64,000 bases of DNA from Actinomycetota bacterium (GCA_039193795.1 JBCCWI010000009.1:1462-65461); one strand, 5' to 3'. Shown: positions 1-64,000, counted from the first letter of the stretch. The notes: generated by a model not told the origin, from the letters alone. A program made the numbers and translations.

Positions 1-668
1 CGGATCACCGAGAATCCGAGCGTCGCCTCGGGCGCCACCCCGACAACCGCACCGATCTGCGCCATCGTCATGCCGGGGGACACGCCGTCGTGCAGCCGGA
101 TCTCCCAGGTGTCGGGCTGAGGATCGACGGGGTAGGACCCGACCGGCACCGGCTCGGAGGGTCGCCAACTCCACCCGTCGTACTGCCGGTCGCCGGCGAC
201 GTCGTAGAACGCGACCGTGAGGCCGTCGTACCGCAGGTAGCGCTCGTCGTTGCCGTCGAAGGGACACCCTTCGACCCAACCGGAATCGGTGTCGGCCGCA
301 CCGAACACCTCGACGAGCGCGAACTCGACCTCCTCCTCGATCGAGCCGAACGGAAGCCCGAGCACCTCACCGCTCACCAGATCGGCGACGATCGCGACCT
401 CGACGGCGGGCGGCACCGTGGTGGAGGTCGTCGAGGTCGTGGTCGTCGAGGTCGTCGTCGACGTGGTGCTCGAGCTCGTCGTGGACGTGGTCGTCGTCGA
501 CGTGGTGGAGGTGGCCACCGCCTCGGTCGTGGTGGGGGCGGCGGTCGTCGTGACCGGATCGGTGGCCGTCTCGCCGTCGTCGCCGAACAGCGCGGCCAGG
601 ACGAAGCCGGCGACGACCCCGACCAGGATCAGGATGACCCCGACCAACAGGAGCTCTCGCCGTGACAC
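1..668 (-). CDS. Membrane-anchored protein with Thr/Ser-rich linker (3' end runs off the window; absent from the supplied ORF track)
   Basis: Own minus-strand translation from GTG at 668 gives VSRRELLLVGVILILVGVVAGFVLAALF (one TM helix), then a TTSTTTTSTTSSSTTSTTTSTTTT linker, then a globular part. The frame stays open to position 1, third codon positions are G/C-rich, and it starts 8 nt after the stop of the 2Fe-2S gene. Confidence 0.5.
   Translation of the reverse strand, partial: MSRRELLLVGVILILVGVVAGFVLAALFGDDGETATDPVTTTAAPTTTEAVATSTTSTTTTSTTSSSTTSTTTSTTTTSTTSTTVPPAVEVAIVADLVSGEVLGLPFGSIEEEVEFALVEVFGAADTDSGWVEGCPFDGNDERYLRYDGLTVAFYDVAGDRQYDGWSWRPSEPVPVGSYPVDPQPDTWEIRLHDGVSPGMTMAQIGAVVGVAPEATLGFSVI
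421..516 (-). repeat. Low-complexity ACG/TCG-rich tract encoding the Thr/Ser linker
   Basis: Plus strand reads gtcgtcgaggtcgtggtcgtcgaggtcgtcgtcgacgtggtg...; the reverse frame is almost only Thr and Ser. Confidence 0.6.
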
Positions 669-675
669 CGTGCCC

Positions 676-1146
676 TCAGCGATTGAGCTCCACCGCGGTC
701 TCCTCGACCGCAGCGAGGATCTTGGCGTAGCCGGTGCATCGGCAGAGGTTGCCGCTGAGCCCGATGCGCACCGCATCGAGGTCGGGCTCGGGATCGCGTT
801 CGAGCAGGGCGTGGGCGGAGATGATCATCCCCGGCGTGCAGAAGCCGCACTGGACGCCGCCCGCATCGAGCAGGTTGCGTTGCAGCGCGTGCATCTCGGG
901 CCCCTGCATCACCCCTTCGATCGTCGTGACCGAGCGCCCCTGGGCCTGCACGGCGAGGTAGCTGCACGAGTTGACCGGTTGGCCGTCGAGCAGAACCATG
1001 CAGGCGCCGCATTCGCAGTCGTCGCACCCCTCCTTGGTGCCGGTGAGGCCGACGTCCTCGCGGATCACCGACAGGAGGTTCTTGGACTGGTCGGCGGTGA
1101 CGGGATACCGCACGCCGTTGACCTCGAGGTCATAGCTCTGACTCAT
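676..1146 (-). CDS. Mo-hydroxylase (xanthine dehydrogenase/CoxS family) [2Fe-2S] small subunit
   Basis: 156 aa with CDDCECGAC, CGFCTPGMI and NLCRCTGY cluster motifs. ATGA overlap with the upstream FAD subunit gene. Confidence 0.9.
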   Translation of the reverse strand: MSQSYDLEVNGVRYPVTADQSKNLLSVIREDVGLTGTKEGCDDCECGACMVLLDGQPVNSCSYLAVQAQGRSVTTIEGVMQGPEMHALQRNLLDAGGVQCGFCTPGMIISAHALLERDPEPDLDAVRIGLSGNLCRCTGYAKILAAVEETAVELNR

Positions 1147-2042
1147 CAGGCAGCTCCGATTCCGAGCGAGCGATTGACGGGCACGGCGATCGCCTCGCCT
1201 TCGGCCCGGCGGGCCGCAGCGTCGACCGCCCGGCGCGCCATCACCCCGATGCAGTGGCGGCGGTACGCATCGCTGGCCCGGAGATCACTGATCGGCGAGG
1301 CCTGCTCCGACGCCAGCTCGGCGATGACCGGGCCGGCCGCTTCGGGGCTCAGCCCGGTGAGGGCGTCGTGGGCACCGTCGACCGGAAGGATCGTCGGCGC
1401 GACGGCGGCGAGGGCGACGGCGGCGGACGCGATCGTGCCGTCGGCTGCGAGCGTGACGCCGGCGGCCGCACCGACCACCGCGATCTCCATCGCTCGCCGG
1501 TACTCGAGCCGTACATAGGCGCTGCCGCATCGATCCTGGGCCGGCGGGAGGTGGAGGGCGACGAGGAGTTCGTCGGCCGCGGCGGAGGTTCGGCCCGGGC
1601 CCGTCCACAGTTCGTCGAGCCCGACCGTGCGCGTCCCGGTCGCGCTCCGCAGTTCCGCCTCGGCGCCGAGCACCGACAGGGGCGCGCCGGTGTCCATCGC
1701 GGGCGAGCCGTTCATCACGTTGCCGCCGATGGTTCCGAGGTGCCGCGTCGACGGCGAGCCGACGAGCGCCGAGGCGTCGGCGATCGCGGTGTAGGACCCG
1801 ACGATCACCGGGTCGATCATCAGCTGCGCGTGCGTCATCAACGACCCGATGCGGGCGCCATCGGCGCCGAGCTCGACGTGCGCCAGCTCCTCGATGCGAT
1901 CGATCGCGACCAGATCACCGGGAAGCGGCGCCTTGCCGTGGCGGGCACCGACGACGAGATCGGTTCCGCCCGCGATCGGACGGGCGCCGGCGGCGACCGC
2001 GGTGAGGGCCTCGTCGACCGTGGTGGCGATCGTGAAGCTCAT
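1146..2042 (-). CDS. Mo-hydroxylase FAD-binding medium subunit (CoxM-like)
   Basis: 298 aa with an IAGGTDLVV FAD-binding motif. ATGA overlaps with neighbours at both ends. Confidence 0.85.
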   Translation of the reverse strand: MSFTIATTVDEALTAVAAGARPIAGGTDLVVGARHGKAPLPGDLVAIDRIEELAHVELGADGARIGSLMTHAQLMIDPVIVGSYTAIADASALVGSPSTRHLGTIGGNVMNGSPAMDTGAPLSVLGAEAELRSATGTRTVGLDELWTGPGRTSAAADELLVALHLPPAQDRCGSAYVRLEYRRAMEIAVVGAAAGVTLAADGTIASAAVALAAVAPTILPVDGAHDALTGLSPEAAGPVIAELASEQASPISDLRASDAYRRHCIGVMARRAVDAAARRAEGEAIAVPVNRSLGIGAA

Positions 2043-4315
2043 CGCTCGACCTCTGCGCTCGTCGCCCAGACGCGTTCTGCGGTCATCGGCAGCTGGGTCA
2101 CCGGCCGCCCGACGAGTTGGGCGATGCCGTTGGCGATGGCCGCGGCGGTGGGCACGTTCGGCGCCTCGGCCAATCCCTTCGCGCCGTAGGGGCCGGCGTT
2201 CGGGTCCGGGATCTCGATGAATTGGGTACGGATCGTGGGGGCGTCGGCCGCGGTCTGCAGCTTGTACTCGAGCAGCCCCGTGTTGCGCTGTTTCGCGTCG
2301 TCGCCGTACTGGGTGCCCTCGGTCAGGGCCTGGCCGATGCCCATCGTGATGCCGCCCTCGACCTGACCGTGGGCCGCGACCGGATTGATGATCGTGCCCG
2401 AGTCGTGGGCGGCCGACACCTCGAGCACCCGCACGACGCCGGTGTCACGATCGAGACGGACGCGGACGGCGTGGCAGGCGAACTGGGGGCCGGCCCAGCC
2501 GGCGAGGCCCTGATCGCCGACACACAACGCGGAGACGGTCGGGTACTCCGGCGGGGTGCCCGACCCCTTCCCGATGAGCATCTCCCCGCCGGCGGCGATG
2601 CCGGCGAGTTCGGCGATCGAGATCGACTTGTCCGGCGACCCGGTCACATGGGCGACCCCGTCGGCGAGGACGATGTCGTCGGCGGCCGCTTCGAGCTGGT
2701 CGGCGGCGACGTCGCGCAGCTGAGCGGCGACCTCACGAGCCCCCTCGATCACCGCCCGCCCGTTGTTGAGCAGGGTCTGGGATCCGGTCGCGCCCGTGTC
2801 GTAGGGAGCGACCGACGTGTCCTGGTAGACGAGCTGGAAGTCCTCGGGCTCCATCCCGAGCTCCTTCGCGGCGAGCATCCGGAGGGTCATGACCGAGCCC
2901 GTGCCGCACTCCTGCGCGCCGGTGATGATCATGCCGGTGCCGTCGGAGTCGAGCTTGATGTACGCGCCGGACGGGCCGGGGAAGCTCGGCCACCAGCTGA
3001 TGGCCACGCCGATGGCCTCGTCGGCGGGCAGCTGGTCGCCGTAGGCCGACGCGCCGACGGCTGCATCGAGACAGCGACGCAAGCCGATCTCGCCGTAGAC
3101 CTGGCCGGCGGCGCCCTCGACCCCCTCGTCGACGATGTTGAGGCGCCGGAACTCGACCCGGTCCATCCCGACGACGGCGGCGATCTCATCGGTGTGGGAC
3201 TCGAGCGCCCAGCACGCCTGGGGTGCGGTCGGTGCCCGCACCGACCCCGACGGTTGGTGGTTGGTGTAGACCAGCGACGCCTCGACCTTCACCGCCGGGA
3301 GGTTGTAGGGCCCGGCGACGTGCATCGCCGCCAACTGGGGGAAGAAGGCGGCGTCGGCGGTGTAGGCGCCGTTGTCGATCGCGATCCAGCCGGTACGGGC
3401 GACGAGCGTGCCGTCGGCCTTCACGCCCGACGTGATGTCGACGATCATGCCCTCGCGGCGTCGATCCGGGGCGACCATCTCCTCTTGGCGGGAGAACACG
3501 AGCTTGACCGGTCGCCGGGCGGCGCGGGCGAGCGCGGCGACGTGGGCCTCGAAGTGGAAGCCGCACTTGCCACCGAACCCGCCACCGAGATGGGGCACCA
3601 CGACCCGGACCCGGTTCGACGGGATCTGCAGCGTCTCGGAAACGCCTGCTCGGGCATCGAAGGGGACTTGCGTCGAGGTCCAGATCGTGACCTTCTCGCC
3701 CTCCCACTGGGCGACGATGGCTCGGGGCTCGATCGGGAGGGCGTGACAGCCGTCGGCGACGTAGCGGCTGGTGACGACGTGATCGGCGGTCGCCATCGCC
3801 GCCTCGACATCGCCCTTCTCGATCGAGGAGAACGATGCGACGTTCGGCCGCTGGACCGTGTCGCCCGTGACGGCGTAGGACTCCCACTCCTCGTGCACCA
3901 GCGGCGACGTGTCGGTGAGGGCCGCCTCGAGGTCGTCGACGATCGGCAGCGGCTCGTACTCGACCACGATGGCGTCGACCGCGGCCTGTGCGGTGGCGGC
4001 GTCGACCGCGGCGACCGCCGCCAGCAGCTCGCCCTCGAACCGGACGACCCCCTTGGCGAAGAGACGCCGGTCCGGGACCACCGGGCTGTAGATCACGTCG
4101 GGCACGTCGTCGGAGGTCAGGACCGCGAACACCCCCGGCATCGCCACAGCCGCCGACACGTCGAGCGTCGTGATGCGGGCGTGGGCGATCCCGGCGTACT
4201 TGAACTTGGCGACGAGCTGACCGGTCAGGTTGATGTCGGCGGTGTAGCGGCCACTGCCGGTGACCTTGTCGGGGCCGTCGGCCCGGACGAATCGGGGAGC
4301 TTCTGCGATGGCCAT
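2039..4315 (-). CDS. Xanthine dehydrogenase family molybdopterin-binding large subunit
   Basis: ORF 2039..4330. Start moved to ATG at 4315, which is preceded by GGAGG. GGGFGGK and YTNHQPSGSVRAP loops are typical of the family. Confidence 0.9.
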   Translation of the reverse strand: MAIAEAPRFVRADGPDKVTGSGRYTADINLTGQLVAKFKYAGIAHARITTLDVSAAVAMPGVFAVLTSDDVPDVIYSPVVPDRRLFAKGVVRFEGELLAAVAAVDAATAQAAVDAIVVEYEPLPIVDDLEAALTDTSPLVHEEWESYAVTGDTVQRPNVASFSSIEKGDVEAAMATADHVVTSRYVADGCHALPIEPRAIVAQWEGEKVTIWTSTQVPFDARAGVSETLQIPSNRVRVVVPHLGGGFGGKCGFHFEAHVAALARAARRPVKLVFSRQEEMVAPDRRREGMIVDITSGVKADGTLVARTGWIAIDNGAYTADAAFFPQLAAMHVAGPYNLPAVKVEASLVYTNHQPSGSVRAPTAPQACWALESHTDEIAAVVGMDRVEFRRLNIVDEGVEGAAGQVYGEIGLRRCLDAAVGASAYGDQLPADEAIGVAISWWPSFPGPSGAYIKLDSDGTGMIITGAQECGTGSVMTLRMLAAKELGMEPEDFQLVYQDTSVAPYDTGATGSQTLLNNGRAVIEGAREVAAQLRDVAADQLEAAADDIVLADGVAHVTGSPDKSISIAELAGIAAGGEMLIGKGSGTPPEYPTVSALCVGDQGLAGWAGPQFACHAVRVRLDRDTGVVRVLEVSAAHDSGTIINPVAAHGQVEGGITMGIGQALTEGTQYGDDAKQRNTGLLEYKLQTAADAPTIRTQFIEIPDPNAGPYGAKGLAEAPNVPTAAAIANGIAQLVGRPVTQLPMTAERVWATSAEVER

Positions 4316-4440
4316 GCGGGCGACCTCCAAACGGCGCGAAAACCGGCCGTCACTATCGCACGCGGGAAGCCCTGCCGTCTGCAGCGGGCGTGTCCACGGT
4401 CACTGGATGGCGGCGGCCCGAATCGGCCTACGATCACACG

Positions 4441-6408
4441 ATGCTTCCGGCGGACATCAACCACCTCGTCTGGGCGAGCAGCCCGGCCCTCTCCCCCGAC
4501 GGCGAACAGGTCGCCTACGTCGTCCATCGCGTCGACGAGCAGGCCAATCGCTACCGATCGCGGGTGTGGCTGGCCTCGATCGACGGCTCGAGCCGACCCC
4601 GACCGGTGAGCGCAGGTGAGCACAACGACGCCGCGCCGACCTGGGCCCCCGACGGCACCCAACTGTTCTTCACGTCGACGCGCCGCACCGACGACAAGGG
4701 CCGTACCCGCAGCGCCATCTACGCCCTCGCCACCGCCGGTCCGGGCGAGGCGTCACTCCTGGTCGAACATCCCGAGCCGATCTCGGGCGTGAGGGTCGCC
4801 CCGGACAGCTCGAAGCTGGCCTACGCCGTGCGGGTGCGAGGCGAGCACTACGCCTCCGACGACGTCGATCGGCGGCCGCCTCGCAAGATCGACCGGCCCT
4901 TCTACCGGCTCAACGGGCTCGGCACGATCCTCGACCGTCCGATCCATGTCCACCTGTTGGACCTGACGGGCGACGCCGCTCCCACCGACCTCACCCCGGG
5001 CGACGCCGACTTCGCCGCGCCGGCGTGGGGGCCGGATGGCTCGTGGCTGGCGGTCACCCGCACCGACACGTCGGAGCGGATGTTCGGCTCCGACATCGCC
5101 CGGATCGACCTCGGCTCCGGCGAGATCACGGTCATCACCGACGGGGTCGGCGCCTGGAGCAATCCGGTCGTCGGCCACGACGGCTCGATCGCATGCGTCG
5201 GCTACGAGGACGCGACCGTGTTCCCGAGCAACAACCATGTCGCCGTCCTCGACCCATCCGGCGCACCGACCTGGATCACCGCAGCGCATGACCGCGATTG
5301 GTGCTCGTTCCCGGTGGCGACGGCGCCGACCTGGGACGACGACGGCCTCGTCGCGATCGTCGCCGACCACGGGTCGGTCCACCTCCACCGACTCGACCCG
5401 ACCGGTGGCACGACACCGCTCGTGACCGGCGATCGCTGGGTCGTCGGCTGGTCCACCGCGGCGGGAGTCGTCGCGTTCGCATCGGAGGACTCGACCCGAC
5501 CGGCGGAGATCTCCGTGCTCGTCGACGGGGAAGAACATCGGATCACCCATGTGACCGACACGTTCGTTCGCACAGCACAGCCCCAGCGGGCCGAGCGCTT
5601 CACGGCGCCGGCGCCCGGTGCCGACGGGCTCGAGGTCGACGCGTGGATCGTCCGGCCGCCCGACTTCGACCCGGCCACGACCTACCCGGCACTCATCAAC
5701 ATCCACGGTGGGCCGTTCACGCAGTACGGCGACTACTTCTACGACGAGGCTCAGCACCAGGCTCGGGCCGGATTCGTCGTGGTGTACTGCAACCCGCGGG
5801 GCGGATCGGGCCGCGATCAGGCATGGGGCCATGCCATCGTCGGCAAGAACCTCGGAGGCCCCGGATGGGGGACCGTCGACTACGACGACATCATGTCGGT
5901 CGTCGACACCGCCCTCGAACGGTTCCCGTTCATCGATCCCGACCGCTTCGGTGTGCTCGGCGGCAGCTACGGCGGCTACATGACCAGCTGGATCATCGGC
6001 CACACCGACCGGTTCGCCGCCGCCTGCTCGGAGCGGGCGGTCAACAACCTCGTCACCCTCGACCTCACCAGCGACATCGCCGGCGTCGCCGGGTTCTGGT
6101 TCGACACCACAGCGCTCGATGACCACGAGGAGATGATGGCGATGTCGCCGATCACCTACGCCGACCGGATGGACACGCCGCTGCTGATCATCCACTCCGA
6201 CGAGGACTGGCGCTGTGGTTTCGAACAGGCCGACCAGCTGTACTTCCGGCTCCGGGAACGCGACTACGACGTCGAGTACTACCGATTCCCCGGCGAGAAC
6301 CACGAGCTGAGCCGGTCGGGATCGCCGATCCATCGGATCCAACGAGCGGATCTGATCCTCGACTTCTTCCGCGACCGACTCGGCGTCGGCTCCGCCGTCG
6401 AGGACTAG
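4441..6408 (+). CDS. S9 family serine peptidase (prolyl oligopeptidase/acylaminoacyl-peptidase type)
   Basis: N-terminal beta-propeller-like region plus a C-terminal GGSYGGYMT nucleophile elbow. ATG at 4441 chosen; GTG at 4390 is an alternative start. Confidence 0.85.
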   Translation: MLPADINHLVWASSPALSPDGEQVAYVVHRVDEQANRYRSRVWLASIDGSSRPRPVSAGEHNDAAPTWAPDGTQLFFTSTRRTDDKGRTRSAIYALATAGPGEASLLVEHPEPISGVRVAPDSSKLAYAVRVRGEHYASDDVDRRPPRKIDRPFYRLNGLGTILDRPIHVHLLDLTGDAAPTDLTPGDADFAAPAWGPDGSWLAVTRTDTSERMFGSDIARIDLGSGEITVITDGVGAWSNPVVGHDGSIACVGYEDATVFPSNNHVAVLDPSGAPTWITAAHDRDWCSFPVATAPTWDDDGLVAIVADHGSVHLHRLDPTGGTTPLVTGDRWVVGWSTAAGVVAFASEDSTRPAEISVLVDGEEHRITHVTDTFVRTAQPQRAERFTAPAPGADGLEVDAWIVRPPDFDPATTYPALINIHGGPFTQYGDYFYDEAQHQARAGFVVVYCNPRGGSGRDQAWGHAIVGKNLGGPGWGTVDYDDIMSVVDTALERFPFIDPDRFGVLGGSYGGYMTSWIIGHTDRFAAACSERAVNNLVTLDLTSDIAGVAGFWFDTTALDDHEEMMAMSPITYADRMDTPLLIIHSDEDWRCGFEQADQLYFRLRERDYDVEYYRFPGENHELSRSGSPIHRIQRADLILDFFRDRLGVGSAVED

Positions 6409-7139
6409 CCCTCGGCATCCCAGCTGGTCACGGCGCCGACGCTGCCGGGACGCGGCGTCATGAGTTCGGTCGTGCCACCGGTGACGAACGTGTTCTCGGT
6501 CGCGGCCCACGCCAACAGATCGGCGTCGGCGGTGCCGGTGTCGTCGAGCCCGCGGCTGGTGTCGAAGTCCTTGCGCAGCTGCACCCAGTTCTCGAGGTGG
6601 GTGCCCCACACAACGATCACCTCACGGTTGTTGTTGACGACCTCGAGCAGGTTGGTGAGGTGAATGCCGCGGGCTTCGAGCTGCGGTCGCCTTGCTTCGA
6701 TCACCTCCCCGAGGTAGTCGATCTGGCTTCCTGGTCGGACCTCCAGGAGCTGATGCACGAACACCGTGCACCGGAGGTCGCGGGCCTCGAGTTCTTCGCG
6801 GGTCGGGCAGCCCGGCACCGTCGCGCCGATGCGGTCGCGACCGCCGGTGCGGTACGGCAGGGCCTCGTCCCACCAGTCGCCGTAGAACGTCGCCCGACGC
6901 TTGAGGTTGAGGCGGTCGAGGTTGCGCGTCCACGCGTCCCAACCGTCGGGCCCACCGTCGTGGAGGTTGATGACCTGGGGCCAGCGCCCACCCGACGCGC
7001 CGATGACGAAGAAGGTGCCGTGCAGGCGGAACAGCCCCGGCATGTCGTGGACCGGCTCTCGGGCGGCGACGTCCATGTAGTCGTATTGCCCCTGCCCGAT
7101 GATGTCGAGCGTCTCGTGGAGATAGAAGCGGCGCGGCAC
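6405..7139 (-). CDS. Hypothetical protein (possibly a duplicated dimeric alpha/beta-barrel, NIPSNAP-like)
   Basis: 244-aa ORF with coding-like composition and a GTG start, lying downstream of the EamA gene on the same strand. No motif recognised with certainty. Confidence 0.5.
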   Translation of the reverse strand: MPRRFYLHETLDIIGQGQYDYMDVAAREPVHDMPGLFRLHGTFFVIGASGGRWPQVINLHDGGPDGWDAWTRNLDRLNLKRRATFYGDWWDEALPYRTGGRDRIGATVPGCPTREELEARDLRCTVFVHQLLEVRPGSQIDYLGEVIEARRPQLEARGIHLTNLLEVVNNNREVIVVWGTHLENWVQLRKDFDTSRGLDDTGTADADLLAWAATENTFVTGGTTELMTPRPGSVGAVTSWDAEG

Positions 7140-7161
7140 CGCACGAGTGTGACCGATCAGG

Positions 7162-8037
7162 TCAAGCGATGCGCAGTTCCGCCTCCCGGCGAACCACCAG
7201 CGCGAGCGCGCTCAAGGTGATCGCCATGCCGAGCACCTGGATGCGGTTGACCGTTTCGTCGAGAAACCAGACCGCCCCGATGGTGGAAACGACCGGGATC
7301 GCGAGCGTCAACATCGACGTGATGACCAGGCGCACGTGGTTGTGCGACCAGTTCATCAACATGTGCCCGGTACCGGGGACCGCCAGCAGCGCCGCCAACC
7401 ACGCCCACTGGACCGCAGACGGGACGTCGATCCCGCCGGCGTCGACCACCGAGACCGGGAAGAGCACGACCGTCCCGACGATCCACAGGCACGCCTGGAA
7501 CTCCAGGATCGGCACCGTCTCTCGGCCACGCTTGGCGGTCGCGAAGTAGGCGGCGAACAGGAACATCGCGACGAGCGACAAGACGTCGCCCCACGGTTCC
7601 CAACTCGAGTTCTGCGTCGAGCCGAACACGACGAGGACGACCCCGACCATCGACACGCCGGTCACGGCGATCAACAGGGTGGTGACCCGTTCGTTGAAGG
7701 CGCGCGCCGCGACCGCGAGCAACACGATCGGCGTGAGGTTCGAGATGATCGTGGCGTTGGCGACCGCGGTGTTGCGGATCGCGACGAAGAACACCGCGAT
7801 CTCCAGACTGATGGCGATCCCGGCCGGCGCGACCGCCTTCACCATCGTCCAGTTGATGCGGCGACCGGCGAGGTACACGACCGCGGTGTAGACCACAGCG
7901 CCCAGGAAGATCCGCCAGAAGGCGATCTGCAGACCCGGCATCGGGGCTCGCACCACCATCACGTTGCCGGCCGCCCAGCACAGAACGGCGAACGTGGACC
8001 CGACCAGGCCGGCCGGTGTCGATCGCTCGGTGCTCAC
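7162..8037 (-). CDS. EamA/DMT family transporter
   Basis: About 10 hydrophobic helices in two EamA-like halves. The GTG start at 8037 overlaps the TGA stop of the SET gene (GTGA). The N-terminal 56 codons of ORF 7162..8205 are Arg/Pro/Gly-rich and judged non-coding. Confidence 0.8.
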   Translation of the reverse strand: MSTERSTPAGLVGSTFAVLCWAAGNVMVVRAPMPGLQIAFWRIFLGAVVYTAVVYLAGRRINWTMVKAVAPAGIAISLEIAVFFVAIRNTAVANATIISNLTPIVLLAVAARAFNERVTTLLIAVTGVSMVGVVLVVFGSTQNSSWEPWGDVLSLVAMFLFAAYFATAKRGRETVPILEFQACLWIVGTVVLFPVSVVDAGGIDVPSAVQWAWLAALLAVPGTGHMLMNWSHNHVRLVITSMLTLAIPVVSTIGAVWFLDETVNRIQVLGMAITLSALALVVRREAELRIA

Positions 8038-8540
8038 CGCTGGTCGATTCGAGCCTGAACGTGGGGCATGAAGTAGCCCTCGTAGCGCTCCTGGAGATCG
8101 GGGAGCTGCCAATCCGACTCCATCACCACGCCCCGACACAGGCCGGTCGTGCAGAGGCACTCGAGCCGATACGGCTCCACCCGGGCCATGGCGTAGTCGT
8201 GACACAGCTCCTCGCCCGCGGCGATGTCGCGGATGGCGACATAGGTGACATTGCCGTTGAAACCGACGTTGGCGTTACACGCATGGTTGATGTGCACGAC
8301 CATGTCGTCGTACTCGTCGGCGTGCCGCGGGCTCAGAAAGAGCCCCTCGGCGATCTGCAGGCTGAAGTCGCCGATCTCCTCGGTCAGCCGCTGGACCTCG
8401 TCGAACCCGACGACGTGCCCGACCTTGACGGCGACCGGCTCGTCCTTGGCGATCGGCGCGTTCGCGAACACGGCCAGGCCACCGAGGTGGCTCGCTCGCA
8501 CGTCGACCTTCGGGGATCGCCAGACGCGTACGGGTTCCAT
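8034..8540 (-). CDS. SET + post-SET domain protein (putative protein-lysine methyltransferase)
   Basis: 168 aa from ATG at 8540 (MEPVRVW...). Carries NHACNANV (NHSCxPN-like), ELCHDY (ELxxDY) and CLCTTGLC (CxCx4C post-SET) motifs. This is the C-terminal part of the spurious long ORF 8034..9980. Confidence 0.8.
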   Translation of the reverse strand: MEPVRVWRSPKVDVRASHLGGLAVFANAPIAKDEPVAVKVGHVVGFDEVQRLTEEIGDFSLQIAEGLFLSPRHADEYDDMVVHINHACNANVGFNGNVTYVAIRDIAAGEELCHDYAMARVEPYRLECLCTTGLCRGVVMESDWQLPDLQERYEGYFMPHVQARIDQR

Positions 8541-8567
8541 CGCCGGAGTATGGCAGGCTGCGGGGCG

Positions 8568-9851
8568 ATGGCCGAGCTGCACCACGACGACCGCGGAACC
8601 GAAGTCGCGACCGTTCGCAACCGCACTCGATGGGTGCTGATCGGCTCGGTGTTCCCGGCGGGCATGGGCATGACGGCGTCGTTCGCCGCGACCAGCCTCG
8701 TCGCCGAGGACATCACCGGAAGCGACACGCTCGCCACCCTGGCGGCGACGATGCATGCGATCGGCGGTGCCCTCGCCGCCGTACCACTCGGCCGCTACAT
8801 GGCGACCCACGGGCGACGGCCGGGCCTGCTGCGATCCTGGGTGATCGGCAGCATCGGCGCCACGATCGCCTTCCTCGCGGTGCTCGCGGAGTTCTATCCA
8901 CTCCTCGTCGTCGGCATCCTCGGCATCGGCGTGGGGCAGGCCGGCAGCCTTGCGGCCCGCTACGCCGCCGCCGATCTGTCCGAAGACGACAGCCGAGCCC
9001 GCGACATCGGCATCGTCGTGTGGGCCAGCTCGATCGGCTCGGTCCTCGGCCCGACCGTCGCGCTCGGCGGCACGGGCTGGCTCGCCGCCAACCTCCTCGG
9101 CATCGAGGAACTCGCCGGGCCCTATCTGATGGGCATCGGCGTCTTCGCCCTCGCCGCCATGGTGGTCAACACCTACATGCGACCCGACCCGCTGCTGCTC
9201 GCCCAGGAGCTCGGCGGTGCGACGGACGCACCGGAGCGGCCGAGCCTCGTCGAGTCGTTCCGCAAGCTCGTCACCCACCGACTCGCCGCCATCGCCGTCT
9301 TCGCGATGGCGATCGGGCAAGGCGTGATGGTGGCGGTGATGACCGTCACGCCGCTGCACATGGACGAAGGCGATCACGAGGTCGAGATCATCGGCCTGGT
9401 CATCTCGTTGCACATCGTCGGCATGTACTTCTTCTCGCCGGTCGTCGGCTGGCTCGTCGACCGCCTCCCGACCGTGCTGATGATCGGCGCCGCGGGGATC
9501 ATCTTGTTCACCGGGGCCGAGCTGGCGTCTCACACCGACCCCGAGGACAGCCTGGGGGTCTTCGTCGGCCTCTTCCTCGTCGGGGTCGGATGGTCCTTCG
9601 CCATGATCGCCGGCAGCGCGCTCTTGACCTCGGCCTTCCCGGTCGAGGAGCGCGCCTCGGTGCAGGGTGCCGCCGACTTCACGATGGTCACGAGCGGCGC
9701 GACCGGCGGCCTGCTCTCGGGGGCGATCGTCGAGGCGTCGAGCTTCCACGCATTGAGCCACTGGGCGGGGGTGCTGGCGCTGGCGCTGGTGGCCGCTGCG
9801 CTCTACCCCACCGTCACCAACATCAAGCCCAAGACGCCATCCAACGTGTGA
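8568..9851 (+). CDS. MFS transporter
   Basis: 427 aa from ATG at 8568 (MAELHHDD...) with 12 hydrophobic segments. Divergent from the SET gene. Confidence 0.8.
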   Translation: MAELHHDDRGTEVATVRNRTRWVLIGSVFPAGMGMTASFAATSLVAEDITGSDTLATLAATMHAIGGALAAVPLGRYMATHGRRPGLLRSWVIGSIGATIAFLAVLAEFYPLLVVGILGIGVGQAGSLAARYAAADLSEDDSRARDIGIVVWASSIGSVLGPTVALGGTGWLAANLLGIEELAGPYLMGIGVFALAAMVVNTYMRPDPLLLAQELGGATDAPERPSLVESFRKLVTHRLAAIAVFAMAIGQGVMVAVMTVTPLHMDEGDHEVEIIGLVISLHIVGMYFFSPVVGWLVDRLPTVLMIGAAGIILFTGAELASHTDPEDSLGVFVGLFLVGVGWSFAMIAGSALLTSAFPVEERASVQGAADFTMVTSGATGGLLSGAIVEASSFHALSHWAGVLALALVAAALYPTVTNIKPKTPSNV

Positions 9852-9876
9852 CGGCGACCTCGGCGCGGGCCGCGGC

Positions 9877-10704
9877 CTAGCCGACGGCGACCAGCGAGGT
9901 GCCCAGGAGGACCCCGGCGATGCCCATCGCCTGCCACCAGCGCAGCGGATGATCGAGAAACCGCCAGAGCAGGAACGCACTGACCGCTGGGAACAGCGAC
10001 CCCGTTACGCCGACGATCGCCAGTTCGTAGCGCTGGGTGCCATAGACGAACGACAGCAGCGCCAGCCCGCCGAAGACCCCGCCGATCGCGCCGATCGGCA
10101 GGTCTCGGCGGGGCACGACGAGCGGGAGGCCCATCACCAGCGCCATCACCACCGCGAGCGAGAGGCTGGCAAGCCGGTTCGCGAGCACCGACCACATGCC
10201 CGAGTCCTCCCCCGTGAGCCCACTGAGCAGCGTGCCGATGCCGTAGGCCGTGCCCGAGAGCAGCCCCCACCGGACACCGGCGGCGACCCGATCGCCGAGC
10301 TCGGGCGAGATGGTGGTGAGCAGCAACGACGCGATCGAGACGCACGCGCCGATCCAGACCAGGGTCGACGGTCGCGCGCCGTCGATGACGTCGTAGCCGA
10401 GGGGCCACAGCGCGACCTGGAGCGCGATCAACGGGGCGACGATGCCGACCGAGGAGATCTGCAGTCCTTGGAAGTAGCAGACGAGGCCGAGGCCCATGAA
10501 CAGGCCCGCACCCACCCCGATCAGGAGGTCGCGGCCGATCGGCTCGCCCCCGAGGAGGACGATGCCGACGATCGAGGTCGCCGCCGCTGCGGCGAAGGCG
10601 AGGATCGTCACCGTGATCGTGTGGGAGCGGCCGGTCGTCTTGACGAGGAACAGATCGGACAGACCGATGAACAACGACGTCAGCGATCCGAACAGCGCGC
10701 CCAT
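9877..10704 (-). CDS. DMT/EamA-like membrane protein (paralog B)
   Basis: 275 aa from ATG at 10704 (MGALFGSL...), polytopic, with an SPELGDRV motif shared with the upstream paralog. ATGA overlap with that paralog. Confidence 0.7.
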   Translation of the reverse strand: MGALFGSLTSLFIGLSDLFLVKTTGRSHTITVTILAFAAAAATSIVGIVLLGGEPIGRDLLIGVGAGLFMGLGLVCYFQGLQISSVGIVAPLIALQVALWPLGYDVIDGARPSTLVWIGACVSIASLLLTTISPELGDRVAAGVRWGLLSGTAYGIGTLLSGLTGEDSGMWSVLANRLASLSLAVVMALVMGLPLVVPRRDLPIGAIGGVFGGLALLSFVYGTQRYELAIVGVTGSLFPAVSAFLLWRFLDHPLRWWQAMGIAGVLLGTSLVAVG

Positions 10705-11549
10705 CAGGCTGCTCCCACCATCGCGACACCGGCACAGCACACGGCTGCGCCGATCATCTGCCACCACCGGAACGGATCGCCGGCATAGACGGCAGCGAGT
10801 CCGGCGGTGATCGCCGGAGCGAGCGCGGTCGTGATCGCGATCTCGGCCAACGACCCCTGCTGCGCGCCGACGGTGAAGGCGGCGACGGCGACCGCACTCA
10901 GGGTGCCCGAGGCGATCGCCGCCCGGCGCAGATCCGGCGGCACCAGGGCAGGCAGTCGGCGGGCCCGGGCGACGGCCACGAGTACGGCGAGCGCCGTCAC
11001 CCGCTGGATCATCGCGGGGAAGACTCCGGCGTCCTCGCTCGTCTGCCCGAGGAACGTCAGTGCACCGCCGAAACCGATGCCGGCGACCACGCCCCACACC
11101 ACGCCCACCCGGACCCGATCGCCGAGTTCGGGCGAGACGGTGGTGAGCCCGACGCCGGCGAGGGCGACGGCGGCGCCGGCGAGCGCCAGCGACTCGAGCG
11201 AGCCCCCCGTCGCAAGATCCCACCCGAAGGGCAACAGCACGGCGAGGATCGACGCCACCGGCGAGACGACCGCGGCGGAAGCGTCGGCGATCCCCCGGTA
11301 GAGGGCGGCGAGTCCGAACCCGATCATCGATCCCGAGCCGAGTCCGAGGAGCAGATCGGATCCACCGGCTCGGCTCGACACCACGTCGGCCGCCTCCAGC
11401 CCGACCAGGAGGGTCACCATGACCGCGAGGCTGGCGACCATGGCGGTCGCGACGGTGGCGAGGGCCGGTGCGCGCCGAGCGATCCAACCGCCGAGGAAGT
11501 CCGCGATGCCGACGCCGACGGAGAAGACGAGACCGAGCGCGATGGTCAA
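10704..11549 (-). CDS. DMT/EamA-like membrane protein (paralog A)
   Basis: 281 aa from TTG at 11549 (LTIALGLVFSVG...), overlapping the TGA of the M24 gene (TTGA). Polytopic, with the SPELGDRV motif. Confidence 0.65.
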   Translation of the reverse strand: MTIALGLVFSVGVGIADFLGGWIARRAPALATVATAMVASLAVMVTLLVGLEAADVVSSRAGGSDLLLGLGSGSMIGFGLAALYRGIADASAAVVSPVASILAVLLPFGWDLATGGSLESLALAGAAVALAGVGLTTVSPELGDRVRVGVVWGVVAGIGFGGALTFLGQTSEDAGVFPAMIQRVTALAVLVAVARARRLPALVPPDLRRAAIASGTLSAVAVAAFTVGAQQGSLAEIAITTALAPAITAGLAAVYAGDPFRWWQMIGAAVCCAGVAMVGAA

Positions 11550-12736
11550 GCGAGGAGGCTGTCGTCGAAGGGGTACAGCGACATGAGTTCGGTGCCGGCG
11601 TCGGTGACCAGGACCTGCTGTTCGAGCTTGACGCCTTCGCGGGTGTCCGGTCCACCGATGAAGCTCTCGATGCACAGCGTCATCCCCGGCTCGATCACGC
11701 CGTCGTACCCGCACGAGGCGTAGTCCTGGGCGTGGTAGAGGTACGGGTACTCCCCGGTCATGCCGACCCCGTGGGCCGAGAGGTAGTACCGGTGATCGGC
11801 GAAGCGGGACGGCAGATCCCAGGCCCGTTCGCTGTACCCCGAGAAGGTCAAACCGGGTTCGATCATCGCCATGTTGTGGTGCACCTGTTCATGGGCGATG
11901 CGATACAGGTCGCGCTGTTCTCGACTCGGGGTGCCGGGACCGGCGTGGAAGGTCCTCGAATAGTCGGCGTAGTAGCCGTGGCAGCCGACCACATCGGTGT
12001 CGAACGCGACGAGTTCGTCCTCGCCGATCACCTTGTCGCTGGTCTCCTGGAACCAGGGGTTGGTGTGGGCGCCCGAAGACAGCAACCGCGTCTCGATGTA
12101 GTCACCGCCCTGGGCGATCACCTGCTGATGGAACACCGACCAGAGCTCGTTCTCGGTCAGGCCCGGACGGAGTTCGGCTTCCATCGCCGCCATCGCTCGT
12201 TCGGTCGCCCGCATCGATTCGATCTGGCAGGCGATCTCCTCGGGGCCCTTGATCGCCCGGGCCCGCTCGACCGCCTCCTGCGGATCGACGAGACGGAGCC
12301 CGAGCTCGGCGAGCGCGATCGCCGCACCGGCGTTGACCCGTTCGAGTCCGACGACGGCGTCGAGTCCGACGGTCTCGGCGACGAGGTCGCGGATCTCGCC
12401 CGCCCACTGCTTCTCGACGCCGGCGATGCCCTCTCCGGCGGCCACGAACGACGCCGTCGTCGCGTGACGCACCTCGGTGATCGTCTCCAGCCCGTCGGCC
12501 AGGTGGAGGGCGCCGGTGAACTCATGGAGGATCACCGGGCCGTCGACGGTGACGAAGAGGTACCGGGCGGGATTCCGCGCGGTGAAGATCTGCATGTTCC
12601 GAGCGCCGCTGGCGTACCGGATGTTGACCGGGTCGGTGAGGATCACCGCACCGACGTCGCGGGCCGCCATTTCGGCGCGCAGTCGTGCGAGCCGCGACAT
12701 ACGGAGCTCGACCTGATCGATCTGCGTTTCGAGCAT
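11546..12736 (-). CDS. M24 family metallopeptidase (Xaa-Pro peptidase/creatinase-like)
   Basis: 396 aa with a creatinase-like N-domain and a pita-bread C-domain carrying D/D/H/E/E-type metal ligand context (FDTDVVGCHGYYADYSRT, HGVGM, LCIESF). Confidence 0.8.
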   Translation of the reverse strand: MLETQIDQVELRMSRLARLRAEMAARDVGAVILTDPVNIRYASGARNMQIFTARNPARYLFVTVDGPVILHEFTGALHLADGLETITEVRHATTASFVAAGEGIAGVEKQWAGEIRDLVAETVGLDAVVGLERVNAGAAIALAELGLRLVDPQEAVERARAIKGPEEIACQIESMRATERAMAAMEAELRPGLTENELWSVFHQQVIAQGGDYIETRLLSSGAHTNPWFQETSDKVIGEDELVAFDTDVVGCHGYYADYSRTFHAGPGTPSREQRDLYRIAHEQVHHNMAMIEPGLTFSGYSERAWDLPSRFADHRYYLSAHGVGMTGEYPYLYHAQDYASCGYDGVIEPGMTLCIESFIGGPDTREGVKLEQQVLVTDAGTELMSLYPFDDSLLA

Positions 12737-12767
12737 CGCCGGAATCTAGTGGCGACGCGCCCGACGA

Positions 12768-14054
12768 TCAGTAGACGACGAGCGCCGATGCGTCCAGGGC
12801 CGGCACGTTGAGGTTGTCGAGCACGATGCAGCCGTTCAGGCCCGAGATGAAGTTGATCCAGATGCAGTCGCGGGTCGGGTCGAGTTCGGCGACGAACGAG
12901 CTGTCGGGCGCCCACACGGGGGTGAGACGGTCCGCTCGGCTCTCGACCTCGATGATCTCGCCCGTCTCGACCCCCCAGAACGCGGGGAAGTCGCTGTCGA
13001 CCAACCCGTCGGCGGCGAACACCCAGGCCCCGTCGGGGCTGATCGAGAGGTCGCCCTCGACCTCGACCTGCGATCGATCGATCAACCACTCCGCACCCGA
13101 TCGATCGACGACCCAGTACTCGTTGGGGCCCTCCACCCGTCGCAGCTCGATCCAACGGGTCCCGTTGGTGGCGACCATCTCGAACGGGGTCACCATCTCT
13201 GCACCGTCGGGGGTGAGCTCGAACACGCCACCACTGTCGGGCGTGAGGAACACGCCCACCGCGGGCTCGATCCACACCTCGGCGCCAGCAGGGAGCGTCG
13301 CCCACTGGGATCGTTCCGCGACCGGGCCGTACTCGACTCCGGCGGCGGTCTCGATCACCCCGAACAGCTCGCCGGTGTGGCGGCGGACCACACTCACATC
13401 GCTGGCGACGCGCCACGCACCCGTCGGTCGGACCGGATCGAGTCCGACCGTTCCGGCACCGTCGGGCAAGACCGCGAACCCGGTGTCGTCGCCGAGCGGC
13501 AGTTCGGCGACGATCGAGTGGACGTCGCCGGTGCTCGTGTCGATGACCACCGGCCGTCCGTCGGCACCGATGTAGCCGAACCGGAAGCCGCCCGGAACAT
13601 TCACGAACTCCTTCACGACGGCGAAGACGTCGACCCCGTTGGGGTTCACCTGCATCTCGAGGTAGGAGGTCTCGTAGTCGGCGACCGTGAGCTCCTCGAT
13701 CGCGGCGGCGAGATCCAAAGACGGGTCGCCGACCAGCGCCACTCGATCGTCGTCGATGGTGACCGTCTCCGCCGGCGCTCCGGTGGTGGTCGGGACGGGC
13801 GCCGGGACCGGCTCGATCGCCGGCTCGTCATCGCCTCCGGAGGTGATGAACCAGCCGACGTAGACGACCACCGCCAGGAGGATCAGCCAGCGCGGATCGA
13901 ACGTGAGCCGAGGTCGACGGCGTCCGCTCCCGGTCGATGCATCGGCGCTCGACGCCAGCGGGCTGGGCGCATGCCAGTCGAGGTCGATGTCGATCAGCTC
14001 GACCTCGTTCTCCTCGACCGCGTCGCCCACACCATCCACTGTGCCACTGGTCAC
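12768..14054 (-). CDS. Hypothetical membrane-anchored extracytoplasmic protein
   Basis: 428 aa with a single TM helix (WLILLAVVVYVGWFITSGG), a Pro/Thr linker and a beta-rich domain. GTG start. Confidence 0.55.
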   Translation of the reverse strand: MTSGTVDGVGDAVEENEVELIDIDLDWHAPSPLASSADASTGSGRRRPRLTFDPRWLILLAVVVYVGWFITSGGDDEPAIEPVPAPVPTTTGAPAETVTIDDDRVALVGDPSLDLAAAIEELTVADYETSYLEMQVNPNGVDVFAVVKEFVNVPGGFRFGYIGADGRPVVIDTSTGDVHSIVAELPLGDDTGFAVLPDGAGTVGLDPVRPTGAWRVASDVSVVRRHTGELFGVIETAAGVEYGPVAERSQWATLPAGAEVWIEPAVGVFLTPDSGGVFELTPDGAEMVTPFEMVATNGTRWIELRRVEGPNEYWVVDRSGAEWLIDRSQVEVEGDLSISPDGAWVFAADGLVDSDFPAFWGVETGEIIEVESRADRLTPVWAPDSSFVAELDPTRDCIWINFISGLNGCIVLDNLNVPALDASALVVY

Positions 14055-14100
14055 GATCGGTCTACGAGGCCAACCGTCGGTTTGGATTCACTTCGTCGGC

Positions 14101-14205
14101 TCAAGCGTAGGTCGCCACCGGCTGCCCGAGGGCGCCGGAGAGTTCGTAGACCCGACCGACGTAGGCGAAGTCGGTGCGGAACACGTCGAGCCGCTCGATC
14201 CGCAT
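14101..14205 (-). pseudogene. 34-codon remnant resembling the N-terminus of an enolase-superfamily (MR/MLE) enzyme
   Basis: MRIERLDVFRTDFAYVGRVYELSGALGQPVATYA followed by a stop. The ATG overlaps the TGA of the upstream gene (ATGA). Confidence 0.3.
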
Positions 14206-15002
14206 CAGGCCGGTGGTCCGGTCTCGTGCGTGATGTCGGTCAGAAGGCCGCTGCCATCGGGCTCGAAGAACTGCCGGATCAGCGCCTCGAAGCACACGGC
14301 GAAGAGCGTCCACCGTTCGGCCTCGCCGTCGGGGCCGGTGTTGCGTTCCATGACCCGGACCTCCTCGCGGACGTTCGAACGGATCATCAGCCCTTCGGAG
14401 ACCGCGCTCACCGCCGTCGTGAACTGGGGCCACGAGTAGCAGTACCGGAGGCGGAGCCCGAACATCGAGGCGAGTACCGAGTAGATGTTCAGGTAGCGGG
14501 TCGCGGTCGTCTCGTCCCCCTTGACCCAGGCCGCCCGCAGCGCCTCCGACGCAGACGGCTGCGACAGTGCCACGGTCCCGATCGCGACGTAGGAGTGCCA
14601 CAGGAGGGAGTCGTCGGCCAACGCGAGATTGGCGTCGGTGCCGGCCCGGTAGATGCGGCGCAGCCAGTCGCCGCGTTCCAGCGGCGAGAGGGTGGCCAGA
14701 TCCGGCATCGTCTCGATCATTCCGGACACGGCCAGCAGGGTCTCGGTCAATGCCGAACCGTCGATCCCGGCGTCACCGACGGCCGGCTGCTCCTCGAGGA
14801 CTCGGACGGCGACCGCCTCTCGGAACCGCTCCTCGGGGTCGATGTCGTCACCGCCCGCCCACAGCGCCGAGGCGTCGGCGGTGGTCATCTGACTCGCGCC
14901 GGCGGCGGCCGCGAGGCTGACAGTGTCGAGCCGGATCGAGACACCGGCTTCGGCGACCTGGGCCAGCCCGTGCCGGATCAGCTGCTCCCTGCTCTGCTCC
15001 AC
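14205..15002 (-). CDS. Hypothetical protein, possibly a divergent TetR-like regulator
   Basis: 265 aa. The N-terminal REQLIRHGLAQVAEAGVSIRLDTVSLAAAAGAS loosely resembles a TetR HTH, and the C-terminus is helical. Confidence 0.45.
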   Translation of the reverse strand: MEQSREQLIRHGLAQVAEAGVSIRLDTVSLAAAAGASQMTTADASALWAGGDDIDPEERFREAVAVRVLEEQPAVGDAGIDGSALTETLLAVSGMIETMPDLATLSPLERGDWLRRIYRAGTDANLALADDSLLWHSYVAIGTVALSQPSASEALRAAWVKGDETTATRYLNIYSVLASMFGLRLRYCYSWPQFTTAVSAVSEGLMIRSNVREEVRVMERNTGPDGEAERWTLFAVCFEALIRQFFEPDGSGLLTDITHETGPPA

Positions 15003-15127
15003 ACCGAACCCCCACGCGCTGCGATGCTGGCGAAGGTACCACCCGGGTCAGGCGGGCTCGGCCAGATGGGCCGGCATCGCACCGCCGAGCGATGTGTCGA
15101 TGGACGCGGGTGGGACACCGGTTGCGG

Positions 15128-15595
15128 TCACCGGTCGAGCCGTCGCACGAAGCGTCGATCGGACCCGACGATGCCGGCGTCGCGGAACCCGAGGGCGTCG
15201 ACGAGGCGGATCGACCGCTCGTTGGCCGGGTCGATCTCGGCCTGCACCTCGACGACGCCGTGGTCGAGCGCGAGGCATTCGAGCATCTCGGCGGTGGCCG
15301 CCCGCGCGACGCCGCGACCCCAGACCGCGCGGCCGATGACGTACGCGATCGAGGTCGGCCCATCGGAACGAACGGTCGCCTGCGTCGTGCCGACCAACGC
15401 GCCCTCAGCACGGATCGCCCAGTTCAACCAGACCTCGTCGCGCCCCGCCGGAGCGCCGGCCGCCAGGGCGGCGAACCGACGTGCCAGCCACTCGGGATCG
15501 GGCGGTGGGTCCTCGTCGAGGTGGCGGTACAGCTCCGGGTCCCGGAGATGGGGGAAGAGGTCGGCGGCGTGCTCGGCCGTGAGGGGTTCGAGCAC
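15128..15595 (-). CDS. GNAT family N-acetyltransferase (RimJ/RimL-like)
   Basis: 155 aa with a VWGRGVARAA acetyl-CoA binding (Q/RxxGxG/A) motif. Confidence 0.8.
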   Translation of the reverse strand: MLEPLTAEHAADLFPHLRDPELYRHLDEDPPPDPEWLARRFAALAAGAPAGRDEVWLNWAIRAEGALVGTTQATVRSDGPTSIAYVIGRAVWGRGVARAATAEMLECLALDHGVVEVQAEIDPANERSIRLVDALGFRDAGIVGSDRRFVRRLDR

Positions 15596-15602
15596 GCGAC
15601 CC

Positions 15603-16421
15603 TCAGCCCAGGCGGACGATCAGCTGGAACTCGAGCACGCCGTCGTCGGCGACCTCCCCGGCGCTCGAACTCGGGGTGTCGATGCCGAAGTCGGCCCAGG
15701 TGAGGTCGGTCGAGCCCACGATCAGGGCGATCCCGGCCTCGGCGACGGTGGCCTCGGCGGCCACCGTGACGGTGTTGGTGACCCCGGCGATCGTGAGATC
15801 ACCGCTGATCTCGGCGGCCACCGTCTCGCCCGACGCGAGGGCGGCGGTGTCGATGGCGGCGCCCGGGGAGATCACGAAGGTGGCGGTGTCGAACTCGTCG
15901 GCGCTGACAGCGTCGAGGACCGCTCCGGTGCGGGCCGGGATGTCGGACTCCAGCGAACTCATCACCACCACGACCTCGCCGCCGCTCACCGTGCCGTCGG
16001 CGATGCTGATCGAACCGGTCACGTCGCCGGACCGGCCGACCGCGACCTGGGTGCCGCCGACGAACAGCTCCTTGTCGACCCGGAAACCGGCGAAGCTCCC
16101 GCTCGCGTTCTCGAAGGCGAAGTCGCCGAAGTCGTCGTCGACCGTCCACGTCCCGGTCACGCCGGCGGGCGCGTCCGCGACCTCGTCGGTCGTGGCGTCA
16201 GCGACCTCGTCGCCGGCGGCGACCTCGTCGGTCCCGGGGTCGGCGGAGACCTCGGCGCCGGCGTCTTCCTCGGCCAGGTCCTCCGAGAGCTGCTCGAGAC
16301 CCGCCTCGGTCGTGATCTCGTCGGGCGAGTCGACGACGATGAAGTACTGGTAGCCGGCGTAGCCGAGGATCCCGATGACGAGGGCGGCGACGGGGAGGGC
16401 GATGCGGAGGGTGCGGTTCAT
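15603..16421 (-). CDS. YceI-like domain protein with N-terminal membrane anchor
   Basis: MNRTLRIALPVAALVIGILG anchor, an acidic linker and a YceI-like beta-barrel (TGTWTVDDD...GDLTIAGVTN...LEFQLIV). ATG at 16421 preferred over TTG at 16448. Confidence 0.75.
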   Translation of the reverse strand: MNRTLRIALPVAALVIGILGYAGYQYFIVVDSPDEITTEAGLEQLSEDLAEEDAGAEVSADPGTDEVAAGDEVADATTDEVADAPAGVTGTWTVDDDFGDFAFENASGSFAGFRVDKELFVGGTQVAVGRSGDVTGSISIADGTVSGGEVVVVMSSLESDIPARTGAVLDAVSADEFDTATFVISPGAAIDTAALASGETVAAEISGDLTIAGVTNTVTVAAEATVAEAGIALIVGSTDLTWADFGIDTPSSSAGEVADDGVLEFQLIVRLG

Positions 16422-16479
16422 GGAGTGAGTGTGCGGATCCGAGATCAAGGAAAGGTAAGAGCGGGCTGAAGGACGGCTG

Positions 16480-17865
16480 TCAGGTCGGCTTGGCCGGGTA
16501 GAACAGCCCGGCGGTGACCGCGACGAGGCCGAAGGCTCCGGCCCCGATCAGCCACGAATCGTCGTAGGCGGCCAGCGCGGCGAGCGGTCCCTCGGGCCGA
16601 CCGATCACGGCGACCGCGACCGCGATGCCGAGGGCGATCGCCATCTGGAACACGGTCGTACGACCGGCGCCACCCATCGCGTACTGATGGGGCGGCACGT
16701 CCCGCATGGCCGCACCCACCAGCTGGGAGAAGCCCGTGCCGGCCGCGATCCCGACGAACAGGCTCGGCAGCAGGATGTCGGAGAGGTACTCGGGCTCGGT
16801 ACCGAAGTTGCGAGCGAACAACAGCAGGCCGATCGCACCGCTCGTGCCGCAGAGGACGAGGATCCACCGGTTGCCGATGCGGTCGGCGATACGACCCGCC
16901 GGCGGTGCGATGAAGAACGCCATCAGCGGGCCGGGCGCGATCGCGAATCCGGTTCGCAACACCGACCATCCCCAGACGTTCTGGATCAGCGTCGGGAGGG
17001 GCACCAGCCAGCCGAAGAACGCGAAGGCGAAGAACACGGTGGCCACGTTGGCGACCGAGAAGCTCCGGAGCCGGTACAGCCCGAGATCGAACAGGGGTGC
17101 GGGATGTCGACCGGACTGGATGAGGAATGCGACGAGCAGCACCGCCCCGATCGCGAAGGCGCTCCACACACCCGCCGACGACCACCCCCACTCCTCGCCC
17201 TGGACGATGCCGAGCACAAGCGCGCCGACACCGACCCCGGCGAGCGGCACACTGATCAAGTCGACGGTGTCGCCGCCCAACGATGGCGGCGTGTCCGGCA
17301 ACCAGCGCCGTCCGAGCGTGAGCGCCACACCGATGATCGGGATGTTCACCAGGAACACCGCGCGCCACCCGAAGCCCTCGACGAGGAGCGCCCCGATCGT
17401 CGGGCCCGCCGCGGCGGCGAGCGCGCCCGCTGCACCCCAGATGCCGATGACCATCTGGTGCCGAGCCGGTGGCGCCGCCGCCAGGATCAACGCCAGGCCC
17501 GCCGGCGACTGCAGTGCGCCGCCGGTGGCCTGCACGACGCGTGCCGCGATCAGCATCTCGCTCGACACCGCCACACCGGCGAGGACCGACCCGGCCAGGA
17601 AGATCGCAACACCGACGAGGAAGACGCGCTTGTGGCCGTAGCGCTCCGACAGCCAACCGCCGATGAGCAGGAGGCTGGCGACGCCGATGTTGTACGCGCT
17701 GAAGATCCACGACAACACCGACTCCGACGTGTCCGAGAACCGTTCGCGGATCTCCGGGAACGCCAGCGAGATGACGGTGATCTCCATGCTGACCATGAAG
17801 ACGGCGGCCGACGAGATGGCGACGGTGCGCCAGCCGTCGCGGCCGACCGGGGGGAGCTCGCTCAT
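16480..17865 (-). CDS. MFS transporter, DHA2 (EmrB/QacA-like, 14-TMS) type
   Basis: 461 aa, polytopic, with an LSERYGHKRVF motif-A-like loop. Confidence 0.85.
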   Translation of the reverse strand: MSELPPVGRDGWRTVAISSAAVFMVSMEITVISLAFPEIRERFSDTSESVLSWIFSAYNIGVASLLLIGGWLSERYGHKRVFLVGVAIFLAGSVLAGVAVSSEMLIAARVVQATGGALQSPAGLALILAAAPPARHQMVIGIWGAAGALAAAAGPTIGALLVEGFGWRAVFLVNIPIIGVALTLGRRWLPDTPPSLGGDTVDLISVPLAGVGVGALVLGIVQGEEWGWSSAGVWSAFAIGAVLLVAFLIQSGRHPAPLFDLGLYRLRSFSVANVATVFFAFAFFGWLVPLPTLIQNVWGWSVLRTGFAIAPGPLMAFFIAPPAGRIADRIGNRWILVLCGTSGAIGLLLFARNFGTEPEYLSDILLPSLFVGIAAGTGFSQLVGAAMRDVPPHQYAMGGAGRTTVFQMAIALGIAVAVAVIGRPEGPLAALAAYDDSWLIGAGAFGLVAVTAGLFYPAKPT

Positions 17866-17909
17866 GATCGGACCCTAGGCCCGAGCGGACGACGCCGTAG
17901 CATCCCGCC

Positions 17910-19070
17910 ATGGACTTCTCGCCGGACCCCGACCACGCGCTGATCGTCGACGCGGTCGATGCGGTGTGTGCGCAGTACGACGACACCTACTGGGCCGAGC
18001 GCGACGAGCAGCACGAATTTCCGTGGGACTTCTACCGCGACATGGCCGACGGCGGCTGGGTCGGTATCACCATCCCGGAGGCCTATGGCGGCGGCGGGCG
18101 GGGCATCGCCGAGGCCGCGCTCGTCCTCAACCGGGTGGCGGCCTCGGGGGCGGCGATGAACGGATCGACCGCTCTCCATCTCACGATGTTCGGCCTCAAT
18201 CCGGTCGTGAAGTTCGGCAACGACCGCCTGAAGGACACGTTCTTGCCCCGGGCGGCTTCGGGCGACCTGCACGTGGCGTTCGGCGTCACCGAGCCTGACG
18301 CCGGCACCGACACGAGCCGCATCGTGACGAGGGCGGCCGAGGACGGCATGGGCGGCTGGATCGTCAACGGGCGGAAGATCTGGTCGAGCAAGGCGCTCGA
18401 ATCCGAGGTGTGTCTCCTGCTCGCCCGTACCGACGGCGACCCGGGAACGTTCAACGGCTTGACCCTCTTCCTCGTCGACCTCGATCCCGACCACTGCGAG
18501 ATCGCACCGATCCCGAAGGTCGGCCGCAATGCGGTCGCCTCGTGCGAGGTCGCCTACGACGACCTGCCGGTCGAGGGATGGCGCATGGTCGGCGAACGGG
18601 GCCGCGGCTTCCACCACATCCTGCACGGCCTGAACCCGGAGCGGATCCTGCTCGCCGGAATGGCGTGTGGCATCGGCGAGGCCGCGCTCCGGCGAGCCAC
18701 CGCCTACGCCAACGAGCGCGAGGTCTTCGGTCGACTGATCGGCGCCAACCAGGCGATCTCCCATCCGCTCGCCAAGGCCCACATGGAACTCAACGCGGCG
18801 ATGACGATGATGCTGCGCGCCGCGTGGCACTACGACAACGGGCTCGAGTGCGGCGAGCTCGCCAACACCGCCAAGTACCTCGCGGCGGAGGCATCGTTCT
18901 TCGCTGCCGACCAGGCCATGCAGACCCACGGTGGCCTCGGCTACGCGAGCGAGTACCACGTCGAGCGGTACTGGCGCGAGGCGCGCCTGCAGCGCATCGC
19001 GCCGGTGAGTCAGGAGATGACGCTCAACTACATCGCGCAGAACGTCATGGGACTGCCGCGGAGCTACTGA
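17910..19070 (+). CDS. Acyl-CoA dehydrogenase
   Basis: 386 aa covering ACAD N, middle and C domains (FGVTEPDAGTD, QTHGGLGY). Confidence 0.9.
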   Translation: MDFSPDPDHALIVDAVDAVCAQYDDTYWAERDEQHEFPWDFYRDMADGGWVGITIPEAYGGGGRGIAEAALVLNRVAASGAAMNGSTALHLTMFGLNPVVKFGNDRLKDTFLPRAASGDLHVAFGVTEPDAGTDTSRIVTRAAEDGMGGWIVNGRKIWSSKALESEVCLLLARTDGDPGTFNGLTLFLVDLDPDHCEIAPIPKVGRNAVASCEVAYDDLPVEGWRMVGERGRGFHHILHGLNPERILLAGMACGIGEAALRRATAYANEREVFGRLIGANQAISHPLAKAHMELNAAMTMMLRAAWHYDNGLECGELANTAKYLAAEASFFAADQAMQTHGGLGYASEYHVERYWREARLQRIAPVSQEMTLNYIAQNVMGLPRSY

Positions 19071-19237
19071 TGGCCGGCGACACTCCCGTCATCTACGTGT
19101 ACCTGGTGATGATCGAGCAGGGCGCGGAGCGTCGGTTCGAGGAGGTCGAGGCGCCCGACATCGAGACCGCGGCCGCGATCGCCGACGGCATCGTCGTCGC
19201 CATGCGCGGCGTCGCCTACCGGCCCCGCCCGCGCTGA
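19070..19237 (+). CDS. Small hypothetical protein (55 aa)
   Basis: MAGDTPVIYVYLVMIEQGAERRF.... The ATG overlaps the ACAD stop (TGATG) and third codon positions are G/C-rich. Confidence 0.35.
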   Translation: MAGDTPVIYVYLVMIEQGAERRFEEVEAPDIETAAAIADGIVVAMRGVAYRPRPR

Positions 19238-19246
19238 ACGACGCAC

Positions 19247-19765
19247 TCAGTCGGCGGTGTCGCCGTCGATCGCTTCGCGGATCAGGTCGGCGTGCCCGCA
19301 GTGGCGGGCGTACTCCTCGATCATGTGCACGAGGATCCAGCGCAGACTCCAGTGCTCCCCGGCCCGTGTCGTGCGGACCGTTCGCTGGTCGAGCGACGAC
19401 GCCGCGATCCGCGCGTCGGCATCGGCGATCGCCTCGTGCAGCACCTCGGTCGCGTCGTCGAACGACATCCCGTGCGAGAGCGTCATCTCGGCGTCGGGGT
19501 CGGCGTCGAAGTCGAGCGCCGCGAAGCGGGGAGCCGGAGCTTCACCGTCGAGGCGGACCCGGAACCAGATGTCCTCGACGAAGGCCATGTGGGTGATCAG
19601 TCGGCCGAGGGTGAGCCCGGAGTCGGTCAGAGGGCGCTGGAGTTCGTCGGCGTCGAGCCCGCGGGCCCGGTCGAGGAACTCGTTGCGGTAAAAGGTCAAG
19701 AAGGCGAGCAGCATCGTGCGCTCGTCGCCTTCGAGCGGAATCTGGGTCCACGGTGGCGCGGTCAT
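19247..19765 (-). CDS. DinB superfamily protein (DUF664-like)
   Basis: 172 aa with LITHMAFVEDIWF and ILVHMIEEYARHCGHADLIRE motifs. Confidence 0.8.
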   Translation of the reverse strand: MTAPPWTQIPLEGDERTMLLAFLTFYRNEFLDRARGLDADELQRPLTDSGLTLGRLITHMAFVEDIWFRVRLDGEAPAPRFAALDFDADPDAEMTLSHGMSFDDATEVLHEAIADADARIAASSLDQRTVRTTRAGEHWSLRWILVHMIEEYARHCGHADLIREAIDGDTAD

Positions 19766-19850
19766 CGTCCGCGATCCGCTGCGCCGAATCGTGCCATGGC
19801 GGCAACGATGGCACGGATCCCGCCGGCGGTCCCCGATTTCGCGGGGCCGG

Positions 19851-21077
19851 TCACCACTCGACGGGCAGTTCCTCCAGACCGAGGACGAAGTTCCCGACCC
19901 GCTCCGGCCGCTTCTCCTGCGGACCCGACAGGCGGATCTCGGGGAGCCGATCGAGGACCTCCTCGAACAACACCTTCAGTTCGAGGCGAGCGAGGTTCGC
20001 ACCGAGGCAGAAGTGGCGGCCGTTGGCCCCGAACGCCTGGTGTTTGTTGGGGGTCCGGGTGATGTCGAACTCGTGGGCGCTGGGGCCGAAGTGCTCCTCG
20101 TCTCGGTTGCCCGACAGGTAGAGCAGGAGGGTGCGATCGCCGGCGAGGATCGGCTGCCCACCGATCTCGACATCGACGGTCGCGACGCGGTTCATGTTCC
20201 GCACCGGCGTGACCCAGCGCAGCATCTCCTCGATCGCCCCGGGCAGCAGCGACCGGTCGGCCTGCACCGCCTCGAACTGCTCGGGATGCAACAGCAACGC
20301 CTCGAGCCCGCCCGACATGACGTGCCGGGTCGTCTCGTCGCCGCCGACGAGGATGAGCATCGTCTCGTAGATGAGATCTTCGGTCGACATGGGTTCGCCG
20401 TCGGGGTACATGAGCAGCGAGATGAGATCCTCGGCTTCAGGATCGGTGCGTGAACCCATCTCGGTGACGATGTAGGTGACCCACTCCATCACCGCCTCGA
20501 CCACCTGATCGCGGAATTCCTCGTCGACCCCGCCGGTGGCGAAGAGGTCCGACCAATGCAGGAGCTTGTCCTCGTCGGCCAGCGGAAGCCCCATGAGGGT
20601 TGCGATCATGCGGAGCGGGATCGACTTGGCGATGTCGTTGACGAAGTCGCAGCGACCCTGGTCGATCACCCCGTCGATCAACTCGGTGACGGTCTCGCGC
20701 AGGAAGTCCTCGTGCCCGGCGACCCGGCGGGGCGTGAAGCCCGAGGAGACCAGCCGACGCCGGCGGGTGTGATCTGGAGGATCGGCGTTGATCATCGACG
20801 GCACCGACGACTCCGGTCGCGAGCCCTTCCCGGAACAGAAGGTCTCGTGGTCGGCCTCGATGCGCTGGATGTCGGCGTGGCGGGTGATGGCCCAGAGCCC
20901 GGTCGTGTCGTCCCAGTAGACCGGCGCATGCGCACGCATCCAGGCCATGCGCTCGAAGGGATCCGCGTTGAAGTCGAGCGACATGACGACACAGTCGTCG
21001 CGGGTCGGATGCTCCGGGGTGCGATGGACGATCGTCGACGTGTCGAAGCGGTAGTCGTCCAGGGGGCTGTCGCTCAT
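19851..21077 (-). CDS. Cytochrome P450
   Basis: 408 aa with an FGANGRHFCLGANLA heme-thiolate loop and an EMLRW (ExxR) motif. Confidence 0.9.
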   Translation of the reverse strand: MSDSPLDDYRFDTSTIVHRTPEHPTRDDCVVMSLDFNADPFERMAWMRAHAPVYWDDTTGLWAITRHADIQRIEADHETFCSGKGSRPESSVPSMINADPPDHTRRRRLVSSGFTPRRVAGHEDFLRETVTELIDGVIDQGRCDFVNDIAKSIPLRMIATLMGLPLADEDKLLHWSDLFATGGVDEEFRDQVVEAVMEWVTYIVTEMGSRTDPEAEDLISLLMYPDGEPMSTEDLIYETMLILVGGDETTRHVMSGGLEALLLHPEQFEAVQADRSLLPGAIEEMLRWVTPVRNMNRVATVDVEIGGQPILAGDRTLLLYLSGNRDEEHFGPSAHEFDITRTPNKHQAFGANGRHFCLGANLARLELKVLFEEVLDRLPEIRLSGPQEKRPERVGNFVLGLEELPVEW

Positions 21078-21091
21078 GGCCGACGAGTCTG

Positions 21092-22204
21092 TCAGGGGCG
21101 CGGTTCTCGAGGAAGTCCGAGCACCCGCTCACCGAGGATGTTGCGCATGATGTCGCTCGTGCCGCCCATGATCGTGTAGGCCGGGGCGTAGGCGATCGCC
21201 TTGGCCAGCGACGCATCGGCCACCGCCTCCATGCCGAGCACCTGGGCCGCGAAGTCGGCCACCGCGATCTCGTGTTCGGTGCAGAAGCACTTCGTCGCCG
21301 CCGAGAACCCGGCCGGCGCCTGCTTCGTGGCCTCCCGGTACACGAGGATGCGGCCGAGTCGGTAGCCGGTCTCGAGTCGAGCGATCTGCTGGCGGATCTT
21401 CGGATCGGTGGTGTCGGCGGCCGCGACGGCGCGGTCGAACAGCGGCCTGTTCGAGACGAGTCGATCGATGCCGCCCCGCTCGTGCTCGAGCTGCGCCATC
21501 GTCTGCTTGAAGGCGTTGCCCTCGACCCCGACCAGGTTCTCGACCGGGACCCGCACGTCGTCGAAGAACACCTCGCAGAAGTGCTGGTTGGTCGTCATGT
21601 CCTTGATCGGACGGATCTCGATGCCGGGGAGGTCCATCGGCACGATCAACTCACTCACGCCCTTGTGGGGCGGCCCGTCCGACGACGTGCGACAGATCAG
21701 ATAGCAGTAGTCAGCCATGGCCGCGAAGGACGTCCAGATCTTCTGCCCGTTGACCACGAAGACATCGCCGTCGCGCTCGGCGGCGGTCTTCAACCCGGCG
21801 AGATCGGAACCCGCGTCGGGTTCGGACATGCCGATGCACCAGGTGGTCTCGCCGCTCAGCATCCCGGGGAGGAACTCCGCCTGCTGATCCTCGGTGCCAT
21901 AGGTGAACAGCGCGGGACCCATCTGGCGGTCGGCGAACCAGCTCGCAGCGATCGGTGCCCCGACCGAGATCATCTCCTCGCCCATGATGATCCGGGCGAG
22001 ATTCGAGTGTCCGCCACCGCCGAACTCGGTGGGCCAGGTCATGCCGATCCAGCCCTCCTCGGCGAGACGCTGGCTGAACTCCTTCGAGTAGCCGTTGATC
22101 CAGGAGTCGGTGTGCGCGCCGAACTCCGCCACCCCCTCGGCCGCGACCTTGCGGGCACGCAGCTGGAGTTCCTGCAGCTCGGGGGCGAGTTCGAAGTCCA
22201 ACAT
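21092..22204 (-). CDS. Acyl-CoA dehydrogenase
   Basis: 370 aa with ACAD domains (IGMSEPDAGSD). Confidence 0.9.
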   Translation of the reverse strand: MLDFELAPELQELQLRARKVAAEGVAEFGAHTDSWINGYSKEFSQRLAEEGWIGMTWPTEFGGGGHSNLARIIMGEEMISVGAPIAASWFADRQMGPALFTYGTEDQQAEFLPGMLSGETTWCIGMSEPDAGSDLAGLKTAAERDGDVFVVNGQKIWTSFAAMADYCYLICRTSSDGPPHKGVSELIVPMDLPGIEIRPIKDMTTNQHFCEVFFDDVRVPVENLVGVEGNAFKQTMAQLEHERGGIDRLVSNRPLFDRAVAAADTTDPKIRQQIARLETGYRLGRILVYREATKQAPAGFSAATKCFCTEHEIAVADFAAQVLGMEAVADASLAKAIAYAPAYTIMGGTSDIMRNILGERVLGLPREPRP

Positions 22205-22321
22205 CGGGATACCTCCGTGGATAGACGGTAGCGACTCGCTCCGGGCGGCGACTCATCCAGCGACAGGATCACCGACACCGTGCCGGCCCGACCCGATGAC
22301 CGGCGCGATCTAGGCTGCGGC

Positions 22322-22903
22322 ATGGCCGAAGCGAAGGGCACCAACGCGAGGGGCCGGGCCACCAAATCCCACCTCGAGATCACTGCGTTGCGCCTCTTCC
22401 TCCGGGAGGGCTACGAGGAGACCACCGTCGAGCGGATCGCCGAGGCGGCCGATGTCTCGGTGCGCACCTTCTTCCACCACTTCCCCAACAAACTCGACGT
22501 GCTGTGGGGCGATGCCGTCGAGGAGATGGAGGCGTTCGCACAGCAGCTGCGCGCCCGACCCGAACCCGACGTGTCGAGTGCGCTCGCCGCCGCGATCGTC
22601 GAGTACGCCGACGGCTACGAGTACGGCGAGGCAGACCTCCTGCGATTCCGGATCATTCACGAGTCGGACCTCTATGCAGAGCAGACCGCGCTCTACGACG
22701 GGCAGTTCCGCCAGATGTTGGGACGATGGCTGTCGGAGCGGACCGGTCGCGACCCCGACGACTTCCGGCTCGCCGCCGCCGCCGCGGTCTTCGAGGCTCT
22801 GCGGCAGTTGGTGGTGTCGACCTGGGCGGCGTCGGGTGGCGAGGCCGATGTCGGCGAACTGGCGAGCATCGCGCTCGCCACCGTGCGCCTCGACCTCGAC
22901 TGA
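22322..22903 (+). CDS. TetR family transcriptional regulator
   Basis: ATG at 22322. The N-terminal HTH reads ITALRLFLREGYEETTVERIAEAADVSVRTFFHHF. Divergent from the ACAD/P450 genes. Confidence 0.85.
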   Translation: MAEAKGTNARGRATKSHLEITALRLFLREGYEETTVERIAEAADVSVRTFFHHFPNKLDVLWGDAVEEMEAFAQQLRARPEPDVSSALAAAIVEYADGYEYGEADLLRFRIIHESDLYAEQTALYDGQFRQMLGRWLSERTGRDPDDFRLAAAAAVFEALRQLVVSTWAASGGEADVGELASIALATVRLDLD

Positions 22904-22969
22904 ACCTCCCGAGTGACATCGGACACGCGTGCATCCACCGGACGCCCCCGCTCCGTTGTCTCGATCACA

Positions 22970-23521
22970 ATGGCCTCGACGCGGCTGACCCCACCGGTTC
23001 CCCTCCCCCACGTGGTGCTGGGTCAGCCCGTCGACGGCCTTCACATCGCACCCGGCTCCACGCTCGGCGAGGTGCTCGGCACCGGGCCCACGCTGCTGGT
23101 GTTCCTCCGCCACCACGGTTGACTGTTCCCGCGGGAACTGGTCGGCGAGTTCGCCGCCATCGCCGACGACCCGAGCTACCCACGCGTCGTCTACGTCCAT
23201 CAGGGTCTCCTCGCCGACGACCGCACCTGGTTCCCCGTCGACAACCCGGACGTGATCGCGATCGATGACGCCGACGGCGACCTGTACCGAGCGCTGACCG
23301 TTCGCCGGGGCGGGCTCCGTGCCATGTTCGGGCTGCGCGCATGGGTCCGCGGCGTCGTCGCGTTCGTGCGCGGCCACCGGATCGGCCGCAAGGTGGGTGA
23401 CGGCTGGACGTTGCCCACCGTCATCGCCGTCGAGGACGGCAGCGTCGTGTGGCGCCACGACGGCGAACACGCCGGCGACCATCCCGACGTGGGCGACATT
23501 CCGCTCGCGATGAGAGACTGA
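22970..23521 (+). CDS. Peroxiredoxin-like thioredoxin-fold protein (AhpC/TSA_2, PRXL2-type); candidate selenoprotein with in-frame TGA at 23120..23122
   Basis: ORFs 22913..23122 and 23252..23521 are in the same frame, separated only by one TGA. The joined product reads ...PTLLVFLRHHG-U-LFPRELVGEF..., matching the family R[RH]xGCxxCRE redox motif with the TGA at the first Cys. The downstream 133 codons stay open with G/C-rich third positions. Confidence 0.55.
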
Positions 23522-23525
23522 CGCC

Positions 23526-24266
23526 GTGAGCGACATCCACGTGGTCGCCGTGCACGGCAACGGCGGCGGCTCGACCCGCTTCGACCGGCTCGGCGACCGG
23601 CTGGGCGATCGTGTCCGGCTCACCGCGATCGACCTGCCCGGATTCAACGGCGTGCCGCTCGACCCGATCGTCGACTCGGTGCCCACGTATGCCGATCGAC
23701 TGGCGGACCTGCTCCCCGACGACCGACCGGTCGTCGTCCTCGGGCACGGCATCGGCGGCTCGATCGCCCTCGACCTCGTCAGCCGCAGGCCCGAGACCGT
23801 CGACGGACTCGTCTTGCATGCCCCGGTCGGGGCACACCTCGACTCCCGACTGTTCCCGAAGCTGATGTCGCCACCGGTCGTTCGACGCTTCGTGCGTCGG
23901 GCGATCAGCGCCCGACCGCTTCGCGGCGTGCTCCACAACCGGTTCTTCCCCACGGGCGTACCGGAGCCACACCGGGCCCGGTTTTTCGAGGGCTACCGGT
24001 CCTGCGAAGCCTTCGGTCTGATGTTCGACATCATCGACGCCCCGTGGTTCGACGGGTTGACGCCGATCGGCGACGTGCCGACCCGCCTGCTCTGGGGGTC
24101 GGGCGATCGCGTACTCGACGCCGAGCACACCGCGTCGTTCCAGGAGAAGGCACCGTCGGCCGCGGTCGAGATCATCGACGGCTGGGACCATTTCCCGATG
24201 CTCGAGCAACCCGACGAGTACGGCGAGGTGATCGCCCGCATCGCCGAAGAACTCATCGATGGGTGA
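23526..24266 (+). CDS. Alpha/beta-hydrolase-fold protein with atypical nucleophile elbow
   Basis: 246 aa, GTG start. VAVHGNGGG oxyanion region. The elbow reads VLGHGIGGSIAL, with Gly where the GHSxGG serine is expected. Confidence 0.75.
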   Translation: MSDIHVVAVHGNGGGSTRFDRLGDRLGDRVRLTAIDLPGFNGVPLDPIVDSVPTYADRLADLLPDDRPVVVLGHGIGGSIALDLVSRRPETVDGLVLHAPVGAHLDSRLFPKLMSPPVVRRFVRRAISARPLRGVLHNRFFPTGVPEPHRARFFEGYRSCEAFGLMFDIIDAPWFDGLTPIGDVPTRLLWGSGDRVLDAEHTASFQEKAPSAAVEIIDGWDHFPMLEQPDEYGEVIARIAEELIDG

Positions 24267-26316
24267 TCCGGCCGCCCTCGTCCTGGGCGCCGGCGGCTTC
24301 GAGGCCCACGGCGTCCCGGCGAAGGCCGCCCTCCTCGACCGAGCTCGGCGCGCTGGGCTCCAGGTCCCCGACGGCATGGTGGCGCTCGACGGCGGAGACG
24401 CCGAGACCGCCGCGACCCATGCGCCGGCCGCCACCTCGTTCGCGGTGCGTTCGGCCTTCGGCGCCGAGGACGGCGCAGCGTCGAGCCGCGCCGGATGGTT
24501 CGAGACCGAGCTTCGGGTGCCGCGCGCCGATCTCGCCGACTCGATCGAGCGGGTGCGTTCGTCGCGCAACCGCGTCGACGACGCAATCCGGGCCGATGTG
24601 CTCGTGATGGCGATGGTCGACGCACAGCACGCCGGAGTCGCCTTCACCGAACCCGACACCTACGACGACATCGTCAACACGGTCACCGGCACGGCCGAGG
24701 GTCTCGTCGCAGGAGACGAGGCGGGTGACCGACTGCTCCTCCCCCGCATCGAGACGCCCGACCAACCATGGGCCCGGCGTCTGCGCGACCTGCTCGCTCG
24801 GGTTCGCCACGAGTTCGGCGATCGACCGTGGGACATCGAGTGGGCCGATGACGGCCAGCGGTGCTGGCTGGTGCAGATCCGCCCGATCACCGCACCTCCA
24901 CGCCGCCAGGAGTTCCTCACCCTGGCGAACCACGCCGAGACCCTCCCGGACCTTCCCTCGACCCTCATGACGTCGGTGATCGCCGAGGCCGGGCCAGAGC
25001 TCTTCGGCTGGTACCGGCGCTTCGACCCGAGTCTGCCGGCCGATCGTCCCTTCCTGGTCGTGCGCGGCGGCCGTCCGCTCATCAACCTGACCCTCCTCGA
25101 GGACATGCTCCGCCACCTCGGGCTGCCCACCGGTCTGGTCGCCGACAGCATCGGTGGCGACGCAGCCGTCCGGCGACCCGCCAACCTGCGGCGCCTGATG
25201 CGCAAGCTCCCCGTGCTCGTCCGGATGGGCCTGGCTCAACTCGGTGCCGTCGCCGACTCGAAGCGGATCCGGCGCCGGTTCGTCGACCTGCCCGGAGGCA
25301 GGGACACCTTCGCCGCCGCCCTCGACGACCTGCACGAGGCCTATGTGCGGCTCGTCACCGGCATGTTCCCGCTCTCGAGCGGCATCGGGCCGCCCCTGTC
25401 GATCCTGCGGCGGGTCGGCACGCTCGACGAGCACGCCGCCCGACACCGCACGATCACCACCGAGATGGCGGCGGAGATGGCCGCGATCGGTCACGATGCG
25501 GCCCGCCGCGACGAGTTCCTCTCCCGGTTCGGGCATCGGGGGGTGTACGAGAGCGATGTCGCCCGACCCCGCTACGCCGAGCGTCCCGAACTCCTCGCCG
25601 GTGCGGCGAGCGCCGACAGCGAGCGACGACGGCCGCGGCGGACGATCCGCGGCGTGCTGACCTGGCCGATCTGGGCCGCGGCCAGCCGGCCGATGGCGGC
25701 ACGGGAGTTGCTGCGCCACGACGCGATGCGGGCCTTCACCGCGGTGCGCCACGACCTCGCGCGGCTCGCGGGCGCGGCCGTCGCCGACGGCCGACTGCGA
25801 TCGGTCGACGATGTGTGGCTGCTCGAGGCCCACGAAGCACGAGCGCTCGACGACGGCTGGGCACCCGACGCCGGGTTCTGGACCGAACGCGAGGACCACC
25901 GCCGCGACCTCGCCGAGCTGGTCGTCCCGACGACGGTCGCCGCCGATCTGGATCCGGCGGCCTGGAGCAGCGTCGGGGTCGATCCGGGCGACGCCATCGT
26001 CGGCATGGGCCTGACCTCGGGTGTCGTGACCGGCCGTGCGTGGGTTCTCGACGAGCCGTCCGCCGAGCCGCCACCCCACGCCGACGAGCCGGTCGTGCTG
26101 GTCGCCCGGTCGATCGACGCCGGCTGGATCGCCACCATGGCCGCCGCCGACGCGGTCGTCGCCGAGATCGGCGGCGACCTCTCCCACGGCTCGATCCTCA
26201 TCCGCGAGTTGGGGCTTCCCGCCGTCACCAACGCCCGCGGCGTCACCCGCGCGTTCACGACCGGCGAACGCGTCACGGTCGACGCGACCACCGGCCGGGT
26301 CGCACCGGCCGAGTGA
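24259..26316 (+). CDS. PEP-utilising enzyme family protein (ATP-grasp PPDK_N domain plus swivelling phosphohistidine domain)
   Basis: 685 aa. N-terminal KAALLDRARRAGLQVPDG...FAVRSAFGAEDG and C-terminal AEIGGDLSHGSILIRELGLPAV. Overlaps the previous gene by 8 nt. Confidence 0.8.
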   Translation: MGDPAALVLGAGGFEAHGVPAKAALLDRARRAGLQVPDGMVALDGGDAETAATHAPAATSFAVRSAFGAEDGAASSRAGWFETELRVPRADLADSIERVRSSRNRVDDAIRADVLVMAMVDAQHAGVAFTEPDTYDDIVNTVTGTAEGLVAGDEAGDRLLLPRIETPDQPWARRLRDLLARVRHEFGDRPWDIEWADDGQRCWLVQIRPITAPPRRQEFLTLANHAETLPDLPSTLMTSVIAEAGPELFGWYRRFDPSLPADRPFLVVRGGRPLINLTLLEDMLRHLGLPTGLVADSIGGDAAVRRPANLRRLMRKLPVLVRMGLAQLGAVADSKRIRRRFVDLPGGRDTFAAALDDLHEAYVRLVTGMFPLSSGIGPPLSILRRVGTLDEHAARHRTITTEMAAEMAAIGHDAARRDEFLSRFGHRGVYESDVARPRYAERPELLAGAASADSERRRPRRTIRGVLTWPIWAAASRPMAARELLRHDAMRAFTAVRHDLARLAGAAVADGRLRSVDDVWLLEAHEARALDDGWAPDAGFWTEREDHRRDLAELVVPTTVAADLDPAAWSSVGVDPGDAIVGMGLTSGVVTGRAWVLDEPSAEPPPHADEPVVLVARSIDAGWIATMAAADAVVAEIGGDLSHGSILIRELGLPAVTNARGVTRAFTTGERVTVDATTGRVAPAE

Positions 26317-26317
26317 A

Positions 26318-27253
26318 TCAGCCGGCGGCGCGCAGCCGTTCGAGCGTGTCGATCATCGTGGCGACGACGAGGTCGACCTTGTAGCCGGTCTCGGGAAGTG
26401 GGTTGGCGCCCTCGGCACAGGCTTCCGCCGCCGCTCGGATCGTCGCATCGTCGAGTGTCTGGCCGGTGAGCACCGCTTCGGCGGCGTCCATGCGCAATGG
26501 CACCGTGGCCACGCCGCCGAGCGCCAGTCGACACTCGGCGATCGTGTCTTCCTCGACGCGCGCCCTCGCCACCGCCTCGACCAGCGGCCACTCCGCCTCG
26601 AACCGAGAGATCGATCGGAAATAGGCGCCCCGCTCCCCCGACCAGCCGCCATCGACGTGCACGGCCGCGATGACCTCGCCGTGAGCGAGCTCGTTGGCCC
26701 GAGATCCGGCCGATCCATCACCCAGGACGGCATCGAGCGTGCGATGTGAGCCATCCGCCATCTCGATGGAGGTGTCGTAGCACCGCAGCGCCATCGCGAT
26801 CGTCGATGGATGCGGGTGCACACAGTCGGAGCGATCGAACACGACGCCGTAGAGGTGGCGACCGGTCCGAGCCGGGCACGCGTCACCCCCGGTCTTGAGG
26901 CAGTCGATGTCGGGGTGGCGGTAGTACCAGCAGCGGGAGTGCTGCGTGAGGTTGCCGGCGATCGTTCCCGTCGCCCGGATCTGGGGTGTGGCCAACGAAC
27001 CGGTCGAGATGGCGAGCGCCGGATGGCTCTCGCGGAGGTCGGCCGCGACGGTCGCCATGCGGGTGCCGCCGCCGATCCGGACGCCGGCGTCAGACCGGTC
27101 GATGCCGGCGAATCCCGCGATGGCGGTGAGGTCGACGATGGTGGGAGCGGCGTTGTGGGAGCGCAGCCGCTCCTGCAGGTCGGTACCGCCCGAGCGCATC
27201 ACAGCGCCCGCGGGCACCTCGATGTCGGCGTAGGAGTCGGGGAAGTGGATCAT
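26318..27253 (-). CDS. Mo-hydroxylase FAD-binding subunit
   Basis: 311 aa from ATG at 27253 (MIHFPDS...), with RSGGTDL and TIAGNL motifs. ATGA overlap with the upstream fused subunit gene. Confidence 0.85.
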   Translation of the reverse strand: MIHFPDSYADIEVPAGAVMRSGGTDLQERLRSHNAAPTIVDLTAIAGFAGIDRSDAGVRIGGGTRMATVAADLRESHPALAISTGSLATPQIRATGTIAGNLTQHSRCWYYRHPDIDCLKTGGDACPARTGRHLYGVVFDRSDCVHPHPSTIAMALRCYDTSIEMADGSHRTLDAVLGDGSAGSRANELAHGEVIAAVHVDGGWSGERGAYFRSISRFEAEWPLVEAVARARVEEDTIAECRLALGGVATVPLRMDAAEAVLTGQTLDDATIRAAAEACAEGANPLPETGYKVDLVVATMIDTLERLRAAG

Positions 27254-29841
27254 CGCAGACCCTCCAGAACGCGATCGGGCCGAATGGGCAGGTGGGTGGG
27301 GCGCCAACCGGTGGCGTTGAAGATGGCGTTGCCGACCGAGGCGGCCGGACTGATCGTGGCGACCTCGCCGAGCCCGACCCCGCCGCCGGGCACGTGTTCC
27401 CAGCCGTCGGTGTGGAAGTGGATGTCGATTTCGGGCGTGTCGCCGAGCTGGGGAATCCGGTAGTCCTCGAGGTTGCAGCTGAGGGTGAGGCCGGTGTGGG
27501 GATCGATCACCTGCTGCTCGTAGAGCGCCAGGCCGACGCCCTGGATGATCGAGCCTTCGCACTGGTTGCGGGCCGTGGCCAGCGAGTGGATTCGCCCGAC
27601 CGAGAGACCGCCGTGCACCGTCAGGACCCGCACCTTGCCGGTGAGCGTGTCGACCTCGACCTCACTGACGTGCAGGGCAGCCGAGAAGCCGCGGCCCACC
27701 CGAAGGCTGGTCGGCATCGTCATCGGCAGACCGCGGCGGTGGTCGGCCGCTCGCTGCACCCGGACGTGGACGCCGTCGTGTTCGGTGCCGGGCTGGCCAC
27801 CGACCTGCTCACGCAGCTTCTCGGCGGCAGCCACCGCCGTCGACCAGATCGACGGTGTCGTGCGAGACCCGCCCGACGCCGGACCGTGGGGGCGGGAGCC
27901 GTCGGCCACACCCATCCGCACGATGACCTCGGACGGGTCGATCTCGAAGACCTCGGCGACCGCCTTCGCCATCAGCGTCTTGGATCCGGTGCCCATGTCC
28001 TGGGTGGCGATGGACACGGCGAGGCGGCCGTCCTCGACCGCGACCTCGACCTCGGTGTTGGGGTCGAGCATGTACATCCAGTTGGCGGCGGCCACGCCGA
28101 CACCACGGCGGAAGCGACCCATGTCGTTCCCCACGGGCCGACGCGACGCCCAGAGGTCGAGCCCCTGGGCCCAGTCGTAGAGCGCCATGCGCTTGGGGTT
28201 GCGGTCGAGGCCGCGGCGGACGTCGATCGGGTCCCGGCCGAGTTGATGGGCCGCTTGGTCGACGGTGCTCTCGAGCGCCCACGCCGCGGTGGGTCCCCCC
28301 GGCCCGCGGAACGGGGCACCGGGCGGGGTGTTGGTGACGACGTCGACGTCGCGGGTCAGTTTCGGCGCCCTGCGGTAGGTGAGCGCAGCGATCATGCCGT
28401 AGACGCCGTTGATACCGGCACCAGCGTGGGCCTCGTCGTCCATGGTCAACGCCTGGTAGGAACCGTCGTCTCCGACGAGCAGGCTGACCTTGCTCGAGCT
28501 GCCAGGCCGGTTGCCGGTCGCGGTCAGCTCCTCTCGACGATCGAGCACCAGGCGGACCGGCCGTCGGGCCGCCTGCGAGAGCTCGATGGCGCCGTGCATG
28601 TCGGGGGTGAGTGCGAGCTTCGCGCCGAAGCCACCACCGACGAAGTCGGCGTTGAGCTCGACCGCGGCGGGGTCGAGCCCGTAGTGCTCGGCGAGTTCCT
28701 CATGGACGAGGTGCACGCCTTGGGTGCTCGTCCACACCCTGAGCTTCGCCGGATCCGACCAGTCGGCGACCGTGCAGTGCGGTTCGAAGGCGGTGTGCAT
28801 CTGCACGCCGGTGCCGAGGTGCAGCTCGGCGAGGCCGGCATCGCCCCGCTCGCGGGCTTTGGCGATGCGCCGCTCCGCGCTGAAGCCGCGGTAGCGCACC
28901 GTGATGGGGCCGCGGACGTTGCCGTTCCAGCGGGCGGGGAACGACGCACCCTCGGCGGCGTTGGGGGCGGCCTTCCTGGAGTCCCTGTCGGGGTAGACCG
29001 CGGGGGCACCCTCGGCCTTGGCCGACTCGGGGTCGGTCACGAATGGCTTCGGCGTCAGCTCGATCGGGAAGTCGGTGGCGAGACGTCGTGCCTCGGCGAG
29101 CGTCTCGGCGGCCACCGCGGCGATCGGCTGACCGGCGTAGACGACCGATCGATGCTCACCGAGGAGATCGACGACGAACGGCGCGGCGTCCATCGGGGTG
29201 GGCCCGACGTCGGCCGCCGCGATCGGCGAGCGCACGATCACCGCGTGGAGGCCGTTCTCGGGAAAGACGTCGGCGGTGTACACCGCTGCGCCGGTGACCT
29301 TGGCCTCGGCGTCGACCCGGGCGCTGGGGCCGGGTTCGTCGTGCTCGCCCCGGCACGCCGCAGCGACCGCCTTGTAGATGCCTTCGTAGGCGCCGCATCG
29401 GCAGAGGTTCCCGGCGAGCGCATCGGCGATGGCGTGGCGGTCGGGTTCGGTGTCGCCGTGCTCGGCCCGCCAGCGGTCCACGAACGCTGCGGCGGCGGTG
29501 ACGAATCCGGGCGTGCAGTAGCCGCACTGGAGACCGTCGTGGGCCATGAACGCCCGTTGGGCGGGGTGGAGGTCGGCGCCGTCGGCGAGGCCTTCGACCG
29601 TCGTGACCTCGGCATCGCGCATCGCCGTGGCCGGCGTGAGACAGCCGACGACCGGCGTCCCGTCGAGCTGCACGGTGCATGCACCGCAGACGCCACCGGC
29701 GCACACCAGCTTCGATCCGGTGAGCCCGAGCTGTTCGCGGATGACGTCGACGGCGGACTCGTGGCCCTCGACCGCGATCGTGCGGGACTCGCCATTGATC
29801 GTCACGGGGATGTCGACCGTCGTGGAGGTGGGGGTCGTCAC
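27250..29841 (-). CDS. Fused [2Fe-2S] small subunit plus molybdopterin large subunit of a xanthine dehydrogenase/aldehyde oxidase family enzyme
   Basis: N-terminal CAGGVCGACTV, CGYCTPGF and NLCRCGAY motifs, followed by the large-subunit domains (GGGFGAK, GAPFRGPGGP). GTG at 29841 is preceded by GGAAGAGG with a 6-nt spacer. Confidence 0.9.
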   Translation of the reverse strand: MTTPTSTTVDIPVTINGESRTIAVEGHESAVDVIREQLGLTGSKLVCAGGVCGACTVQLDGTPVVGCLTPATAMRDAEVTTVEGLADGADLHPAQRAFMAHDGLQCGYCTPGFVTAAAAFVDRWRAEHGDTEPDRHAIADALAGNLCRCGAYEGIYKAVAAACRGEHDEPGPSARVDAEAKVTGAAVYTADVFPENGLHAVIVRSPIAAADVGPTPMDAAPFVVDLLGEHRSVVYAGQPIAAVAAETLAEARRLATDFPIELTPKPFVTDPESAKAEGAPAVYPDRDSRKAAPNAAEGASFPARWNGNVRGPITVRYRGFSAERRIAKARERGDAGLAELHLGTGVQMHTAFEPHCTVADWSDPAKLRVWTSTQGVHLVHEELAEHYGLDPAAVELNADFVGGGFGAKLALTPDMHGAIELSQAARRPVRLVLDRREELTATGNRPGSSSKVSLLVGDDGSYQALTMDDEAHAGAGINGVYGMIAALTYRRAPKLTRDVDVVTNTPPGAPFRGPGGPTAAWALESTVDQAAHQLGRDPIDVRRGLDRNPKRMALYDWAQGLDLWASRRPVGNDMGRFRRGVGVAAANWMYMLDPNTEVEVAVEDGRLAVSIATQDMGTGSKTLMAKAVAEVFEIDPSEVIVRMGVADGSRPHGPASGGSRTTPSIWSTAVAAAEKLREQVGGQPGTEHDGVHVRVQRAADHRRGLPMTMPTSLRVGRGFSAALHVSEVEVDTLTGKVRVLTVHGGLSVGRIHSLATARNQCEGSIIQGVGLALYEQQVIDPHTGLTLSCNLEDYRIPQLGDTPEIDIHFHTDGWEHVPGGGVGLGEVATISPAASVGNAIFNATGWRPTHLPIRPDRVLEGLR

Positions 29842-29871
29842 GTCGTGCCTCTTCCAGAGTGTGCTGCGAAG

Positions 29872-29950
29872 CGGAGGATTTCCTCCGCACAACGATCACC
29901 ATAGTCGGGCGACCGGAGGATTTCCTCCGTTGATCGGAAGTTTTCTTCCG
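29872..29950. promoter_or_regulatory. Three phased 16-bp palindromic operator-like sites in a divergent promoter region
   Basis: CGGAGGATTTCCTCCG at 29872..29887 and again at 29914..29929, plus the degenerate CGGAAGTTTTCTTCCG at 29935..29950. Start-to-start spacing is 42 nt and 21 nt. The sites lie between the Mo-enzyme operon start (29841) and the TetR start (29981). Confidence 0.6.
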
Positions 29951-29980
29951 GTCGACGTCGATCTCGCTACGGTGGTCCCC

Positions 29981-30520
29981 GTGAGCACCCAGGCCGACGA
30001 GACGACTGATCGCATTCGCGCGGCCGCGCTCGCGCTCTTCGCGGAACGGGGCTACGGCAACACGACGATCGAGCACATCTCGACCGCCGCCGACGTCGGC
30101 GTCGCCACGATCTATCGGCGGTGGGCGGACAAGGCTGCCATCGCCAACGACTTGTACGGCCTCGGCCTCGACTCGATGGACGTCATCCTCGCCGAGCCGG
30201 AGCCAGGCGAACCGCGCGAGCAGTTCATCGAGATCTGGAACCGGGCATGGAGCTGGGCCACCGCGAACCGGGACATGTTCGCGTTCATCAACGCCAGCCT
30301 CGGGGCCCCGTGGCTGACGCCGGAGCTGGCGGCGCGCAAGGCGACGATGACCGAAGCCGAAGTCGGCACCTACTCCCGCTTCGAGATCGACGCAGCCCCG
30401 GACTTCGCCGCCGCACTCATCGGCGGCGCGCTGATGTCGATCCTCGCCATGGAGCCCGACGTCGAACCCGACGAGGTCGGCGCCCGCCTGTGGCGGGCCC
30501 TCAAACTCGACGCCGATTGA
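29981..30520 (+). CDS. TetR family transcriptional regulator
   Basis: GTG at 29981. The HTH reads IRAAALALFAERGYGNTTIEHISTAADVGVATIYRRW. Confidence 0.85.
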   Translation: MSTQADETTDRIRAAALALFAERGYGNTTIEHISTAADVGVATIYRRWADKAAIANDLYGLGLDSMDVILAEPEPGEPREQFIEIWNRAWSWATANRDMFAFINASLGAPWLTPELAARKATMTEAEVGTYSRFEIDAAPDFAAALIGGALMSILAMEPDVEPDEVGARLWRALKLDAD

Positions 30521-30530
30521 TCGACGCAGG

Positions 30531-31025
30531 TCAGGCGAAGTCTCCGGCCGAGGACCGCAACTCGAGGATGGCGTCGTCGACCGATCGGCGGCCGGCCCGA
30601 GTCAGCCCCGCCACCCCGAACTCGATCTCGGCCAACGCGACCGCCGCAGCCTCCACTCGGCGCCGGCCCACGGCGGTGAGCACGGCGAGCGTGGTTCGGC
30701 GATCCGTCGGGTGTGCCTTGCGGGCGACGAGCCCGTCCGCCTCGAGTCGGTTGACGGTGTTGGTGACCGAGGCGGGATGCACCTGCAGCCGATCTCCCAC
30801 CTTGCCGAGGGGCAGCTCGCCCTCCCGGGTGAACGACAGAAGCGCCAGCACCTCGAAGCGCGAGAAGTTCAGCCCGAGCGGCGCGAGCGCGGCGTCGATG
30901 CGGCCCGACAGGATCTGATGCGCTCGGGTGATCGAGGTCGCGGCCGTCATCGCATCGACCGCCGACCAGCCGGCCGCCCGCCAGTTGGTGGCGGCCTCGT
31001 CGATCGGGTCGAAGTCCAGCGACAT
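30531..31025 (-). CDS. MarR family transcriptional regulator
   Basis: ATG at 31025 (MSLDFDP...). Winged helix reads LNFSRFEVLALL...GKVGDRLQVHPASVTNTVNRLEADGLVARKAHPTDRR. Confidence 0.85.
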   Translation of the reverse strand: MSLDFDPIDEAATNWRAAGWSAVDAMTAATSITRAHQILSGRIDAALAPLGLNFSRFEVLALLSFTREGELPLGKVGDRLQVHPASVTNTVNRLEADGLVARKAHPTDRRTTLAVLTAVGRRRVEAAAVALAEIEFGVAGLTRAGRRSVDDAILELRSSAGDFA

Positions 31026-31045
31026 CGTGCAGTACCCTAGGGAGA

Positions 31046-31067
31046 AATACTTGGACGTCAAAGTATT
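31046..31067. promoter_or_regulatory. Candidate MarR operator (22-bp near-perfect palindrome)
   Basis: AATACTTGGACGTCAAAGTATT pairs at 10 of 11 positions. It sits in the 55-nt gap between the divergent MarR (31025) and mutase (31081) starts. Confidence 0.45.
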
Positions 31068-31080
31068 CGAGGATCTGCCC

Positions 31081-32709
31081 ATGAGCGACGACCGACAGGC
31101 CTGGCGAGATCAGTACGACGCGACCCGGCTTCGTGACGTGCCCTTCGAGACGATGTCGGGCGTGCCCGTCGACCCGGTCTACGGCGACGATCCGATGCCA
31201 GGCCAGTACCCGTACACCCGCGGTCTCCACGCCGCCGGCTACCGCTCACGCCTCTGGACGATGCGGATGTTCGCCGGCTTCGGTACCGCGGAGGACACCA
31301 ACGCCCGCTTCAAGGAGATCCTCCGCAACGGCGGCATGGGCCTCTCCACCGCCTTCGACATGCCGACGCTCATGGGCTACGACTCCGACTCGCCGTGGGC
31401 GATGGGCGAGGTCGGCCGTGCCGGGGTCGCGGTCGACACGCTGCGCGACATGGAGGACCTCTACGCCGACATCGACCTCGGCACCGTCTCCACCTCGATG
31501 ACGATCAACGGTCCGGCCGCCGCGCTCCTCGCGATGTACATCGCCGTGGGCGAGCAAGGCGGGGTCGCCAAGGCCGACCTGGCCGGGACGATCCAGAACG
31601 ACATCTTGAAGGAGTACCAGGCGCAGAAGGAGTACATCTATCCCCCGCGCCCGAGCATGCGCATCGTCACCGACATGATCCGCTACACCTCGGCCGAGAT
31701 GCCGAAGTGGCACCCGGTCTCGATCTCCGGGTACCACATCCGCGAGGCGGGCTCGACCGCGGCCCAGGAGCTCGCCTTCACCCTCGCCAACGGCTTCGCC
31801 TACGTCGAAGCCGCCCTCGCCGAAGGCCAGGACGTGAACCAGTTCGGTCGTCGCCTGTCGTTCTTCTTCAACGCCCACTCCGACTTCTTCGAAGAGATCG
31901 GCAAGTTCCGTGCCGCCCGCCGCATCTGGGCCCGCTGGATGAAGGAGCGCTACGGCGCCACCGACGAGCGGGCGATGATGTGCCGCTTCCACACTCAGAC
32001 CGCGGGCGTGTCGCTCACCGCCCAGCAGCCCGAGAACAACATCGCCCGCGTCGCGATCCAGGCGCTGTCGGCGGCGCTCGGCGGCACCCAGTCGCTGCAC
32101 ACCGATTCCTTCGACGAGGCACTCGCCCTCCCCACCGAGAAGGCCGCCCGCATCGCCCTACGCACCCAGCAGGTCGTCGCCCACGAGACCGGGGTCACCA
32201 ATGTGGCCGATCCCCTCGGCGGGGCCCCGTACGTCGAGTGGATGACCGACGAGATGGAACGCCAGGCCGAGGCCGTCTTCGCCCACCTCGACCAGCTCGG
32301 CGACGGCTCGATCCTCGAGGGGATCTACGCCGGAATCGAGAACGGCTACTTCGTCGGAGAGATCGCCGACGCCGCCTACCGCTTCGAGCGCGAGGTCAAC
32401 AACGACCGGCGCATCATCGTCGGCGTGAACGGCTACACCGACGGCAATGACGAGGACGAGACCAACCTGTTGCGCATCGACCACACCGTCGAGGAGCTCC
32501 AGCGAAAGCGTCTCGAAGCGGTGAAGCAGGAGCGCGACTCCTCCGCCGTCGATGCGTCGCTCGCCGCCATTCGCACCGCCGCCGAAGATCCGACCGTGAA
32601 CCTGATGCCGCCGATCATCGACGCGGTGAAGACCTACGCCACCGAGGAAGAGATCAGCAACGCGATGCGCGACGTGTTCGGCACCTATGTGGAACAGGCG
32701 ATCGTCTGA
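31081..32709 (+). CDS. B12-dependent acyl-CoA mutase large (substrate-binding) subunit, isobutyryl-CoA-mutase-like signature
   Basis: 542 aa from ATG at 31081, homologous throughout to the MCM catalytic TIM barrel (RLWTMRMFAGFGT, TIQNDILKEYQAQKEYIYPP, SISGYHIREAG). It lacks a B12 domain. Phe64 and Gln182 occupy the MutB Tyr89 and Arg207 positions. Confidence 0.85.
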   Translation: MSDDRQAWRDQYDATRLRDVPFETMSGVPVDPVYGDDPMPGQYPYTRGLHAAGYRSRLWTMRMFAGFGTAEDTNARFKEILRNGGMGLSTAFDMPTLMGYDSDSPWAMGEVGRAGVAVDTLRDMEDLYADIDLGTVSTSMTINGPAAALLAMYIAVGEQGGVAKADLAGTIQNDILKEYQAQKEYIYPPRPSMRIVTDMIRYTSAEMPKWHPVSISGYHIREAGSTAAQELAFTLANGFAYVEAALAEGQDVNQFGRRLSFFFNAHSDFFEEIGKFRAARRIWARWMKERYGATDERAMMCRFHTQTAGVSLTAQQPENNIARVAIQALSAALGGTQSLHTDSFDEALALPTEKAARIALRTQQVVAHETGVTNVADPLGGAPYVEWMTDEMERQAEAVFAHLDQLGDGSILEGIYAGIENGYFVGEIADAAYRFEREVNNDRRIIVGVNGYTDGNDEDETNLLRIDHTVEELQRKRLEAVKQERDSSAVDASLAAIRTAAEDPTVNLMPPIIDAVKTYATEEEISNAMRDVFGTYVEQAIV

Positions 32710-33125
32710 TGCCCGAATCCGACCCCACCGAGGCCGCCCACACCATCCGGGTCGTGCTGGCCAAACTCGGCCTCGACGGTCACGACCGTGGCATCAAGGT
32801 CGTCGCTCGGATCCTGCGCGACGCCGGCATGGAGGTCATCTACCTCGGTCTCCGGCAGACCACGGCGTCGATCGTCGCCGCGGCCGAGGAGGAGGACGCC
32901 GATGCGATCGGCTTGTCGATGCACAACGCCGGCCATCTCGCCCTCGCACCGGCCATGCTCGCCGCGCTCGACGAGGCCGACCTCGACATCCCGTTGATCA
33001 TCGGCGGGATCATCCCCGACGCCGACGTGCCGGTGCTGGAGCAGGCCGGGGTCGCCGCCATCCTCGGCCCGGGCGCGCCGGCCGAAGAGGTCGTCGCCTC
33101 GGTGCGGGCAGCCGTCGACGCGTGA
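32709..33125 (+). CDS. Acyl-CoA mutase small subunit (cobalamin-binding domain)
   Basis: 138 aa with a LGLDGHDRGIKVV (DxHxxG) B12-binding motif. TGATG overlap with the large subunit gene. Confidence 0.9.
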   Translation: MPESDPTEAAHTIRVVLAKLGLDGHDRGIKVVARILRDAGMEVIYLGLRQTTASIVAAAEEEDADAIGLSMHNAGHLALAPAMLAALDEADLDIPLIIGGIIPDADVPVLEQAGVAAILGPGAPAEEVVASVRAAVDA

Positions 33126-33137
33126 GCGACTGACCCC

Positions 33138-34082
33138 GTGAGCGTTCGCAAACTCGAACCCGCCGCACTCGTCGAGCGCGCCCTCACCGGCGATCGACGC
33201 GCCATCGGACGACTGCTCACCCTGATCGAGCGCGGCGGGGCGCCGGCCGACGAGATCACCGAACGCACCCACGCCGAGGCGCGGGGCGGGCACGTGGTGG
33301 GGATCACCGGCGCACCCGGGGCCGGCAAGTCGACCCTGACCGGCCAGCTGATCCGTCACCTCCCCACCCTGGGCCTGAGACCGGCCGTCCTCGCCGTCGA
33401 CCCGTCGTCGCCCCTGACCGGGGGCGCCATCCTCGGCGACCGCGTCCGGATGGACGACGTCGCCGGCGACGGTGGGTTCATCCGGTCGGTCGCGACCCGC
33501 GGTCATGCCGGCGGCCTGGCCCTCTCGGTGCCGGGTTCGGTCCGGGCCTTCGACGCCTGTGGGTTCGACCCGGTCCTGATCGAGACGGTCGGGGTCGGCC
33601 AGGTCGAGGTGGACGTCGCCGGGGCCGCCGACACGACGGTCGTCGTGGTCAACCCCGGCTGGGGTGACGCCGTGCAGGCCAACAAGGCCGGCCTGCTCGA
33701 GGTCGCCGACGTCTTCGTCATCAACAAAGCCGACCGCGACGGCGCCAACGACACCCGTCGCGACCTCGAACTCATGCTCGACCTCAGCCATGTCAGCGGC
33801 CACGAGGACGAGAGCGGTTATCGGCCTCCGATCCTGATGACCACCGCCACCGACGGCGCCGGCGTCGCGGCCATGTGGGACGCGATCGCCGCCCATCGAG
33901 ACCACCTCGACGCGACCGGCGGGCTCAGCGGCCGACGCACGCAGCGCTTCCGCTACGAGGTACGCAACCGCCTCGGCATGCGGATCGACGGGGCGATCGC
34001 CGACGCGACCGCCCGCATCGAGCCCGACGGCCGATCCCCCGCCGCCGTTGCCGCCGAGCTGGCGGGCCGTCTTCTGGCCTGA
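33138..34082 (+). CDS. meaB: Mutase-associated G3E GTPase (MeaB/ArgK family)
   Basis: 314 aa with a GITGAPGAGKST P-loop, ETVGVGQ and INKADRD motifs. Confidence 0.9.
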   Translation: MSVRKLEPAALVERALTGDRRAIGRLLTLIERGGAPADEITERTHAEARGGHVVGITGAPGAGKSTLTGQLIRHLPTLGLRPAVLAVDPSSPLTGGAILGDRVRMDDVAGDGGFIRSVATRGHAGGLALSVPGSVRAFDACGFDPVLIETVGVGQVEVDVAGAADTTVVVVNPGWGDAVQANKAGLLEVADVFVINKADRDGANDTRRDLELMLDLSHVSGHEDESGYRPPILMTTATDGAGVAAMWDAIAAHRDHLDATGGLSGRRTQRFRYEVRNRLGMRIDGAIADATARIEPDGRSPAAVAAELAGRLLA

Positions 34083-34086
34083 GCGG

Positions 34087-34114
34087 CATGGCCGCCGTAG
34101 GGTCGGCGGCCATG
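34087..34114 (+). other. 10-bp perfect inverted repeat (hairpin) covering the SDR start codon
   Basis: CATGGCCGCC (34087..34096), an 8-nt loop, then GGCGGCCATG (34105..34114). The 3' arm contains the ATG at 34112. Confidence 0.4.
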
Positions 34115-34849
34115 GGACAACTCGACGGCAAGGTCGCACTCATCACGGGCGGCGCACGGGGACAGGGGGCGGCCGAGGCCACCCGCTTCATCGACGAAGG
34201 CGCGACGGTGCGCATCACCGACGTGCTCCACGACGACGGCGGTGCGCTCGCCGACGAGCTCGGCGGGTCGGCCAGCTATCGGCCACTCGACGTCCGCAAC
34301 GCCGAGGAGTGGCAGACGGTCGTCGACGAGATCGTGGCCGAACACGGTCGACTCGACGTGCTGATCAACAACGCCGGCATCTTCGCGATCGGCGACATGG
34401 CCTCGACGACCGAGGACGACTGGCACCGCATGCTCGACGTCAACCAGACCGGCGTGTTCCTCGGCATGAAGACGGTCGCGCCGCAGATGAAGGCACAGGG
34501 CTCGGGCAGCATCGTGAACATCTCGTCGATCGCCGGCCTGCGCGGCACCGGCGCCGCGTTCGCCTACGGCGCCACCAAGTGGGCGGTGCGCGGCATGACC
34601 AAGTCAGCGGCCCAGGAGCTCGGCCCGTTCGGGGTGCGGGTCAACTCGATCCACCCCGGCATCATCGAGACCCCGATGCTCGAACTGCTCGGCGGCGATG
34701 GCGCCGCCCTCACCGAACGCACCCCGCTCGGCCGATCCGCCGACGCCGAGGAGGTCGCCAAGTTGGCGCTCTTCCTGGCCTCGGACGAGTCGAGCTACAG
34801 CACGGGCAGCGAGTTCGTCATCGACGGTGGCTGGACGGCGATGTCGTGA
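34112..34849 (+). CDS. SDR family oxidoreductase
   Basis: MGQLDGKVALITGGARGQG (TGxxxGxG), NNAG and a YGATK (YxxxK) motif. ATG at 34088 is an alternative start. Confidence 0.85.
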   Translation: MGQLDGKVALITGGARGQGAAEATRFIDEGATVRITDVLHDDGGALADELGGSASYRPLDVRNAEEWQTVVDEIVAEHGRLDVLINNAGIFAIGDMASTTEDDWHRMLDVNQTGVFLGMKTVAPQMKAQGSGSIVNISSIAGLRGTGAAFAYGATKWAVRGMTKSAAQELGPFGVRVNSIHPGIIETPMLELLGGDGAALTERTPLGRSADAEEVAKLALFLASDESSYSTGSEFVIDGGWTAMS

Positions 34850-34883
34850 CCGGCAGCGCCGTCGCCGAGACGAGGACCCGCTC

Positions 34884-35714
34884 GTGAGCGAGTGGTCGCG
34901 GGTCCGCTACGACACGCCGGCCGACGGCGTGGCCCGCATCACCCTGGCCCGGGCCGACGTGGCCAACGCGCAGGACTACCGGATGCTCTCCGAGCTCAAC
35001 GAGGCGTTCGATCAGGCGGCCCGCGACGATGCGATCCGCGTGATCGTGCTGGCTGCCGACGGCAGGCACTTCTCGTCGGGGCACGATCTGCGCGACGACC
35101 CCGACATGGCCGAGTTCGACCCGGTCGGTACCCAGTGTCACTTCGACGCGGACGGGGCCGAGGGCTACATGGCCCGCGAAGCCGAGATGTACGTCGGTCT
35201 GTGCTGGCGGTGGCGCAACCTGCCGAAACCCACGATCGCCTCGGTGCAGGGCAAGGTCATCGCGGGCGGGCTCATGCTCGTGTGGCCGATGGACCTCATC
35301 GTGTGCAGCGACGACGCCACCTTCTCCGACCCGGTCGTCGCCTTCGGCGTGAACGGTCACGAGTACTTCGTGCATCCCTACGAGGCGGGGCAGCGGCTGG
35401 CGAAGGACATGCTCTTCACCGGCCGAGCGATCACCGCCGACGAAGCGCTCCAGCACGGCATGGTCAACCGGGTCGTCCCGCGGGCGGACCTCGAGTCCGA
35501 AACCCTCGCCCTCGCGTCGCACATCGCCAAACGGCCGATGTTCGGCCTGACCCTCGCCAAGCAGTCGGTCAACAACTCGATGGACGCCATGGGCATGTAC
35601 ACCTCGATCCAGTCGGCGTTCGGGTTGCACCATGTCGCCCACAACCACAACCGGCTCGTCCACGGATCGCTCGTCGATCCCACCGGGCTGCAGGTCGTCC
35701 GCGACGAGGCGTAG
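34884..35714 (+). CDS. Enoyl-CoA hydratase/isomerase (crotonase) family protein
   Basis: GTG at 34884. ARITLARADVANAQD...VIVLAADGRHFSSGHDL matches the crotonase fold. Confidence 0.85.
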   Translation: MSEWSRVRYDTPADGVARITLARADVANAQDYRMLSELNEAFDQAARDDAIRVIVLAADGRHFSSGHDLRDDPDMAEFDPVGTQCHFDADGAEGYMAREAEMYVGLCWRWRNLPKPTIASVQGKVIAGGLMLVWPMDLIVCSDDATFSDPVVAFGVNGHEYFVHPYEAGQRLAKDMLFTGRAITADEALQHGMVNRVVPRADLESETLALASHIAKRPMFGLTLAKQSVNNSMDAMGMYTSIQSAFGLHHVAHNHNRLVHGSLVDPTGLQVVRDEA

Positions 35715-35716
35715 TC

Positions 35717-35732
35717 GCCCACCGGTGTGGGC
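35717..35732 (+). terminator. Short GC hairpin after the crotonase stop (weak terminator or processing candidate)
   Basis: GCCCAC-cggt-GTGGGC begins 3 nt after the TAG. No U-tract follows. Confidence 0.25.
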
Positions 35733-35778
35733 CGATCGCCCCATCGAGGTCCCGCCCCGCCCGACGTAGCATTGGACG

Positions 35779-36918
35779 ATGGCCGAACTGATGGATCGCT
35801 TCCCGGCGATCGCCGACCTCGAGAAGCGGGCGAGCCGACGGATCCCGCACTTCGGGTGGGAGTACCTCGCGAGTGGCACCGGCGACGAGTCGGCGATGCA
35901 TCGCAACCGCACCGCGATGCTCGAGGTCGAGCTGCTCCCCCAGCTGATGAAGGGGGTGCTCGACCCGATCACCACCACCGAGCTGTTCGGCACCGAGTAC
36001 GTCGCGCCGATCGGCGTCGCGCCGGTCGGCATGACCGGGCTGATCTGGCCCGGCTCGGATCTCGCCTTGGCTCGCGCCGCGCAGGCGGGCCGGTTTCCGC
36101 ACGTGCTCAGCACGGTCGCGACCACGACCCCCGAAGACGTCGGCCCGGTCGCCGGCGACATGGGGTGGTTCCAGTTGTACCCGCCGCGCGAGGCCGAGTT
36201 GCGCGACGCCCTGCTCGACCGGGTCGCCGGGGCCGGCTATCGCACCCTCGTGGTCACCGCCGACGTGCCCGCCGGCAGTCGCCGTGAGCGCCAGCGCAAG
36301 GCCCACATCCGGGTACCGCCGAAGATCACGCCCCGGCTGCTCGTGCAGTCGGCGCTCCACCCGGCCTGGTCGATCGCCGTACTCCGACACGGGATCCCCC
36401 GGTTCCGCACGATCGAGGAGTACATCCCCGGCGGATCCCTCGCCGCCGTCGCCGGCTTCGTCGGCGCCAGCCTCGGCGGGTCGCTCAGCTTCGACTACCT
36501 CCGCGAGGTCCGTGAGCGCTGGGACGGCACGATCGTCGTCAAGGGCATCCTCGATCCCGGCGACGCCCGCCGATCGATCGACCACGGCGCCGACGCGGTG
36601 TGGGTGTCGAACCATGGTGGGCGACAGCTCGAGGCGTCGCCGGCGGCGATCAGCTGCCTTCGGCCCGTGGTCGAGGAGGTCGGCGACGCCGTCCCCGTGC
36701 TGTTCGACTCCGGCGTGCGCTCGGGAGCCGACGTGGCGAGAGCGATCAGTCTGGGCGCCGACTTCGTGTTCGCCGGCCGGCCCTTCTACTTCGGCATGGG
36801 AGCGCTCGGCGACCGCGGCGCCGCCCACGCCTATGAGATCCTGCGCGACGGGCTCGTGAACGTCATGCACCAGACCGGTTGTGAGACGATCGCCGAGCTT
36901 CGAGATCGGGCCGCGTGA
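35779..36918 (+). CDS. FMN-dependent alpha-hydroxy-acid dehydrogenase/oxidase (LldD/glycolate oxidase family)
   Basis: 379 aa with the family pattern (VSNHGGRQLE, DSGVRSGADV). Confidence 0.85.
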   Translation: MAELMDRFPAIADLEKRASRRIPHFGWEYLASGTGDESAMHRNRTAMLEVELLPQLMKGVLDPITTTELFGTEYVAPIGVAPVGMTGLIWPGSDLALARAAQAGRFPHVLSTVATTTPEDVGPVAGDMGWFQLYPPREAELRDALLDRVAGAGYRTLVVTADVPAGSRRERQRKAHIRVPPKITPRLLVQSALHPAWSIAVLRHGIPRFRTIEEYIPGGSLAAVAGFVGASLGGSLSFDYLREVRERWDGTIVVKGILDPGDARRSIDHGADAVWVSNHGGRQLEASPAAISCLRPVVEEVGDAVPVLFDSGVRSGADVARAISLGADFVFAGRPFYFGMGALGDRGAAHAYEILRDGLVNVMHQTGCETIAELRDRAA

Positions 36919-37883
36919 ACCCGATCGCCCCCCGCCAAACCGGGCCCCACGTCTGGCGCGGGAGGGAGCTGTCCGACACGGACTGGACGTGGCGCCTCGA
37001 GCCGCACGAGATCGCCGAACTCGTCGCAGCCGCGGACCGAGGAACGCGGGACCTGCCGGTCGTCGGGCCTCGGCTCGACGCACTCCGGCAGCGCCTGATC
37101 CGTGGCCGCGGCTTCGAGCTGCTGCGCGGTCTCCCGCTCGACGAGATCGGCCATGACCGGGCCGCCGAGATCCTGCTGTTGATCGGCCGACACCTCGGTT
37201 CGCTGCGGTCACAGAACGCCGCTGGCGACCTGCTCGGCCACGTCCGCAACGTCGGACTCGACGCATCGAATCCCGACGTGCGGATCTATCAGACCGATCA
37301 GCGCCAGACGTTCCACACCGACTCGTCCGACGTCGTCGGGTTGCTGTGCCTGAACGAGGCGGCCGAGGGAGGCGACTCGATGCTGGTGAGCGCCGCGGCG
37401 ATCTACAACGAGATGTTGGACCGCGACCCGTCTCTCGCCCACGCCCTGTTCGCCCCCGTCGCGACCGACCGCCGAGGCGAGGTTCCACCGGGGCAGGATC
37501 CGTTCTTCCTGATCCCGGTGCTCAACTGGTACGACGGCGCACTCACCGTGATCTACCAACGGCAATACATCGAGTCGGCATCGCGCTTCGACGACGCCCC
37601 ACCGCTCTCGGCGACCCAGCGGAGAGCACTCGACCTCTTCGACGAGATCGCCGACGACCCGACGATGCACCTGTCGATGCGACTGCAACCCGGCGACATC
37701 CAGTTCGTGCACAACCACTCGCTGCTGCACGACCGCACCGGGTTCGTCGACGATCCGGCCGCACCCCGCCACCTCCTGCGGCTGTGGTTGTCGATCCCCG
37801 GCGATCGGGAACTGCCGCCGATCTTCGCCAGCCGCTACGGCTCGATCACCGTCGGCGACCGGGGCGGCATCGTCGTCGCGTGA
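36915..37883 (+). CDS. TauD/TfdA family Fe(II)/2-oxoglutarate dioxygenase
   Basis: 322 aa with an FHTDSSD (HxD) motif and a distal His (VHNHSLLHDR). GTGA overlap with the previous gene. Confidence 0.8.
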   Translation: MNPIAPRQTGPHVWRGRELSDTDWTWRLEPHEIAELVAAADRGTRDLPVVGPRLDALRQRLIRGRGFELLRGLPLDEIGHDRAAEILLLIGRHLGSLRSQNAAGDLLGHVRNVGLDASNPDVRIYQTDQRQTFHTDSSDVVGLLCLNEAAEGGDSMLVSAAAIYNEMLDRDPSLAHALFAPVATDRRGEVPPGQDPFFLIPVLNWYDGALTVIYQRQYIESASRFDDAPPLSATQRRALDLFDEIADDPTMHLSMRLQPGDIQFVHNHSLLHDRTGFVDDPAAPRHLLRLWLSIPGDRELPPIFASRYGSITVGDRGGIVVA

Positions 37884-37886
37884 CCG

Positions 37887-38768
37887 CTACGGCTTTCGGG
37901 TGGGCGCGTCGACCGGCTGCACGTACTGCCACCCGAACCGGCCCTTGATGCAGAGCATGCCGTGGGTGATCGAGTGGTCGGCCGGCGACGTGACCTTCAC
38001 GATCGTGTCGTCCTGGGTGTGCAGTTCGAGGTTGCACCCGACCCCGCAGTAGGAACACACCGTCCGGGTGACGTCTTGATCCTCGGGACGCCAGTCGTCG
38101 GCCTCGCGCAGGTCGTACTCGGTCTTGAACTGGATCGCGCCGGTGGGGCACACCCCGATGCAGTTGCCGCAGTACACACAGGCCGAATCGGGAAGGGTGA
38201 CGTCGAACTCGGTGGAGATGCGGGCGTCGAACCCGCGGCCGCTCACCGCGATCGCATAGGTGTGCTGGGCGTCGTCGCCACACGCCTCGACGCACTTGTA
38301 ACAGAGCACGCAGCGGTCGTAGTCGCGGATGTAGAGGTTGTCCTGGATCTTGGGCGCCTCGCCCATGCGCAGCGCCGGCAGTTCGTACTGGTCGTAACGC
38401 TCGGGCTCGGAGCCGTAGTGCGCCATCCACTTCTGCAGCTCGGGCGCCTGGTCGAGGTTGACCCCCGAACCGAGGAACTCGAGCACCATCTTGCGGCTGT
38501 GACGGACACGATCGGAGTCGGTCTCGACGACCATGCCCTCCTCGGCGGGGCGAGCACACGACGGAACCAGCGCACGGCTGCCCTCGACCTCGACCACGCA
38601 CACGCGACAGACGTTGACCGGCGTGAGGTTCTCGGCCCAGCACAGGGTCGGCGTGTCGACACCGGCGGACTCGCACGCCTTGTGGATCGAGGTCCCTTCC
38701 GGCACCTCGACGGCCTGGCCGTCGATGGTCAGGCTGACCCTCACTTCGGACTTCGGGGTCTCGATCAT
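37887..38768 (-). CDS. Formate dehydrogenase Fe-S subunit: NuoG-like N-terminal module ending with the FS0 [4Fe-4S] domain normally fused to the catalytic subunit
   Basis: ATG at 38768 (MIETPKSE...). Carries a 2Fe-2S motif (CWAENLTPVNVCRVC), CVLCYKCVEAC, CVYCGNCIGVCP, then CSYCGVGC...LCIKGRFGW and a stop. Confidence 0.85.
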   Translation of the reverse strand: MIETPKSEVRVSLTIDGQAVEVPEGTSIHKACESAGVDTPTLCWAENLTPVNVCRVCVVEVEGSRALVPSCARPAEEGMVVETDSDRVRHSRKMVLEFLGSGVNLDQAPELQKWMAHYGSEPERYDQYELPALRMGEAPKIQDNLYIRDYDRCVLCYKCVEACGDDAQHTYAIAVSGRGFDARISTEFDVTLPDSACVYCGNCIGVCPTGAIQFKTEYDLREADDWRPEDQDVTRTVCSYCGVGCNLELHTQDDTIVKVTSPADHSITHGMLCIKGRFGWQYVQPVDAPTRKP

Positions 38769-38770
38769 CG

Positions 38771-40537
38771 TCACGATGCGACCCCCGGGACGAGACCGAG
38801 CGAGATGGCGGAGTTGATCGCCGAGGCCGCGGTGTGGCCGAGTCCGCAGATCGAGGCGTCGACCATGACCTGGGAGATGTCGTCGACCAACTGGCGACGT
38901 TCGGGCGTGAGCGAGCCCTTCTGCTGGAGCACAACCATCGTCTCGTTCTGGCGGACCGTCCCGACGCGGCACGGCACGCACTGGCCACAGGACTCGTCGC
39001 GGAAGAACTGCGAAATGCGGACGAGCACGTCGACCATGTCGATCTCGTCGGTGAAGACCATCACGACACCCGAGCCGAGCGTGGTGCCGCGCTCGCGAGC
39101 GTCCTCGAGCGTGATCGGCATGTCGAGGTAGGAGGCGTCGACGAAGGACCCGGCGGCACCGCCCATCAGCACGGCGGCGAGTTCACCCGTGACCCCGCCG
39201 GCGAGTTCCAACACCTCGCCGAGGGTCGTGCCGAATTCGACCTCGTACACGCCCGGCCTCGCGACCCGACCGCTGAGGCACAGCAGCTTCGTGCCCGGCG
39301 ACCGTTCGGTTCCCCGCTCGCGGTAGCCGTCGGCACCCACCAGGACCACGTCGAGCGCGTTGAGCAGCGTCTCGGGGTTGTTGATCGCCGTCGGCTCCTG
39401 GAACAGGCCGTGGGTGGTCGGGAACGGCGGCTTGCTGCGGGGTTCGCCGCGGAACCCCTCGAGCGAAGCGAACAGCGCCGTCTCCTCGCCGCAGATGTAC
39501 GCGCCCGCACCGCGGCGGATCTCGATCTCGAATCGATGACCCGAATCCAGGATGTTCTCGCCGAGCAGCCCCGCTTCACGCGCCTGGTCGATCGCGTTCT
39601 GCAACCGCGCGGTGGCGAGCGGATACTCGCCCCGGATGTAGATCCAGCCGTTCTCGGCGCCGCAGGCGAACCCCGAGACGGTGAGCGCCTCGACGACGGC
39701 GAACGGATCGTTCTCCATCACGACCCGGTCCTTGAACGTGCCGGGCTCGGACTCGTCGCAGTTGGCCACGACGTGCTTGGGCCGGCCCTGTTCGGCGGCG
39801 ACCGCACGCCACTTGATGCCGGTCGGGAACGCAGCACCACCGCGACCCGACAGACCCGAGTCGGCGACCGCCGTGCAGACCGCGTCGGCCCCCATCTTGA
39901 CGGCGGCCTGCAGCGCCGCGTAGCCGCCGTGGGCGCGGTAGGAGTCGAGTGAGGTCGGGTCGACGACGCCGACGCGCTTCAAGAGCCGCAACGAGGGATC
40001 ACCCTGCTGGTGGAACAGCTCGTAGGGCTGATCGTCGGCGTGCACCCGGTCGGGCCCACCGACGCCCTGGACGAACTCGGCGACGGCACCCGTGGTGACG
40101 TCGGCCCGTTCACACTGCCCGAGGCACGGCGATTCGTGGACGTTCGCACCCTGGGCCCGGAGCTCGGCGATGCGGTCGGCGGCTCCGGCGATCTGGCACG
40201 CAGCGTCGACGCAGACATGGGTGACGTCGCCCGCCTGCGCGGGCTCCTCGACCCGGAACAGGTCGTAGAAGGTGGCGACGCCATAGGCCTCCGCCGGAGG
40301 CACCTGCAGTGTTTCGCAGACATAGTTGAGCCCGCCCTCGCTGATCCAGCCCTTGGCGTTCTGGAGCGCGTGGAGGGCGGGCAACAGCAGGTGCCGGTGC
40401 CCGTGCCGCTTCGATGTGCCCGCTCGGATCAGTCGTTCGCTTTCGCGAACGACGACGAACCGGCCACCGAGGGCTGCGTCGACAGCGGCGATTTCGACAT
40501 CGTCAGCCGTCTCCTCGGAGATGTACAGGTCAGCCAT
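38771..40537 (-). CDS. Fused NuoE-like/NuoF-like NAD(H)-binding flavoprotein subunit (FdsG-FdsB type)
   Basis: 588 aa. The NuoE-like part has CVDAAC...CLGQC; the NuoF-like part has GRGGAAFPTG, CDESEPGTFKDR and ESCGQCVPCR. Confidence 0.85.
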   Translation of the reverse strand: MADLYISEETADDVEIAAVDAALGGRFVVVRESERLIRAGTSKRHGHRHLLLPALHALQNAKGWISEGGLNYVCETLQVPPAEAYGVATFYDLFRVEEPAQAGDVTHVCVDAACQIAGAADRIAELRAQGANVHESPCLGQCERADVTTGAVAEFVQGVGGPDRVHADDQPYELFHQQGDPSLRLLKRVGVVDPTSLDSYRAHGGYAALQAAVKMGADAVCTAVADSGLSGRGGAAFPTGIKWRAVAAEQGRPKHVVANCDESEPGTFKDRVVMENDPFAVVEALTVSGFACGAENGWIYIRGEYPLATARLQNAIDQAREAGLLGENILDSGHRFEIEIRRGAGAYICGEETALFASLEGFRGEPRSKPPFPTTHGLFQEPTAINNPETLLNALDVVLVGADGYRERGTERSPGTKLLCLSGRVARPGVYEVEFGTTLGEVLELAGGVTGELAAVLMGGAAGSFVDASYLDMPITLEDARERGTTLGSGVVMVFTDEIDMVDVLVRISQFFRDESCGQCVPCRVGTVRQNETMVVLQQKGSLTPERRQLVDDISQVMVDASICGLGHTAASAINSAISLGLVPGVAS

Positions 40538-40576
40538 TCAGCCTCTGCTCGTTGCGCACCCGGAGGGGGGCGAGGT

Positions 40577-42544
40577 CTACGGGTTGGTCGCCACCACCGG
40601 CGATGCGATCTTGTCCACACGGATCGACGCGGCCTTGAACTCCGCGGTGCCGGAGTCGCGATCCCATTCGTCGTTGGTGATCAGGTTGATGTCGACGAGG
40701 TCCGGGAAGTGGAAGGTCGTGAAGGTGAGGCCCTTGGGGATGTCGGGCTGGATGCGGACCCCCATCTCGACGCTGCCGCGGGGCGACGAGACCCGCACGC
40801 GCTCGCCGTCCTCGATGCCGAGGGCGGCGGCGTCGTCGGGGTTCATGTCGAGTTCGTCGCCGTAGCGGATCGGGTTGTCGAAGCCGCCCGACTGCACGCC
40901 GGTGTTGTAGGAGTCGAGCGACCGACCGGTGGTCAGCCGCAGCGGGAAGTCGGCGCTGAGCTGCTCCTTGGGGCCCTCGTGGTGGGTGATCGAGAACGGC
41001 GACGGCTCGCGTCCGCCGAGGCCCTCCTCCCACAACCAGCCGTGGAGGAACGGCGAACCGGGGTGGTCGAGGTCGGGGCACGGCCACTGCAGACCGCCCT
41101 CCTGCTCGAGCCGCTCGTAGCTCATGCCCGCGTGCATGGGCGACAGCGAACGGAGCTCGTCCCAGAGGTTCTCGGGGGTGGGATCGCCCCAGGAGTCGAC
41201 CCCCATCCGCTTGGCGAGATCGCCGATGATCTCGTGGTCGTGGCGGCACATGCCCGGCGGGGTGACGGCGGGGCGCACTCGCTGGACCCGTCGCTCCGAC
41301 GACGTGACGGTGCCGTCGCACTCGGCCCAACCGACCGACGAGGGGAGCACCACGTCGGCGAGTTCGGCGGTGCCGGTCATGAAGATGTCCTGGACGACGA
41401 GGATGTCGAGATCCTGCAGCAGCGCCCGGGTGTGGCCCGACGCGGCCTCGGAGTCGGCCGGGTTCTCGCCGATGCAGTAGGCGCCCTTGATGATGCCCTC
41501 CTCCATGCCTTCGAGCATGAGGGTCAGGTGGCGGCCGTTCTTGGCGGGGAGGTCCATCCCGTAGGTGGCCTCGAACTTCGCGAGGTGTTCGGGGTTGGTG
41601 ATGTCCTGGAAGCCGGGGAGCTTGTTGGGCAGGGCACCCATGTCGCCGCCGCCCTGCACGTTGTTCTGCCCGCGCAGCGGCACCAGCCCCGATCCCCACT
41701 TGCCGATGTGGCCGGTGAGCAGGGCGAGGTTGCACAGCGATTTCACATTGTCGACACCGTTGTGGTGTTCGGTGATGCCGAGGGTCCAGAGGATCTGCGC
41801 GGTCTCGGCGGTTGCGTAGGCGTGGGCGACCTCTTGGATCGCGTGTGCCGGCACACCGGTGATCTGTTCGGCGTACTCGAGCGTGTACGGCTCGACGTGG
41901 GCCTTGTAGTCCTCGAACCCCTGCGACGAGTGGGCGATGAAGGCCGTGTTGTGGAGGTCGGCGGCGATGATCTCGCGGCCGATGGCGTTGGCCATCGCCA
42001 CGTCGGTGCCGACGTTGAGACCGAGCCAGGCGTCGGCGAACTTGGCCGACGACGTGCGACGAGGGTCGACGGAGTACATCTTCGCCCCGTTGTCGAGCCC
42101 CTTCAGGACGTGGTGGAAGTAGATGGGATGCGCCTCACGGGCGTTGGATCCCCACAGGAGGATGACGTCGGTCTCCTCCACCTCCGTGTAGGAGGAGGTG
42201 CCCCCTCCCGCTCCGAACACTGCCGCCAGACCGACGACGCTGGGAGCGTGTCAAGTTCGATTGCACGAATCGATGTTGTTCGTGCCGAGTGCCATGCGGG
42301 CGAACTTCTGCGCCGCGTAGTTCATCTCGTTGGTGGACTTGGAGCAGCTGAAGACGGCGAACCCCTCGGGCCCGTGCTCGTCCTTGATCTTGGCGAAGCC
42401 CTCCGCGGCGCGGGTCAGGGCCTCGTCCCAGGTGGCTTCGCGCAAGACGCCGTCCTCGCGGACCATCGGCGTCGTCAGGCGGGGCAGCGGGTCGCTGAAC
42501 CGCTTGGCTTTGCGCTTCTTGGCAGAACCGTTCGGGTATCCCAC
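40577..42544 (-). CDS. Formate dehydrogenase catalytic Mo/W-bisPGD subunit, selenocysteine-containing (in-frame UGA at 42251..42253), lacking the FS0 domain
   Basis: ORFs 42251..42646 and 40577..42220 are in one frame, joined across a single TGA. The junction reads GTNNIDSCNRT-U-HAPSVVGLAAVFGAGGGT, compared with E. coli FdhF NNVDCCARV-U-HGPSVAGL. The GTG start at 42544 is tentative. Confidence 0.8.
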
Positions 42545-42666
42545 AGTGCGGAACAGTACCGCATCGTGGAACGATTGAGAATGGCGTGACCGGGTTTTTG
42601 GCTGACGGCTAAGGCGGTGGCCGGCCCGATGACGGCCTGATGACACCGGCGCCGGACACTGCGCCC

Positions 42667-44343
42667 ATGCACCACCGTTCGCGCCGCGCGCGCCACGCCC
42701 TGTCGTTCGTCCTCGCCCTCGGTCTCGGGCTGGCGGTCACCACACCGGTCACCGCGCAGGAGGAGGACGAGGAGGACGCCGTCGACCCGGTGCCGCTGGC
42801 CGACGCGCTCGCCGCCATGGACGACGACGCGCTCGTCATCGTCGACGCGCCACCGGAGGGGTTCCCCACCTACCAGTACGGGGACGACCCGTCCTCGACC
42901 GCCCAGCTCACCGCCGACTACGCGACCATCACCGCTGCGAGCGCGGGCCTGTTCCTGTTCGGCGACGAGATCACGCTCTCCTGTGACGACGCCGAGGTCC
43001 TCTGCTCGAGCCCGGAGGACGCGCCGCTCCCCGATCTCTACCTCGGCATGTCGATGAGGTTCGCCGGCGAAATCCCACTCGACGGAGTCCCCGGCCAGAT
43101 CATCAACTACTCGTTCCCCCATTTCGACCCCTCCGCGGAGCCCTTCGAGGCGCTGCCCCAGTTTCCCGGCGACACCTGGCAGGGCATGAACCGGGTCGCG
43201 GTCGCGGAGTCGCGCTCACCGTTCGCGCTGGCGCCGCAGGTCTTCACGCCCACCGGCGGCTGGCAGACCGGAACGCAGCACACGTTCGGGATCGCGGACG
43301 GCCGCGAGGTCTGGGTGTTCGTCCCCTTCGGCGCGTCTCCGGAGGAGGTCAGCGAGATGGAGACCGCGATCATCACCGCGCTCGCCGAGGAACAGCTCCC
43401 CGAGGGTGCATCGCCCGAGACGCTGCCACAGCGGATCGCAGACTGGATCTCCCGGGGAGGATGGTCCGCGGCGGTGCACGTCCATCAAGGCGACTTCGGG
43501 ATCGAACTCCCCAGCACGATCACGGCGGTGCCGCCGACGCCACGCGGTTCCGACCGCCTCCCCATGCCGACCGAGGTGATCCTGATCGGCTCCGATGGCT
43601 TCGGGTTCCCCGACGATGAACCGCTCGTCCCCGGCCCCGGCGACCCCGCGCCCGACGACGAGACCATCACCATCGACCCGATCGACGAGGACGCCGACCC
43701 ACCCCTCATCGACACGTCCGAGGACGCCGAGACCTCCGCCGACGCGACCGACGACGGTGGCGCGGCCGCAGCCGAGGCGCCGTCGACGGCCGACGGGAAC
43801 GACGACGCAGCGGGCGGCGACGGCGGGGCGCCGACCGGGCTGCTGCTCGGCGGGACCGGTGTGGTGATCGTGGCCGGGGTCGCGCTGGCCGTCGGTCGCC
43901 GACGCAGGGGCGAACTGCAGGAGACCCCGATGGTCAAGCACGTGGACGACGGCGGTGCGGCGGCCGCCGAGGCGGGACTCGTCGTCACCGGCGCGGGTGC
44001 CACCGAACCGGACGGCACACCGATCCACGAGGACGTCGAGTTCGACTACGAGCGCGACGACGGCACCCATGTCGAGGGGTTCGGCACCCGCATGATCGGT
44101 GGCCAGACCACCTACGAGTACGCGGACGGCACCGTGCGCCGTGACCAGGAGGGGCCCCGCGCTCGGACCGTCGAGATCGCCCACCCCGACGGGACCCGCG
44201 AGGTGTGGTCGGGGGTCGAATGGTACGACAGCACCGCCGACGAGTCCTGGCAGCAGGATTCGAGCTACACCCGGTACGACGCGGTCGGCGACATCATCGA
44301 GCAGACCGACACCGACACCCACCCGTGGCCCGAGGACCCGTGA
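42667..44343 (+). CDS. Hypothetical type-I membrane protein (signal peptide, acidic ectodomain, TM, cytoplasmic DGT-repeat tail)
   Basis: MHHRSRRARHALSFVLALGLGLAVTTPVTAQEE signal peptide and a TM helix GLLLGGTGVVIVAGVALAVGRRRRG. ATG at 42640 is an alternative start. Confidence 0.55.
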   Translation: MHHRSRRARHALSFVLALGLGLAVTTPVTAQEEDEEDAVDPVPLADALAAMDDDALVIVDAPPEGFPTYQYGDDPSSTAQLTADYATITAASAGLFLFGDEITLSCDDAEVLCSSPEDAPLPDLYLGMSMRFAGEIPLDGVPGQIINYSFPHFDPSAEPFEALPQFPGDTWQGMNRVAVAESRSPFALAPQVFTPTGGWQTGTQHTFGIADGREVWVFVPFGASPEEVSEMETAIITALAEEQLPEGASPETLPQRIADWISRGGWSAAVHVHQGDFGIELPSTITAVPPTPRGSDRLPMPTEVILIGSDGFGFPDDEPLVPGPGDPAPDDETITIDPIDEDADPPLIDTSEDAETSADATDDGGAAAAEAPSTADGNDDAAGGDGGAPTGLLLGGTGVVIVAGVALAVGRRRRGELQETPMVKHVDDGGAAAAEAGLVVTGAGATEPDGTPIHEDVEFDYERDDGTHVEGFGTRMIGGQTTYEYADGTVRRDQEGPRARTVEIAHPDGTREVWSGVEWYDSTADESWQQDSSYTRYDAVGDIIEQTDTDTHPWPEDP

Positions 44344-44409
44344 CCTGAGCGACCGCGCACGGGCCAACTCCCCCCTCGGTTCGCGCCACAAGCGGTACGG
44401 TTGCCTCCC

Positions 44410-46116
44410 ATGCGCTGGTCGAATCTCCACACCCCCACGCTGCGCGACGCCCCCGCCGATGCGGAGGCCGCGAGCCACAAGCTGTTGATCCGCGGCGGCT
44501 TCATCCGCCAGCTGCACGCCGGCCACTACTCGATGCTGCCGTTGGGCTGGCGGGTCTTCCGCAAGATCGAGCAGATCATCCGCGAGGAGATGGACGCGAT
44601 CGGTGGCCAGGAGTTCCAGCTGCCCACCATGCACCCGGCGTCGCTGTGGCAGAAGTCCGGTCGATGGGAGGTCATGGGCGAGGAGATGTTCCGCGTGACC
44701 GACCGCAAGGGTGCCGAGAACGCGCTCGGCATGACCGAGGAAGAGGTGTTCGCCCATCTCGCGACCGAGATCACGTCCTACAAGGCGCTTCCCCAGATCT
44801 GGTACCAGATGCACACGAAGTTCCGCGACGAACCCCGCCCCAAGAGCGGGCTGCTCCGGGTCCGGGAGTTCACGATGAAGGACGCGTACTCGATGGACCT
44901 CGACCCGGCGGGCCTCGACGTCGCCTTCGACAAGCACCACGCCGCCTACGTCACGATCTTCGACCGGATGGGGCTCCCCGCGGTCCCCGTCGACGCCAGC
45001 TCCGGTGCGATGGGCGGATCGGGCTCGACGGAGTTCATGGTCCCGTCCCCCGCCGGCGAGGACGACGTCGTGATCTGCAAGAACTGCGCCTACGCCGCCA
45101 ACGTCGAACGCGCCACCTCCGCGCTGCCGGAGCTGACCGACCGCGACATCCCCGACCTCGAGCGCTTCCCCACCCCGGGCGTGCGCACGATCAAGGCGCT
45201 CGAAGAGGTCGACGGCGGCGCACCGGCGCAACACCAGATCAAGACGATGGTCATGGTGCTCGACAGCCAGGTCACGCTCGCCCTCGTGCGCGGCGACCAC
45301 CAGCTCAACCTGCAGAAGCTCCAGGACGCCACCGGGGCGATCGAACTCCGGCCGGCGACCCCCGAAGAGGCCAAGGACACCCTGGGCGCCATGCCGGGCT
45401 CGCTCGGCGCGGTCGGAGTGCAGGGTCTGCGGATCATCGCCGACCATGCGCTGCAGGGCCGCAGCGGACTCACGACCGGCGCCAACGAGGACGACTGGCA
45501 CTACACCGGTGTGTCGATCGAGCGCGACATCGCGGTCGACGACTGGGCCGACCTGCGCGAGGTCAGCGCCGGCGAGGCCTGCCCCCGGTGTGGCGTTCCG
45601 ATCGAGATCGTGCGGTGCATCGAAGCCGGGCACATCTTCAAGCTCGGCACCCAGTACAGCGAGGCGATGGGCGCCACCGTGCTCGACCCGGACGGCACCC
45701 AACACCCGATCGTCATGGGCAGCTACGGCATCGGCGTCGAACGGGCGATGGCCACCGTCGTCGAGACGTACCACGACGACGACGGCATCATGTGGCCGGT
45801 CGCCGTCGCGCCCTTCGAAGCGGTCATCACGATCGTGTCGGTCAAGGACGAGTCGTCCGTCGCTGCGGCCGAGGCGCTCTACGCCGACCTCCAGAGCCGA
45901 GGCATCGATGTCCTCCTCGACGACCGCGACGCTCGCGCCGGCGTGAAGTTCGCCGACGCCGAGCTCATCGGCATCCCCCATCGCGTGACGTTCGGGCCCA
46001 AGGCGTTCGCCGAGGGCGAGGTCGAGTACACGCCTCGTGCGACGGGCGAGACCAGCCGGGTGGCGGTCGGGGCCATCGCGGAGCAGGTCGCGGCCGAGAT
46101 CGTCGCCGCTCGCTGA
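44410..46116 (+). CDS. proS: Proline--tRNA ligase (bacterial type with editing insertion)
   Basis: MRWSNLHTPTLRDAPADAEAASHKLLIRGGFIRQ... with class II motifs and a Zn-free C-terminus. Confidence 0.9.
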   Translation: MRWSNLHTPTLRDAPADAEAASHKLLIRGGFIRQLHAGHYSMLPLGWRVFRKIEQIIREEMDAIGGQEFQLPTMHPASLWQKSGRWEVMGEEMFRVTDRKGAENALGMTEEEVFAHLATEITSYKALPQIWYQMHTKFRDEPRPKSGLLRVREFTMKDAYSMDLDPAGLDVAFDKHHAAYVTIFDRMGLPAVPVDASSGAMGGSGSTEFMVPSPAGEDDVVICKNCAYAANVERATSALPELTDRDIPDLERFPTPGVRTIKALEEVDGGAPAQHQIKTMVMVLDSQVTLALVRGDHQLNLQKLQDATGAIELRPATPEEAKDTLGAMPGSLGAVGVQGLRIIADHALQGRSGLTTGANEDDWHYTGVSIERDIAVDDWADLREVSAGEACPRCGVPIEIVRCIEAGHIFKLGTQYSEAMGATVLDPDGTQHPIVMGSYGIGVERAMATVVETYHDDDGIMWPVAVAPFEAVITIVSVKDESSVAAAEALYADLQSRGIDVLLDDRDARAGVKFADAELIGIPHRVTFGPKAFAEGEVEYTPRATGETSRVAVGAIAEQVAAEIVAAR

Positions 46117-46119
46117 TCG

Positions 46120-47838
46120 TCAGCCGACCGGCGGGTCGCCGGCGCAGTGCAGCATCGGTGCGATGTCGGTGTTGTTCGGCGCGCTGCGCTGTCCCTGGGC
46201 GAACGCCACACACCCGTCGGGGGTGACGATCCGCTCGGCCGACGCCCCGCCGTTCCAGGTGGCCGACGGGGAGGCATCGCCGGCGAGCACGGTGAGGTCG
46301 TCCCAGTGCCAGGTGAAACCACCGGTGGAGTTGGAGTCGTTCATCGCCGGCCCTTGTCCGTCCTTGGTGCCGGTGTAGGTGTGGAACGAGACGACGATCC
46401 GCACCTCGCCGGTCGGGAACGCTCCGGGGGCCTCCACCCAGGCGAAGGTCCCGTCGACGCGTTCGATGCCGAACGACAGCGTGCCTTCGCCGTCGTCGCG
46501 CAAGACGTGGCGGTAGCGGGCGCGGACGTCCTCGTTGCCCTCGTGCACGATCGCGTCGAAACAGAAGCCGCCACCCGAGCACGGCTCGAAGCGGATGTCG
46601 CCGCCGGGGAGCGGTGTGGTCGAGAACCGGTCGAAGGCGTATCCGTCCGGGCGATCCGGCGTGGCGATGACCAGACCCGTGCCGTCCTGTGCCATCGTCC
46701 CCGCCCCGACCCCGCCGATGTCGTCGTAGTCCCACCCGTCGTTGCACGGGAGGTCGGGGATGCACGGCATCGCGTCCGCGAAGACCTGATCGGCCGGCAG
46801 CACCTTGATCTCGACGAAGTTCCGCGTGCCGGCGGAGGTGGTGTTGATGTCGACCGCGACCTCCGACACGTCGCGGAAGACCTGATCGGGCAGGGCGCCC
46901 ACGAAGCCGTAGCCGGAGGTGTCCATCGCGTACGCCATCTGATGGCCCATCGCCGCGTTGTCGCCGGGCAGGCACTGGTAGACGTGGGCGACCGGCTGGT
47001 CCCGCGTCTGGGGGCGGGTGATGTCGGGCGAGGTGCACCCCACCCCACCGGTGGATGCGTGGTCCGACGAGCCGGTCGTGTGGTTGACGACGAAGGGATC
47101 GCGATAGGCGACGAACTGATCGAGTCGATCCCCGTCGGCGGCGGTGGAGAAGTCGTTGGTGTAGGCGACGTCGGCGCCGAGATCCCGTTCACCCGTCGCA
47201 ACGCAGTGCCCGCCCGGGTCGACGGCGACGGGAGGCGAGTCGGCGTAGCGATGGAGAAAGGCGGCGAACTCCGCTCGCGTGACGGGACGTTCGGGGTCGA
47301 AGGTGGTGGCCGACGTGCCGGTGGTGATCTCGTTGGCGACCATCCAGTCGATCGGCACGGCGAAGTAGCGGTGGCGTTCGACGTCGACGAAGTCGCTGAC
47401 CGGGGCGGCGGGGCGACCGGCGTGGCGCCAGAGGAAGGTGGCGATGTGGCCACGGGTCAGCTGGTCGTCGGGGCTGAACGTCGTCGGTGACGTGCCCGTC
47501 GTGATGCCGGTGGTCCACAGCCACCGCACCGGGTCGGCGTAGAAGCGGTCGTCCGCGACGTCGACGAAGGGGTGCGCCGATCCGGTGAGCCGACCCGCCC
47601 AGCGCCACAGGAAGGTCGCGAACTGACCCCGCGTCACGATCTCGTCCGGGCCGAAACACCCGTCGCTCACACCGACGGTGATCTCCTCGTCGACCAGCCA
47701 CTGCACGGCCTCGGCGAAGTAGTCGTCGGGTTGCACGTCGCCGAAGTCCGACGACGCGTCCGCCGCGGTGACCGTGGTGGCGAGTGCGGCGATCAGGGCG
47801 GCGGCCGCCCACCGGCGGCGACGAGGGGAACGATCCAT
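46120..47838 (-). CDS. Secreted protein with three N-terminal SLH (S-layer homology) repeats
   Basis: ATG at 47838 (MDRSPRRRRWAAAALIAALATT...). Three repeats of F.DV....YFA..V.WL....IT.G.....F.P....TRG..A.FLWR. Confidence 0.8.
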   Translation of the reverse strand: MDRSPRRRRWAAAALIAALATTVTAADASSDFGDVQPDDYFAEAVQWLVDEEITVGVSDGCFGPDEIVTRGQFATFLWRWAGRLTGSAHPFVDVADDRFYADPVRWLWTTGITTGTSPTTFSPDDQLTRGHIATFLWRHAGRPAAPVSDFVDVERHRYFAVPIDWMVANEITTGTSATTFDPERPVTRAEFAAFLHRYADSPPVAVDPGGHCVATGERDLGADVAYTNDFSTAADGDRLDQFVAYRDPFVVNHTTGSSDHASTGGVGCTSPDITRPQTRDQPVAHVYQCLPGDNAAMGHQMAYAMDTSGYGFVGALPDQVFRDVSEVAVDINTTSAGTRNFVEIKVLPADQVFADAMPCIPDLPCNDGWDYDDIGGVGAGTMAQDGTGLVIATPDRPDGYAFDRFSTTPLPGGDIRFEPCSGGGFCFDAIVHEGNEDVRARYRHVLRDDGEGTLSFGIERVDGTFAWVEAPGAFPTGEVRIVVSFHTYTGTKDGQGPAMNDSNSTGGFTWHWDDLTVLAGDASPSATWNGGASAERIVTPDGCVAFAQGQRSAPNNTDIAPMLHCAGDPPVG

Positions 47839-47983
47839 GGTGAATCGACTGCTTTCTCCGGCCCGTGACGAGGAGTGTACGCCGAGGTGTCGGCTCGGAT
47901 CGGGCGCCCCTGAAGCGTCCGGTCCACGTTCCGAACCTGTTCCACGATGCGGAATCGTTCCACCTGGTGGTACGGTCAACGTC

Positions 47984-48727
47984 ATGTCCGTCCAGTCGAT
48001 CGAGCGAGCGTTCGGCCTGCTGCGGGCCCTCGCGACGGCGCCCTACGGGGTCACCGAGCTCGCCGAGCAGGTCGACCTGCCCAAATCGACGGTCGCTCGA
48101 CTGCTCAGCGCGCTCGAGGCCGAGGGAGCGGTGACCCAGGACGAGATGGGCGGCGAGTATCGACTCGGCGACGGACTGCTCGACATCGCCGGCGCCGCCC
48201 AGCCCGGCCGCAATCTCGTGGCGACGGTGCGTCCGTTCCTGTTGGAGATCAGCGAGGAGATGGGCGAAGCCGCCGGACTCGGGATCATGCAGGGCCGAGA
48301 CGTCTACTACCTCGACCACACCGAGCCGGAAGCCGATGTCATGGTTCGGGACTGGACGGGCGAGGTGCTGCCGATGCACTCGGTCCCGTCGGGCATGGCC
48401 ATCCTCGCCCACCTCCCCGATCCCGAGATCGCCGCCTACCTCGCCCAGCCCGCCGAGGCGGTCACACCGCACACCCTGGTCGACCCGGACGCCATCCGCG
48501 AACGCATCGAGGCGGTGCGCAACCTCGGCTACGCGTGGGGGTACGAGGAGGGCGTCGACGGCATCAACTCGCTCGCCGCGCCGATCATCACCACCGACGG
48601 CGAGGTCGTCGGTGCGATCCACGTGCACGGACCGGCCTACCGGTTCCCCAATCCCGACCGCACCCACGACCTCGGCACGCGGCTCGTCGACGCCGCAACC
48701 GGGGTCGCGGCACAGCTCGACGACTGA
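47984..48727 (+). CDS. IclR family transcriptional regulator
   Basis: The HTH reads MSVQSIERAFGLLRALA...VTELAEQVDLPKSTVARLLSALE, followed by an IclR effector domain. Confidence 0.85.
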   Translation: MSVQSIERAFGLLRALATAPYGVTELAEQVDLPKSTVARLLSALEAEGAVTQDEMGGEYRLGDGLLDIAGAAQPGRNLVATVRPFLLEISEEMGEAAGLGIMQGRDVYYLDHTEPEADVMVRDWTGEVLPMHSVPSGMAILAHLPDPEIAAYLAQPAEAVTPHTLVDPDAIRERIEAVRNLGYAWGYEEGVDGINSLAAPIITTDGEVVGAIHVHGPAYRFPNPDRTHDLGTRLVDAATGVAAQLDD

Positions 48728-48730
48728 ACC

Positions 48731-49915
48731 TCAGCGCTCCAACACCACCTCGACCTCGCGGGTCTCGCCGCCGCACCACACCGACAGCGTCACGGTCTGC
48801 CCGAAGTCGGCCTCGTAGGTGATGGCGAGGTTGACGTCCTTGACCTCGCGAACCGGTGCACCGTCGATCGCCACGATGACATCGGCGTTCGTCGGTACGC
48901 CGATACCGAGGACGTCCTCGAACGCCGGCGTGGTCAGACCGGCCTCGGCTGCGGCTCCTCCGGCGACGACGCGCACCACCGCGGCCCCGGCTTCGGGCAA
49001 CCCCGTCTCGGCGCGCACCTCGTCGGGCAGGGCGGACAACGACAACAGCTCGGCCCCGAAGACGGGGCGGGTGTCGGTCAGCGACGACACACCTCCGAGT
49101 TGGAGATTGGCGAGCGCCTCGGACAGGAGATTGGACGGCACGGCGAAGCCGATCCCCGCCGATGCCGCTCCCTCGGGGTTGAACAGTGCGGTGTTGACCC
49201 CGATGAGGCGTCCCGAGGAGTCGAGCAGGGCACCGCCGGAGTTGCCCGGGTTGATCGCTGCGTCGGTCTGCACCATCGGGATCCCGACCATGCCGACCGT
49301 CTGCACGAGCCGGCCGGTCGACGAGATCGTGCCGGTCGAGAGGCTGGTACCGAGCCCGAACGGGTTGCCGAGCGCGATCGCCTTCTGCCCGACCCGCACC
49401 TCGTCGGAGTCCGCGAGCGGGATGGGCTCGACGTCGGGAAGCGGATCGGCGCCGACCGGGGCCTCCAGCAGTGCGAGGTCGAACGACGGGTTGATGCCGA
49501 CGACGTCTAACTCGAAGGGTTGACCGTCGTTGCCGAAGGTGGCCGTGATCGACGCCGTGTCGAGGAGTTCACCGTCGTCGAGGTCGACCGCGTCCATCAC
49601 CACGTGGAAGTTGGTGACGACGAAGCGGCTGCCGTCGGCGTCGACCAGGAAGCCGCTGCCACTGCTCTGGTTCGGCCCGGGATCGAGTCGGGGCAGCACG
49701 TCTGCGGGCACATCGCTCAGGTCGAGTCCGGCGGGCAACATGAGCTCCCCCTCGACCACGACGGAGAGTGCCGCCGTGGCGGGACCGAAGCGCTCGACCA
49801 CCGCGATGGTGTTGCGTTCGTCGTCGGTCGGGCCGAGCCCGTCACCGTCGTCGACGGAACAGGCCCCGGCCAGAAGTGCGAGACCGGAGAGGGTGACGAG
49901 GGCACGGCGGAGCAT
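48731..49915 (-). CDS. HtrA/DegP-like S1C serine protease with PDZ domain, probable lipoprotein
   Basis: ATG at 49915. LSGLALLAGAC is lipobox-like. Catalytic triad context: TNFHVV, DLALL and GNSGGAL. C-terminal PDZ domain. Confidence 0.85.
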   Translation of the reverse strand: MLRRALVTLSGLALLAGACSVDDGDGLGPTDDERNTIAVVERFGPATAALSVVVEGELMLPAGLDLSDVPADVLPRLDPGPNQSSGSGFLVDADGSRFVVTNFHVVMDAVDLDDGELLDTASITATFGNDGQPFELDVVGINPSFDLALLEAPVGADPLPDVEPIPLADSDEVRVGQKAIALGNPFGLGTSLSTGTISSTGRLVQTVGMVGIPMVQTDAAINPGNSGGALLDSSGRLIGVNTALFNPEGAASAGIGFAVPSNLLSEALANLQLGGVSSLTDTRPVFGAELLSLSALPDEVRAETGLPEAGAAVVRVVAGGAAAEAGLTTPAFEDVLGIGVPTNADVIVAIDGAPVREVKDVNLAITYEADFGQTVTLSVWCGGETREVEVVLER

Positions 49916-49953
49916 GGTTCGGAAACCCGCCGTCGCCCGACCGGCTTCCGCAC

Positions 49954-50394
49954 TCAGTCGCTCACGCCGAACGCACCGACGTACTTGGTCGGGCGCACCC
50001 GCACCAGGATCTCGTCGTCGCCGCCGTTGCGTTCGCCGAACTCGTCGGCCCGGTCGTCGCCGACGAACCGACGACACGTCTCGGTCGCCCAGTACCGGAT
50101 CGCGTCGGGGTCGTCGGCGTACTCGGTGATCGAGGCCACACCGTCGACACGGGCGAAGTCGTAGGGCATCTCCATCACGTCGACACAGATCGACACGCGC
50201 GGTTCGCGCCGGAGCATCTTGGCCTTCGCCGACTCGGCGCCGGTCATGAAGACGAGGTCCCCGGTGGCCGGGTCGAGATCGAACCAGATCGGGGTCACGG
50301 TCGGGCTGCCGTCCTTGCGGACGAGGGCGAGCTTGCCGGTGCGGGAGCCGGTCGTCATGAACGTGACGACCTCGTCGGGGGACATGGGGCGCAT
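49954..50394 (-). CDS. Pyridoxamine 5'-phosphate oxidase family (PPOX-class, probable F420/FMN-binding) protein
   Basis: 146 aa; GKLALVRKDGSPTVTPIWFDLD...VFMTG matches the split-barrel pattern. Confidence 0.8.
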   Translation of the reverse strand: MRPMSPDEVVTFMTTGSRTGKLALVRKDGSPTVTPIWFDLDPATGDLVFMTGAESAKAKMLRREPRVSICVDVMEMPYDFARVDGVASITEYADDPDAIRYWATETCRRFVGDDRADEFGERNGGDDEILVRVRPTKYVGAFGVSD

Positions 50395-50431
50395 GGCGAC
50401 TGTCTAGCGCACCACGTGTCAGAGTCGACCG

Positions 50432-51301
50432 GTGCGTCGTTCGTTCCGACTGCTGGTCCTCGTCGTGCTCGTCGCGGCGGTCGTGGGCGCGGGATGGGTG
50501 CTGATCCGCGGGGACGGCGCGGACCCGCTCGGGCGCACCCCCCTCGACGCCGGTGCCGAACGCATCGGGAGCATCCCCTACGGCGACGACGAGCGACAGC
50601 GCTACGACGTGTACCTCCCCGACGGCGACGGCCCGCATCCGGCGATCGTCTGGATCCACGGTGGCGGCTGGAACGCCGGCGACAAGGCCGGAGGGATGCC
50701 GATCTGGGACTGGACCGACGACGGCTACGTCGTCGTGGCGATCAACTACCGCTATGCGATCCCGCCCGTGACGGTCGCCGACTCGACCGCCGACGCGGTC
50801 GCGGCCGTGCGTCATGTCCTGGCGGATGCGTCGACCCACGGCATCGACGTCGAGCGGGTCGGGGTCTACGGATTCTCGGCCGGAGGCCACCTCGCCGCGA
50901 TGGTCGCCCAGGCCGACATCGGGGTGGCCGCGGTGGCGACCGGAGGCGCGCCGACCGACTTCGGTCCGCTCACCGACCCCGAGCGTTCGGTCTACGCGCT
51001 CCGTCCGTCCGAGGAAGCGGCGGCGCTGATCCGCGAGGTCCTGGGTTGTTCGGCGCAGGGCTGCTCGACCGCGATCGAGACGCTCAGCCCGGCCCGCCTG
51101 CCGGCCGGGCCCGCGCCGATGCTCGTGCTCCACGGCGAGGAGGACTTCGTCGTCGCTCCGACCCAGGCCGAAGCGCTGATCGAGCGACTGCGGGCCGACG
51201 GTGTCGACGTCGAGTGGGCGATCCTGCCCGACACCGCCCACACACCCCCGCTCGACGAGGACCGCCTCCGAGCGTTCTTCGACCGACACCTCCGCCCGTG
51301 A
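50432..51301 (+). CDS. Alpha/beta hydrolase (esterase/lipase type) with N-terminal anchor
   Basis: VWIHGGGW oxyanion motif and a GFSAGGH nucleophile elbow. GTG start. Confidence 0.8.
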   Translation: MRRSFRLLVLVVLVAAVVGAGWVLIRGDGADPLGRTPLDAGAERIGSIPYGDDERQRYDVYLPDGDGPHPAIVWIHGGGWNAGDKAGGMPIWDWTDDGYVVVAINYRYAIPPVTVADSTADAVAAVRHVLADASTHGIDVERVGVYGFSAGGHLAAMVAQADIGVAAVATGGAPTDFGPLTDPERSVYALRPSEEAAALIREVLGCSAQGCSTAIETLSPARLPAGPAPMLVLHGEEDFVVAPTQAEALIERLRADGVDVEWAILPDTAHTPPLDEDRLRAFFDRHLRP

Positions 51302-51314
51302 CCGGGCTTCGGGG

Positions 51315-52139
51315 TCAGCTCGCCAGGTCGTAGCTGGCGATGGTGCAGCTCACCGCGAAGATCGGGATCGGCTCCATGAAGTGCACCGTGCCCTGCGCGC
51401 CGCCGGCGGCCGCGCTCACGGCGAGGAAGGTCCGGATCTCGAACCCACCTTGGCCGGCGTCGGCGTAGACGGTCAGATCGTCGTAGTCGAGCAGGGCATC
51501 ACGGTCGTTGCGACACCATCGATCCATGAAGTCCTGATCCCACGCCCAGTTGATCTTCCCGGAGTCGGGTGTGGCGGGCCAGTGCGAGATCCCGCCGGTG
51601 CCGATGATCGCCACCTTCTCGGGCACGGCATCGACGGCGCGACGCAGCGCCTCACCGAACGCCCAGGCCCGGTGCAACGGGGTGAGCGGAGGGCCCTGGC
51701 AGTTGATGTTGACCGGGATCACGGGCAGATCGAATCGGGGGGTCAGGAAGCTGAGCGGCACGGCGATGCCGTGATCGAACAGCCACTCCTCCGCGTAGGA
51801 AACGTCGACGGTGTTCATCACCTCGGTGATGATCCGCTGCGACAGGTCACGGTTGCCGGGCGCCCGGAACTTGTCGATGCCGAGCCAGCCCGGGTCCTCG
51901 ATCGGGCCGTCGTAGAAGTCGGCCATGCCGATGGCGAAGCTCGGCATGTTGTTCATGAAGAAGTTGGCGAAGTGCTCGGCGGCGATCACGATCACCGCCT
52001 CGGCTCCGCTCGACTCGAGGTCGGCCCGCATGCCGTCGAACGCGGCGTAGAAGGCGTCGCGCACGTCGGGGTCGGCGAGGTCCTTGCGGCCCCGGATCCC
52101 GGGGGCGTGGCTGCAGACACCCGCGTAGACGAGGCTCAT
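51315..52139 (-). CDS. Class III extradiol ring-cleavage dioxygenase, LigB-like catalytic subunit
   Basis: ATG at 52139 (MSLVYAGVCSHAPG...), with EHFANFF, DHGIAVPL and GGISHWP motifs. ATGA overlap with the LigA-like gene. Confidence 0.85.
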   Translation of the reverse strand: MSLVYAGVCSHAPGIRGRKDLADPDVRDAFYAAFDGMRADLESSGAEAVIVIAAEHFANFFMNNMPSFAIGMADFYDGPIEDPGWLGIDKFRAPGNRDLSQRIITEVMNTVDVSYAEEWLFDHGIAVPLSFLTPRFDLPVIPVNINCQGPPLTPLHRAWAFGEALRRAVDAVPEKVAIIGTGGISHWPATPDSGKINWAWDQDFMDRWCRNDRDALLDYDDLTVYADAGQGGFEIRTFLAVSAAAGGAQGTVHFMEPIPIFAVSCTIASYDLAS

Positions 52140-52489
52140 TCGACTCCACCTTCCTGGCCGAGGCTCTCGCTGTGGGCCCTCGTCCCCTCGTAGCCCGTCA
52201 TCGCGTACACGCCTTCGCGCACGGGCCCGTGCTCGTCGATGCCATCGCGCATGCGCTGCAGGTAGTCCTGCCACTCGATCTGGTGGAAGGCGGCGAAGTG
52301 CATGAGGATCTGGCCGTTGACGCCGAGATGGAAGAGCTTGCCGATGTCGGGCTCGGTGAGGGCGACCACCTCCTCGTCGGTCAGTGCGTACGGCTCCAGC
52401 ACACCACGCCGGTCGGCCGTGTACCGCTCCTGCAGCTGGGGGCTGCGGTTCAGCTCGTAGAGGAACTTCTGCACGTAGTAGAGCGACAC
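52136..52489 (-). CDS. LigA-like small subunit of extradiol dioxygenase
   Basis: GTG at 52489. SLYYVQKFLYELNRSPQLQERYTADRRGVLEPYALTDEEVVAL... fits the LigA pattern. Confidence 0.65.
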   Translation of the reverse strand: MSLYYVQKFLYELNRSPQLQERYTADRRGVLEPYALTDEEVVALTEPDIGKLFHLGVNGQILMHFAAFHQIEWQDYLQRMRDGIDEHGPVREGVYAMTGYEGTRAHSESLGQEGGVE

Positions 52490-52490
52490 G

Positions 52491-54020
52491 TCATCCACCC
52501 AACTTGGGGACGGCGTGCGTGTCCAGCGCCACGGCGATGTTCTTGGTCTCCATGTAGAAGTCGAACGACCAGTCACCGCCGTCGCGGCCGACGCCACTGG
52601 CCTTGGTGCCGCCGAACGGCGTCGGCAGATGCCGGACGTTCTGGCTGTTGACCCAGATCATCCCGGCGTCGAGCGCGTGCGCGACCCGATGGGCGCGGCC
52701 GACGTCGCCCGTCCAGAGGTACCCGGCGAGTCCGTAGTCGATGTCGTTGGCGATCGCGACCGCGTCGGCTTCGTCGGTGAAGGGGATGGCGGTGAGCACC
52801 GGCCCGAATATCTCCTCCTGGGCGATCCGCATGTCGTTGCGGGCGTTGGTGAAGAGCTGGGGGGCGACCCAGCAGCCGTCGGCCGGCGCATCGGCCCACG
52901 GCGTGCCGTCGATCACGGTGGCGCCGTCGGCGCGCGCGATGTCGCCATAGCTCTGCACCTTGGCGAGGTGACGGGGATGGATGAGCGGGCCGATCACCGA
53001 CGCCGGGTCGAGGGGATGCCCGACCGGGATGTTCGTCATCTTCTCCGCGACGGTGCTCGTGAAGTCGTCGTAGATGGTGTCCTGGACGAGGAGGCGGCTC
53101 GACGAGGTGCAGCGCTCGCCGTTGAGGCTGTAGATCATGAAGACGGCGGCGTCGGCCGCGCGGTCGAGATCGGCGTCGTCGAACACGATCACGGGGTTCT
53201 TGCCGCCGAGCTCGAAGTGCACGCGCTTCAGGGTGGGCGCACCCTGGGCCTGGATCGCCGAACCGGTCGACGACTCGCCCACGAACGCGATCGCCTTGAT
53301 CAACGGGTGTTCGGTGAGGGCCTTGCCCGCGGTCTCACCCAGCCCGTGGACGACGTTGAGCACGCCTGGCGGCAGACCCGCTTCGAGCGCAATCTCCGAC
53401 AGCAGATGCGCGGTGTACGGCGACCACTCGGCCGGCTTGTGCACGACGGTGCAGCCCGCAGCGAGTGCCGGCGCGATCTTCCACGTGCTCAGCATGAAGG
53501 GCGTGTTCCACGGCGTGATCACCCCCACCGGGCCGATCGGGTGGCGCATCGTGTAGTTGACGTGATCGGCGCTCGGAAGCGACAGGCCGTCAGTCGCTCC
53601 CGGCGCCTGGTCGGCGAAGAAGCGGAAGTTGTCGGCGCCCCGGAGCGCCGCCGCACCCATGAACCGCATCGTCTGGCCGGTGTCGACGCACTCGGTCACG
53701 GCGACCTCGTGCTGGCGCTCCACGATCAGGTCGGCCACCCGGTGAAGCACGGCCTTGCGCTGCGTACCCGACGTGGTCGACCAGGTGAGGAACGCCTCGT
53801 GGGCGGCCCGGGCGGCGGCGTCGATGTCGACGGCGTCGCCGGCTGCGACCTCGCCGAGGTGCATACCGTCGATCGGTGAGGCGTTCGCGAAGGTGGCACC
53901 CGACGCACTCGGCACCGGCCGTCCGCCGATCAGGTGCGGGAGCGGCGCATCGACGAAGCGGGCGAGCGAGGCCTGGGCGGCGGAGAGGTTCTCGTCGAAC
54001 GTGTGGCTGGATCCGGCCAT
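52491..54020 (-). CDS. NAD(P)+-dependent aldehyde dehydrogenase (ring-fission semialdehyde dehydrogenase type)
   Basis: 509 aa with ELGGKNP and NGERCTSSSR (catalytic Cys) motifs. Located inside the meta-cleavage cluster. Confidence 0.9.
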   Translation of the reverse strand: MAGSSHTFDENLSAAQASLARFVDAPLPHLIGGRPVPSASGATFANASPIDGMHLGEVAAGDAVDIDAAARAAHEAFLTWSTTSGTQRKAVLHRVADLIVERQHEVAVTECVDTGQTMRFMGAAALRGADNFRFFADQAPGATDGLSLPSADHVNYTMRHPIGPVGVITPWNTPFMLSTWKIAPALAAGCTVVHKPAEWSPYTAHLLSEIALEAGLPPGVLNVVHGLGETAGKALTEHPLIKAIAFVGESSTGSAIQAQGAPTLKRVHFELGGKNPVIVFDDADLDRAADAAVFMIYSLNGERCTSSSRLLVQDTIYDDFTSTVAEKMTNIPVGHPLDPASVIGPLIHPRHLAKVQSYGDIARADGATVIDGTPWADAPADGCWVAPQLFTNARNDMRIAQEEIFGPVLTAIPFTDEADAVAIANDIDYGLAGYLWTGDVGRAHRVAHALDAGMIWVNSQNVRHLPTPFGGTKASGVGRDGGDWSFDFYMETKNIAVALDTHAVPKLGG

Positions 54021-54021
54021 G

Positions 54022-54423
54022 TCAGGCCCCTTCCCCGGCGTCGAGTCGGCTGGTGACCGCCGGACGGACGTGGTTGCGGTTGATGCGGGACTCGGGGTCG
54101 ATCTCGGTCAACTCGATCGACCAGGCGATGTCGAGGGGCGTTGCGCCCAGGTGGGCCTCGGCTGCGTCGAGGACGTGGACCAGAAACGCCCGCTTGGCCT
54201 CGGCGTCGCGGCCGGGGCCGATCCGACCGTGGATCGCCACGAAGGCGTTGGACTCCGCCCCATCCGCGATCCGGTAGGTGCTTCGTTCCTCGGCTCGCGT
54301 GCGCAAGGCATCGAGGGCGGGCAGGCCATCGGCCAGTGCGGCGGCGTGGACGACGGCGACGAGTTCGTCGATGTCGTGGTGCTCGGCGACGTTGGCGGAG
54401 TACTCGATGATGACATGCGGCAC
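54022..54423 (-). CDS. hpaF: 5-carboxymethyl-2-hydroxymuconate isomerase
   Basis: 133 aa. The N-terminal MPHVIIEYSANV is the catalytic Pro1 signature of CHMI. Confidence 0.85.
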   Translation of the reverse strand: MPHVIIEYSANVAEHHDIDELVAVVHAAALADGLPALDALRTRAEERSTYRIADGAESNAFVAIHGRIGPGRDAEAKRAFLVHVLDAAEAHLGATPLDIAWSIELTEIDPESRINRNHVRPAVTSRLDAGEGA

Positions 54424-54428
54424 CCCAT

Positions 54429-54439
54429 ATGTTTAACAT
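54429..54439. promoter_or_regulatory. AT-rich palindrome in a divergent promoter (candidate HpaR/MarR site)
   Basis: ATGTT-T-AACAT lies within the unusually AT-rich catatgtttaacatgtgtagtat, between gene starts at 54423 (minus strand) and 54491 (plus strand). Confidence 0.3.
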
Positions 54440-54490
54440 GTGTAGTATCTCCGCGACAACCATCCGGAGCCACGACCACGTTGAGGACGA

Positions 54491-55396
54491 ATGCGACTGC
54501 TGAGCTACTCGATCGACGGCGACCACGGCTATGGCCTGCTCTCCGAAACGGGCGACGGGGTGGTCGACCTCGGACGACGTCTCGACGCCGACGACCTCGG
54601 TGCGCTCATCGCCGGCGATGGCCTGGACGCCGCTCGTGCGTTCGTCCGCGAACCCGCCGACCATGCACTCGCCGACGTCGTCTTCGAACGCCTGCTCCCC
54701 TCACCCGGCAAGATCTTCTGCATCGGCGTGAACTACGGCGGCCGGGCCCAGGAGTACGACGACCCGGCCGACGCCGCCTACCCCTCGGTCTTCGTGCGGT
54801 TCCCGCACTCGTTCACCGGGCACCAGCAGCCCGTGATCCGGCCACCCGAGAGCCCCCAGCTCGACTACGAGGGCGAGATCGTCGTCGTCGTCGGCCCCCA
54901 TCCCGACGGAAACGCCGGTCGCCGGATCCCGATGACCGAGGCTCGCTCGCACATCGCCGGCGTCTCGCTCGGCAACGAGGGCACGATCCGCGACTGGGTC
55001 CGTCATGCGAAGTTCAACGTCACCCAGGGAAAGAACTGGCCCGACACCGGTTCGATCGGGCCATGGCTCGTGCCGATCGACGAGATCCCCCCATTCGACG
55101 AGCTCCGGATCCAGACCCACGTCAACGGCGAGCTGCGTCAAGACGACAGCCCGGCGACGATGAAGTACTCCATCGAGTACCAGATCCACTACCTGTCCAC
55201 GTTCTGTGAGCTCCAGCCCGGCGATGTGATCTTCACCGGCACGCCGACCGGCGCCGGCGCCCGCTTCGACCCGCCGATCTGGCTGACGCCGGGCGACGTG
55301 GTCGAGGTCTCGGTGCCCGAGATCGGCACCCTCCGCAACCCGGTCGCCGACGAGTTCGACGGCCCGACCGAAATCGTGGCGCCGGAGAAGCAGTGA
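54491..55396 (+). CDS. Fumarylacetoacetate hydrolase family protein (HpaG-like isomerase/decarboxylase)
   Basis: 301 aa with the FAH-fold pattern (KIFCIGVNY, LDYEGEIVVVVG, GDVIFTGTP). Confidence 0.85.
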   Translation: MRLLSYSIDGDHGYGLLSETGDGVVDLGRRLDADDLGALIAGDGLDAARAFVREPADHALADVVFERLLPSPGKIFCIGVNYGGRAQEYDDPADAAYPSVFVRFPHSFTGHQQPVIRPPESPQLDYEGEIVVVVGPHPDGNAGRRIPMTEARSHIAGVSLGNEGTIRDWVRHAKFNVTQGKNWPDTGSIGPWLVPIDEIPPFDELRIQTHVNGELRQDDSPATMKYSIEYQIHYLSTFCELQPGDVIFTGTPTGAGARFDPPIWLTPGDVVEVSVPEIGTLRNPVADEFDGPTEIVAPEKQ

Positions 55397-55860
55397 GTGC
55401 CGAGTCGCTCCCGATGCGGCCGTTCTCGGCGTCGTTGCCGATGGCGCTACTGCTCGCCCGCGAGTCGACGATGCGCCGATTCCGTCCGCTGCTCGCCGAG
55501 CACGGCCTCACCGAGCAACAGTGGCGCGTGCTCCGGGCGCTCGCCTCGACCGACGACCCGATCGAGGTCTCGGTGCTCGCCGACCGCACTGCGCTGCTGG
55601 CTCCGTCGGTCACCCGCATCGTCGCCCGCCTCGCCGACGACGGGCTGCTACGCCGCGACCGAGTGGCCGGTGACGCCCGACGTTCGGAGCTTGCGCTCAC
55701 GTCCAGGGGCCACCGGCTCGTCGCCCACATCGCGCCCGCCTCTGAAGCGGCCTACGCCGACATCGAGACCGCTTTCGGTGCCGACCGTCTCGCAGCGCTC
55801 CTCACCGAACTCCACGATCTGGTTGCCTTGGTTGAGCCGCACATCGAGGAGGCGGCCTGA
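55393..55860 (+). CDS. hpaR: MarR family regulator (HpaR-like)
   Basis: 155 aa with LTEQQWRVLRAL...VTRIVARLADDGLLRRDRVAGDARR. Location inside the hpa-like cluster supports the call. Confidence 0.7.
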   Translation: MSAESLPMRPFSASLPMALLLARESTMRRFRPLLAEHGLTEQQWRVLRALASTDDPIEVSVLADRTALLAPSVTRIVARLADDGLLRRDRVAGDARRSELALTSRGHRLVAHIAPASEAAYADIETAFGADRLAALLTELHDLVALVEPHIEEAA

Positions 55861-56270
55861 TGTGGCATCGCTTCATGCTGGAATCATGGACAGAGGCCGC
55901 ACGCCATCGTCTCGACGCTGATGTGGTCGCCTCGGTTCCTGCCCGTGCCGCCCAGCTCAAAGAGGGTGTGCCAGAACCCGGACCCATTCTCCCGTTCTTC
56001 GGGTATGTCCTCGTTATCCACAGCGACAGCATCGACGTGCACCGCTATCGGTGGCCGGAAGGACGAAAGGGTCGGCACCTCGGTCGCAGAGTCGACCGAC
56101 TCGCGATCCACGACGTCACATACATCCGCAGCGGTCGAACGCTCGCAGGCCCTCGCGGCACCGTGCTGACGGTCGCTGGTACCGCTTGGTTCATCCACGG
56201 GAGCTACGAGCGCGACCTTCACTCCGCACTCCGTTCACTCGGCCATGCCGGTGCCGTGGAGGAGCTGTGA
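55860..56270 (+). CDS. Hypothetical protein with atypical codon usage
   Basis: 136 aa. Its start overlaps the hpaR stop (TGATG) and its stop overlaps the next GTG (GTGA). It has visibly more A/T-ending codons than its neighbours. Confidence 0.45.
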
Positions 56271-57079
56271 CCATCACCCTCACCACCGAACAGATCACCG
56301 CCGAGGCCGCCCTCCTCGACGAGGCGGAACGCTCGCGGACACAGATGCGCCAGACGACGTCGGTGTATCCCGACATGACGATGGACGACGCCTACGCGAT
56401 CCAGAACGCCTGGCTCGACATCAAGACCGCCCGTGGTGAGGCGATCGTCGGTCACAAGATCGGGCTCACCTCGCGGGCGATGCAGGCGGCGATGAAGATC
56501 GACACACCCGACTCGGGCTTCCTCACCGCCGACATGGTCTTCGAACCGAACGCCGCGATCGAGGCCGCCCGATTCACCGACCTCAAGCTCGAGATCGAGC
56601 TCGCGTTCGTCCTCGCCGCCGACCTCGCCGGCCCTGATCTCACGATCGACGACGTCCTCGACGCCACCGAGTACGTCACCCCGTCGGTCGAACTGATCGC
56701 CGCCCGGTCCTTCCGCGTCGACCCGGAGACGGGTCGCACCCGAACGGTGCTCGACACGATCTCCGACAACGCGGCCGACGCCGGGATCGTGTGCGGCGGC
56801 CGGCCGGTGGCGCCGAGAGAGCTCGACCTCCGTTGGGTCGGCGCGATGGGGAGCCGCAACGGTGTGATCGAAGAGACCGGACTCGCCGGAGGCGTCCTCG
56901 GCCACCCGGCGAACGGCATCGTGTGGTTGGCCCGTCGCTACGCCGAGCAGGGACTCACCCTCGAGGCCGGCCAGACGATCCTGGCCGGATCGTTCACCCG
57001 GCCGATCGACATCGCCGCCGGCGACGAGTTCCACTTCGACTACGGCGATCTGGGATCCTTCGGCCTGGAGTTCACGTGA
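56267..57079 (+). CDS. hpaH: 2-oxo-hept-4-ene-1,7-dioate hydratase
   Basis: GTG at 56267. About 270 aa with MDDAYAIQ...GHKIGLTS...EIELAFVL, the hydratase/decarboxylase (MhpD/HpaH) pattern. Confidence 0.8.
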
Positions 57080-58353
57080 GCCGCAGCTACCACCAGGAAC
57101 GGGGCGAGACCCCACCGCCACCGGTCGGATGTCCGGTGCATGAGACGTGGAGCCCGCTCAACGACGACTATCTCGCCGAGCCCTACGAGATCGCCAAACA
57201 GCTCCAGGCCGACCACCCGACCTTCTACAGCGAACAACTCGGCTACCTCGTCGTCACGGAGATGGACGAGATCGACCGCATCTTCACCGACCACGAGACC
57301 TTCGCTTCGGTCAACGTGCAGGACCCGGTGTTCCCGCTCACCGACGCCACCCTCGCCGTGCTCGGAGCCCCCGACTACAACCCGGTCGCGGTCATGTCCA
57401 ACCGTCCCGAACCCGACCACGGACGCATCCGCACCTACACCCGGCTCGGGTTCTCGAACAAGCGGATCAAGACCCTCGAGCCCTACATCCGCCGCCGCAG
57501 CCACGAGTTGATCGACGCGATGATCGATGCCGGTTCACCGACCGAGTTCGTCGAGGCGTTCGGCTTCCCACTCCCGGGCGAGACCGTCTTCCGTTTCATC
57601 GGATTCCCCGAAGCCGACGACGAGAAGCTGAAGGTGTGGTGCGCGGAACGCAAGGGCTTCTCGTGGGGCAAGCCGACCGCCGACGAACAGACCCGCATCG
57701 CGGAGGACATGGTCAGCTACTGGCGCTACTGCCGCGAGTTCGTCGCCGAGAAACGCGAGCACCGGGGCGACGACCTCGCATCGGAGCTGATCACCGCCCA
57801 CGAGGACAACCCCGACGACATGACCTATCAGGAGGTCGAGTCGATCATCTACGGCCTCTCCTTCGCGGGCCACGAAGCGGTCACCGCGCTGATCTGCAAC
57901 ACCCTGCAGTGCCTGCTGCCCCGCCGTAACCAGTGGAACGAGATCTGCGCCGACCCGCGACTGATCCCCAACGCGATCGACGAGGTGCTGCGATTCAACT
58001 CGTCGCAGATCTCGTGGCGTCGCGTGACCACCACCGACACCACGGTCAGCGGGTTCGACGTACCCGCCGGCACGGGGATCTTCCTCAACTTCGCGTCGGC
58101 GCACCGCCAGACCGACATCTGGGACGACCCCGACACCTTCGACATCCACCGTCCCAACGCCAACCGCCACATCGCGTTCGGCAAGGGCGTGCACTACTGC
58201 CTCGGCGCCAAGTTCGCGAAGTACGAGACCCAGCTGATGACCGAGGTTCTGGCCGAGCGGCTGCCGTCGCTGCGCCTGGTCGATCAGGAGTTCGAGTACT
58301 TCCCGAACATCACCTTCCGAGGACCGGAACAGCTCCACGTAGCCTGGGACTGA
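57076..58353 (+). CDS. Cytochrome P450
   Basis: GTG at 57076 (GTGA overlap). [14 protein letters not shown] heme loop and EVLRF (ExxR) motif. Confidence 0.85.
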
Positions 58354-59774
58354 TGTCCGTCCCCTCCCCTGCCGTCGTCGATGCGCTGCGCGCTGCGCTC
58401 GATGCGCACGCCGTCCTCACCGGCGACGAGGCCGAAGCGTTCCTGCTCGATCAACGCCAGGGTCGGATCGCCGACGAGGCGGTGGTCGTGCGACCCGCCG
58501 ACGTCGCCGGGGTGGCCGAGACGGTGCGGGTCTGCAGCGAACACCGTGTCGCCGTCGTCCCGCAGGGAGGCAACACCGGCCTGTCGCTCGGCACCCTCGT
58601 GCCCGACGACCGTCCCGCGATCGTGCTGTCACTCGCGCGCCTCAACCGGATCGAGTCGATCGACCCCGATCGCTGGACGATCACCGCGCAGGCCGGCGTG
58701 ACCATCGAGGCGATCCAGCAGGCGGCCCGTGGCGTCGACCGGATCTTCGCACCCGACTGGGGGGCACGCGGCACCGCGACGATCGGCGGTGCGATCTCGA
58801 CCGATGCGGGCGGCAACAACGTGCTGCGCTACGGCAACACCCGCGACAACGTCATGGGCATCGAAGCCGTGCTCGCCGACGGATCGGTGTGGGACGGCCG
58901 GCGCGCCCTCGTGAAGGACTCCTCGGGCTATGACCTCAAGCACCTGTTCATCGGCGGCGAGGGGACGCTCGGCGTCGTGACCTCCGCCGTGCTCAAGCTC
59001 CATCCCGCCACACCGTACGAGACCTCGCTGATGGCCGCGATCCCGGGGCTCGATTCGTTGGCTCCACTCATCGAACTGGCCCACCTGCATGCGCCCGGCG
59101 CGGTGACCGCGTTCGAGCTGGTCCCCGACGTGGCGATGACCCGAGTGGTCGACGTCTTCGGGGTGACCAAACCGATCGACGCCGGAACCGAGTACTCCAT
59201 CCTCGTGAAGCTGGCCGCCGCCAACCCGGTCGACGACCAGATCACCGCGTTCCTCGGCGCCGGTGCGGACGCTGGGTTGTTGGTCGACGCGGTCGTCGCC
59301 GGCACCCCGGAGCAGGAAGCCAACCTGTGGGCGATGCGGGACCACTGCTCACCGACCCAGTGCTGGGTCGAGTTCCAGACCCATGGCCTCAAGCTCGACA
59401 CCGCCGTGCCCGTCGACCGCATCGCCGAGTACATCGAGTCGATGGCTGCGGCCGCCGCCCGGATCGCGCCGATGGCGATCACCTACGGCTTCGGCCATGT
59501 CGGCGACGGCAACATCCACCTGTGGGTGCTGCCGGTCACCGACGACGCGGTCGAGCCGTTCCTCGCCGTCCGCGACGAGATGACCGCCGAGGCCGATCGG
59601 CTCGTGTTCTCGCTCGGCGGAACCCTGTCGGCCGAACACGGCGTCGGGCGGCTGCTCCGGGATCGGGTGGGACCTCAGAAGCCGGCGATCGAGTGGGAGC
59701 TGATGCGCTCGGTCAAGCGGGCGCTCGATCCTCAGGACCTGTTCAACCCCGGCGCGCTGTTGCCGCCCGCCTGA
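58353..59774 (+). CDS. FAD-linked oxidase (GlcD/D-lactate dehydrogenase-like)
   Basis: ATG at 58353 (TGATG overlap). FAD_binding_4 pattern VVRPADVAGVAETVRVCSEHRVAVVPQGGNTGL and C-terminal SAEHGVG. Confidence 0.85.
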   Translation: MSVPSPAVVDALRAALDAHAVLTGDEAEAFLLDQRQGRIADEAVVVRPADVAGVAETVRVCSEHRVAVVPQGGNTGLSLGTLVPDDRPAIVLSLARLNRIESIDPDRWTITAQAGVTIEAIQQAARGVDRIFAPDWGARGTATIGGAISTDAGGNNVLRYGNTRDNVMGIEAVLADGSVWDGRRALVKDSSGYDLKHLFIGGEGTLGVVTSAVLKLHPATPYETSLMAAIPGLDSLAPLIELAHLHAPGAVTAFELVPDVAMTRVVDVFGVTKPIDAGTEYSILVKLAAANPVDDQITAFLGAGADAGLLVDAVVAGTPEQEANLWAMRDHCSPTQCWVEFQTHGLKLDTAVPVDRIAEYIESMAAAAARIAPMAITYGFGHVGDGNIHLWVLPVTDDAVEPFLAVRDEMTAEADRLVFSLGGTLSAEHGVGRLLRDRVGPQKPAIEWELMRSVKRALDPQDLFNPGALLPPA

Positions 59775-59841
59775 CCGGGCGATCGGCCGACCGGTCGTCG
59801 GTGACCGCCGCCACCGTGTCGTCGCGCGGCCGTGGACACCA

Positions 59842-61263
59842 TCACCGAGACGACTGACCGGCCACGGCACGGTCCCGCGCCGACCCGGACGGGTAGGTGA
59901 GCGCGACCGACACGGCGGCGAGCAGATAGCCGACCACGACGAACACATAGGCCCGCTGGATGCCGGCGAGGGTGGTGACGTCGCCGGCGCTCTCGACCAG
60001 CGACACGGCCAGGGTGACGCCGAGGCCGGTCGCCGCCTGACGCAGGGTGTTGATCGTCGCACCCGCGACACCGAATCGTGCGGGCGGCACGTCGGCGATC
60101 CCGGCGGAGCTCCAGGTCGAGACGGTCATACCCACCCCGATCCCGAGCAGCAGGCTGAGGGGCACGTACTGCGTCCACGGCTCGGCGGTCTCGTCGAACG
60201 TCACGAGGTAGAGCACGTAGGCGAACGCGCTGGCGAGACAACCACCGGTGAGGATCCACCGATGCCCGACCCGGTCGGCCCATCGACCGACGATCGACGA
60301 CGTGACCGCGGCCAGGATCGGCGAGGGGGCGAACACGAGGCCGACCTCTCGGACCGGAAGGTCCCACACGTCCTGCAACATCAGCGAGCTGGCCAACGCA
60401 CCACCGACGAAGGCGAGACCGTAGAAGGTCGAGCCGATGTTGGCGCTGGTGAACGACCGGAAGCCGAAGAGCTGGAGATCGATCAGGGGCTCGGGATGGG
60501 TCCGGCTTCTCCCGACGAGCAGCACGGCGAGCACGACGGCGGCGACGATCAGGCCGATCACCCGCGGATCGAGCGCACCCCAGGCGTCGGACTGGGTGAT
60601 GGCGAACATCGCCGCGCCGACCGCAAGGGTGCCGAAGGCGACGCCGGTCCAGTCGATACGACCGGTCGCATCGGGATCCCGCGATTCGCTGAGGAATCGG
60701 GGGCCGAGCACCAGCGCGAGGACGCAGAGCGGCACGTTGACCCAGAAGATCCCGCGCCAGGAGAACGCGTCGATCAACAGCGAGCCGACCACCGGGCCGA
60801 CGACGGCACCGAGCGCACCGGCGGCGCCCGAGATCCCGATCGGGGTCGAGCGTCGGGTCGGCGGAAACTCCGGCAGCATCACCGCGAAGCCCGCCGCCAT
60901 CGTGACCGAACCGCCGATCCCTTGCACGACCCGAGCGGCGATGAGCCAGCCCGTCCCGGGAGCGAGCGCGCAGAACATCGATCCGACGGCGAAGATCGCC
61001 ACGCCCGGCAGGTAGACCCGCCGGCGTCCGATGCTGTCGGCCAGGCGGCCCGAAGCCATCAGCAGCGCGGCGACGACGAGGTTGTACGCACCGATCACCC
61101 AACTGAGCTGGGTGTCGCTGGCGTCGAGATCCTCGCGGATCGACGGGAACGCGACGTTGACGCTGGTGACGTTGATGACGGCGAGGAACACCACCCGCGT
61201 CGAGACGAACAGCGCCCACCACGCACGCGTGGGGATGGTCTCGTCGACGGGGGACTCGGTCAC
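59842..61263 (-). CDS. MFS transporter, DHA2 (14-TMS) type
   Basis: 473 aa, polytopic, with a GRLADSIGRRRVY motif A. Confidence 0.85.
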   Translation of the reverse strand: MTESPVDETIPTRAWWALFVSTRVVFLAVINVTSVNVAFPSIREDLDASDTQLSWVIGAYNLVVAALLMASGRLADSIGRRRVYLPGVAIFAVGSMFCALAPGTGWLIAARVVQGIGGSVTMAAGFAVMLPEFPPTRRSTPIGISGAAGALGAVVGPVVGSLLIDAFSWRGIFWVNVPLCVLALVLGPRFLSESRDPDATGRIDWTGVAFGTLAVGAAMFAITQSDAWGALDPRVIGLIVAAVVLAVLLVGRSRTHPEPLIDLQLFGFRSFTSANIGSTFYGLAFVGGALASSLMLQDVWDLPVREVGLVFAPSPILAAVTSSIVGRWADRVGHRWILTGGCLASAFAYVLYLVTFDETAEPWTQYVPLSLLLGIGVGMTVSTWSSAGIADVPPARFGVAGATINTLRQAATGLGVTLAVSLVESAGDVTTLAGIQRAYVFVVVGYLLAAVSVALTYPSGSARDRAVAGQSSR

Positions 61264-61344
61264 CCGGCGACCCTACGGGCAATCACGCCGTCACCGAGAC
61301 ACGGCGCATCATGCGGTGGTCGGCCGGTGACCCGCCGCGGGGAC

Positions 61345-63051
61345 CTAGGTCCGGTCCGGTTCGAGGTTCTCCGCCGCGGCGCCGGGCACATCGGATTCGT
61401 CCCAATAGCCGATGAAGATCCCGTCGATCGCGTCGTCGCCTTCGGCTGGGGGTCCGCCGCTGGTCCCGGGTCGACGGGTGACTTCGTTGCTGCGTTCTCG
61501 GTACCACGTGAACATCCGCTCGTGCAGCTCCGTGCGAACGGATCCGAGCGCCGGGTCATCGTGTCGATCGATGAGCTCGTCGGGGTCGTCCTCGAGGTCG
61601 AAGAGCAGGTTCGGTCCCGTCTCGGAGAGGATGTACTTGTAGCGATCGGTTCGCACCATCGTCGCTCGTCTGGTCTCCCGCGGCCCGGGCGGCAACTCGT
61701 GCACCATCTCGAGGAGACTGAACTCCGACTGACACACGGCTGCTTCGCGGCCCTCACCGTGCGCATGCAGGGTCGGCTCGAGTGACCGGCCCTCGAGCCA
61801 GTGGTTCGACCCTGCGTCGCCACCGAGGGCGTCGACGAAGGTCGGTGCCAGATCGATCGCTTCGACGAGCGTCGAGGACGTGGTGCCGCGTGTCGGTCGT
61901 GCCTCCGGCCGAGGGTCGACGACGATGAGCGGCACCCGCACGATCTCCTCATGGAGCCAGTCTTTTTCGCCCATCCAGTGATCGCCCATGTAGTCGCCGT
62001 GATCCGAGGTGAGCACGACCATCGTGTCGTCGGACCGGCCCAAGTCGTCGAGGGCGGCGAAGAGCCGCCCCAGGTGATCGTCGAGTTGTTTCACGAGACC
62101 GAGGTAGGCGGGGTACACGGCCCGACGGACGTCGTCGCGTGCGAAGGTCGCACCGATCCGACAGCGATGGAACGCCCGCACCACCGGATGATCGGTCTCG
62201 AGTTCACGATCGGACCGATTGGGAGCAGGGAGATCGTTGGGGTGAACGAGGTCGTGGTACGGCGCGGACACGACGTAGGGCCAGTGCGGCTTGATGTAGG
62301 AGAGATGGAGGCACCAACGGTCGTCACCGGCATCGCGGATGAAGCGAATGGCGTGGTCGGTCATGTACGCCGTCTCGGAGAGCTCATCGGGAACCACCGC
62401 CGCGTAGGGCGACGCCTCCAGCAACCAGCCGGAGATGCGACGGCCGTCCGGCCCGACCACGGAGTTCGCGACACTGTGCCAGGGGTTGTCTCCGCCGAAA
62501 CCGTGGTCTCGCAGAAAGCGGTTGTAGGCATGGTCGAATCGACGCGGACTCGACGACGGCATCAGACCGTCGTCGCGCACGACCGGCTCGAAGCCACACT
62601 CGTTGATCACCGCCGTGGCGGGGTCCGCAGGGTCGAGCCGCAGCCGGTCGAGTCCGCTGTGGTCGACGGCCATGTGGGTCTTCCCCACGAGGGCGCTGCG
62701 TACGCCGAGCGGCCGAAGGTGGTCGCCGATCGTGGCCTCGCCCACCGGGAGGGGCACGCTGTTGTACCGGCTTCCGTGGGACTGGACGTAGCGGCCGGTG
62801 TAGGTGCTCATACGCGACGAGCCGCAGACCGAACCCTGGACGAACGCCCGGTCGAAACGCACACCCCGGGCCGCGAGCGCATCGAGGTTCGGGGTGTCGA
62901 GCACGCCACCCGCGCAGGAGAGGGCGTCGTGGCGAAGCTGATCACACATGATGAAGAGCACATTGCGAACCGGCGCAGGCACGCCACGACGGTAATCGCT
63001 CCGGGCGGTGAGGCCGCGAGCGGGCTCCCGGTCGTGCGCGTGCTCCGTCAC
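61345..63051 (-). CDS. Sulfatase family (alkaline-phosphatase superfamily) hydrolase
   Basis: 568 aa with NVLFIMCDQLRHD, VCGSSRMSTYTG (variant of C-x-P-x-R) and LTSDHGDYMGDH motifs. Confidence 0.85.
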   Translation of the reverse strand: MTEHAHDREPARGLTARSDYRRGVPAPVRNVLFIMCDQLRHDALSCAGGVLDTPNLDALAARGVRFDRAFVQGSVCGSSRMSTYTGRYVQSHGSRYNSVPLPVGEATIGDHLRPLGVRSALVGKTHMAVDHSGLDRLRLDPADPATAVINECGFEPVVRDDGLMPSSSPRRFDHAYNRFLRDHGFGGDNPWHSVANSVVGPDGRRISGWLLEASPYAAVVPDELSETAYMTDHAIRFIRDAGDDRWCLHLSYIKPHWPYVVSAPYHDLVHPNDLPAPNRSDRELETDHPVVRAFHRCRIGATFARDDVRRAVYPAYLGLVKQLDDHLGRLFAALDDLGRSDDTMVVLTSDHGDYMGDHWMGEKDWLHEEIVRVPLIVVDPRPEARPTRGTTSSTLVEAIDLAPTFVDALGGDAGSNHWLEGRSLEPTLHAHGEGREAAVCQSEFSLLEMVHELPPGPRETRRATMVRTDRYKYILSETGPNLLFDLEDDPDELIDRHDDPALGSVRTELHERMFTWYRERSNEVTRRPGTSGGPPAEGDDAIDGIFIGYWDESDVPGAAAENLEPDRT

Positions 63052-63109
63052 GAACGACGCAGGCGATTCGGCGCGGCCTCGGCCGGTGCGGGTCGGCGCA
63101 CCCGGCTGA

Positions 63110-64000
63110 TCAGCTCGACGGCGTGATCAGCCGCTTCTCGCCGGTGGCCTGGGCCGAGTACGCCCTGGCGACGTCGGGGTCGAGCACGTCGTCGAGCGAG
63201 ATCGTCCCGGCGTAGCCCGACGCGAAGGTCGTCGTGATCTCGGCCGCGACACGAGCCTGGAGCTCGCCCATCCGTTCGAACCCGACCCGGCCGAGGAACG
63301 GGGTGAGCAGCCACCCGCCGACGCCCCACGACATCCCGTACGTGCGCTTGAGCGGGGTGACCGACCGGTCGAGCCCACCGTAGATGTAGACCTGCTTGTG
63401 GGTGTCGGAGCCGTAGCGGTTGAAGGCCTGACCAGCCGACGAGGCCCGCTCCATGCAGGCGAGGATGGTGTCGACCTGCTCACCACCGCCGATGGCGTCG
63501 AACGCGATGGTCGCACCGGTCTCGGTGAGCGCAGCGGTGAGGTCGTCGGCGAACGACTCGGCCGACGACACGACGACGTGTTGCGCCCCTGCCGACCGCA
63601 GCAGATCAGCCTGCGCTTCGCGTCGCACGATGTTGACGAGCGAGATGCCGTCCGCCTGACACAGCCGATTGAGCATCTGGCCGAGGTTCGATGCGGCGGC
63701 GGTGTGCACGAGTGCGGTGTGGCCCTCGAGGCGCATCGTCTCGGTCATCCCGAGCGCGGTCAGCGGATTGACGAACGACGAGGCGGCATCGGCCGCGGCG
63801 ACGCCGTCGGGGACCGGGAGACACATGACGTGGGACAGCTTCGTGTGGGTGGCGTACATCGAGCCGCTGACGCCCGAGACGGTCGTCCCGAGCAGCGCCT
63901 GGGCGCCCTCGGACGACCCGGCCGCGACGACGGTCCCCGCACCCTCGTTCCCGCACGGCATCGGCTGGTCGACGCGAGCGGCGTTGGCCGCGACCGCCGC
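63110..64000 (-). CDS. Medium-chain dehydrogenase/reductase (quinone oxidoreductase-like), 5' end outside the window
   Basis: The ORF is open to the window edge. PCGNEGAGTVVA and a Rossmann region ALVHTAAASNLGQM. Confidence 0.75.
   Translation of the reverse strand, partial: AAVAANAARVDQPMPCGNEGAGTVVAAGSSEGAQALLGTTVSGVSGSMYATHTKLSHVMCLPVPDGVAAADAASSFVNPLTALGMTETMRLEGHTALVHTAAASNLGQMLNRLCQADGISLVNIVRREAQADLLRSAGAQHVVVSSAESFADDLTAALTETGATIAFDAIGGGEQVDTILACMERASSAGQAFNRYGSDTHKQVYIYGGLDRSVTPLKRTYGMSWGVGGWLLTPFLGRVGFERMGELQARVAAEITTTFASGYAGTISLDDVLDPDVARAYSAQATGEKRLITPSS

What the first reader, a model, noticed from the sequence alone, without database searches (positions are those of the whole stretch)
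22970..23521. Candidate new selenoprotein: PRXL2/AhpC-TSA_2-like redoxin with TGA at the catalytic Cys position and hairpins just downstream
What the sequence shows:
- ORFs 22913..23122 and 23252..23521 are one reading frame broken only by the TGA at 23120..23122.
- Read through, the product is ...GPTLLVFLRHHG-U-LFPRELVGEFAAI....
- The 133 codons after the TGA stay open, keep G/C-rich third positions, and continue with a family-like C-terminus (GWTLPTVIAVEDGSVVWRHDG).
- Two hairpins follow the TGA. The first is GTTCCCGCGGGAAC at 23125..23138.
- The second, at 23139..23159, is an 8-bp stem with one bulged U and an AGUU loop (UGG-U-CGGCG AGUU CGCCG CCA). Its loop G is about 29 nt from the UGA.

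Established knowledge:
- The AhpC/TSA_2 (PRXL2) thioredoxin-fold family has the redox motif R-[RH]-x-G-C-x-x-C-R-E at this position.
- Bacterial Sec insertion needs a stem-loop shortly 3' of the UGA with a G/U-containing apical loop.

Inference:
- The TGA falls on the first Cys of the motif. The second Cys is Pro here, giving U-x-x-P, which is unusual.
- TGA at a catalytic Cys position is the classic hallmark of Sec.
- Sec usage by this organism is independently supported by the formate dehydrogenase at 42251..42253.
Basis: partly seen in the sequence, partly recalled or inferred. Interest (0 to 1): 0.8.

Follow-up and report, generated by a model that had tools for sequence, protein, structure and literature searches.

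The report
Selenocysteine redoxin in marine actinobacterium
The apparent stop codon inside this small redox-enzyme gene almost certainly encodes selenocysteine, making it an unannotated member of a known selenoprotein-prone family: a real result, but not a surprising one.

Summary
Window 22970..23521 is one reading frame broken only by the TGA at 23120..23122. The interpretation (selenocysteine) is strongly supported.

- In 82 distinct Cys-form homologues the TGA column is the first Cys of LVFLRHFG-C-xF-C-RE.
- 22 distinct orthologues of the Acidimicrobiia-type clade, 44-79% identical, carry TGA at the same codon. Both flanks are conserved.
- A hairpin at 23139..23159 (loop AGUU, 25 nt after the UGA, -11.9 kcal/mol) meets every constraint of the published bacterial SECIS model. 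Across 20 Sec-form genes it is 93% paired, with compensatory changes in 4 of 7 pairs.
- Cys-form genes lack this hairpin.
- The first hairpin (23125..23138) is not conserved.
- TGA ends 33 of 38 window genes. A formate dehydrogenase (TGA at 42251..42253, aligned with Sec140 of E. coli FDH-H) shows the lineage decodes Sec.

The protein is a SelL-related/PRXL2-type thioredoxin-fold redoxin with motif U-L-F-P and no cysteine at all, so it has a single selenol. It is the first gene of a conserved cassette: redoxin, then alpha/beta hydrolase, then PEP-utilising enzyme.

SelL-type selenoproteins are already known, so this is a new, currently misannotated member or subfamily of a known kind. The biochemical function is unknown.

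The parts
22970..23521 (+). Complete selenoprotein gene (183 codons including Sec51): a SelL-related / PRXL2-type thioredoxin-fold redoxin with active site U-L-F-P. The stop TGA is at 23519..23521.
   Evidence: single frame; NF040769, 88.5 bits, profile positions 16-170 of 173; orthologues start MSSTRL.../MASTRL...; closest solved structure is PRXL2B.
23120..23122 (+). In-frame UGA read as selenocysteine (Sec51). It occupies the column of the N-terminal Cys of the family CxxC motif.
   Evidence: TGC/TGT in 82 distinct Cys-form genes, TGA in 25 distinct Sec-form genes at the same codon. TGA is otherwise the normal stop (33 of 38 ORFs).
23139..23159 (+). bSECIS-type hairpin inside the coding sequence. 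It has a 7-8 bp stem (conserved core 23141-23147 / 23152-23158), apical loop AGUU at 23148..23151, and 25 nt between the UGA and the loop.
   Evidence: -11.9 kcal/mol; covariation; absent in Cys forms; published bSECIS constraints.
23125..23138 (+). Palindrome GTTCCCGCGGGAAC (the first hairpin of the finding). It is probably incidental to the L-F-P-R-E-L codons and is not part of the conserved element.
   Evidence: 70% paired, no better than shuffles (353 of 500). It is absent in most orthologues.
23526..24266 (+). Alpha/beta-fold hydrolase gene. It starts 4 nt after the redoxin stop and is the second gene of the conserved cassette.
   Evidence: The same neighbour is found in the Sec-form loci that extend downstream and in several Cys-form loci.
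24259..26316 (+). PEP-utilising enzyme (PPDK_N plus mobile His domain; Rph/PigC/PEP-synthase-like). It overlaps the hydrolase stop by 8 nt and is the third gene of the cassette.
22280..22903 (+). TetR-family regulator (MftR-like) immediately upstream. It is a possible regulator of the cassette. This is an inference from position only, and the neighbour is not conserved in other loci.
   Evidence: (no TetR hit in other loci).
40577..42472 (-). Formate dehydrogenase alpha subunit with Sec-UGA at 42251..42253 (CNRT-U-HAPSV) and a GGUCU-loop hairpin. It is independent evidence that this organism decodes UGA as Sec.
   Evidence: aligned with Sec140 of E. coli FDH-H; same split gene in relatives.

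Best explanation
The gene at 22970..23521 encodes a 183-residue selenoprotein. While the ribosome is at UGA 23120..23122, the hairpin 17-37 nt downstream (23139..23159, loop AGUU) recruits SelB-GTP-Sec-tRNASec. Selenocysteine is then inserted instead of termination.

The protein is a thioredoxin-fold redoxin of the SelL-related / PRXL2 (AhpC-TSA_2, PRX_like2) group. Sec51 sits at the N-terminus of the first helix, the position of the nucleophilic Cys of the family C-x-x-C. The second Cys has been lost (Pro here; Tyr, His, Ser or Phe in the clade) and the window protein has no cysteine at all.

It must therefore work as a single-selenol enzyme:
- The selenolate attacks an oxidised substrate (a peroxide/endoperoxide, disulfide or electrophile).
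- This forms a selenenic acid or a selenenyl-sulfide.
- The enzyme is regenerated by an external thiol (thioredoxin, or a low-molecular-weight thiol such as mycothiol).

The gene is co-transcribed with an alpha/beta hydrolase and a PEP-utilising phosphotransferase-like enzyme in a cassette conserved across phyla. The three probably act on one small-molecule substrate.

Shown: the TGA/Cys correspondence, conservation on both sides, the covarying SECIS-like hairpin, Sec use in the lineage, the fold, and the synteny. Inferred: SelB dependence, the single-selenol chemistry, the reductant and the substrate.
For: 1. Cys column. Full-length homologues have VFLRHFG-C-LF-C-RE. The TGA aligns with the first Cys, as it does with C44 of LRRFGCVVCRW in human PRXL2B.

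2. Conserved TGA. It is found in L001/L004, L002, L003, L005, L006, L084, L086-L098 and L100-L102. These form one clade. Gene callers split them into fragments of 40-50 aa and 100-135 aa.

3. Purifying selection on both sides. dN/dS is 0.24 upstream and 0.23 downstream against L001, and 0.46 and 0.20 against L084.

4. Hairpin. 92.9% of cells are paired, compensatory changes occur in 4 of 7 pairs, and 0 of 500 shuffles reach this. It satisfies the loop, stem, G-position, spacing and energy constraints of the bSECIS model.

5. Control. In 82 Cys-form genes only about 3.1 of the 7 pairs form. None has 7 and one has 6. They encode D-L where Sec forms encode E-F or Q-L, which gives AGUU. The nearest 1-Cys form, P0012/L107 (TGC, C-L-F-Y), lacks the hairpin.

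6. Not a reassigned code. TGA ends 33 of 38 ORFs.

7. Sec use in the lineage. The FDH has TGA aligned with Sec140 of FDH-H and a GGUCU-loop hairpin. Relatives are identical at this junction.

8. Fold. The AF2 model of P0012 has pLDDT 91.5, with the Cys immediately before helix 55-70. The top Foldseek hit is PRXL2B, followed by Prx5, PrxQ and TlpA.

9. Cassette. It is conserved in Sec and Cys loci of Actinomycetota, Acidobacteriota and Chloroflexota.

10. No other Cys. This holds for the window protein and for 15 of 23 clade members.
Against: - No selA, selB, selD or tRNA-Sec gene lies in the 64 kb window, so the machinery is inferred only from the FDH.
- There is no experimental evidence (75Se labelling or mass spectrometry).
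- Single-sequence folding is not significantly better than shuffles.
- Five orthologues have an A-C mismatch in the stem (-4.8 kcal/mol for the minimal hairpin).
- A subgroup (L097, L098, L100-L102) uses a different hairpin whose loop mostly lacks the consensus G.
- The sequence scores below the curated cut-offs of NF040769 (88.5 against 120) and PF13911 (20.5 against 27).
- The chemistry, reductant and substrate are wholly inferred.
Confidence: 0.9

Rival explanations
1. Pseudogene or error: the TGA is a nonsense mutation or a sequencing/assembly error in a Cys-type redoxin gene, and nothing functional is made beyond residue 50.
For: Gene callers treat it as a stop. Database entries are fragments annotated as hypothetical proteins. 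The sequence falls below the family HMM cut-offs.
Against: The same TGA occurs in 22 other distinct orthologues from independent assemblies at 44-79% identity. Both flanks show dN/dS below 1. There is a covarying hairpin specific to the TGA forms. No frameshifts or further stops occur in the 132 downstream codons.
Confidence: 0.02
2. SECIS-independent read-through or another recoding: the UGA is decoded by a near-cognate or suppressor tRNA (Trp, Cys, Arg or Gly). The hairpin acts only as a read-through stimulator, giving a non-selenium protein.
For: Downstream hairpins can stimulate stop-codon read-through in general (established knowledge). The Sec machinery genes were not seen in the window.
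Against: The codon replaces a catalytic Cys, the classic Sec signature. The hairpin fits the SelB-type bSECIS constraints: G then U in a 4-nt loop, with 25 nt spacing. The same genome has a Sec-type FDH whose TGA aligns with a crystallographically proven Sec. Inserting Trp, Arg or Gly at the nucleophile position would inactivate a redoxin that has no other Cys.
Confidence: 0.04
3. Two products: termination at the UGA gives a 50-residue peptide, and the downstream part is translated separately from GTG 23252 (or another internal start) as an independent C-terminal protein.
For: An ORF with a GTG start exists at 23252..23521. Fragments of this type are what the databases hold.
Against: Called start sites of the downstream fragments differ from genome to genome (MREF..., MVYVH..., MFYRQ..., MHQG...), so no internal start is conserved. 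The 43 codons between the TGA and GTG 23252 are conserved as protein. The fold needs both halves: the beta-strand and active-site helix lie N-terminal, and the rest of the Trx fold lies C-terminal.
Confidence: 0.03

Closest known systems
NCBIfam NF040769 'SelL-related redox protein' (bacterial Cys forms; LVFLRHFG-C-x-F-C-RE)
   Same: It is homologous over the whole length (profile positions 16-170 of 173) and 45-54% identical to members that NCBI names this way. The N-terminal motif LVFLRH-x-G, the C-terminal GD-x-W-x-P and H-A-G-D-H-P motifs are shared. The same hydrolase and PEP-utilising neighbours occur in several lineages.
   Different: Sec replaces the first Cys, and the second Cys is replaced by P, Y, H, S or F. 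A SECIS hairpin is embedded in the codons for V-G/D-E-F-A/V-D. The score is below the model cut-off (88.5 against 120). The clade is distinct in the NJ tree.
Eukaryotic selenoprotein L (SelL; U-x-x-U diselenide; reported in fish, invertebrates and marine bacteria)
   Same: The thioredoxin-fold PRX-like family is the same, and Sec occupies the CxxC-equivalent redox motif (PMC2397514 and PMC2398784). The family relation is the one implied by the NCBIfam name.
   Different: SelL has two Sec residues that form a diselenide. Here there is one Sec and no second chalcogen, so no intramolecular diselenide or selenenylsulfide is possible. Eukaryotic SelL uses a 3'-UTR SECIS, whereas here a bacterial in-frame hairpin is used. 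Direct sequence comparison with SelL was not possible, because no SelL sequence was available in the tools.
Human PRXL2B (prostamide/prostaglandin F synthase; PDB 9us9/9usa), Pfam PF13911 AhpC-TSA_2 / CDD cd02970 PRX_like2
   Same: It is the best sequence-profile hit in the PDB (E 1.7e-4, aligned over about 155 residues, with C44 of the CxxC on the TGA column). It is also the best structural hit (Foldseek E 3e-6, TM 0.61-0.68).
   Different: Identity is only about 20%. PRXL2B has C-x-x-C and is thioredoxin-coupled. The window sequence alone is below the Pfam gathering score.
[quoted passage not shown]
   Same: The CDD superfamily is the same (PRX_like2), there is a single Sec, and there is no resolving Cys in the motif. 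One clade member here (L086) is U-L-F-S.
   Different: I could not retrieve the representative (MDX2448127.1), so it is unknown whether it belongs to this clade. The catalogue attributes that entry to the paper on the symbionts of the gutless worm Olavius algarvensis, not to Actinomycetota. The catalogue has no NF040769, PF13911 or SelL entry.
E. coli fdhF-type bacterial SECIS
   Same: The hairpin lies in-frame immediately 3' of the UGA, with G followed by U in a small apical loop and spacing within 16-37 nt. The window's own FDH has the classic GGUC(U) loop.
   Different: The loop is AGUU rather than GGUC, and it lies about 7 nt further from the UGA. The conserved core has no bulged U, though the window copy can form one.

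Membership tests
Bacterial selenoprotein gene (Sec-UGA plus bSECIS) | The in-frame UGA aligns with Cys in homologues | tested here: met
   TGC/TGT in 82 distinct Cys forms, and TGA in 25 distinct Sec forms at the same column.
Bacterial selenoprotein gene (Sec-UGA plus bSECIS) | Protein-level conservation continues on both sides of the UGA | tested here: met
   dN/dS is below 1 on both sides against L001 and L084.
Bacterial selenoprotein gene (Sec-UGA plus bSECIS) | bSECIS consensus: 3-9 nt loop, 4-16 bp stem, G in the first two loop positions followed by G or U, 16-37 nt from the UGA to the loop, MFE <= -7.5 kcal/mol (PMC13188914, Fig. 2A) | tested here: met
   Loop AGUU, 7-8 bp stem, 25 nt spacing, -11.9 kcal/mol. 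Covariation is shown.
Bacterial selenoprotein gene (Sec-UGA plus bSECIS) | The genome encodes selA, selB, selC (tRNA-Sec) and selD | not testable with these tools
   None lies in the 64 kb window, and the rest of the genome is not available. Indirect support comes from the Sec-type FDH in the window and in relatives.
Bacterial selenoprotein gene (Sec-UGA plus bSECIS) | Selenium is demonstrated in the protein (75Se labelling or mass spectrometry) | not testable with these tools
   This needs an experiment.
NCBIfam NF040769 SelL-related redox protein | HMM score at or above the curated cut-off (120 bits) | tested here: not met
   88.5 bits with Cys substituted for Sec, although the match is end-to-end (16-170 of 173). 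It is best described as a divergent sister clade of the named family.
NCBIfam NF040769 SelL-related redox protein | C-x-x-C redox motif in LVFLRHFGCxFCRE | tested here: not met
   The motif here is LVFLRHHG-U-LF-P-RE. The clade has U-L-F-[PYHSF].
Pfam PF13911 AhpC-TSA_2 (PRXL2 family) | Score at or above the gathering threshold (27 bits) | tested here: not met
   20.5 bits, C-terminal half only. However, homologues P0009-P0011 carry PF13911, a family profile hits PRXL2B, and the fold search agrees. Superfamily-level homology is therefore supported.
Eukaryotic SelL | U-x-x-U motif forming a diselenide | tested here: not met
   There is a single Sec, with Pro at the +3 position.
Canonical peroxiredoxin (PF00578) | P-x-x-x-T/S-x-x-C(U) peroxidatic motif and a match to PF00578 | tested here: not met
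   There is no PF00578 hit at E <= 1. The context is R-H-H-G-U, with no Thr or Ser at -3. Prx structures are only distant fold neighbours.

The most novel reading that the evidence does not exclude
This clade is a selenoprotein subfamily missing from current catalogues. It is a cysteine-free, single-selenocysteine SelL-related redoxin (U-L-F-[P/Y/H/S/F]) confined to Acidimicrobiia-type Actinomycetota, a phylum in which I recall few selenoproteins other than FDH being described. It works with an alpha/beta hydrolase and a PEP-dependent phosphotransferase-like enzyme as a dedicated three-enzyme pathway acting on a peroxide-bearing or electrophilic small molecule. The selenenic acid or selenenyl-sulfide intermediate is recycled by mycothiol or thioredoxin.
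Probability: 0.4. Interest if true: 0.5.

Novelty: new member of a known kind. Interest (0 to 1): 0.4.

Why it matters
1. Annotation. In every public record I found, this gene is split into two 'hypothetical protein' or 'AhpC/TSA family' fragments. Recognising the TGA as Sec restores a full-length enzyme in a whole clade of marine and environmental Acidimicrobiia-type bacteria. The NCBIfam model could then be extended to call it.

2. Selenoproteome. It adds a second selenoprotein besides FDH to an actinobacterial lineage.

3. Biochemistry. A thioredoxin-fold redoxin whose only redox-active atom is one selenium, with natural Cys-form relatives (C-x-x-C and C-x-x-Y), is a clean natural system for comparing Sec and Cys.

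4. RNA-protein co-constraint. The SECIS forces the peptide V-G/D-E-F-A/V-D, while Cys forms read V-x-D-L-R. This is a clear example of an RNA structure shaping a protein sequence.

5. Function. The conserved redoxin, hydrolase and PEP-utilising enzyme cassette gives a handle on the unknown function of bacterial SelL-related proteins.

None of this overturns current understanding.

Tried and rejected
- Rfam scan of the window: no family at gathering score. I recall no general bacterial SECIS model in Rfam, so this is uninformative.
- ARAGORN: no tRNA or tRNA-Sec in the window.
- Pfam scans of about 40 window ORFs for SelA, SelB and SelD: none found.
- Single-sequence folding z-scores are weak in this 69% GC sequence. 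I therefore rejected thermodynamics alone as evidence and used covariation and Cys-form controls instead.
- The first hairpin (23125..23138) was tested as part of the element and rejected.
I modelled the closest single-Cys homologue, P0012, instead.
- The Shchedrina 2007 SelL paper was not found under the PMC id I tried. The statement about marine bacteria is therefore cited second-hand from PMC2397514.
- I suspected the window FDH might be an N-terminally truncated pseudogene, because it has no Fe4S4 domain. I rejected this. Among the 120 best of 7,983 database matches, most are 71-128 aa N-terminal fragments with the same short N-terminus, and four relatives' loci have an identical TGA junction.
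- I considered global UGA reassignment and rejected it.
- I could not establish whether the catalogue entry 'cd02970 UxxS' (MDX2448127.1) is the same clade.

Full report
**Observation.** Window 22913..23521 translates as one frame with a single internal stop, the TGA at 23120..23122. The likely start is ATG 22970, because the closest orthologue begins MSSTRLHPP... against MASTRLTPP... here. Read through, the product is 183 residues...GPTLLVFLRHHG-U-LFPRELVGEFAAI...GWTLPTVIAVEDGSVVWRHDGEHAGDHPDVGDIPLAMRD. Third-position GC is 0.85 before and 0.88 after the TGA. Only one other internal TGA in the 64 kb window has coding signal on both sides, the FDH one at 42251. TGA is the ordinary stop of 33 of 38 confident ORFs, including this gene's own stop. 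The code is therefore not reassigned.

**Family.** With Cys substituted for the stop:
- NCBIfam NF040769 'SelL-related redox protein' matches end to end (profile positions 16-170 of 173), but at 88.5 bits, below the 120-bit cut-off.
- Pfam PF13911 (AhpC-TSA_2) matches only the C-terminal half, at 20.5 bits against a cut-off of 27.
- A profile of the family hits human prostamide/prostaglandin F synthase PRXL2B (PDB 9us9). LRRFGCVVCRW aligns with LRHfG[C/U]lFcRe.
- An AlphaFold model of the nearest single-Cys homologue, P0012 (C-L-F-Y), has pLDDT 91.5. The Cys sits immediately before helix 55-70, the thioredoxin-fold active-site position.
- The best Foldseek hit is again PRXL2B, followed by Prx5, PrxQ and TlpA-type proteins.

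**Is the TGA column Cys in homologues?** Yes. Protein searches returned two kinds of hits. Full-length proteins of about 175-195 aa have VFLRHFG-C-xF-C-RE, and some are named 'SelL-related redox protein' by NCBI. Many 100-135 aa fragments begin at varying points after the motif.

- Fetching the DNA for three such fragments showed a 42-50 aa upstream ORF in the same frame, ending in TGA exactly at the Cys column: VFLRHHG*LFPRE, VFLRHYG*LFYRQ and VFLRHYG*LFYRE.
- A scan of species-representative genomes gave 80 loci. L004 (the same contig as L001), L005 (an Ilumatobacteraceae MAG) and L006 (an Acidimicrobiales MAG) have TGA.
- The other phyla have TGC or TGT, with C-x-F-C, or C-T-F-T in Verrucomicrobiota.
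- A metagenome scan, using patterns taken only from the region after the TGA, gave 23 loci. Of these, 17 have TGA and 3 have TGC.
- Overall there are 25 distinct TGA forms and 82 distinct Cys forms.
- In an NJ tree all U-L-F-[P/Y/H/S/F] forms make one clade, next to C-x-x-C forms from Thermoleophilia and other phyla. Two Spirochaetaceae U-L-F-C paralogues form a separate Sec lineage.
- Against the two closest orthologues, dN/dS is 0.24 and 0.46 upstream and 0.23 and 0.20 downstream of the TGA.

These results exclude a pseudogene, a sequencing error, and two unrelated ORFs.

**SECIS.** Folding the window sequence alone is unconvincing: z is about -0.7 to -1.5 in this GC-rich context. Comparison settles the question.

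- In 20 Sec-form genes aligned without gaps (A3), a helix pairs positions +22..+28 with +33..+39, counted from the U of UGA, around an invariant loop AGUU.
- 92.9% of cells are paired, and 4 of 7 pairs show compensatory changes (G-C to A-U, G-C to C-G). No shuffle out of 500 reaches this, and slid controls reach only 11-63% pairing.
- In the window this is 23141-23147 / 23152-23158, or the 8-bp version with a bulged U at 23139..23159. The loop is at 23148..23151 and the energy is -11.9 kcal/mol.
- It meets every constraint of the published bacterial SECIS model (PMC13188914, Fig. 2A): a 3-9 nt loop, a 4-16 bp stem, G in the first two loop positions followed by G or U, 16-37 nt between the UGA and the loop (25 nt here), and MFE <= -7.5 kcal/mol.
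- The Cys-form genes are the control. At the same columns only about 3.1 of 7 pairs form. None has 7 and one has 6. They encode D-L (GAC CTG), where Sec forms encode E-F or Q-L (GAG TTC / CAG TTG), which gives the AGUU loop.
- The C-L-F-Y homologue, which lacks the second Cys like the Sec clade, has TGC and no hairpin.
- The RNA element thus travels with the TGA and shapes the peptide V-G/D-E-F-A/V-D.

There are two caveats. Five orthologues carry an A-C mismatch in the stem. A subgroup (L097, L098, L100-L102; U-L-F-P/F-K-E-V) instead has a hairpin at +16..+33, whose loop mostly lacks the consensus G.

**Does the organism decode Sec?** No tRNA-Sec, selA, selB or selD lies in the window. The formate dehydrogenase alpha gene (40577..~42472, minus strand) has a TGA at 42251..42253 in ...DSCNRT-U-HAPSVVGL....

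- The TGA splits the Pfam Molybdopterin domain.
- It aligns with Sec140 of E. coli FDH-H (ARV-X-HGPSVAGL, PDB 1aa6).
- It is followed by a hairpin with a GGUCU loop.
- I suspected a truncated pseudogene, because the N-terminal Fe4S4 domain is missing.
- However, among the 120 best of 7,983 database matches, most are 71-128 aa N-terminal fragments of this same short architecture.
- Four relatives' loci show the identical TGA junction followed by the NuoE/F-like subunit.

Sec decoding in this lineage is therefore well supported.

**What the protein probably does.**
- Sec51 occupies the nucleophilic position of the family C-x-x-C. The resolving position is Pro here and Tyr, His, Ser or Phe elsewhere in the clade.
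- The window protein, and 15 of 23 clade members, contain no cysteine at all. The only possible chemistry is that of a single selenol.
- By analogy with 1-Cys peroxiredoxins, GPx-type U-x-x-T enzymes and PRXL2B (established knowledge; inference here), the selenolate would attack a peroxide/endoperoxide, disulfide or electrophile.
- An external thiol would then regenerate the enzyme. A mycothiol S-transferase gene lies 3 kb away, which is compatible with a mycothiol-using actinobacterium.
- The gene is followed 4 nt later by an alpha/beta hydrolase, and then, with an 8-nt overlap, by a PEP-utilising enzyme related to PEP synthase, rifampin phosphotransferase and PigC.
- This three-gene order is conserved in Sec loci and in Cys loci from Actinomycetota, Acidobacteriota and Chloroflexota. 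That argues for a shared, still unknown, small-molecule pathway.

**Comparison with what is known.**
- SelL is a described selenoprotein (U-x-x-U) of fish, invertebrates and marine bacteria (PMC2397514, PMC2398784).
- A 2026 catalogue of 119 prokaryotic selenoprotein (sub)families lists a 'peroxiredoxin-like (AhpC/TSA) cd02970 U-x-x-S' entry. It has no NF040769, PF13911 or SelL entry, and no U-x-x-P or U-x-x-Y motif.
- I could not retrieve that representative to see whether it belongs to this clade. One clade member (L086) is U-L-F-S.
- Strict membership in NF040769 and PF13911 fails on score, and the C-x-x-C feature is not met. Homology at family level is nevertheless clear.

**Verdict.** This is a real selenoprotein gene with a real SECIS. 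It is a currently misannotated member, arguably a new subfamily, of a kind that is already known. The interest is moderate: annotation, Sec-versus-Cys biochemistry, and the constraint of an RNA structure on a protein sequence. It is not a surprise to specialists.

Noticed in passing
L024:1441 and L037:1502 (Spirochaetaceae MAG loci): A protein of about 510-520 aa fuses a SelL-related domain with TGA at the Cys column (U-L-F-C) to a C-terminal short-chain dehydrogenase domain (GxxxGxG, YxxxK). It carries the same AGUU-loop hairpin (GUCGCGC AGUU GCGCGAC) and lies about 1.6 kb upstream of a C-x-x-C paralogue. It is a separate Sec lineage in the tree.
   Followed up: partly
L097, L098, L100, L101, L102 (metagenome loci; TGA at 367, 1498, 957, 279, 739): This subgroup of the Sec clade (U-L-F-P/F-K-E-V) lacks the AGUU hairpin. 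It has another hairpin at +16..+33 with a compensatory G-C to A-U change. [quoted passage not shown]
   Followed up: partly
window 40577..42472 (-), TGA at 42251..42253: Sec-type formate dehydrogenase alpha subunit that lacks the usual N-terminal Fe4S4 domain, followed by a fused NuoE/NuoF-like subunit (38771..40537). Most of the 120 best matches listed in the protein database (7,983 matches in all) are 71-128 aa N-terminal fragments, which shows that this short architecture and its TGA split are widespread and systematically mis-called.
   Followed up: yes
window 23526..26316 (+); L001-L003, L005, L007, L009, L010, L012, L014, L099 and others: The cassette of SelL-related redoxin, alpha/beta hydrolase and PEP-utilising (Rph/PigC/PEP-synthase-like) enzyme is conserved across Actinomycetota, Acidobacteriota and Chloroflexota, whether the redoxin has Sec or Cys. 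Its function is unknown.
   Followed up: partly
window 19247..22903: The genes upstream of the cassette are a mycothiol S-transferase (DinB/MST) at 19247..19975 (-), a cytochrome P450 at 19851..21128 (-), an acyl-CoA dehydrogenase at 21092..22204 (-) and a TetR regulator with an MftR-like match at 22280..22903 (+). This is a xenobiotic/lipid-type neighbourhood. Only the acyl-CoA dehydrogenase is shared with the closest locus, L001.
   Followed up: partly
window 42613..44343 (+): ORF of 576 codons with high GC3 and no Pfam match. It has a signal-peptide-like N-terminus and an acidic, repeat-poor body with a late hydrophobic segment. It is divergent from the FDH gene.
   Followed up: no
L107:4006..6564: In the locus of the Cys-form homologue P0012, the hydrolase and the PEP-utilising genes are called as several short ORFs (111, 233, 396 and 150+ aa). 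This suggests frameshift errors in that assembly or gene decay.
   Followed up: no

Follow-up and report, generated by a model that had tools for sequence, protein, structure and literature searches.

In the formate dehydrogenases FdsGBA(D) of R. capsulatus and C. necator (PDB 6tg9, 6tga and 6vw7), the electron path has been assigned from bisPGD through FS0 (A1), A2, A3, A5 and B6 to FMN, with G7 off the path; Cys386 is the FdsA ligand, and the active-site His and Arg are conserved (PMC7171172). FdsA is a single chain with this Cys ligand and five Fe-S clusters, one of which, the His-ligated A4, lies at a dimer interface. FdsG and FdsB are proteins in their own right, the gene order is G-B-A(-C-D), and FdsD is a further subunit. 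The soluble, NAD-linked metal enzyme Fdh1AB (FoDH1; PDB 7e5z and 7vw6) of M. extorquens has NuoE and NuoF fused in its beta subunit, and its alpha subunit, one chain of 989–995 amino acids, begins with a HoxU-like module, after which come FS0 and the Mo domains.

In FdhF, represented by E. coli FDH-H (PDB 1aa6) and the T. kivui HDCR (PDB 7qv7), a Sec/Cys-His-Arg site is combined with an FS0 lysine, and the role of this conserved residue, Lys44 in E. coli, has been described (PMC12176258). In M. wolfeii, an extra subunit takes the place of the C-terminal part of the FdsA homologue (PMC7171172). A Mo/W-bisPGD unit made of two polypeptides has a precedent in Fwd/Fmd, in which the C-terminal cap domain IV is removed and FS0 stays with the metal body. 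We take the M. wolfeii enzyme to be Fwd/Fmd, and its extra subunit to be FwdD. In HylABC-FdhF2, HydABC and the NAD-reducing hydrogenases that contain HoxU, a separate NuoG/HoxU-like Fe-S subunit bridges a NuoF-type flavoprotein to the catalytic subunit, but this bridging subunit has no FS0, and the formate dehydrogenase subunit keeps its own; for bifurcation, HylB and HydB have additional ferredoxin domains. Here we describe a locus of another kind, found in a 64,000-nucleotide stretch of DNA (the window) from an Actinomycetota bacterium.

Gene layout and position of the split

Reading frames and domain searches confirmed three genes on the minus strand, at the places given by an earlier sequence-only reading (42544..40577, 40537..38771 and 38768..37887). 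In order of transcription, the features are as follows.

40577..42544, minus strand: Mo subunit gene, GTG at 42544 to stop at 40577, 655 aa, predicted Mo/W-bisPGD selenoprotein formate dehydrogenase body
42251..42253, minus strand: in-frame UGA of the Mo subunit, putative Sec98, context DSCNRT-U-HAPS
42210..42247, minus strand: predicted SECIS hairpin of the Mo gene, which begins 6 nt past the UGA
38771..40537, minus strand: EF fusion gene (NuoE-NuoF), 588 aa
37887..38768, minus strand: Fe-S subunit gene, ATG at 38768 to stop at 37887, 293 aa
37917..38072, minus strand: FS0 domain (Molybdop_Fe4S4), Fe-S subunit residues 233–284

The gap from the Mo stop to the EF start is 39 nt and that from the EF stop to the Fe-S start is 2 nt. 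The short basic N-termini of homologues point to GTG as the start codon of the Mo gene.

The catalytic polypeptide is cut exactly at the junction between FS0 and the Mo domain, as had been proposed. Positions 1–51 of the Fdh-alpha profile (NCBIfam TIGR01591) lie in the Fe-S protein (52.3 bits), and positions 51–672 lie in the Mo protein (633.8 bits); neither chain alone reaches the curated cut-off of 666.25 bits, which the summed scores would. The best solved match of the Fe-S subunit is R. capsulatus FdsA (159 bits, FdsA residues 17–306), to which the Mo protein aligns over residues 295–932. Since these two alignments overlap (295–306), nothing is missing at the junction. In contrast to FdsGBA, the catalytic chain is split and E and F are fused. 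In contrast to M. extorquens, the counterpart of the single alpha chain is divided after FS0 into two proteins, encoded first and last, and identity to that chain is low (125 bits for the Fe-S part and 389 bits for the Mo part). The Mo protein starts at about residue 59 of FdhF, and FS0 is fused instead to a HoxU-like protein. The N-terminal FS0 is removed here, whereas in Fwd/Fmd it is the C-terminal cap.

Cofactor sites of the three proteins

The Mo subunit is the counterpart of domains II–IV of the formate dehydrogenase alpha subunit. It contains Molybdopterin (PF00384, residues 22–446, E = 2.6e-70) and Molydop_binding (PF01568, residues 535–638) domains, and neither Pfam nor profile searches found a Molybdop_Fe4S4 domain (PF04879) or FS0 motif in it. 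Its key residues are Sec98, His99 and Arg291 (within PLRGQNNVQG), and the segment DSCNRT[U/C]HAPS is invariant across 62 readable homologous loci. The codon at position 98 is TGA in 60 of these, a difference from M. extorquens Fdh1, and is TGT or TGC, encoding Cys, in two Streptomyces loci (L075 and L081).

The hairpin that follows the UGA has a lower stem GCUCC/GGAGC, an upper stem GUCGUC/GGCGGC and an apical loop GGUCU. Across 59 distinct sequences, 99.4% of the cells in its upper helix are paired, with two compensatory changes (CG to GC), and the loop is invariant; when the pairing partners are slid, pairing falls to 33–60%. The GGUCU loop is lost or degraded in the two loci with a Cys codon. 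The TGA and the conserved hairpin together support the decoding of UGA98 as selenocysteine. No Rfam family matched the hairpin, no tRNA-Sec gene was found within the 64-kb window, and the ORFs scanned, those between 27 kb and 64 kb of the window, included no selA, selB, selD, fdhD or mobA.

The Fe-S subunit consists of a HoxU-like module and then the FS0 domain. A Fer2_4 domain (residues 10–85) provides the [2Fe-2S] ligands C43, C54, C57 and C71. Two ferredoxin-type [4Fe-4S] sites (CxxCxxCxxxC) follow, at C153/156/159/163 and C197/200/203/207, and the FS0 ligands are C238, C241, C245 and C273. The chain ends nine residues past the Molybdop_Fe4S4 domain, and in 80 of 82 loci the end of the Fe-S chain is 0–40 codons past FS0. 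Lys275 of the CxKG motif is conserved; all 82 Fe-S proteins have this motif, as CIKG or CVKG, and all retain every ligand of the on-pathway clusters. The motif of the His-ligated cluster A4 (HxxxCxxCx5C) is absent from all 82, unlike FdsA, and no Cys lies between C71 and C153 in the present subunit. A structure prediction of the Fe-S subunit alone gave a pLDDT of 53.

The Pfam domains of the EF protein are 2Fe-2S_thioredx, Complex1_51K, SLBB and NADH_4Fe-4S, and residues 44–578 can be aligned with the beta subunit of the tungsten formate dehydrogenase of M. extorquens (PDB 7e5z_B). Its [2Fe-2S] ligands are C109, C114, C138 and C142, GRGGA at 231 marks the NAD(H) site and GAGAYICGEE at 343 the FMN site, and C517, C520, C523 and C564 are the ligands of an N3-type [4Fe-4S] cluster. 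The NAD-type label given to the locus previously stands as an inference from such motifs; the lack of the A4 cluster of FdsA in the Fe-S subunit is an addition to that earlier reading.

Distribution and phylogeny

A scan of species-representative genomes gave at least 597 confirmed relatives, so that the split layout exists in hundreds of bacterial species; the best 80 of these at least 597 were examined. Of 71 loci that include DNA upstream, 69 have the Mo, EF and Fe-S genes in this order on the same strand, the genes being separated by short gaps or overlapping; the operon thus opens with the C-terminal piece and closes with the N-terminal piece, and the E-F fusion lies between them, as the sequence-only reading had described. 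The labels of these loci span more than 10 phyla, although they are titles of MAG records, some seemingly misbinned. The order is also found on closed, multi-megabase chromosomes.

Members of the split clade are at least 56% identical to one another and at most 45% identical to the unsplit enzymes sampled. Among the sampled sequences, the Fe-S tree and the Mo tree alike recover the split family as monophyletic; its sister group is the unsplit P0212, which likewise has no A4 and is encoded in an E-F-alpha operon. Recurrent neighbours of the cassette in other genomes are FdhD (15 loci), a MobA-like protein (21 loci) and formate-THF ligase (five loci). A major-facilitator transporter, which by eye looks like an oxalate/formate antiporter, adjoins the cassette in four loci. 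Clustering of flanking ORFs of at least 80 aa (stop to stop) showed no conserved fdsD-like small ORF recurring beside the cassette, in contrast to the Fds enzymes, at a length threshold that a 71-aa FdsD could escape.

The architecture had been suggested to be undescribed, and this is true in part. The E-F fusion is not new, being of the Fdh1B type of M. extorquens. The split itself has proved to be common, but searches found no paper describing it, no solved structure and no dedicated NCBIfam model.

Proposed enzyme and alternative readings

The three genes are likely to specify a single formate dehydrogenase of three polypeptides, a soluble, cytoplasmic selenoprotein enzyme that depends on Mo or W and is linked to NAD(P)+. 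Sequence cannot tell NAD from NADP or Mo from W; the motifs indicate that the enzyme is probably NAD-linked. We infer that the three proteins form one complex working in the direction of formate oxidation. Formate would be oxidized in the 655-aa subunit, at the metal-bisPGD site with Sec98, His99 and Arg291, and electrons would exit via FS0, which lies in the last ~60 residues of the 293-aa Fe-S subunit and would have to dock on the Mo subunit where domain I is covalently attached in FdhF and FdsA. They would then cross the pair of ferredoxin-type [4Fe-4S] clusters and the [2Fe-2S] cluster that the Fe-S subunit also carries (counterparts of A2, A3 and A5 in the R. capsulatus enzyme) and enter the NuoF half of EF, with its [4Fe-4S] cluster and FMN, where NAD+ would be reduced; the [2Fe-2S] cluster of the NuoE half would be off the path. 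The predicted cofactor chain is thus that of FdsGBA.

A single complex could instead be a CO2 reductase, use NADPH, or bifurcate electrons to ferredoxin as well, but we consider this unlikely. Metal-dependent formate dehydrogenases are reversible, the nearest solved chain to the Mo body is FdhF of the CO2-reducing T. kivui HDCR (7qv7_S, 511 bits), ahead of E. coli FdhF (1aa6_A, 449 bits), the bifurcating HydB/NfnB chains match the NuoF part with scores similar to that of FdsB, and formate-THF ligase adjoins some of the cassettes. However, a Pfam domain scan showed that the extra C-terminal ferredoxin domains of HydB are absent from the EF protein, in contrast to L085, the named host lineages are mostly aerobic soil and marine heterotrophs, and nothing among the ORFs scanned (27 kb to 64 kb of the window) points to the Wood-Ljungdahl pathway.

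There is little probability that the genes are neighbours but not parts of one enzyme, with EF and the Fe-S protein forming a diaphorase- or hydrogenase-like module and the Mo protein, devoid of FS0, having another partner. In databases the Fe-S protein goes under the names HndD, YjgC or '2Fe-2S cluster-binding protein', and the MAG contigs L045 and L058 carry EF-FeS with no Mo gene within 3.6–7 kb, so that physical linkage of Mo to EF-FeS is not absolute. Yet an FS0 domain has no known role apart from a Mo-bisPGD or NuoG-type body, and the partition of TIGR01591 between the two proteins is exact, with nothing lost. Moreover, synteny is near-universal, the genes appear translationally coupled, and the same clade is recovered by both trees.

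A substrate other than formate, such as nitrate in NasC/NarB, is very improbable. The Mo protein does match the NCBIfam models of NasC (412 bits) and NasA (344 bits), and its Fdh-alpha score is slightly below the cut-off, but this shortfall arises because 50 TIGR01591 positions sit on the Fe-S protein, and even so the score of 634 bits compares with 412 bits for NasC, the next family. The Mo subunit has the Sec-His dyad and the arginine of RGQNNVQG, which we take to be signatures of formate dehydrogenases, and the recurrent neighbour FdhD is a sulfurtransferase specific to these enzymes.

Finally, the layout might be peculiar to one genome, the product of misassembly, of an inversion or of pseudogene decay, as could be suggested by the two fragments that gene callers report around the in-frame TGA (94 + 540 aa in L001) and by the visible frameshift in the related contig L002. 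The probability of this is negligible: misassembly is excluded because independent contigs, closed chromosomes among them, show the same layout, all cofactor ligands are conserved, identity across the family is 56% or more, and a conserved SECIS hairpin accompanies the TGA.

Proposed origin and meaning of the split

Rotating the canonical operon, E-F-[FeS+Mo] (E-F-alpha), as a circle gives the order Mo-EF-FeS. This gene order suggests that an ancestral operon may have been duplicated in tandem and then lost both ends, so that a single step would have yielded both the divided chain and the permutation.

An interface between subunits had been predicted to replace the covalent link between FS0 and the Mo body, and FS0 is indeed on a separate chain. 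In a formate dehydrogenase of three polypeptides, FS0 would therefore have to reach the pterin across a subunit interface, and the strictly conserved lysine between FS0 and the pterin, being on the same chain as FS0, would reach the pterin site from the other polypeptide, supplied in trans by the Fe-S subunit. Judged from its sequences, the split family is a real, widespread and uncharacterised variant of metal-dependent formate dehydrogenase, probably NAD-linked.

Organization of the operon and position of the split

The window has a G+C content of about 70%, and its nearest relatives carry Acidimicrobiales labels. The operon consists of three genes on the minus strand, given here in the order of transcription.

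Genes of the operon
42544..40577, minus strand: Mo gene, body of a Mo/W-bisPGD formate dehydrogenase; GTG start at 42544, 655 aa given readthrough of the in-frame TGA at 42253..42251 (Sec98)
40537..38771, minus strand: EF gene, 588 aa; NuoE-like thioredoxin-type [2Fe-2S] domain plus NuoF-like NAD/FMN/[4Fe-4S] protein
38768..37887, minus strand: FeS gene, 293 aa; Fer2_4 [2Fe-2S] domain, two ferredoxin CxxCxxCxxxC motifs, and the Molybdop_Fe4S4 (FS0) domain at residues 233–284

Pfam searches recognized the Molybdopterin and Molydop_binding domains in the Mo protein and found no Molybdop_Fe4S4 domain there. The NCBIfam profile of formate dehydrogenase alpha subunits, TIGR01591, is covered by the Mo protein from positions 51 to 672 (633.8 bits), and its positions 1–51 are matched by the Molybdop_Fe4S4 domain of the FeS protein, which stops nine residues past this domain. 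Thus, the profile is exactly divided between the last and the first genes of the operon. With Rhodobacter capsulatus FdsA as reference, the FeS piece aligns to residues 17–306 and the Mo piece to residues 295–932, so that no residues have been lost at the split junction. The sequence-only reading had proposed an alpha chain cut at the FS0/Mo-domain junction, with its C-terminal piece encoded first, its N-terminal piece last, and a fusion of E and F between them. The partition of TIGR01591, the gene positions and the NuoE-NuoF fusion bear out all of this, and both the observation and its structural interpretation are correct.

The Mo and EF genes are separated by 39 nt, and the EF stop codon and the FeS start codon by 2 nt. 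Mechanical ORF calling extends the FeS gene (37887–38981) to a GTG at 38981, overlapping the end of EF by around 210 nt; the N-termini of homologues and the TGAcgATG junction indicate ATG 38768 as the real start. There are no paralogues of the three genes within the window, and a consensus scan of 37600–42900 found no promoter or terminator.

Cofactors mapped on a solved enzyme

In the R. capsulatus enzyme, electrons pass from bisPGD through A1 (FS0), A2, A3 and A5 ([2Fe-2S]) to B6 and FMN, and two clusters lie off this path, namely G7 and A4, the latter bound by His117/Cys121/124/130 at the dimer interface (PMC7171172). The corresponding ligands in the operon are as follows.

Cluster ligands in the split enzyme, named after the clusters of R. 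capsulatus formate dehydrogenase
A5 equivalent: C43, C54, C57, C71; Fe-S subunit
A2 and A3 equivalents: C153/156/159/163 and C197/200/203/207; Fe-S subunit
A1 (FS0): C238, C241, C245, C273; Fe-S subunit
B6 equivalent: C517, C520, C523, C564; EF fusion
G7 equivalent: C109, C114, C138, C142; EF fusion

The A4 motif is absent from the FeS protein of the window, which has no cysteine from C71 to C153, and from all family members examined (82/82). The on-path ligands are thus all present, and only the off-path cluster at the dimer interface has been lost. An AlphaFold2 model of the FeS subunit alone, built with 50 close homologues, was too poor for use (mean pLDDT 53, pTM 0.49).

Distribution and conservation of the split family

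A protein search with the FeS subunit returned 8000 matches at E ≤ 1e-20. In the best 120 clusters nearly all proteins are 274–312 aa long (one has 392 aa), and all contain PF04879 and lack the Mo-body domains PF00384 and PF01568. When one genome was scanned for each GTDB species, at least 599 pattern matches emerged, at least 597 of them confirmed relatives; the best 80 were examined. Among the matches listed, the carriers are labeled as Actinomycetota (Acidimicrobiia, Streptomyces, Pseudonocardia, Actinomycetospora, Gaiellales and Thermoleophilia), Acidobacteriota (Bryobacterales, Terriglobia, Vicinamibacteria and Thermoanaerobaculia), Eremiobacterota, Chloroflexota, Gemmatimonadota, Planctomycetota, Verrucomicrobiota and Bacillota; these phyla are the labels in the records, a few of which resemble misbinned MAGs. 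A search of a plasmid database recovered solely unsplit FdsA-type genes (around 37% identity), and thus gave no sign that the cassette is plasmid-borne.

The synteny survey that the sequence-only reading had proposed found the Mo gene directly upstream of EF on the same strand in 69 of the 71 loci having DNA upstream of EF. The FeS stop codon falls 0–40 codons past FS0 in 80 of 82 loci. The N-termini of the Mo genes are short and basic, starting a few residues ahead of a conserved RLTxPLVR motif, and no FS0 motif was found in those of the homologues. A pseudogene or a misassembly in one genome is rejected by this recurrence of the same arrangement across loci.

The neighborhood is repeated on a 3.3-Mb contig (L001, the closest complete-chromosome relative), with ProRS, a Mo gene called as two pieces of 94 and 540 aa, a 589-aa EF and a 297-aa FeS. 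Its Mo–EF intergenic region is 356 nt long, versus 39 nt in the window, and includes (L001:6002-6230) a tandem pair of copies of the last ~36 Mo codons (query residues 611–646, 77% identity each). In two MAG contigs, L045 (Chloroflexi label) and L058 (Planctomycetota label), EF-FeS occurs without Mo within 3.6–5 kb upstream, or within 2 kb (L045) or 7 kb (L058) downstream of FeS; Mo may be encoded elsewhere, or the contigs may be chimeric. In two Chloroflexota loci, Mo and EF are separated by an additional conserved ORF of 143–165 aa (L039:4289-4786 and L066:4517-4948) that includes CSGCGL...DGCQGVFDDESAREY, and the same interval of L039 also contains a putative PIN-type toxin gene (3507–3893, minus strand). 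In the most divergent split locus (L086:1599-3170; FeS protein P0123), Mo aligns to residues 11–511 only and then runs directly into EF, so that the C-terminal cap domain (~140 aa) is apparently absent; the cause may be a second split or a fault in this short MAG contig.

Selenocysteine codon and SECIS element

TGA occupies the active-site position in 60 of 62 readable loci, and the surrounding peptide, DSCNRT[U/C]HAPS, is invariant in all 62. A hairpin begins 6 nt 3' of the UGA, with an upper stem of GUCGUC/GRCGAC closing an invariant GGUCU loop. Pairing in the upper helix reaches 99.4% across 59 distinct sequences, with two compensatory CG-to-GC changes, and the hairpin overall is 88.9% paired, versus 33–60% with slid partners. 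The loop resembles the apical loop of the Escherichia coli fdhF SECIS. An Rfam scan around the UGA gave no match to a SECIS family, only a chance sRNA match (E = 0.19). Within the window, ARAGORN detected no gene for a tRNA, tRNA-Sec included, and the ORFs scanned comprised no sel genes.

The two other loci, L075:3203-5107 (Streptomyces cavernae) and L081:3190-5115 (S. longisporus), contain the split cassette with TGT or TGC replacing TGA and with a degraded SECIS loop. These look like Sec-to-Cys replacements within the split family, and such cassettes are a form possibly expressible without selenocysteine machinery.

Relationships and a possible origin of the split

Neighbor-joining trees (quick distance trees without bootstrap), built separately from the FeS and Mo parts of 61 split and 14 unsplit enzymes, both recovered the split family as monophyletic. 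Identity is at least 56–58% inside the family and at most 43–45% to the unsplit enzymes; such high identity across phyla suggests that the family has spread horizontally. The sister group in the FeS tree consists of two unsplit alpha subunits, P0212 and P0248, that are also without A4. The operon of P0212 encodes E (103 aa), F (375 aa) and alpha (904 aa), in that order, and P0270 is likewise encoded downstream of its flavoprotein gene. P0123, with 48% identity the most divergent of the split members found, shares the gene order of the window.

If the gene order is closed into a circle, E-F-[FeS|Mo] and Mo-E-F-FeS become identical. On the basis of gene order only, we infer that the split operon may be a rotation of this kind, in which an E-F-alpha operon would have been duplicated in tandem and then trimmed of all sequence before the first Mo part and after the second FS0. 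Duplication and loss would yield both the fission and the permutation of the gene order, with the fusion of E and F as an event of its own. The operon is a case in which one duplication-and-trimming event could account for both gene fission and permuted order.

Genomic context and function

Neighbors of the cassette elsewhere, named by eye, include fdhD (15 loci), mobA-like genes (21), formate-THF ligase (5) and a major-facilitator transporter resembling an oxalate/formate antiporter (4), which fit a formate dehydrogenase needing a sulfurated bis-MGD cofactor. None of these four had a tblastn match in the window, where the operon is flanked by a TauD-family dioxygenase, an FMN-dependent dehydrogenase, ProRS and other unrelated genes. 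The EF protein is without the extra ferredoxin domains that are present in bifurcating HydB/HylB proteins, and no twin-arginine signal was recognized by eye at the Mo N-terminus; judged by its sequence, the enzyme is probably cytoplasmic and non-bifurcating. Its cosubstrate (NAD versus NADP), its metal (Mo versus W) and the direction of the reaction are likewise inferred.

The operon lies between methylmalonyl-CoA mutase with MeaB (30919–34079, plus strand) and ProRS (44401–46116, plus strand); the same flanking genes occur in L001, so the wider neighborhood is conserved among these Acidimicrobiales. Divergent from the operon, 42640–44343 (plus strand) encodes a 567-aa protein, rich in acidic residues and proline and matching no Pfam family, with an N-terminal hydrophobic segment and an internal membrane-like segment. 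A second, unrelated molybdoenzyme of the xanthine-dehydrogenase family (27253–29895, minus strand; 881 aa) has fused [2Fe-2S] (Fer2, Fer2_2) and MoCoBD domains and adjoins TetR and MarR regulator genes. Genes for an aldehyde dehydrogenase, a 5-carboxymethyl-2-hydroxymuconate isomerase and a fumarylacetoacetate-hydrolase-family protein are clustered at 52494–55393, and look like a homoprotocatechuate-type aromatic degradation module.

Relation to described enzymes

The fusion of E and F is already known: the Methylobacterium extorquens Fdh1B structure (7e5z_B) aligns over residues 44–578, and a similar beta subunit, partnered with an unsplit alpha, appears in a genome paper (PMC5736913). No PDB chain resembles the 293-aa FeS protein as a separate subunit, and no NCBIfam model reached its cut-off for the Mo, EF or FeS proteins. 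A Sulfobacillus genome paper reports Sec-formate dehydrogenase catalytic subunits syntenic with NuoEFG homologues, with no comment on FS0 (PMC4378227); these loci may be the split cassette. A paper on mycobacterial selenoproteins deals with a formate dehydrogenase annotated as fdhA/fdoG, with no mention of NADH, NuoF, 2Fe-2S or this split. The question of whether the architecture is common and already characterized thus has a divided answer: it is common, and no description of the FS0 split was found in open-access papers and preprints, broad MopB and formate dehydrogenase papers included. The feature is a real, widespread variant of NAD-linked metal formate dehydrogenases with alpha split after FS0, and it appears to be uncharacterized.

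A probable catalytic unit of two subunits

FS0 beside the Mo cofactor has been described as ubiquitous across Mo-dependent formate dehydrogenases, where it serves as the first relay for electrons and contributes a lysine that steadies both cofactors (PMC12176258). In E. coli FDH-H, this lysine (Lys44) lies between FS0 and the pterin, across an edge-to-edge gap of 6.1 Å; its substitution destabilizes both cofactors, and only K44R retains activity (7.1%) (PMC12176258). The equivalent residue in the split enzyme is Lys275 of the FeS subunit, in a CxKG motif that reads CIKG or CVKG in 82 of 82 FeS proteins. Since both FS0 and this lysine are on the FeS subunit, the catalytic unit of the split family would be composite, which raises a concrete question of maturation order; in NarG and DmsA, Moco is reportedly inserted only once FS0 is in place (PMC5123574).

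It is conceivable, though we think it improbable, that the split is functional rather than a neutral fission. The Sec/Mo subunit would then receive its sulfurated bisPGD cofactor without FS0 on the same chain and become electron-competent only once docked to the FeS-EF diaphorase. This would make docking a switch gated by assembly, or a quality-control checkpoint, that might shield an oxygen-sensitive selenoenzyme in aerobes, and the self-contained, plug-in nature of the cassette would account for its transfer across many phyla.

The split family is common in genomes and MAGs whose labels point to bacteria of soil, the sea and wastewater, among them Acidimicrobiia, Acidobacteriota, Streptomyces and Pseudonocardia. 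Its database names are generic or misleading ('2Fe-2S cluster-binding protein', 'HndD', 'YjgC') and its Mo gene is interrupted at the UGA, so surveys of formate oxidation and selenium use likely miss or misclassify it. The family offers a natural test of whether a metal site can mature and remain stable when no FS0 domain is covalently attached, and of how a cofactor gap of about 6 Å is upheld across a subunit interface.
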